From: Stegostoma tigrinum
Lineage: Eukaryota
Direction of reading: 5' to 3'
Length of the DNA: 64,000 nucleotides
NCBI RefSeq assembly: GCF_030684315.1
Contig: NC_081372.1
Span: 21,419,869 to 21,483,868 of the forward strand
The position numbers were made by a program, and so were the translations under genes. The notes under the pieces are model-generated. The model worked only from the letters and a program-made list of their open reading frames with translations, did not search any database and was not told the DNA's origin. This document shows, one piece after another, positions 1 to 64,000 of this stretch. How positions within the stretch are numbered: the stretch's first letter is position 1; each line of letters opens with the position of its first letter.

Positions 1-149
1 TAACCAGTGCACTTCATTAAATACTAAAGAAACAGTAACTCCTCTGATACTAGAATAATACCAGGACTTGCTAAGATGATGTTAGATGGCCAAAATGCCA
101 ATAGCTAGAAATGAAGGAGGGGAAAGGAGGAAAAAATTGATATCAACTG

Positions 150-1290
150 TGTTTATTTTTGCACTCATGGGCTGGTCTTCTCTGTCATTGCGGATTGGGA
201 TATTTGTGGATTCCCTTCCTCTTGTAAGTTTTTAATTGTCTACTGTCACAAGATATGGCAGGACTGCGCAGCGTAGATCTGATCTCCTGATTGTGGATTG
301 ATTAGCTCTCTATACTGCACTCTGCTTTTATGTGTTGGAATTCAAATAATCCTGTGTTTTAGTTTAACAATCTAGCATGTCCTTCTGCAATCTTCCTTGA
401 ACCAGGGTTAATCTCTCAACTTAATGGCCTGATAAGGTGGGAGATATGTCAGATCCTGAGATTACACATTGTCATTGTTGCTGCCACTAGCCCATAGTAC
501 CATGTGGATGCCCAGTTTAGTGCTGCTGATCTATTTTAAGCCCTTGTCTTGATGAGGACTGTGAAGTAGTCACTCTTACCTGCACAGTTGTAGTAGATGC
601 TTCTGCAATTGACAGATTGGTAAGAATCAGGAGCAGTAAGTTTTTTTCCCCTCTTGTTGGTTCAATCACCATATTTTATGATCCATCAAATAGGTATGTC
701 ACTCAGGATGCAGTCAGTTCACTTAGTAGGCTCAGTCACTCTTGATGATGGACATTGATAGTCCATCATCCTAGTCTGCCTACATTTTGTGCCCTTTACT
801 ACTCAAGCTTCCTTCAAGTGATATTCAAGGAAGAGGAGTACTGATTCATTTGCTGAGGGAGAGTGATAAATGGTAATCAAGAGGCATTTTCTTTCTCTAC
901 CTTTGACCTGATGCCATGAGACTTCATAGGGTCCAGAGTGAAATGTTGATGACTCTTAGGGTAACTCCTTCATGATTCACTTTCCAATATGATGCCACTT
1001 TTGCCGATAGCCCTGCTGATAGGACAGGATATAATTAGGAATGATAGTGATGGTGTCTTGGATATTGGCTGTAAGGCATGATTGTGTGGGTATGACTGTC
1101 TCAGGCTGTTGCTTGACTAGTCCGTGGGACAGCTTTCTCAATTTTTGCACTAGCCCCCAGGTATTAGCAAGGTTAACAGTGCTGTAAGTGCCGTTGTCAT
1201 TTCAGTGCCTAGGTTATTGCCAGGTAACCCATTTAGTTTCATTCCTTTTTGACATTTAACAATTGATGCAACTCAGTGGCTTAGAAGGCC
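150..1290 (-). mobile_element. Degenerate 5' part (5' UTR + APE endonuclease region) of a CR1/L2-superclade LINE, here called family B
   Basis: Colinear by eye with the family-B copy at about 22805-24080 (e.g. ggcaggactgcgcagcgtagatctgat vs ggcaggactgcagagcttagaactgat; caactcagtggcttagaaggcc vs caactgagtggcttgccaggcc). Confidence 0.75.
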
Positions 1291-1294
1291 TTTT

Positions 1295-2208
1295 TTTAAA
1301 ATTCATTCATGCATTTATTACCCATTTCCTACCTTCCCTTAAGAAAGTGGTGCTGAGCTACATTCTTGAACCACTGCAGTCCATTTGGTGTAGGTAGCCC
1401 TATTTTCCATTAGGAACGGAATTCCAGAGTTCTTACCCAGTGACACAGAAGAAGTGGTGATATATTTCTAAGACGATGATGAATGCCTTGGAGGGCAGCT
1501 TGTAGGTGATGGTTTTCTCATGCATCTGTTGCCCATCTTTCTCCAGATGACAGCAGTCATGAGTTTGGAAGGTGTTTTTGCAGGAGATTTGGTGAATCTA
1601 TCTACTGCGGCTTGTAAATGGTACATTGTGCTACAATTGAGCAGAAGAGATTGAGGGAGTCAATGTTTGTGGATGTGCCATCCAATCAGCTACTTTGTCT
1701 TGCATGGTGTCAAGCTTCTTGAGTGTTGTTAGGGTTTCTAACATTCAGGCAAGTGGGGAGCATCCCATCATACTCCTGACTTGTGTTTTGTAAATGGTGG
1801 ACAGACTTTAGGGACATGGTTGATGACTTACTCATTTCAAGAATTCTATCCTCTGACCTGCTCTTGTAGCCACAGTATTTATATAGCTAGGCCAGTTCAG
1901 TTTCTGGTCAATGGTAACCACCAAGATGTTGATAGTGAGGAATTCAGTGATGATAAAGTCATTTAATGTCAAAGGAAATGGTTAGACTCTCTCTCATTGG
2001 ATATGATAATTGCCTGGCTTGGCACTTGTTAGCCCAACCTAGCATATTATTGAGGTATTGCTGCATTTAGGCATGGACTGCTTCAGTATCTAAGGAGCTG
2101 CAAATGATGCTGAATATTGTGTAGTCACCAGTAACACCCCCAATTCTGATCTTATGATGGAGGGGAGGTCATTGATGAAAGAGCTGAAGATGTTTGGGTC
2201 AAGGACAC
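1295..2208 (-). mobile_element. 5'-truncated family-B LINE (RT C-terminus + 3' tail)
   Basis: Colinear with 20130-21065 (ggtgtcaagcttcttgagtgttgtt, ggtggacagacttt, ggaggtcattgatgaa). Begins with the reverse-complement tail tttaaaattcattcat. Confidence 0.8.
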
Positions 2209-2294
2209 TTTTTAGATGGTAGATAAAAGTTAGCCACGATGTTGTGCTTCTGGAGTTATATGTAGCCAGATTAGGCTAGGACTGCAAACCATGA

Positions 2295-2447
2295 AATGAC
2301 AGCACCAATCCAAGGAAACCTAAACAGATAAATAGAAAGCGGGACATAACACCAGCGCTTCATCGGAGGCTCACTGATGATGTTACCTAGAATCGTGACG
2401 AAACGTCTGAAAACTAACCTTCCAGCTCAGCAAGCAAACTCACATCC
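2295..2447 (+). mobile_element. Penelope-like element terminal-repeat fragment containing a hammerhead motif
   Basis: CpG-retaining short segment with CTGATGA...GAAACGTC. Minimal type I hammerheads are an established feature of Penelope pseudo-LTRs. Confidence 0.65.
2371..2410 (+). ncRNA. Minimal type I hammerhead ribozyme motif, intact core
   Basis: Stem I TCA (2371-73)/TGA (2408-10); core CTGATGA (2374-80); stem II GTTAC/GTGAC around a short loop; GAAA (2400-03); palindromic ACGT stem III; GTC cleavage triplet (2405-07). Confidence 0.7.
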
Positions 2448-3451
2448 TCAATCTTATCTCCTTGCATGTGTCTCAAATCTTATTTCACTCCTTGTAAACT
2501 TGTCTAAAAAGTAATTTGACTTTAGTGTTTTTCATTTCCTGATTGGCTTTCTGTGAGAATCTTTTGATGTGTTCTTTGAGCAGCTTGATCACATCACTAT
2601 ATGCTGGGAGTACCCATTAAATTATGCTCCAATCAATTGCACACTGAGAAAATTACAATTCTTGCCACAGAGATTACTAGATATCTCATTGCAACGCTCT
2701 TCCAGGTTAGCAGTGAGTACTCTTGCCACCAACCACGACATCTGGGGCCAAACCAATATTCATCAATAGATCAGTAAATTGACATTGATAATAGCAAGTT
2801 TCACTATTAACACTTCCCTGATAAACCGATAAAATAACATTCTCTAATAGCTAAAAATAATATCCGTTGTTATTTCAATCAAATAACGCTCAGTGACAAC
2901 CATAAATTACATTCACTAATGACAATACAGAGGTCAATCTAAATATTATAATTTACACAATGACAATTCTCTTTTAAATTGAAAATGAAATTTGTTACAT
3001 CAGGAATGTGCCATAAAAAGTACAAGAAATTCAGGGTTCTGTACTCTAAGCAGGAATTAATTTTCACAGAGACATACATAAAAAAAATTTATGGTGGAAA
3101 TATCTTTTTAAAATCTATAAAGTTTATAAGCAAAAGTGTGGACAGGCTTTTTGAAGCATGGTTTGGAGAGGCCAGCCTTCTGGGTGCCAAAACTGTGGTG
3201 ACGCTTGATCAGAATTTTCCAACGATCTGCGAATCCTGCATGGACTGGAACATAATGAGTAACTTAATGGAAAGTCGCTGGTGAACTGCTTTCATTATTT
3301 CTCGCATTAATGTCAATGGATGATCAGGGAAAGCAAAAGCCAATTTTCAAAGAGTTGTCCATTGCCTGAGTGAACTACTGGTGGAGCCAGCTGTACGCTT
3401 TGTATTTCCTTCAATGTACTGAGGAGGTGTGATTTTTGAAAAGTTTATTGA

Positions 3452-3585
3452 AGCAAAATACTCTGGAAGTTGGAAATCTGAAACAAAAGCAGAAAAATGC
3501 TGAACATACTCTGCAGGTCAAGCAATACCTATGGAGAGAAGAATGAAGTTGATGATTTAAATCAATGATATTTTATCAGACCTTT
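3452..3585 (-). repeat. Degenerate copy of the short Penelope-terminus-like repeat
   Basis: ggaaatctgaaacaaaagcagaaaaatgctgaacatactctgcaggtca...ggagagaag matches copies at 11283 and 18820; hammerhead portion decayed. Confidence 0.6.
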
Positions 3586-3689
3586 TAAAGATTTACTGGT
3601 GCTATGTTTTAGCTTGTTCCATTCTAGACGTTCAGCAAATTTGAAGGGATTATGTGTCTAGTCTTAAAGAGCATTCTTCCCACAAGCAA

Positions 3690-3905
3690 TACATTATAAT
3701 ATCTGAAGAGTTTAGAAAGAGAGGGTCATAGTTTCAGAAAAAGCCACAGTCCATTTAAAACTGAAGAAGGGAGAACTTCCTTCACTCAGGGCTGTGGATG
3801 CTCAGTCATTGAGTATATTTAGATGAGATGGGTGGATTTTGATTGATGGGGAGCAGGCTCAAAGGGCCATACAGCCTGCTCATGCTCCTATTTCTTGCGT
3901 TCTTT
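3690..3905 (+). mobile_element. CR1 LINE 3' end relic
   Basis: gagggtcatagtttcag...ccatttaaaactga...ttcactcagggctgtgg...aaagggccatacagcctgctcatgctcctatttctt resembles the 3' ends of the other CR1 copies here. Confidence 0.6.
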
Positions 3906-6147
3906 ATTCCATAATACAATCTATAAACTACTGACAACATAACAACCTCATTTCCATTACACCAGAAATTAAGCATTGGAAACGTCTGGCACATTAGTGA
4001 CACAATGATCATATCAACACCAAGCAGCACTATTCCAGGGAACAGGCAAATTCCTACAAATAACATTAAAAAATTCAACACACTTCACTTCCTTTTATAC
4101 TTTATGGCTTCTATAATTCTTTCTTATTCCTAATTCCTAAAGCTATATTGTTGTAAAAACGTTCCATTACTAACATCAACATACCCCATGCTGCCCATTA
4201 CTTTTTCAAATACAAACAGGGAAAACAAAATGGTAGCATGTACACCTTATGACAACTTATGATGCCTGAGTTATGCATGCTTTTTTAAAATGTGAACTTG
4301 TTTCTGAACAAGGTTGTTTTATTTAACACAACTATATTTACAAAACTGCTGTACGGAGCAAACAGTATTTGTGTAACAAAGGGAGAACTTCATTTTGAGT
4401 GGTTCTCTACTGGTCTGGAGCTGATGTTTGCACAATTTTTACAGCAATTCATGTGAAAAATTGTTTATATTAGCTCAGGATGTTGCATACCCCATACCTC
4501 TGTAGTTTTAAATGTGCAGTACAACCGGTCTCCATCACTGGATTATATTGGATCGCTAATAAAACAATGTAAATCCTATAAGGTTATCAACCCCAATTTA
4601 AGTACTTAGAACATTCATTTTGAATTTCAATCATTCTCTCTTGTTTCCCTATGAGATTAACTGTCATTTACAGTTTTAAATCATATATTTTTCAGAAAAA
4701 GTAGGAACAATATATTATCAATTCTTAAGAGATTTAGCCCCTTTAATGTGCATCTAAACATGGATACAATAGGCTTCTACCATGAATGAAATTTTTGTTA
4801 TTGAGTTTTGCTACATAAAAAACAATGACTACGACTGTTAAATTTAATACATGCACACAGTGCTGCTCATAATGTCTATTTTTTCACAATATCCATACTG
4901 TACTAAACTGAGCAGAAACAGCTGCATTTGACTTTAACACTTCTTACATACTACAGCTTTGCTTTAGCAACAAAATTGTGGGTGATTTAATGGTACCTGT
5001 AATATGCTTGTCTGGAAAGGGCTTTAGTTTCTCAGCTACTTTAATTGGATTCTATATTTGGACAGTGTACAATTGCACCTTGTTTGCTTTACACAGCCAA
5101 TTGTCTGACGGCCAAATGACATAATTCTAGCAATTCATTTCATACAGAAACATGCAGGCAAATCCCATGTGTGCTTGTCTAATGCAAAGGGTTGAGGTTG
5201 TCAGAAAAGCTACACACATGCAAATTAACTGTATTAACTCAAATTGCATAAGTCAGGACCACAAGGTTTCATAAAAACTGCTGGATTCAGTTAAAGACTG
5301 CAATACTCAAGAGCAATGTTAGAGATTCATATTTCTGAGGAAAATATTAATTCACCTATTGACCTCATCACTGTTATTTGAAAGAAAAACACACCCTAAT
5401 GTAATGGATGGTATGTAGGAAAGTAATTGCATAGTAAAATTTTAGTTACCATTGACACAACTGACTGCAAAGAAAAATTATACATCTTAAATATTATTCA
5501 TTTATTTCACAGATCTTAACAGCATTCGACACAAGTTTTATTAAAATGTGGATGCAATAGCAATTTATAGATATGTTGCATTGCAGTTATTATTAAAGGT
5601 AATAATATATTGACTTCACTCAAGTGCTGTAATGTTACTCAGGTTTCTTCATCATGAACCAGGAGGAAAATTTGTGAAATAGTTTCAATCAAATCACATT
5701 CGATTAACTTTCTTCAATGTTTGTAAGGCTTGTTTTATTCAAAAATGATGCTGTCAATTACCATTTAAAGCTGCTCACCAATAAGCAGCAATCATGGAGA
5801 AACTTTCTAGTCAATGCAAACCATTTATTTTAAGGCTTAAAATTAGGGTATGCCATATCTCATAATGACACTTTGCAGGTGATCCTCCATAATGGGCCAG
5901 ACGGCAAAATATGCCATGTGGTGTGGTACTAAACTAAGCTTACCGTTCCAGATACTAAATTTACCCTGCATTGCAAGAATATAAAGAGGAAAGAGAGAAA
6001 TTCTGATCCTGGTCTCTAATCAGCAGATTTTGCAGGAATTAAATGTACAAGGCATCTGCTAAGAAAGGCCAGTCTGTGATTCACTACCTCTGGCCAAACA
6101 GTTTCCTGACATTGGAAACGAGCGCAGAAGTTACTGTGAAAAGTCAA

Positions 6148-7235
6148 CGGGGGAATGGAATTGTGGGAGATATAGCAGTTTGGATCGGAAATTGGCTTGC
6201 TGCAAGAAGACAGAGGGAAATGTTCATCCTGGAGACCAGTTACTAGTGGTGTACCACAAGGGTCGGTGTTGGGTCCACTGTTGTTTGTCATTTTTATAAA
6301 TGACCTGGATGAGGGTGTAGAAGGATGGGTTAGTAAATTTGCAGACAACACTAAGGTCGGTGGAGTTGTGGATAGTGACAAAGGATGCTGTTGATTATAG
6401 AGAGACATAGATAAGCTGCAGAGCTGGGCTGAGAGGTGGCAAATGGAGTTCAATGCAGACAAGAGTGAGGTGATGCGCTTTGGTAGGAGTAACCAGAAGG
6501 CAAAGTACAGGGCTAATGGTAAGATTCTTAGTAGTGTAGATGAGCAGAGAGATCTCAGTGTCCATGTACACAGATCCTTGAAAGTTGCCAACCAGGTTGA
6601 CAGGGCTGTTAAGAAGGCATACAGTGTTTTAGCTTTTATTAATAGAGGGATCAAGTGCCGGAACGAAGAGGTTATGGTGAAGCTGTACAAAACTCTGGTG
6701 CGGCCGCACTTGGAGTTTTGTGTACAGTTCTGGTCACCGCATTATAAGAAGGATGTGGAAGCTTTGGAAAGGGTGCAGAGGAGATTTACTAGGATGTGGC
6801 CTGGTATGGAGGGAAGGTCTTACGAGGAAAGGCTGAGGGACTTGAGGCTGTTTTCGTTAGAGAGAAGAAGGTTGAGAGGTGACTTAATTGAGACATATAA
6901 AATAATCAGAGGGTTAGATAGGGTGGATAGGGAGAGCCTTTTTCCTAGGATGGCAACGGTGAGCACAAGAGGGCATAGCTTTAAATTGAGGGGTGAAAGA
7001 TCTAGGACAGATGTCAGAGGTAGTTTCTTTACTCAGAGAGTAGTAAGGGAATGGAACGCTTTGCCTGCAACGGTAGTAGATTCGCCAACTTTGGATACAT
7101 TTAAGTCGTCATTGGATAAGCATATGGACGTACATGGAATAGTGTAGGTTAGATTGGCTTGAGATCGGTATGACAGGTCGGCAGGACATTGAGGGCCGAA
7201 GGGCCTGTACTGTGCTGTAATGTTCTATGTTCTAT
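6148..7235 (+). mobile_element. Young 5'-truncated CR1 (HER1-like) LINE
   Basis: RT motifs [11 protein letters not shown] and FADN (6197-6394); intact 234-aa ORF2 C-terminus at 6443-7147 (LVRPHLEFCVQFWSP); tail gggccgaagggcctgtactgtgctgtaatgttctatgttctat. Confidence 0.92.
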
Positions 7236-7390
7236 ATCTGGCAGCATCTGAGGAGAGAAAACAGCCAACATTAAAGGGTCACTGGACTGAAATATTAACA
7301 TTGCTTTCTGTCCACAGATACTGCTGCATTTTCCCTGTAGTTTCTGTGTTTGCTTCTGATTTCTAGTATCTGTATTTCTTTGGCTTTTTA
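7236..7390. repeat. Inverted (back-to-back) pair of short Penelope-terminus-like repeat halves
   Basis: ggcagcatctgaggagagaaaac followed by aagggtcactggactgaaatattaac...gctttctgtccacagatactgc; the two arms are approximate reverse complements. Confidence 0.6.
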
Positions 7391-8317
7391 AGTTGCTGAC
7401 ATTGATAGTCCTGGTTCATTGTATGGGGTGGACACTTAAATAAGCTACTAGAAATCTCCTGTATGAGAAATCAAAGTCCAGCATCAATCGCAAATATGAA
7501 GAAAAATGTGTAAAAGGGATAAAAATCTGACAGAAAGTTTAAAAAAAAGAAGATGCAGAGCTAGTCATTTGCAGACTCTGATCAAACACTGAAAATGGCA
7601 GTACGGGACATTAAAACATGATTAAAATCATGTAATCATAAGTAATTTACAGCAAACAGCGTTAGAATGATTCTGCTTTGAGAAAAGAATTAAAGTAAGA
7701 ATACTTTAGAAAATAAAGGATCTAATGATATAAATTTCTCTTTTTTTACTACATTAGAGATAGTTTGCAAACAGAGTCAGATGAATATACTTATTTTCCA
7801 TGTACAACAGGAGGCTGAAAATGAAACAAACACAGCAGTGAAGTGCAAACTCTAAGTCCAGGTTCCTGAACATGACTTTGTTATGATGAGGTGAGGAAGG
7901 TTCAAATGGATCTCCTCTTTTCCCACTCCTCATTTGACTGCAACAGCTTGTTTGAACAGGAAATTCTTGCCAATTCAGTGAGGGTTTAACTGTTTATGCT
8001 GACTGTAATCAAGCAGTTTTTCTTGAGTTTTTAAAAAAGTGGATAGTTTTCTTGTACTTAAACTTAGCTATTATTTTTTACTTTTTTGTGAAGCACCTTT
8101 AGTGTTTTCTTTCCAATGTTAAAGATTCCATATAAATACAAAATAAATTTATCACCCCATCTGACCCCATTTCACAGGTATTTGGTACATATTTATTAAT
8201 TTTATATTTACTTATATTTGTTCTTGTCTCCCTCTGTGTAATCCCATGTGACATCAACTAGCCTTGGGTAAAAATGTCTTCATTTTTATATCATGTATTT
8301 TGATTTTATTACAGTAC

Positions 8318-8445
8318 AATAACTTGCATTTATAAGGTTCCATTAACATAAAGAACATCCTAAAGCACTTCAGTGACAGAAAATAGTTGGGCCCTGAGGT
8401 AGGAAGGAAAGTGTTAGGGAAGACCTCATCAAAGAGATGGTTACG
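8318..8445 (-). mobile_element. L2-type LINE 3' tail relic
   Basis: aacttgcatttata...aacatcctaaagcacttca resembles the reverse complement of an L2/DeuSINE-type 3' tail and the copy at 34858. Confidence 0.45.
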
Positions 8446-9804
8446 TTTTTATATATGAATATATTGAAATGATCCTTCTCTCCTTTTACTTTATAATGTT
8501 TTGCTTTATTTATAGGAGATTTACGAATCTGGAGAGGGGGGAGACTATCCGGAATTTCTGTCTGTGCATTGTGGAGGTAGCCTTGCTAACAATATAGAGT
8601 TTGGGTTAAATGATGCTCAAAAATAATTCCGCAATAGATTGCATCAAAATTGGTGTAGGGTGCATTTTTTAATGGTATGTTCTGCATATTGCCTTTGGAG
8701 CTTGCCATAAATTATGCAGATTTTTATCTTTATGGGAATATCTTTCTTTTACTTTGATGCAGCACAGAATTCTGCATAACCAGCATTAAACAACCCAAAA
8801 ACTTAACTTCACCTGAATAATATGGTATCACATGCTACTTCGGCCATATGGTTTGCTTTTTTGTCTGATTTTACCGTTTACCTCAATTATCTTTATGCTT
8901 TTATCCTGGAGGGCTCTTTTAAAATTATTACATAGTACCTTCAGTTTATAGAGACAGTAACAAGTTGAATTAGTGAGTATTTTGCTCTCTATGAAACTGG
9001 GCTTTGCTCACCTGAAGGTTCAGGGATCAATCCCCAGGCTTTGCTATATTAGTTGATGCCAGGAGAGGAGTACTAAGGGCAAAACAAATGGCTTCAGACC
9101 TTCTGGCATAAGTATGTAGTGAAGCCGGACACAAAGAGTGGAGGAAAAATTGTTTATTCATGGCTGCCTGATATGATACAAAACAAAAAAAAACAAATTT
9201 TAAAGTACACAGCAACTATATCTTTAAGCTTTCGTAATTTTTTTTGATGGCAACTACCTTATTTTAGGCTCCATACCACTTTCCAAGAGACCTCTTCTGA
9301 CATATTCAACAGCACACATCAGGATTTCTAATGGAAAGTCTAATACAGAATAGGAGTCGTAAATTATTTGCAAGAGAAACAACTATTGAATTTGATAGTA
9401 GTCAGGAAACACCAGAGGTACATGCCTCCAACTTGCCCAGAAACATTCAGATGAGCCTAACTTATGGAATTTGCAAAGGTTTATTCCCCCTCCATCTTGC
9501 CAAGTTGTTTCATTCCTACTTCAATTATGTTCTATCCATTTTCCAAATCTTTAGCCCACATTTCCTCAGCTGACTGAGATGATCATAGAATCCCAGCCGA
9601 CACCTTCACTACTTTCTAGTTTTTTTTAATCATGAGAAAGTAGACCAGCATTACATACCAAGGAGTACCCCCCATGACATTTCTACAAGAAATTATGTTT
9701 CTGTTATGTTAGAGACAATAGCATGTATTTCTGACTGGTAGAATATAATTGGGAAGTTTGTATTTTTCTTTAAGTCAGAAGAGACACTACATAATAGTCT
9801 TATG

Positions 9805-11245
9805 GGAAACATAAGAACATAGCAATAAAGATTGGGATTGGACAATTTAGCCCATTCTGCTATTAAACATGATGGTGGCTGATCTTATCCTGGTCTCAAC
9901 TCCAGGCTCTTGCCTGCTCTCCACAGCCCTTTATCTGGCTTTTCATCAGAAACATATCTATAGCTTTCCTGAATTTGTGGATTGATTCTACGTCATTGCA
10001 CTCGGTGGCAATGAATTCCACAGATTCACAATCCTCTGAGAGAGGTAGTTTCTTGTCATCTCAGTTTTGAACCTACCTCTTCTTACTCTATATCTATGCT
10101 GCCCTCTTTTTCCGGACTGTCCCACAAGGGGCAACACCTTATAAATCCCTTTTAGCATTTTACATACCTCCACCAGATTCCCCCCTTATTCTTCTGAGCT
10201 CCAGCAAATGCGAGCCCAAGCTATTCAACTGTTCCTCATACAACAGCCCTACCATCCCCAGAATCAATCTGTTGAACCTCCCCTTAACTGCCTGCAGTGC
10301 CACCACATCAAGTAAGGAAACCAAAACTGGACACAGTACCTCAGGTATGGTCTCACTAACACCTTATCTAATTGTAACAACATTCCTCCATTTTTATAAT
10401 CGAGTCCTTTTGCAATAAATGCCAGGATTCCATTTGCCTTTCCCAGTACATGTTGCACCTGCATACCCACCTTCTGTGATTTATGCATGAAGATGCCCAG
10501 GTCCCTTTGCACTGATGCACTTTGAATCTGCTTCCCATTAATTAATAATTTGACTTTTTTTCGAGCCAAAATGGACAACCTCACACTTATTCACGTTAAA
10601 CTCCATCTAGCCCATTTTCCTAAACTATCAATATCCATCTGTAAACTTTTTATCTCCTCATCACATCCTACCTATTTTGGTATTATCTTTGAATCAGTCA
10701 GCCAATCCTTTGTCCAAGCCAATACTTTACCCTTAAGCCCTGGGATCGAGCCTTCTAGATCAGTCTTTCACGTGGCACATTGTCGGATGCCTTCTGGAAG
10801 TCTAGATATATCACATCCACTGGATCACCATTCTCCACCTTGCTGGTTAATCCTCAAAGAACTCCAGCAAGTTTGTCAAGCACAACTTGCCCTTCATGAA
10901 ACCGTGCTGACACTGGTGAATTGTTTTTCCACTTGTCCAGTTGTCTCCTCCTTTATGATTGATTCCAGCAACTTCCCCACTACAGAGGTCAAACTAGCTA
11001 GTCTATAGTTTCCCACATATTGTCTATCTCCTTTTTTGACTAAGGCCAACACATTAGCATGTTTCCAATCTATTCTTACCTTTCCAGCATCGATGGAATT
11101 TGAAATATCATAACTATTGCATTCATTATCTCTGCTGCCACCTCCCTACGGCATGAACCATTTACCCCCCCCCCCCCCACCCCCCCCCCCGAGACTTATC
11201 TGCCTTTAACCTCATCTGTTTACTTAATACCTTTGCTCTAGTTAT
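9805..11245 (-). mobile_element. Degenerate 5'-truncated CR1 LINE
   Basis: Minus-strand ORFs 10264-10584 (QRDLGI...LVRPYLRYCVQFWFP) and 9988-10173 (SQRIVNLWNSLP); tail aaacataagaacatag at the left end. Confidence 0.85.
11165..11190. repeat. Poly(C) homopolymer, C14-A-C11
   Basis: Seen directly; lies inside the CR1 relic. Confidence 0.9.
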
Positions 11246-11282
11246 GGAAAACTGGCTGAATTTTCAGGGGAACAAAAAAACA

Positions 11283-11423
11283 ACAAAGAACTGTGGGTGC
11301 TGGAAATCAGAAGCAGAAACAGAAATTGCTGGATAAACTGAGCAGATCTGACGGCATCTGTGGAGAGAAAGCAGAGTTAACATTTCCAGTCCAGTGACCC
11401 TTCTTCAGAACTCCAGTTCTGAG
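11283..11423 (-). repeat. Short Penelope-terminus-like repeat with hammerhead motif (11375-11412)
   Basis: Minus strand reads AGTT-CTGAAGA-agggtcactggactg-GAAA-TGTT-AACT. It ends in the palindrome tcagaact-cc-agttctga. Confidence 0.75.
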
Positions 11424-12352
11424 AATTTTCAGGGGTCTGTGCTGCCCGATTGAACTTGATAGCACATTGTCATGTCTTGGATTTCACTGAATATCTTATT
11501 GCATTGATATTATGTGTGAGTTAACATCTTTTCATATCATTATGCACCAACATATATCTATGATAAATCATTGGGACTGGTTGTTGATAAATAAAGAGCA
11601 TGACCTGAATCAGAGCATGGAGATTACTAATTTGTTAAAGAGATCTGTTTTTGGTCCACTTGGGCACATTCTACAGCCGACATTCATCTGGAAGTTATTT
11701 GTCCTTTTTGTCTAGTGTCTGGAGTCAATAGTGCAATATTTCTGTTGAAGCAGGAATCATGCGCAGAGGCACTTTTCAATCATTTTTTATTCAGTCTGAA
11801 ACATACAGCAAAGAACTCCTCTTGGCCACTCTTCAGCCAGCTTCCACTATCTTACAAACTTCATGTGAGGGCAACTCACAAAATAGAGAATTATTATGCA
11901 AAGGAATTGGAACCAACAAGATTTTCTGCTTTGGTTTATCATATAAAAGGCAGCTTTGTTCTCCAGGCATTGCAGGCTACTTTCGGTAGTTATGAAACAG
12001 ACAGACTTTACTGCTACTGACAATTTGAACCTCATTGTAATCTTAAGTAGAACTATCAGTTCTGCACTTATTTACTTCAAAGAAGTTTGTGATGTTGGGT
12101 AATGTTTGTACAAATGCCACCAGCCTGGTTGCTGACTTGACAACGGCACCCAACAAAGAAACAAGAAGTTACAGAGCCAAGAAAAAAACAATGACAGGCA
12201 AGATAAGCAAATACGTCCTGAATGATGAATAAATGTAAATGTATTACACTAGAAATTATTGCAGCAGAGCAGCTTGTCTAAAGAGCAGCATTTTTTTAAA
12301 CTGCTTCCTTTTGGTCATTTTATCTTTATGATTTAAATATGAGGAAACACTC

Positions 12353-13022
12353 TTTGCAGAGCACCTACGCTCGGTTCGCAATAAACAACTGCACCTCCCA
12401 GTCATGAACCATTTCTATTGCCCCTCCCATTCCTCAGAAGACATGTCCATCCTGGGCCTCCTGCAGTGCCACAATGATGCTATCTGAAGGTTACAGGAAC
12501 AGCAACTCATATTCAGCTTGGGAACCCTGCAGCCCAATAGTATCAATGTGGATTTCACAAGCTTCAAAATCTCCCCTCCCCCAACCGCATCCCAAAACCA
12601 GCACAGTTCGTCCTCGCCTCCCTAACCTGTTCCTCCTCTCAGCTATCCCCTCCTCCCACCTCAAGCCCTAACCCCATCTCCTACCTACTAACCTCATCCC
12701 ACTCCCTTGACCTATCCATCCTCCCTGGACTGACCTATCTCCTCCCTACCTCCCCACCTACACTCACCTTTACTGGCTCTACCCCCGCCTCTTTGACCTG
12801 TCTCTCTCCTCTCAACCTATCTTCTCCTCTATCCATCTTTTATCCGCCTCCCCCTCTCCCCCTATTTATTTCAGAATCCCCTTCCCTCCCCCATTTCTGA
12901 TGAAGGATCTAGGTCTGAAACATCAGCTTTCCTTCTCCTAAGATGCTGCTTGGCCTGCTGTGTTCATCCAGCTCTACACATTGTTATCTAAGATTCTCCA
13001 GCATCTGCTGTTCCTATTACCT
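12353..13022 (+). mobile_element. 5'-truncated Penelope-like retroelement: GIY-YIG endonuclease C-terminus, C/T-rich 3' UTR and terminal repeat with hammerhead motif
   Basis: Frame from 12353 reads FAEHLRSVRNKQLHLPVMNHF...MSILGLLQCHNDAI*RLQEQQLIFSLGTLQPNSINVDF, typical of the PLE endonuclease end. CTGATGA at 12897-12903 and GAAAC at 12917-21. Confidence 0.85.
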
Positions 13023-14063
13023 GTGATAATGGAGCATCTGAGCCCACCTTGAATGTTGGGTCTAATGGCCTATCTCCTTAACAACTTAAGGAGAGAGAAA
13101 GAAACTGAGTGAATGGTACTGAAGGGAATAGGATAAATTATAGTCAAATTAGAACAGTGGCAGAATTGGATTCCAAGAAATACGGAAAGGAAGGCAAAAA
13201 AAAACAACTTAAAGATTAAAATCATATGTTAAAAAGCTTTGAGAAACAATTTGCTACCCACAGAATGTGCAGTCTGATTTCAAATATTTTAATTTTAATT
13301 TCAAGGTCAAGTGCCACGTGTCATTAAGAGGGAGCTTACAGCATGAAAGACTGTATCCAGATTCATTCACAGTTACAGCATAAACTCAAAAATTCCTATG
13401 GCTTTGTGAGGTAATCAGTGATGAGTTCCTATTCATTTGTAGCTAATGATTGAGGGAGATAATTCTTGAAGCAACTTGTAGCAATTTGAAAATCCTAGCA
13501 CAGGTTTGATTGGTCACAGGTACCTGGATACTTCATACCCTAATAATTTGATTTGATTTAAGCTGTATTGTCATATGTACTCAAGTACAGGAGTACAGTG
13601 AAAAGTGTGCAATTTCACCACACATGGTGCCATCTTAGATACAAAGGTAGCTAGGCACAAAACTTAGGTACTTTAGTAATACACGGAAAATAAAGTTGAA
13701 AGTAAAGCAATGCTGTTTTTTTTGGCATACGCAGAAAAATAAAGAAATAATATTAAAAGTTGACATTTTTGTCCTTCCCAGTATTAAATGGAAAAATAAA
13801 GGAATAAAGCTAGAATTTCAACAGGTGACTTGAACTTGCCACTATATTTCTAGCAATTTCTGGATTTTTGTTTATTTTGTTTCTCAGCCCCAGGTCCTAC
13901 ACGGTAGGGCCTCCCTCCCACCCTCCTCCTCTAACCTAATTAAGAGTCCACAGGCTCACAGCAAACACACAAGGGCTGAGGGAAGTGCCTGGTGAGTAAA
14001 GTGGGAGTTTTCGGCAAAGAGGCTCAGTGAGGAGATTACGCCACTGTTGAAGAGGGTGAAGAC

Positions 14064-14990
14064 ATGACTGTCAAGCTGATTCAGTGTACTGCGTGCATGA
14101 TGTGGGAGGTCAGGGACACTGATGATGCTTCTGGCTCCTATAGCTGTGGTAAGTGTGTACACATTTAGCTTCTGAAGGAGGTTGTTGCAGCACGGAAGAA
14201 AGAACTAGAAGACCTCAGGCTCATCGGAGAGAATGAGAATTTTCTGGACAGGACCTTCAGCAAGGTCACTACACCGAGGATACCAGAAGAGAGAAGGGGG
14301 ATGTCGATGACAAAGGAAGACATGAATGAAGTACAAGAGACCCCAGGGGAAGCACCTATTGTAAACAGGCTGACTGTCTTGGAAACTGCCGAGACAGATG
14401 ACACTGCCAGTCCGAGATGTGGACAGGTCTGCGAGTCAAAAATTGCTGTAGAGGCAGAGCCGAGAAGTCAGACATCACGGAGAGCTGTGGTAATAGGGGA
14501 CTCCATTGTGAGAGGGACTGACAGGGGTTTCTGCGGCAACAGGCAAGATTTGAGGATGGTGTGTTGCCTTCCTGGTGCCAGGATCCAGGACGTCACTGAT
14601 AGAGTGCAGAGAATCCTTGAGGGCGAAGGTGAATAGCCAGAGGTGGTGGTGCATGTTGGCACTAATGACATCGGGAAGAAAAGGAGGAGCATTCTACAGC
14701 AGGACTTCAGAGAACTCGGAAGAAGGCTGCAAAGCAGGACTTCCAGGGTGGTTATCTCTGTTTTGCTTCCAGTTCCTCGGGCTGGAGAGGGCAGGAACAG
14801 AGAGATAATGGACCTGAATGTGTGGCTGAGGGACTGGTGTCGGAAGCGAGGATTTAAATTCTTGGATTACTGGGGTATGTTTTGGGGTAAGAATAAATTG
14901 TACAGGAGGGACGGTTTGCATCTTAATAATCGGGGGACCAGCTTTCTGGCAGGCAGGTTTGCCACTGCCACACAGGTGTGTTTAAACTAA
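14064..14990 (+). pseudogene. CR1 ORF1 (Cys zinc-finger/leucine zipper + SGNH esterase) with two in-frame stops
   Basis: ATG at 14064, MTVKLIQCTACMMWE...CGKC; motifs VVIGDSIVRG, VHVGTND, DGLHL. TAG at 14166-68 and 14634-36; otherwise one frame to TAA 14990. Confidence 0.88.
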
Positions 14991-15042
14991 GTAATGGGGG
15001 GAGGGGCCAAACTGGAAATTTAAGAATGAAGTTAAAGGGAAA

Positions 15043-17969
15043 GTGAGAATAAGAGACGTTAAGAAGGACAACAGAATCAACAGAGCAGAAAACTCAAGAA
15101 GGGATCATACAGTATGGCCAAGTGAAATAGGGATTGATAGGAAGGGTGAGGGGAGAAACAAATTAAAAATATATATGAATGCACGAAGCATAAGAAATAA
15201 GGTGGATGAGCTCGAGGCTCAGATGGAAATTGGCAAGTATGATGTTGTGGGGATAACTGAGGCATGGCTTAAAGTGGACAGGGCCTGGGAAATGAATATT
15301 CAAGGCTATACATGCTATCGAAAGGACAGATTGGTGGGCAGACGGGGTGGGGTAGCCCTGTTGGTGAGGAATGATATTCGGTCCCTTGCAAGGGGGAACG
15401 TAGAGTCAGGAGATGTAGAGTCAGTATGGATAGAGCTGAGAAATTCTAAGGGTAGAAAGACCCTAATGGGATTAATCTACAGGCCCCAAACAGTAGTCAG
15501 GAGGTAGGGTGCAGGTTGAATCAAGAGTTGAAATTGGCCTGTCACAAAGGTATCACTACAGTTGTTATGGGAGATTTCAACATGCGGGTAGACTGGGAGA
15601 ATCAGAATGGTACTGGACCCCAAGAAAGGGAGTTTGTAGAGTGCCTCCGAGATGGATTCTTAGAACAGCTGGTACTGGACCCTACCAGGGAGGAGGCAAT
15701 TCTGGATCTGGTGTTGTGCAATGAACCAGATTTGATCAGGGACCTCAAAGTAAAGGAGCCATTAAGAGGTAGTGACCATAATATGATAAGTTTTAATCCG
15801 CAGTTTGAGAGGGAGAAGGGACAATCGGAAGTGTCAGTATTGCAGTTGAATAAAGGGAACTATGGAGCTATGAGGGAGGAGCTGGCCAAAGTTCAGTGGT
15901 ACAATGCCCTAGCAGGGATGGCAGTGGAACAACAATGGTAGGTATTTCTGGATATAATGCAGAAGGTGCAGGATCAGTTCATTCCAAAGAGGAAGAAAGA
16001 TCCTAAGGGGAGGCGGGGGCAGCCGTGGCTGACAAGGGAAGTTAAGGACTGTATAAAAATAAAAGAGACGAAGTATAACATTGCAAAATTGAGTGGGAAG
16101 CTGGAGAACTGGGAAGCTTTTAAAGAGCAACAGCGGATAACTAAAAAAGGCAATACACAGAGAAAAAATGAGCTACGAAGGGAAACTGGGCAAAAATATA
16201 AAGGAGGATAGTAAAAGCTTTTTTAGATATGTGAAAAGAAAAAAATGGTTACGACTAAAATTGGGCCCTTGAAATCAGAAACGGGTGAATTTATTATGGG
16301 GAACAAGGAAATGACAGATGAGTTGAATGGGTACTTTGGATCTGTCTTCACTAGGGAAGACACAAGCAATCTCCCAGATGCAGTAGTGGCTGAAGGACCG
16401 AGGGTAATGGATGAACTGAAGGGTATTTATATTAGGCAGGAAATGGTGTTGGATAGACTGTTAGGTCTGAAGGCTGATAAGTCCCTGGGACCTGATGGTC
16501 TGCATCCCAGGGTACTTAAGGGGGTGGCTATAGAAATTGTGGACGCGCTGGTAATTATTTTCCAAGGTTCTATAGATTCAGGATCAGTTCCTGTAGATTG
16601 GAGGGTGGCAAATGTTGTCCCACTTTTCAAGAAAGGATGGAGAGAGAAAACAGGAAATTACAGACCGGTTAGCCTGACGTCAGTGGTGGGAAAGATGATG
16701 GAGTCAATTATAAAAGATGAAATTACGACTCATTTGGATAGCAGTAACAAAATAGGTCAGAGTCAGCATGGATTTACGAAGGGAAAATCGTGCTTGACTA
16801 ATCTTCTGGAATTTTTTGAGGATGTATCTATGAAGGTGGATAAGGGAGAGCCAGTGGATGTAGTGTACCTGGACTTTCAGAAAGCCTTTGATAAAGTCCC
16901 GCATAGGAGATTGGTGAACAAAATTAGGGCACATGGTATTGGGGACAAAATACTGAGTTGGATTGAAAATTGGCTGGCTAACAGGAAGCAAAGAGTAGTG
17001 ATAAACGGGTCCCTTTCGGAATGGCAGGCAGTGACCAGTGGGGTACCACAAGGTTCAGTGCTGGGACCGCAGCTGTTTACGATATATATTAATGATATAG
17101 ACGAAGGCTTTAGAAGTAATATTAGCAAATTTGCTGATGACACCAAGTTGGGTGGCAGTGTGAAATGTGAGGAGGATGTTATTAGAATACAGGGTGACTT
17201 GGACAGGCTAGGCGAGTGGACGGATGCATGGCAGGTACAGTTTAATGTGGATAAATGTGTGGTTATACACTTTGGTGGCAAGAACAGGAAGGCAGATTAC
17301 TATCTCAATGGAGTCAAGTTAGGTAAAGGGGAAGCACAACGAGATCTAGGTGTTCTTGTACATCAGTCAATGAAAACAAGCATGCAGGTACAGCAGGTAG
17401 TGAAGAAAGCTAATAGCATGCTGGCCTTCATCACAAGAGGAATTGAGTATAGGAGCAAAGAGGCCCTTCTGCAGCTGTACAGGGCCCTGGTGAGACCGCA
17501 CCTAGAGTATTGTGTGCAGTTTTGGTCTCCCAATTTGAGGAAGGACATTCTTGCTATTGAGGGAGTGCAGCGTAGGTTCACAAGGTCAATTCCCGGAATG
17601 GCAGGACTATCATATGTTGAAAGATTGGAGCGACTGGGCTTGTATACACTTGAGTTTAGAAGGATGAGAGGGGATCTGATTGAGACGTATAAGTTTATTA
17701 AGGGATTGGACACTGTGGAGGCATGAAGCATGTTTCCGCTGATGGGTGAGTCCAGAACCAGAGGACACGGTTTAAAAATAAAGGGTAGGCCATTTAGAAC
17801 AGAGTTGAGGAAAAACTTCTTCACCCAGAGAGTGGTGGATACATGGAATGCTCTGCCCCAGAAGGCAAAAAAAGGCCAATCTCTGGATGCTTTCAAGAAA
17901 GAGATAGACAGAGCTCTTAAAGATAGTGGAATCAAGGGTTATGGGGATAAGGCAGGAACAGGATACTGA
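15043..17969 (+). pseudogene. CR1 ORF2 (APE endonuclease + reverse transcriptase), disrupted
   Basis: YMNARS, ITEAWL, MGDFN, GSDH (APE); [26 protein letters not shown] (RT). Stops at 15939-41 and 17724-26; frameshifts near 15485, 16145 and 16240. Confidence 0.92.
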
Positions 17970-18819
17970 TTGTGGATGATCAGCCATGATCATAATGAAT
18001 GGTGGTGCTGGCTCGAGGGGCCGTATGGCCTACTCCAGCACCTATTGTCTATTGTCTATTGTCTATTATTTCCTTTCCCATCTGCAGAAACATTACAAAC
18101 CAGCAGTAATTTTACTTTGGAATTAAAGAGTTCTGAAAGCTATGGTTTTCAGAAAGCTTTTTACAAGTACAAATGTTTATTGGCCTTGATATGCTGTCAA
18201 CTTGCAATGTCATAATTTATATCCAACCAACAACCACAAGAGACCCATTTATAAAGAGAAGACTCAACACAAATTGAATGGATCCAAATTCTAATCTCAT
18301 GTGCAAGAATCCATAGATAGATCCAAAGTGAAAATGTTTGCTCTGAGTTACATGTACGACATTAGTTTACCTTCTGTTGGAGAGTTTGCCCCAAAGCAAC
18401 AAATATTGGTTATTGGGCACATGCACTTTGCATGATTTTCTGACCATAGGTTTAAATTGTTTGGCTGTGAGATGCATAAAATTGGAGAGTTTCCCTATTG
18501 TGTAAAAAGAGCAATCGCTAGTCAGATTGCCGTAGTTACCAATGTTAAGAAAGTGAGATTATAATAAGTCTCAGATTCTCCAGCATCGGCAGTTCCCACT
18601 ATCTCTGAATCAGTCATGCACTTTACTCCCCTCCTTCGCCTCGGACACCTGCAGTTCACTGAGTCACATCCACCTTATTGCACTTGAATACATTAAAAAA
18701 AATGATGAAAATCATCAATATTAATGATGTATTTATCTGTTGATTCCTCCAATGTTGTGGATCCATTGTTGTTTATATCTAGGAATCCTTTTTAGCAATG
18801 TAATTCAGTTGCTTAGTTA

Positions 18820-18951
18820 AAACCAAAAGAACTGTGGATACTGTAAATCAGTAAGAAAACAGAAGTAGCTGGAAAAGCTCAGCAGGTCTGGCAGCATCTG
18901 AGAAGAAAAAATCAGAGTTAATGTTTTGGGTCCAATGACCCTTCCTCAGAA

Positions 18952-18952
<1 letters not shown>
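18820..18952 (-). repeat. Short Penelope-terminus-like repeat; hammerhead with GAAA mutated
   Basis: Minus strand reads CTGAGGA-agggtcattggaccc-AAAA-CATT-AACT, with CpG-type changes in the core. Confidence 0.75.

Positions 18953-18955
<3 letters not shown>

Positions 18956-19017
<62 letters not shown>
18956..19017. repeat. (GT)31 microsatellite
   Basis: Seen directly. Confidence 0.97.
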
Positions 19018-19021
<4 letters not shown>

Positions 19022-20129
19022 CATAGAATCCCTACAGTTTGGAACAAGTCCACACTGCCCTTCTGAAGAGCATCCCACTCTGGCTAAATCCCCTACCTCT
19101 CCATTTCCTCGTGCTGTTGAATGAGAGAAATGAGTGATTATGCACAAAGATTCAGAGAGGGTACATGGAGAATTCAGGGGTATTTCAGCACCAGAATGGG
19201 TTACAAATGCTTGGATGATGTGAAGTGAAGAATGGAAAATAATTTTAAAATATAATGTTATAATGATCAAGCCTTGAAGAGAGTTGAATGGTAGATGGAT
19301 TGAGGTATAAACAAAAGAATGCCATGTTACAGTGCTAGAAATAGCCTGTCCTTATTATAGGAAGAATTTGGAGTCAGAAGTTCAGGTTGAATTTAAGTCA
19401 GATTCCAAGGTTACAAGGAGCCTTGCTCTGCTTTAAAAAAATGACCAGGAGTGAGTAAGTGATATGGGAACAGTAATTAAGATGGGGTGAACTATTGCTT
19501 CTCAATACTTAGCTGATGGAAATAGCATTTCATTGGAGATTTGAGGCAGAATTTCTGTACCAGTGGGTTCCAGTGTGTGCAAAATGGTAAATTCAAAAAA
19601 GTGGCATCAGGAAAGGACCCCCTCATCATCCCCCCTTTTCCCCATAGCAGGGAAAAGTCCTGCCGGGAATACCCACTGATCTGGTGGGAAAGCAATTGAG
19701 GAGGTTGAAAAGGCAATTAAGACCTTTTGTAGTCATGATTTGTATCTTTCCCAATTGTGCACAACTTCTGCCATTCCAGAGTAACAGAGGAAAGGACAGG
19801 CTTCAATCAGTTATGCAAAATAACTGGAGCCTTGGCTATTGAGTGACTGCTGCTCAAAGCATCTTTCCTTTCCAAAAATGTAATTACTACATGGAAGACA
19901 TATCATCTGTCCAGCACTTCACTTACCTTCAGCTACATGCATGATGACAGCCCTCAGTATGACAACATAGCAGCTTCAGCAACTCTAATGTAAACATGTG
20001 CAGAGGGTCAACAGCAAAAGCCTTACCACAGCAACAGCAGCAGCCACATCCACAGTAATACTACTTGCCTTCTTCTCAATTGAATACTCCTCCACAGGGC
20101 ACAGGAAACAGAAAGCAAAACACAGTTTT

Positions 20130-23100
20130 ATTTTTATTCACTCATGGGATGTGGGTGTCTCTAGCTGAGCCTGTCCCTAGTTGCTCTTGAGAAGATGGCT
20201 GTCAGCCAATTTCTGTTGGTAGATCCACAATTCCGCTCAGGAGGGAATTCCAGGATTTTGACGCACCTACACTGAAGAAACAGTGATATATTTCCAAGTC
20301 AGGGTGATGAATGGCTTGGAAAGGAGCTTGCAGTTGGTGGGGTTCCCATTTAACTGCTGTCTTTGCCCTTCTAGGTGGAAGTGATCATGGGTTTGGAAGG
20401 TGCTGACTAAGTATGGACCTTGGTGAATTTCTGGAATGCATCTTGTAGACATTAGACATTGTTTCTACTGAATGTCAGTGGTGGAGAGGGTGGATGCTTG
20501 TGGATGGGGTGCTAGTGAAGTGGAGTGCTTTGTCCTGGATAGTGTCAAGCTTCTTGAGTGTTGTTAGAACTGTACCATTCCAGGCAAATGGAGATTATTG
20601 CATCATTCTCCTGATTTATGCTTTGCAGATGGTGGACAGGCTTTGGGGAGTTAGGATATGAGTTACTCAATATAGTTTTGCTAGCCTATGTCCTGCTTTT
20701 GTAGCCACTGTGTTTATGTGGTGAGTACAGTTGAGGTTCTGGTAAATGGTAACCCCCAAGATGTTGAAAGTGAGAGATTCAGTAATGGTAACACTGTCGA
20801 ATGGCAAGGAGTGGTGGTTAGGTTGTGTTTTACAGGAGATGCTCATTGCTTGGCATTTGTGTGACACATATGTTACTTGCCATTTGTTAGCCTAAGCTGG
20901 TATATTGTCCAGGTTTTGATGCATTTGAAAATGGATTCTTTCATTATTTGCAGAGTCTCAAATGATGCTAAATATTTTGCAATTGTCTGCAAACATCCCA
21001 CACCAAACCTAATGATGGAGAGGTCACTGATGAAGCACTTGAAAATGTTTTGACCTAGGACATTACCCTGAGAGATGTCCCACAACTGAGATGACTGACC
21101 TCCAACAATCACAACCATCTTCCTCTGTGCCAGGTATGACTCCAACCTGATTCCAGTTTTACTAAGGTTCCTTGATGTCGTATTCAGTTGAATTAATCCT
21201 TGATGTCAAAGGTTGTCAGTCTCTCCTCACATCTGGAATCCTGCTCTTTTGCAATCAGATACAAAATTGGCTTGACAGTAGGATACAGTGGGTGGTGGTA
21301 GAGGGTTGTTGTTCATCTGCAGGCTTGTGGCCAGCTGTGTGCCACAGGGATCAGTGCTGGGTCCACTCTTGTTGATCATTTATATGAGTGATTTGAATGA
21401 GAATATAGGAGGTATAGTTACTGGGTTTGCAGTTGATTCCAAAATTGGTGGTATAGTGGACAATAAAGAAGGTTACGTAAGAATACAATGGATTCTTGAT
21501 CAACTGACTCTGTGGTCTGAGGAATAGCAGGTAGAGTTTAATTTAGATAAGTGTGAGGTGTTGCACCGGTAAGAAAAGCCGAGGCAAGACTTACACTGTT
21601 AATGGTAGAGCCCTGGGGAGTGTAGTTGAACACTGAGATGTAGGGATGCAGATACACAGTTCCTTAAAAGTGGAATCACAGGTAGACAGGATAGTAAAGA
21701 AGGCATTTGGCATGCTTGCCTTCATCAGTCAGAGCATTGTTTACAGGAGTTGGAACACCATGTTATGTTGGTAACATTGGTGAGGACATTTCTGGAGTTC
21801 TGCGTACAATTCAAGCCACCCTGCTATAGGAAGAATGTTATTGAATTGGACAGGGTGCAAAAAAATACTTACAAGGATATTATCAAGACTGGAGGACTTG
21901 AGCTGTAAGGAGACGCTGGATAGACTGGGACATTTTGCCCTGAAGTACAGATGCTGAGGAGTGACCTTATGGAAGGTTATTAAATGACAAAGGGTATGGA
22001 TAAGGTCATTAGCCAAAGTATTTTCCCCAGGGTAGGGGAGACTAAAACAAGAGGGTATAGGTTTAGGATGAGATGGGAAAGATTTAAAAGGGACATGAGG
22101 GGCAACTGTCCACACAGAGAGTGATGCATATATGAAACGAGCTGCCACAGGTAGTGGTAGAATCAGGTACAATTACAATAATTAAAAGATATTTGGACAG
22201 GAACATGGAGAGGAAAGGTTTAGAGAGACATGGGCCAAATGCAGGTATATGGGATATAGTTTGGTTTTGGAAACGTGGTCAGCACAGTAGAGTTGGACTG
22301 AAGGACTCTTTCCATGCTGTATGGCTGTTCGACTCCACGACAGTCAGAGCTGAGTGGCCCTGACAAAACTCAAACTGGACATCACTGAGCAGGTTATTGC
22401 TGAGTAGGTGCTGTTTGTTAGCACTGTTGATGACACCTTCCATCACTTTACTGATGATCAAGAGTAGATCGATGGGGTGGTAATTAGTTGGGTTGGATTG
22501 GTCCTGTTTTTTATATACAGGACATGCATGGGCAATTTTCCACATTGTTGAGTAGATGCCAGTTTTGAAACTGTATTGGAAGAGCTTGGCTAGGGGAGCA
22601 GCAAGTTTTGGAGCATATGTCTTCAATACTATTGTTACACTATTGTCAGTGCCCATGGCCTTTGTAGTATCCAGCACCTCCAACCATTTGCTGATGTCAC
22701 ATGGAGTGAACAGAATTGGATTCTGCGCTGCTTAGACCACTGGACGAAGCCAAAATGGATCATGCATTTGGCATTTCTGGCTGAAGATCCATGTGAAAGC
22801 GCATCTTTTGTGCTGATGTGTTGAGCTTTTCATCTTTGAGGATGGAATTACTTGTGGTGGCTCCTGCTGCAGTGGATTGTTTGATCACGCACCACCTTTC
22901 ACGACTGGATGTGGCAGGACTGCAGAGCTTAGAACTGATTCGTTGGTGGTGGGTCGCTTTATCTCTGTTTATATTTGCTGCTTATACTGTTTGGCATACA
23001 AATAGTCCTGTTTGTTACTTAACTAGGTTGTCACCTCATTTTCAGATATGCCTGGTACTGCTCCTGGCCTCCACTCCTGCACTTTCCATCAAACCAGGGT

Positions 23101-24170
23101 TGATCCCTGGCTTGATGGTGATGGTTCAGTGCGGGATATGCCAGGCCATGATGTTGCAGCTTGTGCTGGAGTATAGTCTGCTGCTGTTGATGATCCACAG
23201 CGCCTCATGGATGCCCAGTCTTCAGTTGCCAGACCTGTTCAAATTCTGTCCCATTTAGCGCAGTGATATTGACACACAACACAATGGAGGGTATTCTCAA
23301 TGTGGAAGCAGAGCGTTGTCTTCATAAGGACTGTGTAGCAGTCATTCTTACACTTACTGTCATGGATAGACACATCTGTGGTTAGCAGATTAGTAGGGAT
23401 GAGGACAAGTATGTTTTTTCCTCTTGTTGGCTCCCTCATCACCTGCCGCAGACACAGTCAAGCAGCTATGTCCTTTAGGACACAACCAGCTCGATTAGTA
23501 GAACTGCTGCTGAGCCACTCTTGGTGGTCGACATTGTAATCCCCCACCCAGAATACATTTGCACTCACATCACCTTCAATGCATCCTCCAAGTGTGGTTG
23601 AACATGGAGGTATATTGATTCATCAGACAAGACAACAGCTGGTAATCAGCAGGAGATTTCCTCATCCAAGTTTAACCTGCAGCCATGAGAATTCCTGGAG
23701 TCAAAAGTCAATGTTGAGGATTTGCAGGGCAACTCTCTCCTGACTACATAACATGGTGCCATCACATCTGCTGAGTTTGTCCTGCTGGTGGGACAGGACA
23801 TATCCAAGAGTGTTGACGCTAGTGCCTTGGACATTGTCAGTCAGGTATGATTCTGTGAGTGTGGCTATGTCAGACTGTTGCTTGACTACTCTCTGACAAC
23901 TATCCCAATTTTGGCACTAGCTTCCAAATGTTAGTGAGGAGGACTTTGCAGTGTCAGTAGGGCTGTTTTTGCCATTGTCATTTCTGGTGTCTAGTTTGAT
24001 ATCATGTGGTTCATTCAGTTTCATTTTTTTGTTGAAGACTTCATAGCGATTGTCACAACTGAGTGGCTTGCCAGGCCATTTCAGAGGGCAGTTGAGAGTC
24101 AACCATATTGCTGTGGTCTGGAGTCACATGTAGGCCAGACCAGGTAAAGCTGGTAGATTTCCTTGAAGGA
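20130..24170 (-). mobile_element. Largely complete but degenerate family-B LINE (APE + RT, no visible ORF1), interrupted by a CR1
   Basis: Minus strand: KVLLTNIW..., LTESYL (APE start, about 23950-23850); REPTRGKNIL (23239-23442); RT N-terminus KAMGTD...WKIAH.CPVYKK...NYHPI.LL.IISKVME (22279-22683); tail tttttattcactcatgggatgtggg at about 20130. Confidence 0.85.
21251..22337 (+). mobile_element. 5'-truncated CR1 nested inside the family-B LINE
   Basis: VPQGSVLGP (21288-21527) through to the 3' tail tgggactgaaggactctttccatgctgtatggct; opposite orientation to the host. Confidence 0.87.
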
Positions 24171-26113
24171 GGTCAAATATACACCAACACCACCATCCTC
24201 CCCACCCCCCACCCCTCCAATGCAAAGTCTACAAGCAGAGGAGTAACTCTCTTGGTACATTTGAGCGCTAGTACCTGAGGAGGCTCAACCTCTTGTAAGA
24301 CGGGCATGCCATGGCTGATATCTACACCCTCCTGGAACAAGGCCTCCTTCTTAGTGTAGTAAGTGGGCTCACATTGCCAAAGGCCAACAATATAGTTGTC
24401 ATTGGAGGCCAAACAACCCTTCACTCCAGTCTCTGCTTCAGACCAAGTTGTGCCCCTCTCTTCTGTAAAGAGAGTGAGCAGAGGTCTGTGAGTGAGAGCT
24501 CATAAAGTGTTGTGTGCAGCGGAGAGAAGGCCAATATTCATAGATGGTGATTGTGAGGCAGGGATGCAAGAGGTCAATAGGATGACACCAAGTGTGGATG
24601 CTGGCTGTGATGTTGAATAAATGACTGGAGAGGTAGGAATTGTAAATCATTTTGTCTTGAGGAGCATTATGCAGCAGAATTCTGGGAAAATCAGAGAGTG
24701 GAGCTTGTCACCTGAATATGTTAAGCCAGTCACATCCCTCTGATGTCTTGGCATGCTATCTCTAGGGTGGAGAGGTCTACTGTTAAGCTCCTTGACCAGA
24801 TCCATTTACAGCTGATTGTTTGGAGGGTGTGATCTCTCCCTCCCAACCTTGTGAAATTTCACCTCAAAGCAGTTCCTCAGAACTCACAACTCGACATCCA
24901 GAATTGAAGAGAGACTCAGGGGCAACCATCCTGGATCTCTTCTCCCTTCCTGTAGTTGCTGCAGCTCCACTTACCAGAGAGCCATCCTAACTTACGCTGT
25001 GGCTTTTCTCCCAGACTCACAGGGAATCACAGAGGTGTTATGATACTGAAGGAAGCCATTCAGCCCATTGTTCCTGCACTGATTTGTTAAATGTGTATAA
25101 TTATCTTGTGCCAATCTCCTGCTTTTTCCTCAGACCCATGCACATTATTCACATATAAATAATCATCCTAGCACTCTTGAATATTTCAATTGTACCTTTC
25201 ACCACATTTCCAGGCATTACATTCCATTAATTCAGAAAATTCTTCCATTAACAGGCTTGACTGCTCATTCTGATCTGTCTGAACTGCCGGAACTGGAAGT
25301 AAAATGATAATGTCTTTGCTCTGGGAAAGAATCTTGGCAAAGTCTGTGAAGTAAAACCCGTGTACCCAGCCTGAAAATGGTCATGTTGTTCCAGCATGAA
25401 CTAAGTGGACAAGATTGTCTCCTTGATGTCAGACAAAGATGAGGAGCAAGCAAAAACACAATTCCTTGGAGCATATCCAAGACGTACAGGTTGGGGAAAG
25501 AAGATAATATTAGCTTTGGCTATGATGGATTTGTAGAAATATAGTTAAACATCCTGACAACATTGGATATGAGAGGAACAGGAAGAGAAAAACTGAATTG
25601 CACTATGATCATGTTCAGAGTTTGTGGTTTTGGTTAGGGCTCTACAGAGCGATTCAAAATTTTATTGCTTATACAAAAATAGGTGGAATTGTGAATGGTG
25701 AAGAGGAAGTAAAGACACTTCACTGTGATTTAAACAAGTTGTGTAAGTGAGCAAATGCAAACAAGGGAAGTAGATAAGTGTGAAGCTGCCCAGAAAAACG
25801 GAATGGCAGGTTATTATTTAAATGGTGATGGATGGAGAAATATACAATGACATGTTTATACATCAGTCATTGTAGGCAAGCATGCACATTCAACAAGCAA
25901 CTAGGAAGGCAAATGGTCTTATTGTAAGAGGGTTTGAATACAGGAGCAAGGATATCTTACTGTAGCTTGGTATAGGATATTGGTGAGACCACACCTGGAG
26001 TATTGTTTGCAGTTTTGCTTTCCTTAATTAAGAAAAGATTTATTTGGCATAGAGGAAGTGCAGTGAAGGTTCAACAGACTGATTCCTAGATTGGCAGGTT
26101 TGTTGCAAAAAGC

Positions 26114-26808
26114 GGGAGGCAATGGCATAGTGGTATTATCACTGGACTGTTAATCCAAATACCCAGATATGTTCTTGGCACCCAGGTTCAAATCCCACCA
26201 CAGCAGACGGTGGAATTTGAATTCAATGAACCATATGGCAATAAGAATCTGGTGATGACCGTGAATCCATTGTCGGTTGTCAGGAAAAACCCATCTGGTT
26301 CACTAATATCCTTCAGGGAAGGGAAACTGCTACACCAGGAGCAACACGGTGGCTCGGTGGTTAGCACTGCTGCCTCACAGCGCCAGGGACCCGGGTTCAA
26401 TTCCACCCTTGGGTGACTACCTGCGTGGAGTTTGCACATTCTCCCTGTGTCTGCGTGGGTTTCCTCTGGGTACTCCAGTTACCTCCCACAGTCCAAAGAT
26501 GAGCAGGTTAGGTGGATTGGCTAAGCTAAATTGCCCACAGTGTTCGGGGATGTGTAGATTAAGTGGGTAAAAGGAGGATGGATCTGGGTGGGATGCACCA
26601 AGGGTTGGTGTGGACTTGTTGGGCCAAAGGGCCTGTTTCCACACTGTAGGGGCTCTAATTCAAGATCCTTACCTGATCTGGCCTACCTGTGACTCCAGAC
26701 TCACAGCAATATGGTTGACTCTGAACTGCTGGGGAATTAGGGATGGGCAATGAATGCTACCTAGCCAGCAACTGCCTCATCCCAAGAATGAATAAAGGGA
26801 AAAAAATT
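26114..26808 (+). mobile_element. tRNA-headed SINE (SINE-B) sharing body and tail with the family-B LINE; interrupted by HE1
   Basis: A-box-like tggcatagtgg and B-box ggttcaaatccc. Body 26668-26728 matches the reverse complement of 24085-24150; tail tagggatgggcaatgaatgct...catcccaagaatgaataaa matches the LINE tail. Confidence 0.8.
26338..26661 (+). mobile_element. HE1-type V-SINE
   Basis: tRNA head ggtggctcggtggttagc...ggttcaattcc; V-domain gtggagtttgcacattctccctgtgtctgcgtgggtttcctc; CR1-like tail gggccaaagggcctgtttccacactgtagg. Confidence 0.9.
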
Positions 26809-28499
26809 AAGAAAGATTGGGTCAACTGGGCCCAGTATTAACTGCAGTTGAGAATAATGTGTGGGATCTCATTAAGACATTTACAATTCCAACAGGAATG
26901 GACAGATGGGATGCACAAATGATGTTTCTCCTGGTTAGAGACTCCAGAACATAAGGTCACAGTCTCAGGATAGGATGGAGGCCATTTCTTCACTCAGATG
27001 CAGGTGAACCTGTGGAATTTTCTTCCCACTGAAGACTGCAGAGCCAACTCACTGAATATATTTAAGAAATAAATAGGTTACCAGTGATTAAAGGCATGGG
27101 GAGAGCTGAGGAGTCTGGTATTGAGATATAGAGGATATAGATGCTCTGCCATGATCATATTGCATGGCTGATGAGGCTCAATGGGCCAAATGGCCTGTCC
27201 ATGCTCCTGTTCTCTCTATTTCTAAACAAGACAGAATGGGAGGAGTGGGCACAATATGGGATGGGGCAGTACATTTTCATAAAATAATTTCAAGACCTTC
27301 TGGAATCAGGCATCATGAGTATACTGTAAAAACCACCTGTTTGATAATAGTTTTCGGCAGAATTCATTTCAAAGAGTATTGCATCGCATGAATATTTGCC
27401 AATCTATCTGCTGTTAACACGCCAAGATGAATGAAGTAATATGTGTGCATTACAGCATGAGTCAGGACCATCTGTTCAAAAAAAACAAAGTGTCATTTCA
27501 CCTCAGTCGATTTCTCAGGAACTATTTATTTTCTTATTTTTAAAGCTTCCAATGTTAGCATTGCAGATTTTCTGTGTTCTCACTGGTCCCAATAGACAGT
27601 CCTGCCAGAGATCACAACTGCTCTGATGACAACTTCCATTCAGGCAGCCATTCAATTTTACCATTGGATGCTGATCTGGTAATGTTTAACTAATGAATTT
27701 CTCTTGCCACTTCAAAGTGTGCTGAGAAGAGAAGTGAATTCATAACGTTTCGGTACACGCGTATGATGATGGGCAACAGTAATTTCATTCCCTCATTCTG
27801 AACCTTGCCCTGTCAGCAGCTTACTTCTACACTATGAAAGCAATGCTGCTCTCCTGTCTAAACATTCTCTCATTTTCAAGCAAGCCAACTCAGATCCATT
27901 TGCAGTGGAGATTAGGTCCAAATTGGCAGTCTGAACGATTACTTTTTTTTATGGAGTCTGGCAATTCCATTATTTCTCCATCAGAATTGTCCCCAGACAT
28001 TCCCAAGTAACATTTCCAGCTGTTGAGAACAGACAATGAAAAGTCAAAATTTTGTCAATATTTACTATTCTTCATGAAATCAAACAGAAAGCATAATATT
28101 AGAAAAATTCAAAGTGATAGTTCCAAGAATTTTGAATTCGTATCTCTAATCTTTTCCCTACTTCCTTCCAGTATTCACCATTGACCTCTTCTGCCAAGGC
28201 AATAAGATCATCTATTCCATAGACATCTCCGTAAATACTTAAATATGTAAAGTACAGAATAAGTATTACACTTCGACTTTCAGAATTCCCCATTATAAAA
28301 GTGTCAATTTTATTAGGAAACATGTCACTTTCACAGTAGCCCCTGTTGTTTTACCTGAGTTGCTTGAGACCAACGAAAATACCCTCAAACTGCAAACATG
28401 ACTCAAGCAGTAATTGGGACAGAATCTTATCAGGGCCAGAGTGATGTGGATCTCTAAGTTCACATCTGATTTGCCCCAGGATTTGTTCCAGTTGTGTCA

Positions 28500-29355
28500 A
28501 CTTCTCATATCGTCTCCTTAAGATTTCAAAATCTATCTACCTCTTTTCTTAAATACTTTCAGTGATCTAGCCTTATTATTACTCCGAGATTCAGACTTCC
28601 ACACAAACATGACTCTATGCGAGAAAAATAATTGTTTCACATCTCAGTCTTAAATTATTCTGTAATATATCTCCTTGTTCAAGATTCCCCCACTTGTAGA
28701 AACATCTTCGCAATATCTCAGCTGTCAGAATCACACAGAATCTCGTATGTTCCAATAAGATCACCCCTCATTCTTCTAAACAGAAATGAATGCACACCTG
28801 GACTGGTTGGTCTTTCTTGGTAAGTCAATCACTTCATTCCAGGAATCGGGCTAGTGAATCTCTTTTGGACTGTCTCCAATGTTAAATAAGGGGTCAAGAT
28901 ACAGTTCCACCAACACCCTTGACAGCTGTAACAAGGCTGTCCTATTTTTAAACCATCCAGCAATAAAGGGTAAAATTCCTTTTGCTTCTTAATTACTTGA
29001 AACTTTTGTATGTACAAGAACAACCAAATCTTTCTGTGCTGCACCTTTTTAGAATCCATTTAAATATCAGTCTACTTTTTGATTTTAGCGCATGACCATC
29101 GACTTCCCTACATTAAACAACATTCGCCACATTTTTGCCCATTTACTGAACCCATTTGCATCCACTTGCAAATTGCTTATGTCCCCTTTCACAACATGCA
29201 CACCTATCTATTTTTGTGTCATTAACAAATTTGGATAAATTACTCTGCTCCACCCTCCAAGTCGTTAACAAAGACAGTTAATAATTGAGACTCTAGCTCT
29301 GAGCTTTGTGAGACTCCACGAGTTATGTCTTTCCAATCTGAAAAAAACCCATGAA
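28500..29355 (-). mobile_element. Degenerate CR1 fragment
   Basis: Minus ORF 28829-29059 ends LETVQKRFTSPIPGMK; ataagatcacccctcattcttctaaa (RMRGDLI on the minus strand). Confidence 0.75.
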
Positions 29356-29364
29356 TCTTGGCAA

Positions 29365-29525
29365 AAAAAAACCCGAAGAACTGCCGATGCTGGAAATCAA
29401 AAACAAAAACAGAAATTGTGGGAATATCTCAGCAAATATTTGTGGCAGCATTTGTGGAGAGAAAGCAGAATTAATATTTCGGGTCCAGAGACCCTTGTTC
29501 AAAAGGAAGAAAGTTCTGGAATCGA
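29365..29525 (-). repeat. Short Penelope-terminus-like repeat
   Basis: Minus strand TTGAACA-agggtctctggaccc-GAAA-TATT-AATT; stem II intact, core mutated. Confidence 0.7.
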
Positions 29526-29627
29526 CACAATAGGAAGTATACGATTGCATTAGCAAGGTTGCAGAGATTTACGAGGATGTGCCTGGGCCGGGGAGTTTCA
29601 GACATGAAGAGAAATTAGATAGACTGG

Positions 29628-29817
29628 GATAACACAGTGTGAGCTGGAGGAACACAGCAGGCCAGGCAGCATCAAAGGAGCAGCAAAGTTGATGTTTCAG
29701 GTCACGACCGTTCTTCTGAAATGGGGCCGAAATGGCAACCGAAACATTAACTCTTTTTTCCTTCACAGACGCTGCCAGACCTGCTGAGCTTTTCCAGCAA
29801 TTCTGTTTTCATTCAGA
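29628..29817. repeat. Back-to-back pair of two Penelope-terminus subtypes inserted in a CR1 scrap
   Basis: 29628-29715 is the reverse complement of the 12900-12990 type; 29735-29817 is the + strand of the 11283 type (ccgaaacattaactc). Confidence 0.65.
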
Positions 29818-30831
29818 ATATTTAGATGTTTGTTTTTAACTGGTGCAGATTCAATGGGCTGAAGGGCCTTTCCCTGTGCTGAAGACCACAACATAATCAC
29901 TCTATAATGTGGAGCCTTTCCCAACCTCAGGACATCCAAAAATGCTTTACAGATGATGAAGTATGTTCTTTTAAAGACTAGTCACTGTTTTAATGTCAGT
30001 GCAGTAATAGTAATAGAACTGTTCCCAATACTTGGGTACATGTACAACATTAATGTCAATGTGTACTACCTTGTGCTCGAGCTGAAAACAAACAAATCCT
30101 ACCAGCACAGTGATATGGCAATTTTCCTGTCAACACAAGGTTGAAAGTTTTATCCCCAGAACATCATTAATTGATTTCTGAAAATCCACATAAATTGTAT
30201 TTTTCAAAGAGCTTCCATCCCAAGCAGTTCCTGTCTGTTAAGAAATCAATCTGTGGAAATCTAAACATGGTTTTCTCTAAAATTAACCTATGTTACCAAT
30301 TATAGCTAATTGGCGATAATAGAGAGGACTGTTGAAATGGTCTGTCTCAAATGAGACAGGTTCCATTGAAGGTGGGAAAAACTTTGTTACATTAAAGCCG
30401 AAATTGTGAAACTGAAAATGGTTGAGGTATTTATTTTCCTCTTATTTGTCCTTGGTGGTCTAATCTAAAAAGTGTGATCTTGTTATAAAATCAGGTTTCT
30501 TCCTGAGTTTGTTAAAAGTCAAACGGAGGGAACATACAGAATTGACCTGTTTAGTAGCTAGGAATTCCCAGTTAAGACTGCCCGTCTAAAATCCAGCAGA
30601 TGTGTTAGTTTGATTCTTAAACAACTTTGCTTCTTTATTCTAATATTTTTCTTTCTCAGTTTCCTGGTTTATAACAAAAATAACAGTGCCTCATCTGTTC
30701 TAAAATGTACACAGTCAGGCTGTTAATATACAAGTATCTGCTAAGCAGCCTCTCTCTGTCAAATTGTCAGGATTTGGCCTTTTCACTGCCTCACTCTGAG
30801 TTTGATTCCCAATCAGGGAATAATTCTTTAA

Positions 30832-31050
30832 CTAAGTGCAGAGGTAGCGGCCCTAACACTGGGTCAGAACGTCTAGGTTCAAGTTTCAAAAACCCTGGAG
30901 GTGTGTCATAATATATTCAAAAAAAATTCTCGAATGGGATTTTGTTGTGCAGTGGTAATGTCCATACCTCTGTGCTAGGATGTTTGGTTTCAAGTCATAA
31001 CTGCCAGGGTGGTGTGTCATAACAAATTCAAAACACTGATTGAAAATTAC
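30832..31050 (+). mobile_element. Two tandem short tRNA-derived SINE relics
   Basis: Two related units: gtgcagaggtagc...ggttcaagt...ggtgtgtcataa and gtgcagtggtaat...gtttcaagt...ggtgtgtcataa (A- and B-box-like). Confidence 0.6.
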
Positions 31051-32981
31051 TCATAAGTACCTATTGTTACAAAAATGCTTTATAGTTTTGCAGTGTTAAG
31101 CACATAGACTAACACAATACAATACTGTGCCTTCTGAACTTTCTTTAAAGTTCAGTATCATGCTTCATAAAAATAATATCTCAATGTAATGTTCATCATA
31201 TATTACTAATCAAGAAATCCCAGGAGGTTAATTTTCTGAAATCATGATGAATACGATTTAATCTGTGTTTCGCATGAGCTTCATTTATTGTATCATTACT
31301 GATGTAATGAACCTGCGATAGATTTACTGTTTAATTTATAACTTAGGTCCACAAGATTCATTCAAAGAATTCTTGTACAGCTTCCAAAATTATGACAAAA
31401 TGACAGACTTTCAGTTTATTTAAATACTATTATCAATAATCCTTCTCTGTTATTTTTCATTTGAAAAGGAGGTGATCTAATTAATATGAGTGCCATGCCA
31501 TAATTGCTTCACCTTACAGGTGACAGATGAATTCCTGATGTTTAAAATAGTGAACTGACAGTAACTTAAAAGCTTACGTCCATTGTTGGCAGTTTCTATT
31601 CTAACTGATGGTTTATTTTTTATTTTCATTTGTAGTTTTGTTCCCAACTGTCCCTAAAGTGTTGACTCTGTCTATACACAATTGGTCCCCTCAATATTTT
31701 GTGTCTATGTCATCGGACATCAGACTGTGATTCAGAAATTCTACTCACAACCTAAACACCAATTTGGCTAGAGTCTTGTATACTAGTAATGCAAATACCT
31801 CATGGTATTACAGCAACAAAATTTTAATCTCTACTCATGGTGTTCTTTCCAGAAAATATGAGTGAGCATAAAATCAGCATTTTATCCTTCTTGCTGTTCA
31901 CCAAGCATCAGCTGATGCTCACATTAATTCAGGAGTGTCTCCCCAGTATTAACCCAATGCTGAAAATAAATGTAGCTTTGGACTTTGATTGTTCAAAATA
32001 TAATTTTTCCAAAATCTAAGGCTGAATACTGAGGTCACATGTTCATTGACATTATGGCATACTTGCATGAAGACCTTTAATGAAAGATGCGAACCCCTGC
32101 ACCATTCTGTCACATGAAATACACAAAATAGAGATTCTTGACTCTAAACAGATATTCAAAGTCATATTTTCATTACTATTAATCCGTGGCGGTTACTGTA
32201 GGTGGCCTGTGATTATTATATTCCACCATGGGGCTCAATCCCCATTCCAGCTGAAGTAGATTCAGACATGCCCCCTCTTCCTACCAGTGGAGGAAATTAA
32301 GGTACTGTACATGGGTTAGACTTACCTTCAACAACAAAAAGAAATACTTCACCAGAAATAATTTATATCTTGAACGCTTTGATGTTTGAAGTATTTGCAT
32401 TGCAACTATCGAAAGGCACAAATGGTTACAAAAATATTGTCAATTTCTGCACAATGATAGTCACCCACACAAATAACTTAGAACACAATAAGGACAAGAA
32501 AATAAAAAATTCTAAATAGCCAAAAGTCAAAAGTTCTACATAGAATGATGAATAAACTTTTAACTAACAATTTAAAAGACCTTTTGAAGACTTTTGCTTT
32601 TTTGGGGACGATAACTAAAATGGAAGTGGAATTATTACAACTGCAATGTCAGGAAAATCAAGTGCAGCCTATTGTTGAGCTATTACTCTTTAAAGCTGTA
32701 AGAGGGAGAATTTGGGACTGAGCAGCACTGAAAAGCTTTCAAGTTAGGGAAATCCCTGCTGATAACAGCCCTCCTATCAGTTGAGTTGCAAAGTGCTAAA
32801 GCACTTTAAGTAAAGGTTGCTGAAGAAAAGCATCCCTCACTTCCTCTCTCTCCATGTGGAGAAAGACAGATAAAACAAGAAAGATTGCTAGAAAGAATTC
32901 TAAAATAAGAGAAGTCCAGGTCTACATGAGCAAATTTCAAAGCAAAGATTGACCAACAGCCTCCTGACAACACAATCTCAC

Positions 32982-33060
32982 CATTGCGGTAAAATACTGA
33001 GGCATGATTATCAGCACACTCTTTCCAGTTAAGTTGTGATAGTAGAGTTAAGTCATGTTT
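32982..33060 (-). CDS. Candidate exon of the putative minus-strand gene (KHDLTLLSQLNWKECADNHASVFYRN)
   Basis: Acceptor ttttcacattttgtcag; donor AATG|gtgaga; 79 nt, phase 0 to 1. Confidence 0.45.
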
Positions 33061-33319
33061 CTGACAAAATGTGAAAACAATACCTACATATTCTTCTTTC
33101 CGCTGGCATTGATACAAATACATTGACGTGAAAGATTAGCAGCAATGCACTGCTCTCATTACTTAACCAAAGGCAATATGCCTAAGACTAGAGGTATACT
33201 GTTAACCTGTAAAATTCAAATCAATGCAAGACTCACATGTAGTCAAAGTAATTTCAGCTCATTTTTACACTCCTGTTCAGGATTTAAGAAAACACTTGTC
33301 TTTGATAAGCATGTCATTA

Positions 33320-33960
33320 GATCATAAGAAGTAGGTGTAAACATAGACCATTTATTCTTAGGAGCCTGCTGTGCCATTCAATAATCTGATAATGGCTTTA
33401 TCTCCACAATCCTTGACTCCTTTGTTGATTAAAAATTTTTCTTGAATAACATAATGAATGATCTGGCCTTTGCTGCTCTCAGAGAAGAGAATTCGAAAAT
33501 TGAGAAACTCTGAGTTTAAACTGCTCCCCATCTTCATCTCAAATCGAGACTTTACATTTTTGAAGACTGCCCCATAATTCTGAATTCCCTTACAAATAGA
33601 AGCAGCTTCCTAGTATCCATTCTGAGAAGCTCCCTCAGAAGCTTATATATTTCAAATGGGATCACTTGTTTTCTACTGTATAGCCTTTCCTCTTAAGGCA
33701 ATCTCTTCATTCAGAAATCAGCCAAGTGAACCTTCTCTGAACCGCGTCCAATGCAATCCCTCTTTAAGAAAGGAGACCAAAACTCTACGCGACACTCCAG
33801 ATGTGGTCACATTAAGGTCTTGAGCAGCTATAGCAATACTCTACTTTTATACTCCATTCCATTTAAAGCTAATCTTTCTCTCATCTCTTCAAGCTTTTTT
33901 TTCAACTGACCCTTCCCATAATCTTTTTTGACATTTAGCACAACCACCAAACACAGACAT
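33320..33960 (-). mobile_element. Degenerate CR1 3' fragment
   Basis: ggagaccaaaactctacgcgacactccagatgtggtcac (reverse of RPHLECRVEFWSP); tail atcataagaagtagg. Confidence 0.7.
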
Positions 33961-34263
33961 ATCCATATCATTTTATTCTGTTCTTCCCTCTGACTTAAAG
34001 AAATGGAGGGACATAAAGGGTAAAAAAAAATCACTCTTTATAGTCCCTTGCTTCACCAGGCATAAATGAAGATATATCATATAGTCTCCTACTCTAACAC
34101 ATTTAATTCTGTATTTTTCATATATTTATGGCTGCATTTTAGCCGTTTCTTTTGTTTTACAATATTTCTGACTGAGATATATTTGGTTGCTATCACTGCT
34201 ATTGTCCATGTGGCCATTTAATTCCTTTCTTTTTCAAGTAGAGAAAGAAGACAATGAAAGAAG

Positions 34264-34800
34264 GTGTTAAAGGCAGGATCAGTTGTACCAGAGGAGAAGT
34301 ATTGCATCCATCCCTCCCAATGCAGCTATGTCTACATAAGGAGTGACACCTATTGGAGAAGGTCTGAGGAAAATGGCCTCATCAGTGAATTGTGCCATCT
34401 GCTGGAATTTGCATCACAGACAAGTTTCACCACAGGGATGGAATCGATCATGAATCAAGGTCAACAAAGCATTGAGTGGTTGGCCTCAGGCTCATTCTGA
34501 ACTGTGACAGGGGCCAGGGGTCACATCAATTAATCAACGAAGAAGATACAAGCAAATCTCTGACAAACATCCTCATCATTTTTCCATGGCAAAACAGCAA
34601 CAAATTCTGAGGGCTACTGCTATTTTTTGGAATTCTGCAAAGCTCAGGGCAATATTATTGGTACCCCTGTGGACATCTATACAAAAATAAACAAAAATGT
34701 CTTCAATAGCTTTGCAGTCCATCAATGTACACAGCAGTCACAGTTCTTCAATCCTAAGTTGATTGCCTGTGACTGAGTTATTTGAAGAAAAAGCCATCCT
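34264..34800 (+). mobile_element. Relic of a PIF/Harbinger (HARBI1-like) transposase
   Basis: ISELCHLLE and LASGSF in ORF 34264-34500, and FCKAQGNIIGTPVDI from 34633, follow the order of recalled Harbinger motifs (..YASGSFQ.. then FPxVQGAIDGTHV). Heavily decayed. Confidence 0.5.
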
Positions 34801-34857
34801 GGAACGATGGTTCTTTTAGGAAACAGAGGCCACCATCTTTGACTCTCCTTAAAAAAA

Positions 34858-35420
34858 CCAACAGCAATTTACATTAGTCGAGCACCTTTAATGAAATCGA
34901 ACATCCCAAGTTGCTGCACAAGTGCATTAAAGTAAGACATGTAACCACTTAAGAAGATGTTGTCAGATGATCAAAAGCTTAGTGAAGAGGTAAGTTTTCA
35001 GGAGTGCTTTAAAAGGAGAAAGCAGTGTGTAGAGGTGGAAAAATTTAGGGAGGATATGCCAGAGCTTGGAGCATAGGCAACTGAAGAAGTGGTAACCAAT
35101 GGTCAAGCAATTATATTATCACACAGAACGCACACGAAGCCAGAATTTGGTGAGCACATGTATCTCAGCAAAATATGGGATTGCAGGAAATTACAGAGAC
35201 AGGATGGCCAACAAAGGAATTGAAAACATTCGAATTTTAATCTCAAGGTGTTGCTTGACTCAGAGCAAATATAGATCAGCAAGCACATGGATGTCAGGGA
35301 AATGGGACTTGCTGCAAGTCATGATACAGGCAGCAGAGTTTTAAAGAATCTTAGATGTACAGAGGGTAGAATATGGAAAAGCAGCCATAGATCATTGCAA
35401 TGTTCAAGTACAGCAACTAA
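34858..35420 (-). mobile_element. L2-type LINE 3' relic
   Basis: caacagcaatttacatt...gcacctttaatg...aacatcccaag tail followed by tttagggaggatatgccagagcttggagc; related to 8318-8445. Confidence 0.55.
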
Positions 35421-35644
35421 CCAAAGATAGTACAAGGAGTGTGTCATCAACAGGTTCACTACTCAGCATACAGTTGGCAGCCTTTGCAGCAACTCAGATC
35501 CTTTCATGGATTTGGGCGAGCAAATGTTATAGTCTAATCCCACTGTGCCTCTGTCATTACTGTTGTCACTTGTATGCATCTTAAATTTATCATCGAGAAA
35601 AGCCCAATGAGGAATGTAGGGGAAGATGTCTTGAGTATACTTAC

Positions 35645-35692
35645 AGGTTTCCTCTTGAAGACAGAAGCCTGTTTAGATTTGGCTGCGTGCAA
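35645..35692 (-). CDS. Candidate exon (LHAAKSKQASVFKRKP)
   Basis: Acceptor atactcag; donor CCT|gtaagt; 48 nt, phase 0-0. Confidence 0.42.
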
Positions 35693-35807
35693 CTGAGTAT
35701 ACATTTAACATATTTAGCTTTGGTGTAAAAGTTAAAGTATGAATGAGATTTAAACACATCTTATGCTGACTTCCCATCAGAAACAATAATTTACACTGTC
35801 CTATCAC

Positions 35808-35845
35808 CTGCAACAATATGTAAACATTGGCAAGAGCAGGATTGT
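35808..35845 (-). CDS. Candidate exon (D/NPALANVYILLQ)
   Basis: Acceptor tttttatttaccacag; donor CAG|gtgata; 38 nt, phase 1 to 0. Confidence 0.45.
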
Positions 35846-36264
35846 CTGTGGTAAATAAAAATATAGACTTAGAATCAAAGACAGCTAGGGAGGCCATTCC
35901 AAAGTGAAAGGTTAAGTCAGTGCTCACTGTCAAAGATGCAAGAGAAGGAATATGGGGGGATATAATGGAGACTATGGATAAAAGAACAAAAATATGGGAA
36001 AGGACACTATCATTGAAATTATCATTGAGGATGCCAAATGTTTTGAAATTGTAAACTGGTGTAGGGAAATAACACAGCAGATTGGCAAAGGCAAGGATGA
36101 TAGGAAATTGGGGCCTAATTTTTCTTGCTGTGAAGAACTAAAGTAGAGAGGCCAGCCTGGAGCGTTTGGAGCATTTGGGCTAACTTTGGTCTCTCTTTTA
36201 TCAAGAGGAATAGTGACCAACTAAGACTAAAGTGTCAAAATTAAGTTCACTTCCAACTTCTCAC

Positions 36265-36320
36265 CTGAGACTTGCTCAATGTCATTATCAAATGAATCTT
36301 GGTATAGGCGGCCAACAAAG
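36265..36320 (-). CDS. Candidate exon (FVGRLYQDSFDNDIEQVS)
   Basis: Acceptor gctgacag; donor CAG|gtgaga; 56 nt, phase 2 to 1, in frame with the next candidate. Confidence 0.45.
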
Positions 36321-36604
36321 CTGTCAGCATCAAGTAAATTGACATCCAATGAGAATGCTTGCATGACATGTGCCAAAGGCAAAAATCAACTTCACGGCTA
36401 GCAATTTTGACCCAACTGTGAAACACTGGTTTTATTCCCTCACTTAATATTCCTCTCCTTTGACATCACTAGAGAGTAAGGCTGACAAGGTACAAGATCA
36501 GAACTACACCTTATCCAATCAGCTTCACAATGGGCAGATTAAGTTACAATTAGCTCCATTGAGCTTTAAAGTACGAATAAAAAATCAGTAGCAGTAGGTA
36601 TGAG

Positions 36605-37530
36605 CTAAACATAAGAAGTAGGAACTGGAGTAGGCCATTTCGACAATCAAGCCTGCCCTGCCATTCTTGGAGATCAGAGTTGATCCGCTCCAGGCCTCAA
36701 CTCCTATTTTGTTCCAGCCTCTCATAGCCCCTCAACTCTTCCATATTGCAAAAATATATCTATTTCCTCCTTAAATACATTCAGTGATCCAGCACAACTC
36801 TTTGGGATACAGAATTCCAGATATTCACCACCATCTGCGAGGAGAAATTCCTTCAGATTTATGTTTTAAATAGCTGTCCCCTTTTTCAGTAAATATATCT
36901 CCTATTACTGGAGACATCTTCTCACCATCTACCCTGTCAAGCTCTGTCAGAGTTTTTTATTGTTTTTATTCTCTTGTGGGACATGGGCATTATTGGCTGG
37001 CCAGCATTTATTACCCTTTCAAGGTGCCCTTGAAAAGATGGTGGTGATTCTTCTAAACTCTAATGAATAAAGCCCTGACATGTTTAACCACTCTTATCTA
37101 ATCAATCTCTCCATCTGAAGAATCAGTCAAGTTAATTTCATTGAAACAAGAATCATATAATCCATAGAGTACAGAAAGAGGCCACTTAGGCCATCGAAAC
37201 CACACCAACCCTTTGACAGCGTCCCATCCAATTTGCTTAACCCTCCACTTCCGATGACTAACCCACCTAGCTTGTACATCCATGGATATGATGGGGAAAT
37301 TTAGCATGGCCAGTCTACCTAATCTTACATGACCTTGGACTGTGGAAGGAAACCAGAGCACCCAGAGGAAAGCAATGCAAACATGGAGAGAATGTGCAAA
37401 CTCCACACAGACAGTCACCCGTGGCTGGAATAGAACCGGGGTCTCCAGCACTGTGAGGCTGCACCACTAACCACTGAGACACCATGCCACCCCATAGATT
37501 CCCTAGGATCTCTTCTGAACTGCCTCCAAA
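36605..37530 (-). mobile_element. CR1 3' relic carrying a family-B tail fragment (about 36955-37047) and an HE1 insertion
   Basis: Tail aacataagaagtaggaactggagtaggccatt; cagaattccagatattcacc; inner piece ggctggccagcatttattaccc matches the family-B tail. Confidence 0.7.
37150..37493 (-). mobile_element. HE1-type V-SINE
   Basis: gagagaatgtgcaaactccacacagacagtcaccc...ctgtgaggc...ctaaccactgag; reverse complement of the 26338 copy. Confidence 0.88.
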
Positions 37531-37624
37531 AGGATAGAGACAGGTGTTGGAGCAAAGCAAAAGTATTTAGGTGTCTGAGTACATTGATAATTAAAACTAG
37601 CACAGAGCAATAAAACATTATTAC

Positions 37625-38085
37625 GAACAAGTGAATGCGATATTGACCTTAATGTCAAAGGGATTGGAATTTTAAAGTGTAGACGGACATGATTCTTGGT
37701 CAGAGCCCATCTAGAAAACTATGCTCAGCTTTTTGCACCAAACCTCAAAAGAACACATCTGTACTGAAGAGGTGAACCAGATCCATGAGGATATCATGAG
37801 TGAAGCAGTTAGCTGATGAGGCAGGTTATTGTAACTTTGGCTGCTATTCCCTTGCGTTTAAAAGCTGAGGGGCAATTTAATCAAATTGTTTAAAATAGTA
37901 ACAAAGCAAATTAATAAAATGTTTCCTCTGGTATAATCTTCAAAATTGATAGGTTTTTTTATCACTAAAGCATCAAGGGATATGGTGCAAAGGTGAGTAA
38001 TTGAAATTGAGGTACAGTTCAGTCATAATCAAGCTGAATGGTGGAACAGGCTCAAGGGACTGAATGGTAAATTCCTCTTCCTATA
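37625..38085 (+). mobile_element. Highly degenerate CR1 3' relic
   Basis: atcaagggatatgg...gctgaatggtggaacaggctcaagggactgaatgg 3' UTR resembling 17930-18030. Confidence 0.6.
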
Positions 38086-39366
38086 TAAAGTTCACAACAA
38101 AATTTAGAGAAGCTTGCGAACTTCCATGAGAAATTAACAACTGTTATAAAATAAAAGGGATCTAAGTGCCCTACAAATACATTGAGAAGTCAGAGCATGT
38201 GAAATAATTTGCTAGCTGTGGAAAGTAAAGATTCAACTGCATTAGACATTGAATACTAAAAGGAACCAAAAGAGAATAGAAGAAATAAATGCATCTATTG
38301 CTTAAACCTATCACTTAAATACCTACAATGTCTATTGTACTGACAGTTCTATTCCATATGAACAATGCAGTGATCTCATACAGCCTTACTAGGATTACCT
38401 CTGCAACAATTCACATACCTTGAATGCCCATCTTTGATGTGCTAATGGTTGATTCTCAACTATCAGAAGCAACTTCTGGGCCTTATTCAAATGGAGTTAT
38501 GTTTAAAGCCTTAACAAAGATGAGTGTATTACGTAGATGCATTTTATCCATATGCTGTCAATGCTCTGGAACCTAAACTGATGTTCTTTCTAAATAAGGT
38601 GACTGTTAGGTTTCAGTAGGAACCTCTTGCAGCTTGTATGCCCCACTGGAGTCTGGTATGCATGGTTATCAAAGTCAGAACTGTGAGGTTGCATCAAGAC
38701 CTAGTTTGATGGAACTGTATGCAGGAAACAAGCAACACTTTGTAGCTAGCAAACTTGTCCATTTCTCTGTTGAACAATTTTACTAAATTCCCAAAATAAT
38801 TGCAATTATAAAGTAGGGGAAGGAGTCAAAAGTATAAAATTTCAAAGCAGTTAAACAAATGCTTCCTAATGGCTTAGTCAATGAGGGTAAGCTATATTGA
38901 CAAAGTATGTCCAGGAAGTTATTTGATCTCACCTGGGCGTTATAACTGATCACAGCAGCTCCAATTTAAAGAGGTGAAAAGCAGCGGGATTTGCAAACAC
39001 TATCCCGCAGTGCCCTGCTGGAACATTGCTTGGTGAGAAACAAATTGAATAGTTTACAAATGACCTGAATATACACACTGGTTGTGCTCACACTTTGGGC
39101 AGGGTACCAGAAGTTACCTGTCAATCAGTACTTGTCAATACTTTAAGAAAGAAAACTAACAAGGAAGGAAAAAACACACAATCTTGTTTTACTTATGGAC
39201 TGTAGCCAATTCTTTTAGGGTGGAGGGATGTGGACTAAGCTTATGGAGAAGAGTATGGAACACATTCACAGAAATGATGACAGGAATGAGAAGCTGTTTG
39301 TCTGAAGAAGAAATATGAGAAAATGAAGGTTGATTTTAACTTGGCCCACCAAGGGATAATAATTAC

Positions 39367-39448
39367 CAGTGGGGATAATTGTTTGACCATTAGCCTCTGC
39401 ACATGTTACTTTATCACAGCTAATTTTCAAAGTTTCTTGTCGTTGCAT
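39367..39448 (-). CDS. Candidate exon (MQRQETLKISCDKVTCAEANGQTIIPT)
   Basis: Acceptor ttttgtttgcacttccacag; donor CTG|gtaatt; 82 nt, phase 0 to 1, in frame with 38459-38419. Confidence 0.42.
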
Positions 39449-40784
39449 CTGTGGAAGTGCAAACAAAATAGTGTGATCAGAAAGTTTTGACACACATCGA
39501 CCTTCATACAGCAGTTCAATCTCAACGTACGTCAGAAACAGCAAATTCCTGTGCAAGTGTATTCTTTGGCTCTTGCATTCTCAGTGATTGCAGGAGTTAT
39601 GCTGCTGTCAGTTTGATACACATTCATTTAAATCCCAAATTGGCCATCTGGTTTAGGCTCAGTAAAACCTAGCAGTTGTAAAGAATTTGATGAACCTTTA
39701 TTACACATCTGTAATAACTGTGTTTGGCACTCTCTCAGAGGAATGCACGTTGGCCTTCTGAATATAAATCAACTCTGGACATTGATTTTTAGAGAAGAAA
39801 AGCTCAGCAATAATACTGAGCACTGTCAGTGTACATTTTCACTGAAACCTTCATTGTAATGCAGAAGTCAGAAAACAACTGAGGACCTAACCCTAAGCTG
39901 GTTACAAATTGGGCAGTGCAAGACCCCTTCAGGAAAATTATCTCATGTTCCCACATTTCCAATTTTTTAAATGTGTCAATTAGCAGCAGACTCTGCTTGT
40001 GTATGTAGAACCACAAACACTGAGCTCCCTCTTGGCCAGAGGAGTTAGATTCACAGCCAGACAATATAAACTCACAGCTGCCAGCTGTAAGCTCGGTAGC
40101 TAGAGTATAACCACAGCCTTAAACACCAACCGTGAAACACGACTCCCAAGAGTTATCGATTATTTTTCATTTCAGAACATGTCCATTGCCCTAAAGCCCT
40201 TTTGATTTTTGGGACAGTCCAGTCGATGCTCATTTGTCCTTCCCACCTCTGGAAATTTCAGGTGATTAACCATGTTGACAATGCCCTCATTAAAAGTTTG
40301 TATATGGCATGCACATGTACAGGATGAGGTTTGATCATGATGTGCTGATAATCAAAAAGAGTTGCAGCTGATGGTTACAGAGACAAAGCTGGCACATTTC
40401 AAACAGTTTCACGCATGTGAGTAGTGAAACCTAATGTGCTTTGTTTACATGATTGGCATTCTGAATAGAGAGCTATCTACGAAATAACCCTGAAATTTCT
40501 TCCTTCCTTAGAAGCTCAAGGTTTGTTTCATTAACTTTCATTTTATTACAAATTTCCAAGGAAATGATATCTTTAATGCTTAGTCACATGCATCACCAAA
40601 AGAATGCAAATTTCAAGAATGGAGTTAGACCAGCGTTTAATAGAAGATCCCAGTGAATGTGCCTTTTGGCCAAACATCCTTTCATCTAAATAGTATTATC
40701 GTTTTATTTCTTTGACAGCACATCCTCAAACCTGCAGCTCTACCAGGTCAAAGGACTTAGAGTAGAATACAGAATAGCCTTTAT

Positions 40785-41040
40785 TGTCACTGATGGGAAC
40801 ACCATCACCTTCAGGATTCCCTCAAGTCCCACATCTTTCTGGCTTAGATATGTATAAAAATTCTTTCTATAATCTGGTTGATTTCCTGGAACTCCCCGTT
40901 TACCAGCACTGTGGGAGCATCAACGTTATACAGGACTTCTGTGGTCAGAAGGCAAATCGCTACCACCTTCTGAAGAATACTTGGGGATTGACAAAAAATG
41001 CTGTCATTGCCAGTAACACCCACATCCTCATAAAGATTTA
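40785..41040 (+). mobile_element. Family-B LINE 3' end relic
   Basis: tcctggaactcccc...cagcactgtggg...caccttctgaag...aaatgctgtcattgccagtaacacccacatcc; reverse complement of 20135-20380. Confidence 0.65.
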
Positions 41041-41394
41041 ATTTCATCTGAAGGATAAATTAACACCTCTTTGAAAACTGAGTCAATAGAGATCTTTTTT
41101 CCCAAAAATATTGTTATTATAAATTTTGTAAAAGAATTGACAAAATTTCAAATTTTACATTGCGTTGATTAAAATTTGACTCCACTTCTTTGAATATATA
41201 ATGTAGTGTTCTGAGATGCCTTGCCAACTGAAGGTATATTAATTCCATACCTGGCATGTCACACATAAAGCCTGAGTGGAGTTTTGCATGAGTTTTGCCC
41301 ATGAATGACCTAGAGTGACAGACTGTGACGGTGCTGTTGAACTTTTATGGTGGCTGCATCTCTCAGCACATGGTCCTAATATTGAACCTTGCCA

Positions 41395-41695
41395 GTGGGC
41401 AGTATGGTAGCTCAGTGTTTAGCACCGCTGCCTCACCATGCCAGGAACCCAGGTTCAATTCCAACCTCAGTCTGTGTGGAGTTTGCATGTTCTTCCTGTG
41501 TGTGGGTTTCCTCCTACAGCCCAAAGGTGTCCAACTAGGTGAATTTGCCATGCTAAATTGCCCATAGTGTTCAAGAATTCGTAGATTAGGTGGGATATAT
41601 CAAGATGGGGGTGGGTCTGGGTGGGATGCTGTGAGGGTTAGTGTGGACTTGTTGGGCTGAAGGGCCTATTTCCACATTGTAGGAATTCTATGATT
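41395..41695 (+). mobile_element. HE1-type V-SINE
   Basis: Same head, V-domain and tail as 26338-26661. Confidence 0.88.
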
Positions 41696-42159
41696 TGGTC
41701 AGGGATACTGCTTGACCACCGTTCACTGAGCTGATGGTCTTCCAGCAGTAGTTGATACATAAACTATGAAGATCTGCAATACGTAACTTTCAATTTAATG
41801 TATGTTTTACACTATACTATAATTACTGTTGTGAGACTCGATTATTGTCAGGAGTCCAGAAGGTAATATCTGAAATGTTGACTTTCCTTTCCTCCAGTTA
41901 CTGCTTGGCTTGTTGTGTTCTTCCAGCCTCCTGTTTGTCTGCTGGAGATTAACGTCGACCCCCAAACAAAAAATCTGCAACTCTTCGCAGAACGTCTTTG
42001 CAATGGCACATTCTAGAAGAAAATGAGAGACGATTGTTACTACAGAAAACAAAAAAAATGGCCTGTATTGTTTGAAATTAGATTGCAAGTAGTAACAGTT
42101 CTTTAATATCGGTGGAAATGAGCCGATTTCCATCAGTCTGGGCAGTGTGTGTGTCATTT

Positions 42160-42250
42160 GAACAGAAATAGCTGGCGAAACTCAGCAGGTCCGGCGACAG
42201 CTGTTGAGAGAAAACCGAATTAACGTTTCGGGTCCAGTGACAGTTCTGAA
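42160..42250 (-). repeat. Short Penelope-terminus-like repeat, CpGs retained
   Basis: ctcagcaggtccggcgacagc...ttaacgtttcgggtccagtgac; GAAACGTT intact, CTGANGA part truncated. Confidence 0.7.
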
Positions 42251-42256
42251 CACTAA

Positions 42257-42260
<4 letters not shown>

Positions 42261-42292
<32 letters not shown>
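42261..42292. repeat. (TG)16 microsatellite
   Basis: Seen directly. Confidence 0.95.
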
Positions 42293-42296
<4 letters not shown>

Positions 42297-42399
42297 ATTT
42301 CTAATTCAATAGCACTAGTTTAACGTTCAGAAAGGTGCCTTTATAACCGCCCAGACTCTGTAACTTAAATAGTTTGGCTCTGATGTTTTCATCACCGAC

Positions 42400-42646
42400 C
42401 AGGCCGATACTCAAATGTCAGTATGATCACGCAAGCCAGGGGGTGTGTGCGAAACAGTTCCCGGGCGAATAGCTCGGGGCTAGACTCCTGTCTGTACTGC
42501 ATCAGAGAACGCAGCATCCCCGAGTGGCGATGGGATGTTATGAATATTTGGGTACCCTCTCCCTGTCTGAGACGGTATAATATTTCTACCTGCTTCCGAA
42601 TGAATTGTAAGCAAACATTAGGGCAGTGACTCTCCGAGCTTTCAGG
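42400..42646 (-). CDS. Candidate 5' exon of the putative minus-strand gene
   Basis: Acceptor ctctcattgcag; 82 open codons (PESSESHCPNVC...MLRSLMQYRQESSPELFARELFRTHPLACVIILTFEYRP); donor CTG|gtcggt; inside the CpG island. Confidence 0.38.
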
Positions 42647-42854
42647 CTGCAATGAGAGATCTCACAATCTGAACAATTTCTGACTGACACATTGCGTTCC
42701 GATCATTCCTCGCTTGCTGGTTCACAGTATTCCTTCCAAACTTTAGCTTTCCCTTCACATTACAGCCTTGGTAATTATTTCTTCCGTTTCCCACCCCCCC
42801 CCCCAACCCAAGCAGCCAAACTGCGGTTGTAGTGCGCACTGCGGACAGTGTTTA

Positions 42855-42985
42855 ACGGAAGGGGTGATTGGAACCTGAAACGTTAACTCTGATTTCACTC
42901 TACAATGCTGCCAAACCCCGCTGAGCTTTTCCAGCAATTTCTGTTTTTGTTTCTGATTTCCAGTATCCGCAAGTTATTTCGCTTT
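42855..42985 (+). repeat. Short Penelope-terminus-like repeat
   Basis: cctgaaacgttaactctgatttc...gctgagctttttccagcaatttctgtttttgtttctgatttccagtatccgc. Confidence 0.72.
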
Positions 42986-44076
42986 GTTAAAAAGAAATAA
43001 ATCAGTCTGACTAACCTGTCTAATTAAACTGGGACCAGGAGCTGTGCCACTGCGCAACACAGCCCCCATTCCAACCTGCCCCGCGTCGTGGAAATGTCCT
43101 TTCACCCTTTCCTCTTGCCTGGCATGTTATTAGATAATCCAGTAGTGTGAGGTAGTGTTTTGAAATATAAAATCACCTTCCACCTTCTTTCTCACTCTCT
43201 AGCCCAGAAATATCTGCCGCCTAACAACCCAATCTTCAGCATCAAATAAATAAAAACATGCTTGCTGAGTGAGCAGACTGTTTAATCTGTCGAAACCCTT
43301 TATTCTTAACTTCTTGCCCCCTCTCCCCTTTCGAGTTGGATTACATTTCTGCAAATTTGTTCGCCTGCGGTTTCTCTCCCTTTAATAATCTGCAATTAAA
43401 CGGGAAGGTACAGAGAGGAGGGCGCTGTGAGCCTGCTGCAGAAGGGCTCTAAAACCGGGGAATATCTGTGCTTGAAATGAGTCAGTCATTCCGAGGGGAT
43501 CAGAAGTTTGGCTCGTGCCCCATCATGGTAGTGAGGGTTACTCGTCACTGAGGGGCTCGTTGAATCTTGGAGAAGGAGGGAGGAAGGCAGGATGACTGCT
43601 CCCTCATTGGCAGCGCTGTGAGGATAGGAGGGGTTGGGGGGGGGGTTGCCATTGAACTAAATATTAACGGAACGCCCACTTTTGCACGGGTCCGCTCCTT
43701 CTTGGAAGTGGAGGTAGACGCGATCAGCGCTGACAACAGAGAGCTGGAAGCGTGTGGCTCATCGCTCGCCTCCCCAACCAACAGCCCGCACCATCTCACA
43801 TCTCTGAGTTGCTGACCTGTCGTCTCTGAAAACTAGGACTCTCCCTGCACACCCTTCTCTCTCTCTCTCTCCCCACCCCACCCTCTGCACTCTCTCCTTA
43901 ACGCTGGCCCCAGTGACACCTGTGAACTCTGAACCGGACCACTCAATTTTGGCAGTGAATTCCGCAAGCTTGCATCTTCTTCTTCTTCACCTCCACAACC
44001 CCCAACCGCCCCGCCGTTTGTGGGGTGTGAGTGAAGAGGCAGTAAGTTGCAGATTGCCCTCAGTGAGGCTCTCACC

Positions 44077-44255
44077 ATGCTGGAAAACACGGCGGGCTCT
44101 GGCCCAGTCATCCTACCTTGTCTGCTGCTGACCACTATCCTCCTCGCTCTGATTGATGCCAAGGGCGGCTTCTACACCCCTTACCGATACAACCTTTTCA
44201 CCTCAGGGTCTAGCCCCAGCCTGAAAGGAGCGGGACGAGTCTCCGGCCGGCACAA
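44077..44255 (+). CDS. EMILIN3: EMILIN-3 exon 1 (signal peptide and N-terminus)
   Basis: Kozak-like CACC-ATG at 44077; hydrophobic leader LPCLLLTTILLALIDA then KGGFYTPYRYNLFTSG...GRHK; donor AA|gtgagt (phase 2). Confidence 0.9.
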
Positions 44256-44664
44256 GTGAGTCCCTTTTTCAGCTTTGCTCAAGTCAGTAATTCTTCAAAC
44301 CGCCCGCAGTGTGAAGCTTCCACATATTTGATGTAATTTTTATGCATAATGTTGCTTTTCATTATTTGCACGCCAAACGCGACGGGCAGCAATGTGCACT
44401 TCTGATTTATTTCCACCTTCACAAACCGTATTTATATACTCTATCTCCTGATCGATTTAGAAAGAGCACAGTTTTATGCATCATAGAAAATTGCACGTGC
44501 TTTATTTTTCGCAAGAAAACCTCGTTGTTATCAAATCCGTGCCTTTGTTCAAAGTTTCCTTTCTGCGAGGTGGGGAGGAGAACTGGCATCTAGTGTTGCT
44601 GCTGTAAATTGCTGCAGTTACTGAGACAGAGGGAACAAAAATAAATGTTTTTTTTTAACTGCAG

Positions 44665-44790
44665 GAACTATTGTGCTTATATTGTGAAGAAAAATGTCAC
44701 TTGCACAATGCAGGACGGGACAGATACCTATGTGAAAGCTGAGTACCGCCAGTGTGCTTGGGGCCAGCTGAAGTGTCCAGGAGTGGTCAT
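44665..44790 (+). CDS. EMILIN3: EMILIN-3 exon 2 (EMI domain, first half)
   Basis: Acceptor ttttttaactgcag; NYCAYIVKKNVTCTMQDGTDTYVKAEYRQCAWGQLKCPGVV; donor AT|gtaagt. YVKAEYRQC matches EMILIN3 as I recall it better than EMILIN1/2. Missing from the ORF track. Confidence 0.93.
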
Positions 44791-45461
44791 GTAAGTCTTC
44801 AAAACCCCCCAAACTGTGCGCCAACACCACATCAGTAACACAGGAGGCGTCCGAGAGGAAACGGGCTGCTAATTTGCAATTACAGTTCATGGTGTCTGTA
44901 TATTTGTTCCCAGTCTAGAGGTGCCTGCGAACGCTGTAGACATTTCTTTTAAATAAAAGACCTTGTCGCAGTAAAATGCGCTATCCAGATTTATGTTTTT
45001 TTTGTACGGGACCCTCAATCTATCGGGGGGGTGGGAAAGATTTTAATCTGGGAAAAATCATTTTAAGTTGGAAGCAGTGACTTTTTTCCAATTGCGCGTC
45101 GCCTTTAAACAAAACCACAAGTGATTTTTCATGGTTTCAAAATAAACCTAGGGTCGCTTCACGTGCACAAAAGAATACCAGCTTTAAATGACTGCTTTTG
45201 TGCAACATTCAATGGAGGATTGCGCCGAATGCTCTGAGCTGATTAAAACTTGATGGTTGAATGTTCCTAGCTTAATATTACTGAGTGTGTTCGCATCCTG
45301 TGAAAATTAATACACTCGACTATTTTAAAAAGCGGGATGGTTTGCGTACGTTGATATAACAATTTGAGACAGTTGCCCTAAATTGACAAAACATCATGAA
45401 ATAAGATTCTGAGAAGCTGCACTGCTGAGGGAAAGGAAACTTTCTGTGCAGTGGCGCCGTT

Positions 45462-45491
45462 CTGCCATCTGCTGGTCAGTAAAGGACTGCC
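45462..45491 (-). promoter_or_regulatory. Predicted CTCF site with upstream module
   Basis: Minus strand GGCAGTCC-TTTAC-TGA-CCAGCAGATGGCAG; the core fits CCASYAGRKGGCRS exactly. Confidence 0.55.
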
Positions 45492-45789
45492 GCGCGTCCT
45501 CAACTCCAATACCCAATCTCAGAAAATGCCAGGTATTTTTCATCGGAAAATACCTTTGACGGCTTTAATGATATTGATATGATTTAGCACCACAATTACC
45601 TATTTAAATGTCATTACATTCAATTCTTGCTAGAGGTCGCATTGAACAAAGACTCCCACTTAAGACTGAACTTGAAAGAGTAAATCATGTTCCCTGGCAC
45701 ATTTAATCCGCTATAGTACAGTCAAAACAATATTTTGACGGAGAAAGGTGGAGTTTTCTAATTGCGTTAGCTTTGTTGGATACGCCAGA

Positions 45790-46175
45790 GAGAGACACGA
45801 AAAACGATTTGATCACTTTACAGGTAGGAGGTTAACTGGAGACATTCAAAAATTGTGAAGGATTTTCATGAAATCAAGAGATGTTTTAACTGGTGAGTAG
45901 ACCAGTAACCAGAGCACAGATTTAAGCTCATTGGCAAGAATTAGAAGGGGTAATTATGAAAAAATAGCTTTTTTATTACACTTGCAATGCACAGCCTGAA
46001 AGGGTGCTGCAAATGGTGTACAATTCACAAAGGAATTGGACCTTACATTTGGTAAGAATAAAAAAAATGCAAGGCTATGTGGAGCAACATGTATAAAAGT
46101 GGAATGATTATGATGACTTTAAAGAAACAGCTAGACATATTGGGTTGTTTGGCCTGTTCCATATTATAGGACTCA
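45790..46175 (+). mobile_element. Degenerate CR1 3' relic in intron 2
   Basis: ggagacattcaaaattgtgaaggg...accagagcacagatttaag...gcacagcctgaaagggtg...tgggttgtttggcctgttcc. Confidence 0.6.
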
Positions 46176-47574
46176 ATCATTTGCTTGTCTAATACAAGAG
46201 GACACTGTTACCTAAACAGGCATATCTTTCAAATCGTAAGGACACCAGTAGGGTGGCATCATTGTCATGAGGGTGGCATTCCAGTTTACAATGAGACAGC
46301 TTTCAATTGAAAGGCAAGGATAGTGCATATGCTGGCAAACATAGACTGGCACTAACAGTGCAGCAGTTGATGATCCACCAGGTATTAACGTAACCAGTGA
46401 ATGAGATGCAAAATATAAGAAGCATATAAGGTCATTGTTTTGGCCAGGTTCTGTTACTTGCATAGCTTCTTCCAAAAACTGAGCAGATGCTACCACACAC
46501 TCCAAAGAATGAAGGGCAGCTGCTGTTGAAATGCAGGTTGGCTACTAGTGCAAGTTATGCTGCAGATGTTACATCTGCTGTAGCAGAAATTTACACAATG
46601 TGTTTTCTAGTTCAGAGGTTTTTTACCTACATAACTGTAAAGAAAACAAATAATTTGTTATGTCAGATGCTGTCAGCAGTATAGTAATATCAATCTTAAT
46701 AGGAGTAATTCCATATCCCAGATTATACAAACAATAGTGTCTACCTTAGCATCAATGTAAATCAAAGTTATAGTGGTTTATGGTTTCCTGTATTGATAGC
46801 TACCAGGGAAATTATGTAACAGTTCCTTGTGGTATTGTTATAATTTATTGTTTGCAGTATTAGCAGTAATGAGTTTCGGTCATACTTAGTGCAGTTATTC
46901 TCATGGCCACTTTTCAGCTCAATGTCCAATAAACACAGTAACTAGTAGCTGAAGAAGTGTCTGGTGTGTTCCTTACATTGTTGTTTGCTGATGCCATTTA
47001 TGTATTCTGTGAAGTTAAACATTTTTATGTCTGATGTAAAGGAGGGTGGAATATTTTCATGTCTAAACTAGTGAGAAGTATATGTTCCCTAGATGAAGGG
47101 AAGATCCCTGGATACATAGTTAGGTAGTCATATTTGGACATTTCTTCATTGGCATGGTACTGATAGTTGGTTAGTACACCAATAGTATTGCGTGAAGTGT
47201 TCTATAAACAGGAGTTAGCTGAGAAAGTATAAAATTAGAATGTTAAAATAGCTAAGGCAGACTTCTCTGACTGATAAGCTGCCATGAAATATTATAATAA
47301 TAATAATGTTCTTCACTACATCTGTTAAGCATAGACAGCTGCTTGGAAAAGGACATCAAATTGAATTGGGTATGTCTGATTTTGTTGACTCTTATTAAAA
47401 CTACTAGCTGACTTGGAGTTTCAGATTATCATAGCAATAAAACTGTATTAGGATTCCAGTTTGGCTTCAAAGAAATAACAATCTGAGAGAATACTGCTCA
47501 CACCTTTAGAATTGTTGGTAACTTTCCAAGAAATTTCACTTTGAACTCCAGCATCAAAACCAGGGCATCCTAAG

Positions 47575-47890
47575 TAACCATAGATACAGGCCATAATGAC
47601 CCTGTAAAGAGCATCCTACCTAGGCCCAATCCCCACCTGATCCCACATTTCCCATGGCTAATCCACCTAGCCCGCACAACCCTGGACACTACCGGGCAAT
47701 TTAGCATGATCAGTCCATCTGATGTGCACATCTTTGGACTGTGGGGGGGAAACTGGAGCCCCCAGAGGAAACCCACACAGGCACAGAGAGAACATGCAAA
47801 CTCCACACCATCAGTCGCCCAGGCTGAAATCCAACCTGGATCTCTGTCACTGTGAGGCAGCATTGCCAATCACTGAGCCACCATGTCACC
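47575..47890 (-). mobile_element. HE1-type V-SINE in intron 2
   Basis: gaggaaacccacacaggcacagagagaacatgcaaactccacac...ctgtgaggcagc...cactgagccacc. Confidence 0.88.
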
Positions 47891-48003
47891 ATAAATTATG
47901 GTGAACAAATCTTCCCAAAGATTTTACCATTAAATTACCTATTGATCCGTGGATCAATTCACTTTAAATACTTAATTCAGAGAAGAAAATTCGTCAGCTG
48001 TAT

Positions 48004-48101
48004 TTCTAAAGAAGGGCCCAGATCCGAAACGACAGCTTTCCTGCTCCTCTGATGCTGCCTGACTTGCAGTGTTCCTTCAGCTCCACACTGTGTTATCTCA
48101 G
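48004..48101 (+). repeat. Penelope terminal-repeat fragment with mutated hammerhead
   Basis: CTAAAGA-agggcccagatcc-GAAAC-GAC-agc, then sequence matching 12925-12995. Confidence 0.7.
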
Positions 48102-49672
48102 GTTCATTTGAAATTAAACTGTTCATTCACTGCACTGTCAAGAAGATGCTGAATTAAAGGGCTGTTTGATCTGGATGCTCAGATTTAAATGGTCTCAGAA
48201 TACTATTTGAAGATAAGCAGCACACCATTATGTGAAATAAGTTTAGTGACTATGCCAGCCGAATTGAGTGAGGTTGCACTTCAAAATTAATTAATTAGTT
48301 GTACATTGCAATGTACTGAGGATATGACAAGCATTACACAAATACCAATTCTATCATATGTACTGCTGTCATTGGAAATTAAAATGTGAAATTTGGATTG
48401 TAAAACTGCTTGAGGATGGGTGGTAAGTTTAGTAATGTGAAAATTATATAGTTGTACAGAAGGCAAGATTGCTTTAGCTTTAAAGCACCAACAAGTTCAA
48501 CCACCATTTTTCGATCCAGAGTCTGACTATCAGAAACCGTCATTATGCAGAGTACTATGTTAGCACATCTTGTAACTGTCTCACAGCAACAATTAGTTGT
48601 TAAGTTCCTTGCTGTTGGTTTAAAAAAAACTCAGTATCTTTGTCAATTATGATTGAATTGAAATGATTGCCAGAAGAAGTGACAGATCAATTGTATTATG
48701 AACAATGTTACATGCAAATATGCATTATACAAATTTAACAAAATGTAAGTATGAGTCTACACACTAGATTAAGAAGGTTAAAACCCATCAATTTGAATAA
48801 ACATGAAATGAAGATATTCAATTAGAAGAGATATGGAAAGTCAGGTGCAACATAACCCAGCTCACATTTGTTCTCTGTGTGTTCTCTCACTAACAAAGTT
48901 AATAAAAAAAATTGTTTCATTCATTAGGCTATTTTTAGTTGTTTGAGAGAGCTGAATAACAAGTCTGACTTTGAGCCTCAATCAAATGCTGAGGTCTACT
49001 TGCCAACTGTCATTTAATTGGGTTATAATAAAGATATTTGAAAGCACAGAATTATGTTCAAAGTTGCTTAGGTATGCTTGGGTCTGAGACACTTTTGCAT
49101 GTGTAAGCGATCAGCTAGTCATGACCTCCAAATATCAACAAAAATGTTGTGTTACAGGAGACGAGTATTGTATTCTGTATAAGGAAAAATGCAAAAGCAT
49201 CAATGTAGCAGCTTAAAGATTAGCAGCAAGGGTAATTCATTCTAATAATGAGTTCTACCTGTACGTTATTCAGGATAGTAGACTGATAGATTACATTTTT
49301 CATTAAGTGAATTTGATGTCAGGAATAGCTTTCAGAACAGATCTCACATTGTTTCATTCAAAACCCTCATGCAAAATACATCGTAGTTAATGTTTACTGT
49401 CTTATGACTAGGCTCTCGACTAAAACTAAACCACTGAAAATTTGTAGACCCACAGCCTTTCCTGAGCCTATTTGTATTTGGGTAAAAGTTCAAAGTAAAC
49501 AATAACTGACTAAATTGGAAAATCAGGAAAAATGTATGTTTTACACCATTTTCATCTTTGTCCCAACAATTATTTATTACTGATACATTTAAAAATGTCA
49601 AATATTAACTTTTCAAATCTTCAGATTGTAAATAACTGTTTGTTGATCAAAAATAATCCTTTCCCCATACAG

Positions 49673-49836
49673 GTATCGAACATTTTACAAACCCAAATAC
49701 AAAATAGGATACAAGACTGTTACAGAATTAGAGTGGAGATGTTGTCCAGGATATTCTGGTGATAATTGCCGGGAAGGTGTGACAGGACTGCCTGAACTTG
49801 TGCCATCACACCCTGGACCCAGAAAAGGTTATTATG
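49673..49836 (+). CDS. EMILIN3: EMILIN-3 exon 3 (EMI domain, second half)
   Basis: Acceptor cctttccccatacag; YRTFYKPKYKIGYKTVTELEWRCCPGYSGDNC (EMI signature WRCCPG); donor G|gtaagt; phase 2 to 1. Confidence 0.94.
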
Positions 49837-51319
49837 GTAAGTTTTAATTTCATTCAGGAACTTTTTCTATGTTTTATGGAGGTACATAATATTGTTATAC
49901 ATGTCTTTTGGTCCTGAAGCCAGTTACATTTTAATTACAGAGTAATCTTATCTTTTTTGACTGTCAATAATACACTTTTTGTTAATTTGGAATAAACATA
50001 AAACAAGACAACCAACTGAGATTTAATTCAGAAATGGCGAAACTCAAGCACTTATAACCCAGCCGAGATAATTTCATTTTTCCTTTTATATATCTGAGTT
50101 ATTTGAAAAGTTCTCTCTTTGGCGCTGTTTCCTCAATGAGAGGTAAATCCTGAATTAAAACCTGAGATTCTGAAAAGCTAGTGTCCATAACGTGATAACA
50201 CTTAATGAGTGGGAAACATTTAAGTATTGGTCTAGAATTTCAGACAATGGTGTTGCTATGTTAAAACACACTTGTGAAATATCCCAAGAATCTCATTTAG
50301 AATAGATTTTGTCTTTAAAAAGCATTATTTGGGATTTGAATTGAAGGCCCAATCAATGTGTAATACTGCATTCTCTATGCCCTTATGCATGAAAGTTAAA
50401 GCTCATACACGTCAAGCTACCCTTTAAAAACATTAGGGTCATTAATTAATATTTTTAAGAGTATATGAATGAATACATTTCAGTTTTCATGCAAATTTTT
50501 CTCGTGGCTGTTAGGTCTCTCTTAGGAGAAACATCCAAACTGACTTTTCGAAGTGTAAATAAAACAAACATGATTTTAAACTTTACTCCTCTTAAACTTT
50601 CCAGTGTAAATTTACAGCCCGTTTGAATGGGGCATTTGTAAGGAAATTTGGATTTTTCCATCTTTTGCCTGATACGTGAGAACAGCATTCATGAGCAATG
50701 GGGGTTTTGCTAATTTGGTCAGCTTTATGTCAGACTGAGCTGTTGTTTTTGTGCAAATTTTAAGTAAATTCCAAGCTATGATGCAGAAATTCTGCTTGAT
50801 AGAAGCATAAGCAATTCTGATTTTGTTGGATGAACCATTAGTAAAGAATAGATGAACAATCCAATGTTTAAGGTTTGGCATCTTCCCCTGAATAAATAAC
50901 AGTAGAGGAGAAAACAATGTCACTGCATTTGCATTGATGTGCAACACTTCAGTGCATTTAGGAAGTAAAAGGATAACCCCGAGCTTTGAGCAGTCTTATT
51001 CGATCGGCCATTTCCCAATGATTTAGAAGAAAAAATGTAGCATCTAAAACAGTCTGCCAGTGCACTCTCAGATTTCACACTATAACCCAAGTAATTTCTC
51101 CCATTTCCCTTTATTTAAAAAGCTGTATTGTTTAATAGGAAAATATTCTTAATTTGATCGGGTGATGTTGAGCACTCCCAAATTCTAAAGCATTAAACAA
51201 GGCTCACAACTATTTAAAAAGTTCAATCATGAAGTATTCATTGCTATGAAGGCCATATGTATAAATTCATTTGTGAAAGGATCTGCCTTGCAGTAACATG
51301 ATTTTTTACAATTGTGAAG

Positions 51320-51815
51320 GAGGGAAGGAGTGTGGAGGCTTTGGAGAAGGTACACAACACGTTTTCCAGGATGTGGCTTGGATTGGCATGCATCAGCTGG
51401 ATTGGAGAGGTTGAACAAACTTGGATTGTTTTTGCTAGAGTTTTAGGGGATAAGGGGAAACCTGATAGAAGTATATTAAATTTTGAGAGGCATGAATAGG
51501 GTGGATAGTGGGAGATTTGAAACATCAAATGCTAAGGGGCCTAGATTTCAGGTGAAAGAAAGAAAGGCTTAATGGAGATGTGTGAGGCACATTTTTTACA
51601 CAGTGGGTGGTAGGTGCCTGGAACGCACTGCCAAAGGAGTGATAGAAGCAGATAAGGTGGCAACATTTAAGAGAGATTTAGACAGATGTATGAATAGGCT
51701 GGGAATAGATGAATACTGACCATATACAAACAGATGGAATTAGTTTAGAATGGCATTATGGTCAGCACAGACATGATTGGCCTATTCATGTGCGAGACTG
51801 TTCTATGTTGTATGT
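51320..51815 (+). mobile_element. CR1 3' relic in intron 3
   Basis: VEALEKVHNTFSRMWLGL; ttttacacagtgggtggtaggtgcctggaacgcactgcc; tail ctgttctatgttgtatgtt. Confidence 0.8.
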
Positions 51816-52811
51816 TGTTTACATTGTCAGGTCACCTGACTCCATGATTTAATTTCCACATCTAAACAGATAGAGAACAAAAAGTTCTAATATCTGCTGA
51901 TATGTTTAGGGTATATAGGATAATCTCTACGATCAGTTTAAAATGTTATAGTCAAATCAATGTTATAATCAGTTACATAAAACAGACATTTTTCTATATT
52001 ATTTGAGAAGGTCCAACCTCATTTACTGCCCCTTCTTGGAAATTTCTCTCCAGGCAGCGTGCCTAAATGGTGGTTGGTGACAATGGCTTGGGTTGGTCTA
52101 TGATTTATGTTTGGTCCAGTGTGTGAGTGGCTTGCAGTTGCTTTCAGCAGGAGACTTTATCCTTCCTCCCGTGTTGTATCAGGTGTTTTGGTCACAAATG
52201 TAGAATGGTATTCAACCTTTTTGGCCTCATTTATGAACAGTTCTTCCATGCTCATCAAGATCTAGAGTGGAGCTTGACCTGGAGCTTCTAGGTAGGAAAG
52301 CTATCACTATATCATAAACCCTCCCTTCATCAATTACACATATCATGTTTTCGAAAGCAGAATAACACTCTTCTGAAAGTATTTTTTATGGCCAGCAAAA
52401 GGGTGGAAAGGACTTTAGTTCCTGACTTGGGGATAAATGCTCATTGCCCAGCAATCCAAAAGACTTTTGCAACTAAGAGTAATTGATTCACTTCAGGTGA
52501 TACCTATGTGCTTTCTTGGGTTAACAGAGGCTTAGAGGAATATGACAAGCTAGCAATTTATCTGTTGTCCAGATCCCTTCTGCATAGCACCATGGGAAAT
52601 CACAAAGATACGTGCAATATTATGCTGTAACGATTTTGCTCAGATTGACCTAGAGACCTAATTTAGGTTTATAAATCCATAGATTAATGGCTTCACTAAG
52701 ACTGAATATTAAATAGTAGTAAAGTTATTAAATTTAATTAGTTATTCAGTTTAGTTTAATTTAGATTTAAATTGTAAAATCCACTAATCTGAGAATATTT
52801 ATGCCTCCTAG

Positions 52812-54721
52812 GTCCCAAGGCTCCAGATGTCTACGGAGAACGAATCGATCATTTGGAAGATGAAATGCGACATTTTACACTATCGTTTGAGAGACTCCAA
52901 TCCATGGTGAGTGGAATCAGTGACAGTCTCAGACAATCCATTCAGAAAGACACCAATAAAATGATTGCTTCGTGGCTGAATAATCTAAAATGTCCTGATA
53001 AAGACTTTGCATGCATAACTGAAAGCCTGAAAAATCTGAGTAAAGGATACCCACCAGCGATGGGAGACTTGGAAGGCAAGATCCCAGAGGATAAGGATGT
53101 CTTGAAAACAAACAGTGACTTGCTGCATGACGTTTATGGGATGGTGATTCGTCATGATCGCCAAATCAGCCAACTTCTGGAGGCCAGTAGACCACCTACA
53201 CCTACGGCAACTGGGGATTTTCTCAACAGCTTTATAGATGACAGGCTCACCAAGTTCCGGGCTGACCTACTTGATGGATTTGAAAACAGATTCAATGTCT
53301 TGCAAACTGTCTGTGATTACAAAGTAAACTTAATCCAGCAACAGTGTGATGAACAGAAGAACATAAATCAACACCTTGAAGGAATGATTAATGGAAGAGA
53401 ATCTGACCTAAAAAAGGAGATTAATAACTTACAAACTCAGATTGGTGGATTGACTGTAACTGAAAACTGCTGTGACAAAGTCAAGTACTTGTCAGATAAG
53501 ATCAATGCCCTGGAACGGAATCTAAAAGAAATCTCAGACTATCAAAGATCATTAACAACACGGTTTGAGAGTGAGTTGCCACAATTCCCCAGTATTCATT
53601 TCGAAAATGAGTACAGTAGTAGGCTAGATGACATTGAAGCCAAAATCAATGTCACAGAGAGGAGACTGGAAGAAAATTGTCTGTTCATAGAAAACAACAT
53701 GAAGGGACATCTTGGAACTGAGCTGGATGGTATGAAGACATTCCTACATGATAAACTAAAGGACGTTGAAGGCCGAGTTACTGTTATTGTTGAGGAGTTG
53801 AGCAACATATCTATTCCTGCCAGCCTAGAAGGAGAAGTAATCCCAAGGCTAGAAACAGAGATTTCAACAATTAAGAAGAAAACTAATGATGGCCTGGTTG
53901 ATTTGGAAGGAAGACTAGAAGTTTTGGAGAATCTGTGTCCTGTTGGTTGTACCTCAATTATTAGTGACATTGAAATTCTAAGAACAGAAATTGATGATTG
54001 CCACAGAAACTGCCAAGATATTGTGACAAAACTAGATAAGAATTCTGGTCTACTTAACAAACTTAACTACTCCATGTTTGAAATAAACAGAAAAATTAAA
54101 GAGGAAGAAGAATCCAGTGCCGTGCAGGGAGAAATTACTTTACTAAAGATCAACATCAACTCCGTGAACAAGACCCTAAAAGGGATCAAAGACACTGTCA
54201 GCAAATATGCTGATGACTTTGCGTTTGCCAATTCAACGTGGGATGAACACGAGCGCAAAATGACAGATGAAGTCCATCTGATCCAACAGATAGTGAACAG
54301 CCAAGGTTCTCAGCTCCTTTTTAATGACAAGCGAGTCCATGAGCTCAAAGGTGATCTGGAACGAATTAACCATCGGATAATGTCAGATCTCCATAACTGC
54401 AAACACATCGCTCAAGATATCCAGAAGGAAGTGTCACAGGTTGACAGACGAGTGGCTCAGATGGAAAGTGTGTGCAGCAAACTAAGTGCAGTATTAAACA
54501 GTCTGGATTATATTAAGGATGGTTTGGATAATCATGCTGGAGATCTGTGGAATTACTTAGACCGCATGAATTTAACTCTCATGGTACACAATCAAGACAT
54601 CACTGCTCTGAGAGATTCAGTCAATGAGTGCCATACGAGAATAACGGGCATCGGAAATCAAGCATTAGATGGTAAGCAGCAACAACACTACTTTCACTAC
54701 AGTTTTACAAATCGGATGTAA
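52812..54721 (+). CDS. EMILIN3: EMILIN-3 exon 4 (long coiled coil); ends at stop 54719-21 or at splice donor after 54671
   Basis: Acceptor gcctcctag; GPKAPDVYGERIDHLEDEMR, then more than 600 open codons with heptad character, spaced Cys and GEITLLKININSVN. The track's TTG start is not real. Exons 1-4 give 792 aa with read-through. Confidence 0.93.
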
Positions 54722-54794
54722 AATAGCTAGGTCAAACTTACAGGATTTCTTCAAAATTCCTAATCATAACCCAATATTCATACTAATGTAATGA

Positions 54795-54800
54795 AATAAA
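54795..54800 (+). promoter_or_regulatory. Candidate proximal polyadenylation signal AATAAA
   Basis: About 74 nt after the read-through stop. The hexamer is common in AT-rich DNA, so it is weak alone. Confidence 0.35.
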
Positions 54801-55079
54801 TTTGCACAATAGTGAAAAAGCATAGAGACAATTTCCCATTATACACACCATTTATTCTATACATCTACTGTGGAGCAGTAATCCAAAGAAAAGGGTTTAG
54901 ACAGTTTCACAAACTGCAAAGATGAAATGCAATTTGTTTAATCATCTGCTGAATCCAGTAATTGGATGACTACCTTTACAGCAAGTTACAAAGATCTGGT
55001 TCTGAAACAAAATCATTACTTCCTTTAAACTTTGCTGAGGTTGGGACTTGAGGCGAGTGGAAGAGATTCAGTTTCTCTA

Positions 55080-55352
55080 TAAAAGTAAGATAAGTAATAG
55101 TTTCAGGAGAAAGGTCAGCCATTTAGGACTGAGTTGAGACATTTCTTTATTCAGATAATCCTGAACCTTCTGAATTTTATAGCCCAGAGGACCAGGGATG
55201 CTTTGTCTTTTGAGTATAACTTTAGGTTTTCAAAGAATATGGGAATAGAACCAAAAAGTGGAGTCGAAATAGGGGCTCAGCTATGATCTTTATTGGACAG
55301 CAAAGCAGACTTTCAGGCCATTGTACCTCCTTTATTCTTACTTATTTTCTTA
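55080..55352 (+). mobile_element. Degenerate CR1 3' relic
   Basis: aaaggtcagccatttaggactgagttgag...cagctatgatctttattgg...cctccttattcttac. Confidence 0.55.
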
Positions 55353-56846
55353 TGAATGCTCAAAGAGACAGACTGAAATTTTAATTTTAAAAGCAAAGCA
55401 ATACTTAGTAAATAAAAGAAAGGAAATGAATCCACTGTGTATCATCATATATGGTATTATGCAAGCAAACACGATGGTTGTGATGACTTTAGACTGCCAA
55501 ATTCACATACCTATATAATACAAAATGGAAAAGTGCAAGTTTACAGTTCAACTACCGCATATTCAGCCAATGTTGTCTGTGTCAACATTTTGCTAGATCA
55601 GTTCTGAACAAATTCTACAGCTCTGCTGTCTCCCTGTATCTTTTTCTGATTCAGTTATTAATGCACTTTCCTCTTAAAGGATACACATGGTCAACCACTT
55701 CCTGGGGTGCATCCTAAAAACTGTGTAAACAAATTCTTCCAACTTATCATTCCCTGTCAACATTGTAAATTAATTAGCTCAGATCATTAACTCACTAACC
55801 AAAGGAAATAGGCTTTCCTGTAATCTCACTCCCTCATCAAAACCTTTCATAATCTTTACCATCTCTTAATTTTTTTTAGGCTTTTCTCATGGAAATGGTC
55901 TTTGTAACTTGAGTTCAGTCAAACCATCAATATTCATGAAGGAAACAAACTTTTTCCAGTTATAAACACTTCAGTATCCAAGAACAGAAATCCAAATATT
56001 CTTCAGTTCATTTAAAACTGTTAAAATTACCCCCTGTGCAACACTAATTGCTTACCTAAAAGTATTGAAATTATCCAAATACTGTACAACTATCAACATC
56101 CCATTACTGAGTGCTAGACCATAATTAACAATTTCACATTGTACAGTTATCCTGGGTTACCGTAAAATGGTTACATCTCGTGCTCCAAACTGAGTTAAAA
56201 TTTAATTTTAATTATATGAACTATTTATGCACCACCAACAGGAGACCTCAATATCAACAATATTGGATTATCACTTACTTCACAGAAACAGGAACCTTTC
56301 TCATTTCTGTTATAGACATATTAATGCAACAGTAAAGGATCACGAACAAAGAAATGCTAACTCCACCTCACTTAATACTTATAAACACAAAATTAGAGCA
56401 ATTGCAATTATCATAAAATTCCAACAGTCAACTCACTAACACACACCAAGGAGAATTGAAACTTGCCAACAATACCTGTTTGTTGCCCACACATGGAGCA
56501 TTCTGTAGATTATTAATGATGCCTAGCAGCTCAGAGGCTGAGCTCATGTACACCACATCAGCTCAGTTCATGCTGTCTGAATGGTTTTTCATAGAAAATA
56601 ATACGTTGAAGGGCACAGGCACATAACTTTACAATGTGGTAAAAAGTTAAAACAAACAACGTATTCCTGTGTACTTTTATATAGCATGCAGGAAGAAAAT
56701 GGAAAAAAGAAAAGGATTATTGAAATCTGTTATGAATTGAACTGCAGAAGATATTATTGCTCCAACACTTCAAGCTATGTGATGATTTCAGACGTACAGT
56801 TAGGGGAGCAGAGATGTTTATCTTGACCATCTGCCACGACTTTCAG

Positions 56847-56918
56847 TGTTATACATTGCTTTGAACAGACCTCCAACTCGCCCCAACAAGTCAGTAGTGG
56901 TTTCAAGGATGCCATTAG
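56847..56918 (+). CDS. Candidate 72-bp linker exon of EMILIN3 (V/LYIALNRPPTRPNKSVVVSRMPL)
   Basis: actttcag| ... TTAG|gttagc; phase 1-1, stop-free, fits between exon 4 and the collagen exon. Splice signals are moderate. Confidence 0.3.
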
Positions 56919-58914
56919 GTTAGCACCAGCTGTTTCAAAAACTTAATATGTGTAAAAATTAATTGGATTTGTGTTTAAACTTCATGCATGATAACCTGAG
57001 GCTACATGGTGTGTACCAGTTTAACTTGAGGAAAGAAACTCTATACACTCCTCCAGCAGTGACCTCTCACGCTTCAAAGATTTTCCTTCAGGTTTAAATA
57101 AAAGAAACAAATGGGCAAGATAGTAATTAACGTCCACAAATACTAACCTTACTTAGACTTCAAAACATTTTTTTACATGCTTTCACACAGGCTGTAGTGA
57201 ATGTATGGATGACTTAAGACCTAACCTTGCTATTTAGAGATGTTTAGTATGACGTGCAACCAATAAATAACAAAAGATGTAAAAATTTTACAGTTATATC
57301 AAATGCAGATCTGTTCAAAATCTGACATTCAGGTTTTTTTTTGGTGAGCGCATGTTAATTCAGTTCACACAAAGTAAAAGGGCCTGTATTTTGAGGTTCC
57401 CCTGATGACTCCAAATATTAAGCAGTCCTTGCAACATGCTGCCCCCAACTGTCAACTGCCGGCGGAAAAATTGTTTCTCTCTAATATTCACTGTTCAAAG
57501 ACATTGTTTCAGGAATGTTTCATAACACCTCAGAGTCTGAGATGTTTCAACTTGCTTAATCAGATTCAAGTAGTAGTACTTTATGGAGAAGAAATATACA
57601 GTATGTCAGCATCACCTATTGATGAACGATCTGGAGCTTTCAATGTTAAATGTGTGTAAAGCTGCTGTTAATGGCACCTCCTGCTTCCCACATTCATCAA
57701 ACTACTTTCTACACAATTCCTTTTTTTAACACAATTGTACAAATTTCTAATAGCGTGGTTCAGTCTCCAACATCTTCACTAATTAACTATTTAGATATTG
57801 AAGAAACAATAGTGGAAGACAGTGCTTCCTGGAGCCTGAGATTTAGAAATTTCCTTTGTGGGCTTGATTACCAAACTAAAGATTCAGTCTTTCATTTTCA
57901 TTTAAAATAAATACTGGATCTTAGATCCCATCTAAATATGTGTCTACTTGCCCACTTTGGTTCTGCTTTCGATATACCTCTGCTCTTCTATCAGATGACA
58001 GCATACAAAATAAATAATTAATCTTTGTGCGAATTTTAAAACGCACCTTGTAGTAAAATGAAAACAGCGAGAAAATGGATTATTGAGTGAAAGGTAGCTC
58101 TTGATATGGAAAGTTGACTAGTCGATGATCAGGGAAGGGGAAAAGTGCAGAATTTTTTTTTCCCAGCTTTCTTCAATATCAATACACATGGCTCAAATTT
58201 TTCAAGGTATACCCAAGTGTGAACTGTATGGTTCAGGAAGCTGAAACTTTCCCAGGGTTTCAACAAAGGTGATCATAGTGGCCCAACAAATAGTATTTCT
58301 TGCTCTCGGAAATCCGGAAGAAAATCAGCCAATTTTGTGGCTGAGCAGACTTGACTTAATTGCTGTGTGTTTCTTATAAAAATTCTTGGTCTTCTACAAT
58401 AAATCTGATTATAACAAAGTATATTTATAAACTGAAAATAAATTATTACATGGGACACTAGTGTACTGAAACAAGCTGTTTACTGTTTTCTGGTACATAT
58501 ACTTTATTTTAAAATGTTGCAGTTAAGCTTGCCAAGCCAGCTGTTTGTCATTCATAGGTCCTTGTTGGAAGCAAATTGTTCTATAATTTCAGTATGTCTG
58601 CTATGTGACAATCTCACCAAATTCATATAATTTTAATGAGAAGATTGAGGTCCGTTACTTTAATTTTAAAAATTAGCTATTGACTGTACTAGCTGCGTCT
58701 CCCTTAAAAGCAGTGAATAATACCACTGTTTAGCCTATAAAGGTTAAAAAAATGTTTCATTATTTACAGGGTGTCCTACTATACTGATCAGTAGAAATAT
58801 ACGGCACAGTCTCTGGAACAGGTTCCAAAGTTTTTTTTCTGAACAGGGCTACTTTGTGTTTATTTGTTTTGAAATCAGCTCCATTTCAACCATATGTCAT
58901 GATCCGATTAAAAG

Positions 58915-59298
58915 AACTTGGATCATTATAGCACCTTCTCATGTCCTCAGGATGCCCAAATTGATTTACAGCCAGTTAATTACTTTTGAACTGTAGCCAC
59001 TGTTGCTTCGTGGTTAAACAATGCCATCAATTTCCACACAGTAAGGTACTCAAACTATAAGGTGAATAAACGATCAGAGGATGTTCAGTTTTTTTCATTT
59101 CCTTGGTTCAAGGAGGAGTTTCGGGCACTCCGTTTAGCAGTAATAGAGGATCATTAACATGAGAGTGGGCCTTGGTTTAAATCTTATCTAAAAGTTAGTG
59201 ACTGGAAAAATGCAATTACCTACTCAAAGCCATTCCTGTTTTCAGCCTACATTCTGTTCTGATTGTGCAGTAGTATTCGAATCCACAACTTCTGACTC
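58915..59298 (-). mobile_element. DeuSINE (SacSINE1-like) relic
   Basis: Minus strand has a tRNA-like head gagtcagaagttgtggattcgaat, a Deu-like segment ttttagataagatttaaaccaaggccc and an L2-type tail ttgggcatcctgagg...aaggtgctata. Confidence 0.55.
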
Positions 59299-60309
59299 CT
59301 ACAGATTCACGTTTTAGGTACAGAAACTGCAGCTCTCAAGTTTCATGACAAGGACAATGCAGTGATTTGAATTCAAAGGGGTGATTCATCACTCTGAAAA
59401 CAAATGTTAAGAATGTGGATTTAGATTCAGCCAACCGTGCTATGTACATGTGCTCAAATTTCTCTCCTTCCTAACAATAGAAGCTTTATTGCACTAATAT
59501 TGGAGCACTTGGGATATTTAACATCTTGTATATCACCTCAGAGCTTCTATTACAGTGAGCAGTCAATGCTGGTTCAAGTACTTACATTTCTGTTTCTGGA
59601 ACAAAAGCTATACTCTGATGTTGAGGACTAACTGAGGTCAGTGGGAATATTAAAGTGTAATTCTAATTATAGAAATAATGATAACCTAAAAACAACACAA
59701 CAGAATAAATTGCTGAAATATTTTTGATAAACAAAAGAACTTCAAATCAATTCAAGTGAGCAAAAGCCACATATTAGTATTCTATTAACTGCATCTGCTT
59801 ATAAAGTCTGCTGTCAGTCACATAAAGACAATCTACTAATTTAGGACCTTCGCAAAACCACTTTGATTTGATCTCTAAGAAACAATTACATTAAGTATGC
59901 TATTCAAAATTTATGAAACATCTCACTTTGAACAGTGGGCGAGGAGAGAGAAATGAATGAGTTACTCGGGGCTGAATTTTCATTTTCAACTCCATCCTGC
60001 CATTGGAAGGAAACTTGGGTGGGTTGGGATTCCACAAATGCCAGCACTTGGGACAGTGTTTGAGGAGGCATCCAATCAATTTTCCACCTCTGGGAGCTCT
60101 GTCCAATTAAATAAATCCAATAGAAGGCCCTCCACCAGCGAGGGATCAGAAGCCCACAATCAGAAAGGCCCTGCTTGCTTACACAGCAGTAACTGTCCAC
60201 AGTGGGTAATTTAGTGAGCTGGATCACCTACCACTGATGTGTGGGTATCCTTCAGCCAAATTATATATATAGTTGAGGTGTAGCAAAAGGCTAGAGAGGA
60301 GGAATTAGA

Positions 60310-61790
60310 AAGAAAATGGTTGAACTTTAAGGTGCTAAGTTAGCAGAACAGTCGAGAGGCATCTGAAGTTACTGAGGGAAGCAGGGGTAGAAACTGAGGT
60401 GACACTGGGCACAATCTGCTAATGCTCCCCTTACAGGGGTTGTGCCAGAGGACTGGAGCCTTGCACCTTTGTTCAAAAATAATGCAAGGCTAAACCTAGG
60501 AACATACCAATGGTTTAATCTCATTGGTAGGAAAGCTTTTAGAAGTAGGCATTTTGTCCCAGATTTACTGTCACCTGGAGAAATGTGGATTAATTAAGAA
60601 AATTCAGCACAGGGCAAATCATGTTTAACTAACTTGATTGAATTGTTTGATGAGTTATCAGAGGTTTGAAGTGGTAATGCTGTTCATGTAGTTTTCCGAA
60701 AGATATTGGATACAGTAGCATATAACAAACTGGTCAGCAAATTTTAAACCCATGGATAAAAAGTACAGTGCCAGCACAACACAGATACCCAGCCGGTTGA
60801 GTGTCAAATGACAGAGTCTAATGGCAAACGGTTGTTTTTCAGACTGGAAAAGTTTATACAGTTAGTTTCCCTCAGTACTGCTTTTCTCAATCTGTGTTAA
60901 TAACCTAATCTTGGGCATGGAGGATGCAAATTCAGAATTTGAAGATGAGAAACTTGGAAATGTTTTGAGAGATGGATATGGATTGACTTCAAGAAGACAT
61001 ACCTTGGCGGAGTGAGAAAGCATGTGACAGATGAAGGTCATGGCAAGAAATGTGAAGTCATGCACGTTGGCAGGAACAGTGAAGAAAAGGAATAGGAAAT
61101 TATTGATATGATTTTTGTGGGAGTGCAGGAGCAAAGTAATCTGGGGTGCACGTGCACAGATCATTGACAGTAGCAGGACAGATTGAGAAAGTAGTTAATA
61201 TGCCGAGGAGGTCCTGGGTTTTATAAGTGGAGACATGGAATACAAAAGCAAGGAAGTTATGTGAACTTTTATAAAATATTCCATCTGCCTCAGCTGGCAT
61301 ATTTTGCTAAGCTCTGAATACCACACTTCAGGAAGAATGTGACAGCATAATGGTGAGGACATAAGAAAAATTGCAGAACCTTTGCAGGCGTGAGGGAATT
61401 CTGTTTCGTTATTAGATTGACAATTTGGAACTCCCCAAAGAAGACTCAGAAGAGATTAGATAAGTGAGGAGTCTCCACAAAGTAAATGGGAAGAAACTAT
61501 TTCCGTCAACAGAAAGATTAAGAATCAGCGGACATCCAACTTGCAGGTAAAAAACCTGGGAAAAACATATTAACTTGTGAGTGGTTAGAATCTCAAATGC
61601 GTGGTTTGAGGGTATGGTGGAGGCAACTTAAAGCATTGTTTTCAAAAGGGCATTGTATCTCCATTTAAAGAGAAAAGATTTGCAAATGGGAAGGATTTGG
61701 AGAGGGATTACTGAGTTGCTGTCAAAGAGCTGGCAATGACATGAAGGGCTGAATAACATTTTCATGTTGTAACTGTTATATAATGTTATG
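60310..61790 (+). mobile_element. Old degenerate CR1 ORF2 fragment
   Basis: agggcaaatcatgtttaactaacttgattgaattgtttgatgag (GKSCLTNLIELFDE); tail gaagggctgaataacattttcatgttgtaac. Confidence 0.75.
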
Positions 61791-63874
61791 GATCCTTTCA
61801 TGATATGGTGCTTATTCCAAGATTGAAAAGATCCAAACCACAAGTTACATTAGAGGTCCTGTGTTACGGTGCTTTCATATGACAACAGCATATTTGTAAT
61901 ATGATGCCCTTTAAAAATGTCTGCCATGTTATATTGGACATGTTCACTTTGACGACTAGTTGTTCACAAATCATGAAGTTTTATAATTCAGCATTGGCAT
62001 TCTTTAATTGAATTATAGACTATAGGAATTCATTCTGTATCTTTATTTACACTTCGCAGTCCTCACGCAACTTCTATTAAAGATGACGTACACTATCATA
62101 ATGGCTTTATAAAAAAATTATGAAGATTAGATCTTGCCAATGTATTCAGTGTAGTTATTTAATTTTAGGGAATCTGCTTTAATTCACATAACAGATTAAA
62201 CCTATTTAGGATCACATCAGAAATACTGGATTTAATTTGTCTTGTAAATTTGCTGATAACTGTACATTATGCTTATTTTTACAGACCATTATTTAGACCA
62301 TCAAACACAGAGACAACAATAATCAGTAGAACATTTGTTCATCTGGATGATTTTGAGTGTTTAGTGGGGAATATGTAACACTAGAACTTACTTTAATATT
62401 TACTTTAAAGACCTAATTCGGCAGTAAATTGCAATTGGTTACTATGTAGATTTAAAGCAAGAAAGAGCTATTTCACATAGGTCAATGTGTTAAAACTGCT
62501 TTGTTTTCTATACAGGAGCTTGTAAAGTCAAATTTGAATAAAGTTGTGAAATTTCACAGAATAGTGGAGCAGAGAAGGAGACCTTTCTTCCCCTTGTCTA
62601 TGCTAGTTCTTTGAACTAATTATGGAATATTTTTGAAAGACTGACAAATTATTTAAAAAGCGGAAAGAATTAGAGAACTCATTTTTAGGTTTAAATTGTT
62701 CAAAATGGGTAACTAGGGAATCAGCTGGTGGTTTTCAGATCCTATTATATTCCACATTTGTTCAATTATATAATCCAATTCTGTACTTTGGCAGTGATTT
62801 TTAAAGGATTTCAGATAGGAAAAAATATCCAAACTATATGAATTCATCAGTAAATCCATGATCACAGTTTGTCTGATAGAGATTAATTAGATTCCAGAGA
62901 CTCCCACAGCATACACTGTGTCAAGCATATGAAGCAACACTGTGCGCCAACAAAGACAGAGCACTGGGGTAATAACAATACAGGCATTGTTGCAGAACAA
63001 ACACATTCTGCACACAAGTTCAGCGATAAAAACAAGTTTATGCATATTAGGTTAAAGGTCTGGTTTTATTTAAATCCCAGATAGTTAGCAAGGTTAATTC
63101 CTTGTTTTGAATTGTTGTATCAAGTTCATATTTTCTCTTACTAAAAAGTAAGAAAATTATCTCAATTCTAATTGTCATCTTCCCCGAGATTGTCTGGTGT
63201 TCCTGGATTAGAAAGGTCACTTAGTCTCCCGAAATCACCAAGTGACCCATTTTGCATTATCTGGTTCGTAATTCCACATTAACATGCTGATTAAGGTTCA
63301 CTTACATTCGCTGCAGCACTACTGCAGAGTGCACACACACATTGTAATTGAAGTTCCAGCGCACTGTGGCTTCACTGCCAGCAGCACCACAGGTAGTTGC
63401 CTGCAGCAGTGATCAACATTTAGGATGCCTACTGATTTTCACTCCACTCATAACCCCTCATGCTTCACTTGTCACCTCAATCACCTCCCACTCACTGCTC
63501 CTTTAGTCAACTGTCTCACTGCCCCACTCGCAACATTTGAGCCCTCGTCAGCAGGAAGAGAGTGGAAGCAGAACAGTAAAAGCTGCTGCAAATAGAGGCA
63601 GTAACCATGAGCGTCAATGGTGATGACAGCAGCATCCAATTCTTGTTTCAGTGCAGTGGAAGAGATCGTGTTAATGGTATAATGTTTTCATGTGGAATAA
63701 CAAACTAAAAGTGTTCTTGATACCTGTCTAATATATTTGTCAAAAAAAATTACTTCCATATTTAGACAAAGCTCCTTGTGAAATTGAAAGTGCCAATATA
63801 AAAACGGATGGAATCAAATAGTGCGCAAGAGCGGCAGATTTTCAAAACCCTAATAGTGTCATTTTGAATTGCAG

Positions 63875-63910
63875 GTCCACAAGGACCTGTTGGCCCTCCT
63901 GGATCATCAG
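63875..63910 (+). CDS. EMILIN3: Candidate EMILIN3 collagen (Gly-X-Y) micro-exon: GPQGPVGPPGSSG
   Basis: Acceptor attttgaattgcag; 36 nt (4 x 9) encoding uninterrupted Gly-X-Y; donor CAG|gtaaaa; phase 1-1, in frame with the exon 4 donor GATG|gtaagc. Confidence 0.72.
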
Positions 63911-64000
63911 GTAAAATTACAAAAAATACTTTTTAAACTACCAGCTACTACCAATATTTTCTTGTCAGTATTTTGATATTTAAACACAAATTCTGCAGAA

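What the first reader, a model, noticed from the sequence alone, without database searches (positions are those of the whole stretch)
28179..42646. Hidden minus-strand micro-exon gene head-to-head with EMILIN3
Seen: in the non-repeat gaps, AG/GT-bounded stop-free segments of mostly 24-82 nt chain with matching phases. 36468-36444, 36320-36265, 35845-35808, 35692-35645, 33206-33168, 33060-32982, 32405-32353, 30585-30547, 28389-28355 and 28237-28179 splice to ...MSKERNINFVGRLYQDSFDNDIEQVSDNPALANVYILLQLHAAKSKQASVFKRKPVNSIPLVLGILPLKHDLTLLSQLNWKECADNHASVFYRNVAMQILQTSKRSRYKLFLTGSLNWEFLATKQFEGIFVGLKQLSIYGDVYGIDDLIALAEEVN. Segments 39448-39367 and 38459-38419 give MQRQETLKISCDKVTCAEANGQTIIPTVENQPLAHQRWAFK. 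A 247-nt open exon candidate lies in the CpG island. I recognise no homolog. Inference: an unannotated, lineage-restricted or decaying gene sharing a bidirectional promoter with EMILIN3. Caveat: I chose among alternative sites, several donors are weak, and the 40076-39448 and 38419-36468 joins and the 3' end are unresolved.
Basis: partly seen in the sequence, partly recalled or inferred. Interest (0 to 1): 0.7.

Follow-up and report, generated by a model that had tools for sequence, protein, structure and literature searches.

The report
Likely orphan shark gene beside EMILIN3
Next to the shark EMILIN3 gene, on the opposite strand, a dozen short DNA segments join into one unbroken reading frame and likely form a real, unrecorded gene for a small soluble protein with no relative that we could find, one piece of it taken from an old repeated element, but no RNA or second-species data were available to prove it.

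Summary
All 12 segments are at the stated coordinates, AG/GT-bounded and splice open as described. An acceptor 13 nt further upstream (36481) closes one 'unresolved' join, giving one frame of 218-232 residues that ends at 27972. An open chain alone proves nothing: 53 of 85 control windows hold one with equal or better splice scores. But branch points (0 of 85 control chains reach the same mean), four introns of 107-123 nt (1 of 85) and codon composition (p 0.002-0.03 on the main measures; one model showed no signal) point to real exons. Splice sites are weaker than EMILIN3's. New: exon 33060-32982 is largely the 5' fragment of an old interspersed repeat with over 100 candidate copies. No homologue was found exon by exon, although whale-shark EMILIN3 was; the spliced protein was not searched whole. 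No RNA run was available. Verdict: likely (about 50%) a fast-evolving, unannotated protein-coding gene leaving EMILIN3's CpG island; decayed or non-coding 20%, chance 20%, diverged known gene 10%. These are small exons, not micro-exons. The scan had not noted this gene elsewhere; it had noted the gC1q tail of shark EMILIN3.

The parts
41750..45500 (.). CpG-rich domain spanning EMILIN3 exons 1-2 and the likely 5' end of the minus-strand gene
   Evidence: CpG o/e 0.42-0.94 in 250-nt steps against about 0.2 elsewhere
42400..42646 (-). candidate 5' exon (247 nt, open in one frame, in-frame ATGs at 42517 and 42502); unresolved, may be untranslated
   Evidence: single copy
41251..41309 (-). alternative upstream exon candidate that joins 42400 to 39448 in frame; speculative
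   Evidence: acceptor 1.5, donor 5.3 bits; open join
40076..40099 (-). alternative upstream 24-nt exon candidate; speculative
   Evidence: acceptor -1.5, donor 1.6 bits
39367..39448 (-). exon starting with ATG right after the strongest acceptor; likely first coding exon or internal exon
   Evidence: acceptor 6.9, donor 2.7; picked by every blind chain search; single copy
38933..38958 (-). added 26-nt exon candidate (goes with acceptor 38475 of the next exon)
   Evidence: donor 7.2 bits, picked; open join
38419..38475 (-). exon; acceptor at 38459 (reader) or 38475 (with the added exon)
   Evidence: donor 5.2; both versions keep the frame
36444..36481 (-). exon, 38 nt; acceptor moved from 36468 to 36481, which closes the join to 38419
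36265..36320 (-). exon, 56 nt, after a 123-nt intron
   Evidence: donor 7.2; single copy
35808..35845 (-). exon, 38 nt
   Evidence: acceptor 5.6, donor 3.3; single copy
35645..35692 (-). exon, 48 nt, after a 115-nt intron
33168..33206 (-). exon, 39 nt; weakest donor (-4.8 bits)
32982..33060 (-). exon, 79 nt, after a 107-nt intron; largely the 5' fragment of an old interspersed repeat
   Evidence: 6 other places at 84-93%; profile of 35 copies matches 33070-32989 at E 4.5e-14
32353..32405 (-). exon, 53 nt
   Evidence: poorest coding score
30547..30585 (-). exon, 39 nt, with a consensus branch point 23 nt upstream
28355..28389 (-). exon, 35 nt
   Evidence: single copy
28179..28237 (-). exon, 59 nt, after a 117-nt intron; alternative donor at 28162, or read-through to a stop at about 28100
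27525..28019 (-). likely last exon: 16 codons, stop at 27972, AATAAA at 27530
   Evidence: acceptor 3.8, AG-free zone 45 nt; stop and signal
44077..54679 (+). neighbour EMILIN3, exons 1-4 (two further exons lie beyond the window)
   Evidence: tblastn of P0002 at 96-98% identity

Best explanation
The stop-free AG/GT segments join into one open frame of 218-232 residues and are likely the exons of a real, single-copy, unannotated shark gene that is predicted to be transcribed away from EMILIN3 out of the same CpG island and would encode a small soluble intracellular protein, one exon of which is built from a fragment of an old interspersed repeat. Shown: the segments, the open frame, the shared CpG domain, the single-copy state of most exons, the repeat match, and the lack of a membrane-spanning stretch in the model. 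Inferred: transcription from about 42.5-43 kb on the minus strand, ordinary GT-AG splicing of 13-14 small exons, termination near 27.5 kb, and recruitment of the repeat fragment as a frame-bearing exon (79 nt, so skipping it would shift the frame). Weakly inferred, from general knowledge of such genes and not from a call: weak splice sites, AT-rich third codon positions, no homologue and absence from automatic annotation fit a fast-evolving, narrowly expressed gene, most likely of germ cells, whose product would act as a cytoplasmic or nuclear binding partner and not as an enzyme (about 25% for this last step).
For: Branch-point score of 13 acceptors 4.33 against 3.29 for AGs matched on acceptor score, p 0.003; AG-free zone of 20 nt or more in 11 of 13, p 0.027. 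Four of 11 introns are 107-123 nt; 1 of 85 control chains has four or more of 100-130 nt. GC1-GC2 z 2.5-2.7, G1 z 2.0-2.1, amino-acid composition z 1.9-2.3, with GC1-GC2 and G1 values like EMILIN3's. A stop and an AATAAA follow the next good acceptor. Highest 19-residue hydropathy 1.47. Continuous CpG domain.
Against: Splice sites are weak: mean acceptor 1.6 and donor 2.7 bits against 4.2 and 4.3 for EMILIN3's five introns; one donor scores -4.8. An open chain of this strength is common by chance (53 of 85). A crude gene finder does not single the region out (21 of 64 and 32 of 64 controls as high; the downstream lipin gene scores two to five times higher in three of four windows); with fixed exon number 6 of 86 controls, and 5 of 22 matched for unique DNA, score as high, and the 0 of 86 result came only after branch and AG-zone terms were added that I already knew favoured it. 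A codon model trained mostly on GPCR genes shows no signal (z 0.6, p 0.27). The coding score per base (0.018-0.024) is midway between non-coding (-0.023) and true exons (0.062). One exon is repeat DNA, and 17 of 36 aligned rows are open in that frame, so its openness is unremarkable. No homologue for the two exon queries although relatives at 89-95% were found for EMILIN3.
Confidence: 0.5

Rival explanations
1. The exons are real splice units but the protein is not: either a decaying (unitary) pseudogene or a spliced non-coding transcript running back from EMILIN3's promoter.
For: Weak splice sites, half-strength coding score, uncertain 5' and 3' ends with a second open frame and donor in the 28019 exon, a repeat-derived exon.
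Against: No stop or frameshift over 12-14 exons; codon-position bias above non-coding DNA.
Confidence: 0.2
2. There is no gene: the chain is a selection of chance AG/GT segments in intergenic DNA.
For: 53 of 85 control windows hold an equally strong open chain; gene-finder score unremarkable; several incompatible 5' solutions close the frame equally well; one segment is a repeat fragment; no homologue.
Against: Branch points, intron-length clustering and codon composition each lie at or beyond the edge of the control range; blind searches return to the same sites.
Confidence: 0.2
3. It is a diverged member of a known vertebrate gene family that exon-sized queries are too short to reveal.
For: All database searches used single exons with 11-27 real residues; only the profiles that I built locally saw the whole model. 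A 13-14-exon structure is more usual for old genes (general knowledge).
Against: No Pfam or NCBIfam family for 14, 13 and 13 exon-sized queries; no paralogue in the own genome; four families suggested by eye or by weak hits failed on the whole model; a repeat-derived frame-bearing exon is unusual in a conserved gene.
Confidence: 0.1

Closest known systems
Lineage-restricted and de novo genes near existing genes and transposable elements (PMC4860702; abstract start and passages read)
   Same: Lies beside an older gene on the opposite strand, contains transposon-like sequence, no homologue found.
   Different: Those cases rest on aligned non-coding orthologues and expression data, neither of which I have; this model has 13-14 exons, more than I recall for typical de novo genes.
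Exonised transposable elements in coding sequence (general knowledge; PMC13709765 seen only as a search listing)
   Same: An exon whose limits nearly coincide with the surviving part of a dispersed repeat, with good acceptor (5.0) and donor (4.3).
   Different: The repeat is unclassified; inclusion in RNA is not shown; 5'-only fragments also occur elsewhere (2 of 40 matches cover only the first 100 bases of the query).
Shark 27/36-nt micro-exon coiled-coil B30.2 genes
   Same: Hidden small-exon gene in a shark genome missed by annotation.
   Different: Exons here are 26-82 nt, of mixed phase, not repetitive, span 11.5 kb, and no B30.2-sized open frame follows in the window or the 500 kb downstream.

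Membership tests
Spliced protein-coding gene | Canonical GT-AG sites with branch points and one open frame | tested here: met
Spliced protein-coding gene | Coding composition like true exons of this genome | tested here: inconclusive
   above non-coding, below true exons, no signal
Spliced protein-coding gene | Spliced RNA exists | not testable with these tools
   the run search listed DNA-type holders only
Spliced protein-coding gene | Purifying selection across species | not testable with these tools
   no second shark genome is held; 0 of 7 differences fall in exons, 0.4 expected
Head-to-head pair with bidirectional promoter | Both 5' ends in one CpG island | tested here: met
   CpG o/e 0.42-0.94 over 41750-45500; the minus-strand 5' end is itself a prediction
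Head-to-head pair with bidirectional promoter | Start sites within about 1 kb, transcription both ways | not testable with these tools
   no start-site data; candidate exon start is 1.4 kb from EMILIN3's ATG
Micro-exon gene | Most exons under about 30 nt | tested here: not met
Shark 27/36-nt B30.2 rod genes (AI notes) | Symmetric phase-1 exons of 27 and 36 nt with heptad repeats | tested here: not met
   mixed phases and sizes
De novo gene | Orthologous DNA non-coding in outgroups | not testable with these tools
   no related genome held
Ricin-type lectin domain (PF00652) | Match to the QxW subdomain profile | tested here: not met
   no hit at this locus among 32 matches; local profile -2.5 and -3.3 bits, reached by about a third of shuffles
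Death domain (PF00531) | Match to the six-helix domain profile | tested here: not met
   no hit at this locus among 36 matches; best local score 2.2 bits over 17 positions, 23 of 1000 shuffles as high
Lipoate ligase C-terminal domain (PF10437) | Match to the domain profile | tested here: not met
   PDB hit E 0.88; no hit at this locus; no local match
Mab-21/cGAS-like nucleotidyltransferases (PF03281) | Match to the family profile | tested here: not met
   no hit at this locus among 8 matches; 656 of 1000 shuffles score as high (profile from only 5 sequences)

The most novel reading that the evidence does not exclude
A 13-14-exon protein-coding gene that was assembled in the shark lineage from non-coding DNA behind EMILIN3's CpG island, with a transposon fragment fixed as an indispensable, frame-bearing coding exon: a fully built, many-exon de novo gene in the slowest-evolving vertebrate genomes.
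Probability: 0.12. Interest if true: 0.65.

Novelty: new member of a known kind. Interest (0 to 1): 0.3.

Why it matters
If real, it is a shark gene that automatic annotation of close relatives appears to miss, and a datable case of a repeat fragment turned into coding sequence; shark genomes change slowly enough for its origin to be traced. Without a function, expression or a second species it remains a gene-annotation lead more than a biological surprise.

Tried and rejected
No RNA holder listed; only DNA-type runs could be laid. Homologue searches with single-exon frames: 0 hits (1 candidate, 18 candidates, 0 of 1.84 billion representatives at E 0.001); these are weak because the queries hold only 18-26 real residues. 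Pfam and NCBIfam on exon-sized frames: no family; two weak hits at E 0.024 and 0.19 on longer frames were set aside as chance. PDB sequence search with 4 exon queries: best E 0.88 and 1.1, rejected. Plasmid tblastn: none. Rfam over 26000-45000: 0 matches at E 1. The ESM Atlas gave no answer. Ricin-type lectin, death domain, lipoate-ligase C-terminal and Mab-21 resemblances were rejected. The idea that the dispersed repeat copies are processed copies of this gene's RNA was rejected: a first profile of 6 copies gained 3.7 bits across the junction, but the profile of 35 copies scores spliced and unspliced alike (47.7 and 47.5; 42% of 500 random tails as high). Strand skew was uninformative and exon CpG only slightly raised (9 CpG, o/e 0.33 against 0.19). 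Synteny gave no name: no recognisable gene in 500 kb upstream, the only BRK-domain match on this contig is 20 Mb away, the nearest tyrosine-phosphatase match 3.4 Mb away. Paper searches for EMILIN3 with CHD6 and synteny (0 papers), with LPIN3, synteny and shark and with shark found no description of this gene; the one relevant paper (PMC7144352, passages read, figure not seen, supplements not opened) lists no such neighbour in its legend. No look-alike stretch among the scan's earlier findings.
Full report
Setting. The window is G000:C23:21419869-21483868 of a 3.2-Gb genome. Its plus-strand gene is EMILIN3: a protein named EMILIN-3 of whale shark maps in six exons at 96-98% identity, so this is a close shark relative. 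A lipin gene follows tail to tail (exons seen; the name LPIN3 is my recall from sequence and human gene order). The 500 kb on the other side show no recognisable gene.

The observation. DNA contigs from two samples of one study cover 29900-36600 with 7 substitutions and no indel. A blind chain search chose acceptor 36481 in place of 36468, which joins the two chains into one frame from the ATG at 39448. The next good acceptor downstream, 28019, gives 16 more codons, a stop at 27972 and AATAAA at 27530: 218 residues, or 232 with an added 26-nt exon 38958-38933 and acceptor 38475. The 3' end has alternatives (donor 28162, read-through), and the 5' end has at least two different open solutions through the CpG island, which also shows how cheaply frames close.

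Is it more than chance? The mere chain is not. Of 85 control windows of 12 kb (both strands of the upstream 500 kb; one of 86 gave no chain), 53 hold a 12-segment open chain with a summed splice score of 51.3 or more; this chain sums to 49.3. A crude gene finder with free exon number ranks the region with the controls (21 of 64 and 32 of 64 as high at two penalties) while the lipin gene stands out. Splice sites are weaker than EMILIN3's (means 1.6 and 2.7 bits against 4.2 and 4.3). Four other features do stand out. Intron lengths: four of 107-123 nt, matched by 1 of 85 control chains. Codon composition: GC1-GC2, G1 and amino-acid usage lie about 2-2.7 SD above stop-free non-coding DNA, while T1, A2 and G2 are weaker; a periodic model trained on 84 coding stretches of this genome gives z 2.3-2.9, but only half the per-base score of true exons; a GPCR-weighted codon model gave nothing (z 0.6). 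Together I put real spliced exons at about 80% and an intact coding gene at about 60%.

A repeat inside the chain. The core of exon 33060-32982 matches six other places at 84-93% and shows double depth in the DNA contigs. One such copy finds 154 candidates, of which all 40 scored match, 39 besides itself at 69-85%. A profile of 35 copies, conserved over roughly 280 bases with a sharp 5' limit, matches 33070-32989 at E 4.5e-14 and no further. The window's fragment is 86% identical to the majority of the others, among the best six of 36 rows (partly because several copies were found with it), and falls to 30% past the exon. So only the exon-sized 5' part survives, which fits retention by exonisation but also plain truncation; another repeat begins just inside the next intron. 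The copies are not processed copies of this gene. The other stretches tested are single copy: 35600-36560, 27260-28480, 38100-40780 and 42300-42860; for 29830-32950 only the best 40 of 232 candidates were scored, none over an exon.

Identity. Exon-sized queries found nothing in 5.8 billion proteins, 1.84 billion representatives, Pfam, NCBIfam, PDB or the own genome. The control with EMILIN3's first 44 residues found three shark-type proteins at 89-95%, so close relatives' proteomes are at least partly held; but that control had 44 real residues against 18 and 26, so the blanks suggest, and do not show, that relatives' annotations lack this gene. The spliced protein was never searched whole against a library, which leaves a distant family open. 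Four resemblances were tested on the whole model with local profiles and failed. The model is 26 kDa, pI 8.3, with no 19-residue stretch above hydropathy 1.47: soluble, with no evident membrane anchor.

How it most likely works. CpG is undepleted from 41750 to 45500 without a break, so one unmethylated island likely serves EMILIN3 and a divergent transcript (inferred). That transcript would be spliced through 13-14 small exons, several in pairs around minimal introns, and translated into a small soluble protein. Its weak sites, AT-rich third positions (GC3 0.34) and lack of relatives fit a fast-evolving gene of narrow, probably germ-cell, expression; this last step rests on general knowledge only.

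Comparison and novelty. It works like other lineage-restricted genes that sit beside older genes and contain transposon sequence (PMC4860702, passages read), but membership in 'de novo' needs outgroup DNA that I could not see. It is not a micro-exon gene in the strict sense and not one of the 27/36-nt B30.2 genes noted earlier in this scan. Five paper searches found no description of it; most subscription papers are not searched, and I opened no supplements. Verdict: a probable new orphan gene, a known kind of thing, interest 0.3.

Noticed in passing
L014:3873-4013 and L014:7170-7505 (just beyond the window's right end): This shark EMILIN3 continues into two further exons that encode a gC1q domain (P0002 and P0003 carry PF00386; mapped), whereas a review describes EMILIN-3 as lacking gC1q (PMC13326518, passages read). 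The plus-strand frame 52793-54721 runs past its donor at about 54679 to a stop, mimicking the short form.
   Followed up: partly
window 32989-33070; L158-L187: An old, unclassified interspersed repeat of roughly 280 bases with a sharp 5' limit and at least 154 candidate copies; no Rfam match at the window's fragment.
   Followed up: partly
G000:C23:20919869-21419868 (L004-L013, L067-L106): About 500 kb without a recognisable gene upstream of this locus; the only BRK-domain match on the contig is 20 Mb away, so the human EMILIN3-CHD6 neighbourhood (recalled) is not kept here.
   Followed up: partly
L016-L019 (about 25-58 kb beyond the window's right end), minus strand: A lipin gene lies tail to tail with EMILIN3; used as positive control.
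   Followed up: partly
window 14169-17938, 6016-7147, 20200-24100: LINE-type retrotransposon remains with long open frames (for example 16227-17726, 499 codons) fill most of the window's left half; family names not tested.
   Followed up: no
L134:1501-1620: An exon with a ricin-type lectin subdomain on contig C14 that does not look like the glycosyltransferase-type matches; its surroundings show no similarity to the model.
   Followed up: partly
window 27893-28054, minus strand: The likely last exon is also open in a second frame through to a donor near 27942, which could point to an alternative or ancestral 3' end.
   Followed up: no
L009 (about 55.5-56.9 kb left of the window): A 1.4-kb GT-rich tandem array with long open frames on both strands.
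   Followed up: no

What the first reader, a model, noticed from the sequence alone, without database searches (positions are those of the whole stretch)
54660..63910. EMILIN3 that appears to keep a collagen stalk, with a built-in short/long isoform switch
Seen: near the end of the coiled-coil exon is a consensus donor (GATG|gtaagc, after 54671). About 9.2 kb downstream is a clean 36-bp phase 1-1 exon encoding GPQ-GPV-GPP-GSS-G in the right frame. If the donor is ignored, the frame runs 16 more codons to TAA (54721), followed by AATAAA (54795). Established: EMILIN1 and EMILIN2 have coiled coil, collagen stalk and gC1q, while mammalian EMILIN3 is described as ending after the coiled coil. Inference: this species may retain the ancestral full architecture, with further collagen and gC1q exons beyond the window. 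The read-through form would show how the tail-less EMILIN3 could have arisen by loss of one splice donor.
Basis: partly seen in the sequence, partly recalled or inferred. Interest (0 to 1): 0.8.

Follow-up and report, generated by a model that had tools for sequence, protein, structure and literature searches.

The report
Shark EMILIN3 keeps its C1q tail
Sharks, rays and chimaeras encode the connective-tissue protein EMILIN3 with the globular C1q tail that reviews say it lacks; bony vertebrates likely lost the tail by ending the protein at an old splice site, and the proposed short/long switch in the shark found no support.

Summary
The sequence features are real, and the main guess is right. 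The gene has seven exons; two gC1q exons lie 4 and 7 kb past the window. My exon model equals RefSeq XP_048406556.2 (944 aa) exactly. Contigs of six runs from related species splice the donor onto the 36-nt exon. A tree without the tail groups the gene with bony-vertebrate EMILIN3 (100/100). All 22 cartilaginous-fish species seen have a gC1q-bearing record; 0 of 208 bony-vertebrate records do.

Two parts fall. The stalk is a 4-triplet vestige, skipped in annotated isoforms and missing from skate models. The read-through switch has no support: EMILIN1 and EMILIN2 of this genome show the same donor, early stop and poly(A) hexamer, and the tail peptide is not conserved.

Added here: bony-vertebrate EMILIN3 ends 2-4 residues after the shark donor position, often in G-K/E/D-x-x, which reads like a translated splice donor (their DNA was not seen). 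The integrin-binding glutamate is kept (23 of 23 records).

Already in automated annotation; not found in nine paper searches or in this scan's earlier notes.

The parts
44077..44255 (+). Exon 1, coding part: start codon, hydrophobic N-terminus (likely signal peptide), lead-in to EMI domain
   Evidence: model identical to XP_048406556.2; covered by spliced contigs in X7, X8, X13
44665..44790 (+). Exon 2: first half of the EMI domain
   Evidence: contigs of X7 and X13
49673..49836 (+). Exon 3: second half of the EMI domain with the WRCCPG motif
   Evidence: PF07546 hit, E 5e-9
52812..54671 (+). Exon 4: 1,860-nt coiled-coil exon ending in a phase-1 donor
   Evidence: 52% identity to coelacanth EMILIN-3 over 99% of the exon
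54672..54721 (+). Start of intron 4; in-frame read-through to TAA at 54719-54721 (16 codons with the split Gly). No evidence that it is used as coding sequence
   Evidence: controls
54795..54800 (+). AATAAA in intron 4, one of 12 in this intron; sequence 15-60 nt after it is only 31% T
63875..63910 (+). Exon 5: 36-nt phase 1-1 microexon, vestigial Gly-X-Y stalk, skipped in annotated isoform X2
   Evidence: Joint 54671 to 63875 in contigs of 4 of 4 runs; skipping it gives XP_048406557.2, 932 aa, exactly
63911..64000 (+). Start of intron 5. It leads to two exons outside the window: exon 6 (L011:4745-4876, first part of gC1q) and exon 7 (L011:8039-8376, rest of gC1q with Glu882 and the stop codon), 3.9 and 7.2 kb past the window end
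   Evidence: PF00386 positions 2-36 (E 7e-5) and 37-127 (E 2.8e-5); best PDB match EMILIN-1 gC1q 2ka3, E 4.6e-29

Best explanation
This is the shark EMILIN3 gene, spliced from the coiled-coil exon through a 36-nt microexon towards two gC1q exons, and it likely keeps the ancestral full EMILIN layout that bony vertebrates cut short at this same donor position. Shown: seven exons, 944 aa, EMI domain, coiled coil, 4-triplet stalk, gC1q; the joint from exon 4 to exon 5 is used in related species. Inferred: the protein is secreted and trimerises like EMILIN1; the gC1q head would bind alpha4/alpha9-beta1 integrins through Glu882, the equivalent of EMILIN1 E933; the microexon acts as an optional short linker, not a stable triple helix. 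Inferred history: one truncation in the bony-vertebrate stem, in which transcripts ended inside intron 4, so that the old donor and the first intron bases became the last 3-4 codons and the downstream exons decayed. The 16-codon read-through in the shark is most likely ordinary intron sequence, not a regulated isoform.
For: Model identical to XP_048406556.2 and, without exon 5, to XP_048406557.2. Joint 54671 to 63875 with GT..AG ends in 4 of 4 runs; the contig reaching the donor goes on into the stalk exon in 4 of 4 runs (two of them new). Tree on 731 columns without stalk and gC1q: 6 cartilaginous plus 8 bony EMILIN3 form one group, 100/100, apart from 7 EMILIN2. The genome has separate EMILIN1 (C11) and EMILIN2 (C5) genes with a donor at the end of the coiled-coil exon, a short exon before gC1q and gC1q split at the same residue. 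gC1q in 22 of 22 cartilaginous-fish species seen, in 0 of 208 bony records, and present in lamprey EMILIN records. gC1q is better conserved than the coiled coil (chimaera 75% against 64%). Glu at the E933 column in 23 of 23 records, gapless alignment to 2ka3. Bony ends at the donor column: coelacanth DGENH, turtles and many birds EGKQH, salamander DGKNR, ray-finned fishes GDH/GDQ, against shark read-through DGKQQ and chimaera DGKYH; 112 of 196 bony records end in G[KEDN] plus 0-2 residues, background 2.2% per position.
Against: The gC1q tree alone does not reject capture of the tail from an early cartilaginous-fish EMILIN2 (AU p 0.36) or grouping with bony EMILIN2 (p 0.15). No DNA of any bony-vertebrate EMILIN3 was seen (searches found none), so the fossil donor rests on amino acids; 84 of 196 records do not end in the motif (some are partial, others differ), the records are not independent, and the ray-finned alignment needs a gap of about 9 residues. 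Bony records are gene models: an unannotated long form in coelacanth or lungfish is not excluded, and no lungfish record was among those listed. The laid runs are contigs of related species with RNA only guessed. Trimer formation and integrin binding were not tested. The tree has a single, long-branched EMILIN1 as root.
Confidence: 0.82

Rival explanations
1. Regulated switch: the shark makes both the long form and a 792-aa tail-less form by ignoring the donor and polyadenylating near 54820; bony vertebrates fixed the short form.
For: Stop at 54721 and AATAAA 74 nt later exist; only 6.3% of random positions have AATAAA that close after the first stop. One chimaera gene model (P0017, 764 aa) ends by read-through at this donor. 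The bony-vertebrate ends match the position.
Against: EMILIN1 and EMILIN2 of the same genome also stop 2 and 4 codons after the matching donor, with ATTAAA about 19 and 140 nt into the intron. Tail peptides are unrelated: 16 codons here, 21 in skate, 4 in chimaera. The two skate records with a read-through tail include no upstream exon (one starts in intron-derived residues), so they are likely unspliced DNA or pre-mRNA. None of the NCBI-named cartilaginous-fish isoforms listed ends by read-through; the two short full-start ones use other last exons. In six runs the contig that reaches the donor is the spliced form.
Confidence: 0.1
2. Re-acquired tail: EMILIN3 lost gC1q before jawed vertebrates split, and cartilaginous fishes regained it by copying the 3' exons of EMILIN2.
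For: The EMILIN3 gC1q is closest to EMILIN2 (53% in this genome; 60% to coelacanth EMILIN2). AU test does not reject a group of shark EMILIN3 plus shark EMILIN2 gC1q (p 0.36).
Against: EMILIN2 is also the sister of EMILIN3 in the tail-free tree, so similarity is expected. EMILIN3 gC1q forms its own group (100/99) and is not nested in EMILIN2. It needs a loss plus a gain instead of one loss. The two genes lie on different contigs, and the bony ends look like a former donor.
Confidence: 0.05
3. Fourth paralog: the gene is an EMILIN3-like ohnolog kept only in cartilaginous fishes, not the ortholog of mammalian EMILIN3.
For: Downstream order (lipin, myosin light chain, TGIF-type homeobox) resembles the human EMILIN2 neighbourhood as I recall it, and the BRK-domain CHD gene of this contig is 19.6 Mb away.
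Against: The genome search shows three EMILIN-type gC1q loci only, and none of the other EMI loci that I read looks like EMILIN3 (L008 on C36 was not read). The tree follows species order inside one EMILIN3 group. The contig carries the single ZHX gene, while the tandem ZHX pair is on the EMILIN2 contig (PMC7144352 describes Zhx1/2 as linked and lists Emilin3 in its Zhx synteny figure).
Confidence: 0.03

Closest known systems
EMILIN3 (EMILIN-T, EMILIN-5) of bony vertebrates
   Same: Orthologous by tree; EMI domain and coiled coil, 52% identity to coelacanth over the coiled-coil exon; bony proteins end at the column of the shark donor.
   Different: Carries a stalk microexon and a two-exon gC1q; reviews describe EMILIN3 as lacking gC1q (PMC3342094, PMC13326518; passages read).
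EMILIN1 and EMILIN2
   Same: Same layout: EMI in exons 2-3, one exon of about 2 kb for the coiled coil, short stalk exon(s), gC1q in two exons (PMC3342094); same loop with the E933-type glutamate.
   Different: Seven exons, not eight; stalk of 4 encoded triplets against 17 in the human proteins; no proline-rich stretch like EMILIN2's.
RefSeq EMILIN-3 models of cartilaginous fishes (XP_048406556.2, XP_048406557.2 and relatives)
   Same: Identical proteins for the long and exon-skipped forms.
   Different: Automated models only; the read-through form is not among the listed members.

Membership tests
EMILIN/Multimerin family (EMI + coiled coil + gC1q) | N-terminal EMI domain with seven cysteines and the WRCCPG(Y/F)xGxxC motif | tested here: met
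   PF07546 hit; seven Cys counted in exons 2-3; definition from PMC3342094 section 6
EMILIN/Multimerin family (EMI + coiled coil + gC1q) | Long central coiled-coil region in one exon of about 2 kb | tested here: met
   1,860-nt exon; only weak, sub-threshold Pfam hits of coiled-coil type; no dedicated coiled-coil predictor was run
EMILIN/Multimerin family (EMI + coiled coil + gC1q) | C-terminal gC1q, split over two exons in EMILINs | tested here: met
   same split in EMILIN1 and EMILIN2 of this genome
EMILIN/Multimerin family (EMI + coiled coil + gC1q) | Secretion and homotrimer formation | not tested
   Hydrophobic N-terminus seen; the single-sequence fold was uninformative (pLDDT 39)
EMILIN3 orthology group | Groups with bony-vertebrate EMILIN3, apart from EMILIN1 and EMILIN2 | tested here: met
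   100/100 on 731 columns, 22 rows
EMILIN3 orthology group | Linkage with ZHX3, CHD6 and LPIN3 | tested here: inconclusive
   Single ZHX 7.6 Mb away, BRK-domain CHD 19.6 Mb away, convergent lipin 50 kb downstream; paralog identity of these genes not tested, and EMILIN2 also has a convergent lipin
'EMILIN-truncated' structural class (EMILIN-T) | No gC1q domain | tested here: not met
   gC1q present; so it is an EMILIN3 by descent but not a member of this structural class
EMILIN1-type collagen stalk | About 17 Gly-X-Y triplets forming a triple helix | tested here: not met
   4 triplets in the exon, 5 Gly-spaced with the next exon; 3-5 in 19 species, none in 3; skipped in annotated isoforms of 6 species
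alpha4/alpha9-beta1 integrin-binding gC1q (EMILIN1 type) | Insertion loop with the E933 glutamate | tested here: met
   Gapless alignment to 2ka3; Glu in 23 of 23 records; binding itself not tested
Intronic-polyadenylation isoform switch (IgM secreted/membrane type; recalled) | Transcripts that end in the intron, with a conserved poly(A) site and tail | tested here: inconclusive
   Tail not conserved; same pattern in paralogs; contigs cannot show rare forms or 3' ends

The most novel reading that the evidence does not exclude
Sharks make both a gC1q-bearing, integrin-binding EMILIN3 and a tail-less form polyadenylated in intron 4; bony vertebrates fixed the short form, and their last 3-4 residues are the old splice donor, still intact in the DNA. 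The shark gene would then be a living intermediate of a domain loss. The fossil-donor half alone I put at about 0.6.
Probability: 0.1. Interest if true: 0.65.

Novelty: new variant of a known kind. Interest (0 to 1): 0.42.

Why it matters
EMILIN3 is defined in reviews by the missing gC1q. Cartilaginous fishes indicate that the loss is secondary, place it on the bony-vertebrate stem, and point to the exon border where it happened. This gives a natural comparison: what a gC1q head with an integrin-binding loop did for EMILIN3 (a notochord and microfibril protein) and what changed when it went. It is a tidy case of domain loss at an exon border. It is modest news, since the long form already sits in automated annotation.

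Tried and rejected
Run search: no RNA holder listed on record; 13 holders are guessed RNA. Read-through cover: depth 0 at 54704-55006 and at 56825-56925 in 4 of 4 runs; contigs drop rare forms and three of the four runs are only 91-92% alike in the exon, so this is not evidence of absence. Two skate Logan records with a read-through tail (P0254, P0257) were rejected as evidence: neither includes an upstream exon, and one starts in intron-derived residues. Short RefSeq isoforms of two rays (P0013, P0242) use other last exons. Two metagenome scans for bird or teleost EMILIN3 DNA found nothing. A Pfam C1q scan of the genome missed this gene's split gC1q; it was found by reading downstream. Single-sequence AlphaFold model useless (mean pLDDT 39); no fold search or complex job was run. 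The gC1q tree held three wrongly cut cyclostome rows; it was rebuilt with two recut, one dropped and five other rows left out. One search used exon borders off by a few bases; corrected. The 2012 EMILIN-3 paper (PMC3322879) is not held. Earlier notes of this scan: nothing on EMILIN3.
Full report
Observation. The window lies at G000:C23:21419869-21483868.

Gene structure. Reading past the window gave two more exons, L011:4745-4876 and L011:8039-8376, which match Pfam C1q positions 2-36 and 37-127. All six introns have GT-AG ends, and the last four are phase 1. The seven exons give 944 aa, identical to RefSeq XP_048406556.2 (EMILIN-3 X1, Stegostoma tigrinum); without the 36-nt exon they give 932 aa, identical to XP_048406557.2. 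The best solved-structure match is EMILIN-1 gC1q (2ka3, E 4.6e-29). My scan found no other Gly-X-Y exon between the microexon and gC1q.

Splicing. One search listed 19 runs, none on record as RNA; I laid 6 of them, all contigs, from 3 organism labels and 4 studies. In one search, 4 of 4 runs have a contig joining 54670 to 63874 with 3 ambiguous letters, GT..AG at cut +1, which is 54671 to 63875; one X7 contig runs through exons 1-4 without introns. In one search, the contig that reaches the donor continues into the stalk exon in 4 of 4 runs. These are related species, not this one.

Orthology. The genome has separate EMILIN2 (C5) and EMILIN1 (C11) genes. A tree of 22 proteins on 731 columns, stalk and gC1q removed, puts 6 cartilaginous and 8 bony EMILIN3 together at 100/100 and 7 EMILIN2 at 99/98, rooted on one EMILIN1. 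A lipin gene lies convergent 50 kb downstream, but EMILIN2 has one too. The contig holds the single ZHX gene, while the tandem pair is on C5; PMC7144352 (passages read) describes Zhx1/2 as linked and lists Emilin3 in the figure on Zhx synteny.

Distribution. All 22 cartilaginous-fish species among the named records have a gC1q-bearing EMILIN3. None of 208 bony-vertebrate records (coelacanth, amphibians, reptiles, birds, marsupials, bichir, paddlefish, gar, bowfin, teleosts; some partial; no lungfish or placental mammal among the named ones) has a C1q hit at E 0.01. A search with the gC1q region listed 120 of 151 hits: 15 cartilaginous EMILIN3, then 105 named EMILIN-2 or unnamed. Lamprey records, one named EMILIN-3, end in gC1q; their orthology was not established. 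The gC1q tree gives shark EMILIN3 its own group (100/99) beside EMILIN2, but does not reject capture from shark EMILIN2 (AU p 0.36). One loss in the bony stem is the simplest reading.

The stalk. The exon encodes 4 triplets. Across 22 species the longest Gly-spaced run is 3-5 in 19 and absent in two skates and the chimaera model; in stingrays and mantas it is broken. Annotated isoforms of 6 species skip it. Human EMILIN1 has 17 triplets (PMC3342094 section 6, read in full). EMILIN1 and EMILIN2 of this genome have a 45-nt and a 36-nt exon in the same place. So the exon is likely ancestral and likely works as a linker. If there is a switch, it is this 12-residue one.

The proposed short form. 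Open read-through of 16 codons occurs at 40% of random positions, and AATAAA within 80 nt of the first stop at 6.3%. That is uncommon but there are six introns, and the paralogs show the same picture: EMILIN2 stops after 4 codons with ATTAAA about 140 nt in, EMILIN1 after 2 with ATTAAA about 19 nt in. The tails of shark, skate and chimaera are unrelated in length and sequence beyond the donor-encoded residues. One chimaera gene model ends this way (P0017); I cannot tell whether RNA backs it. A rare short form is not excluded by contigs.

How the tail was lost. Aligned ends show bony EMILIN3 stopping 2-4 residues after the shark donor glycine: coelacanth DGENH, turtle and alligator EGKQH, salamander DGKNR, bichir and bowfin GDH, many teleosts GDQ; the shark read-through begins DGKQQ. 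A phase-1 G|GTRAG donor read in frame gives Gly then Lys or Glu. 112 of 196 bony records end in G[KEDN] plus 0-2 residues against 2.2% per position in the background; 84 do not, and the records share ancestry. I infer that transcripts came to end in intron 4 with the donor left in place. No bony DNA was available to check it.

Function. The loop that binds alpha4beta1 in EMILIN1 (Y927-G945, E933; PMC3342094) aligns without gaps, and Glu882 is kept in 23 of 23 records. Integrin binding and trimer formation are predictions.

What is known. PMC3342094 (section 6 and passages) and PMC13326518 (passages) state that EMILIN3 (EMILIN-T in the former) lacks gC1q. PMC11621341 (passages) gives its notochord and microfibril roles. 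Nine full-text searches (listings only, apart from the papers named) showed no paper on a gC1q-bearing EMILIN3. The library lacks most subscription papers; Schiavinato 2012, Corallo 2013 and Milanetto 2008 were seen only as citations and may discuss fish orthologs. No supplements were read. The long form is in RefSeq and UniRef.

Verdict. Real, mostly as guessed, shared by all cartilaginous fishes sampled; vestigial stalk; no support for the short/long switch. New variant of a known kind, interest 0.42.

Noticed in passing
G000:C11:99108179-99108223 (in L074): EMILIN1 of this genome showed only one Gly-X-Y exon (45 nt, 5 triplets) in my scan, against 17 triplets over three exons in human; the long stalk may be a bony-vertebrate expansion or the scan missed an exon.
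   Followed up: no
G000:C1:9782319-9815588 (L005, L058): An EMI exon and a one-exon C1q 33 kb apart look like Multimerin-1 (name recalled), although PMC3342094 says MMRN1 starts with birds.
   Followed up: no
G000:C23:21509500-21680900 (L013-L030): Downstream order is lipin (-), myosin regulatory light chain (+), TGIF-type homeobox (+), mirroring the human EMILIN2 neighbourhood as recalled; possibly the ancestral block order.
   Followed up: partly
window 63911-63925: RefSeq isoforms of basking shark and catshark extend the microexon by five residues (GKITK), probably through a later donor; the same residues follow the exon here.
   Followed up: no
G000:C4:57651834-57889691 (L038, L040, L041, L043, L045, L047): Six tandem C1q genes with open frames of about 600-650 aa, probably a cluster of short-chain collagens (not read).
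   Followed up: no
window 6016-23258: The first 44 kb hold reverse-transcriptase and endonuclease fragments of LINE type (CR1-like, name recalled), the longest 499 aa at 16227-17726.
   Followed up: no
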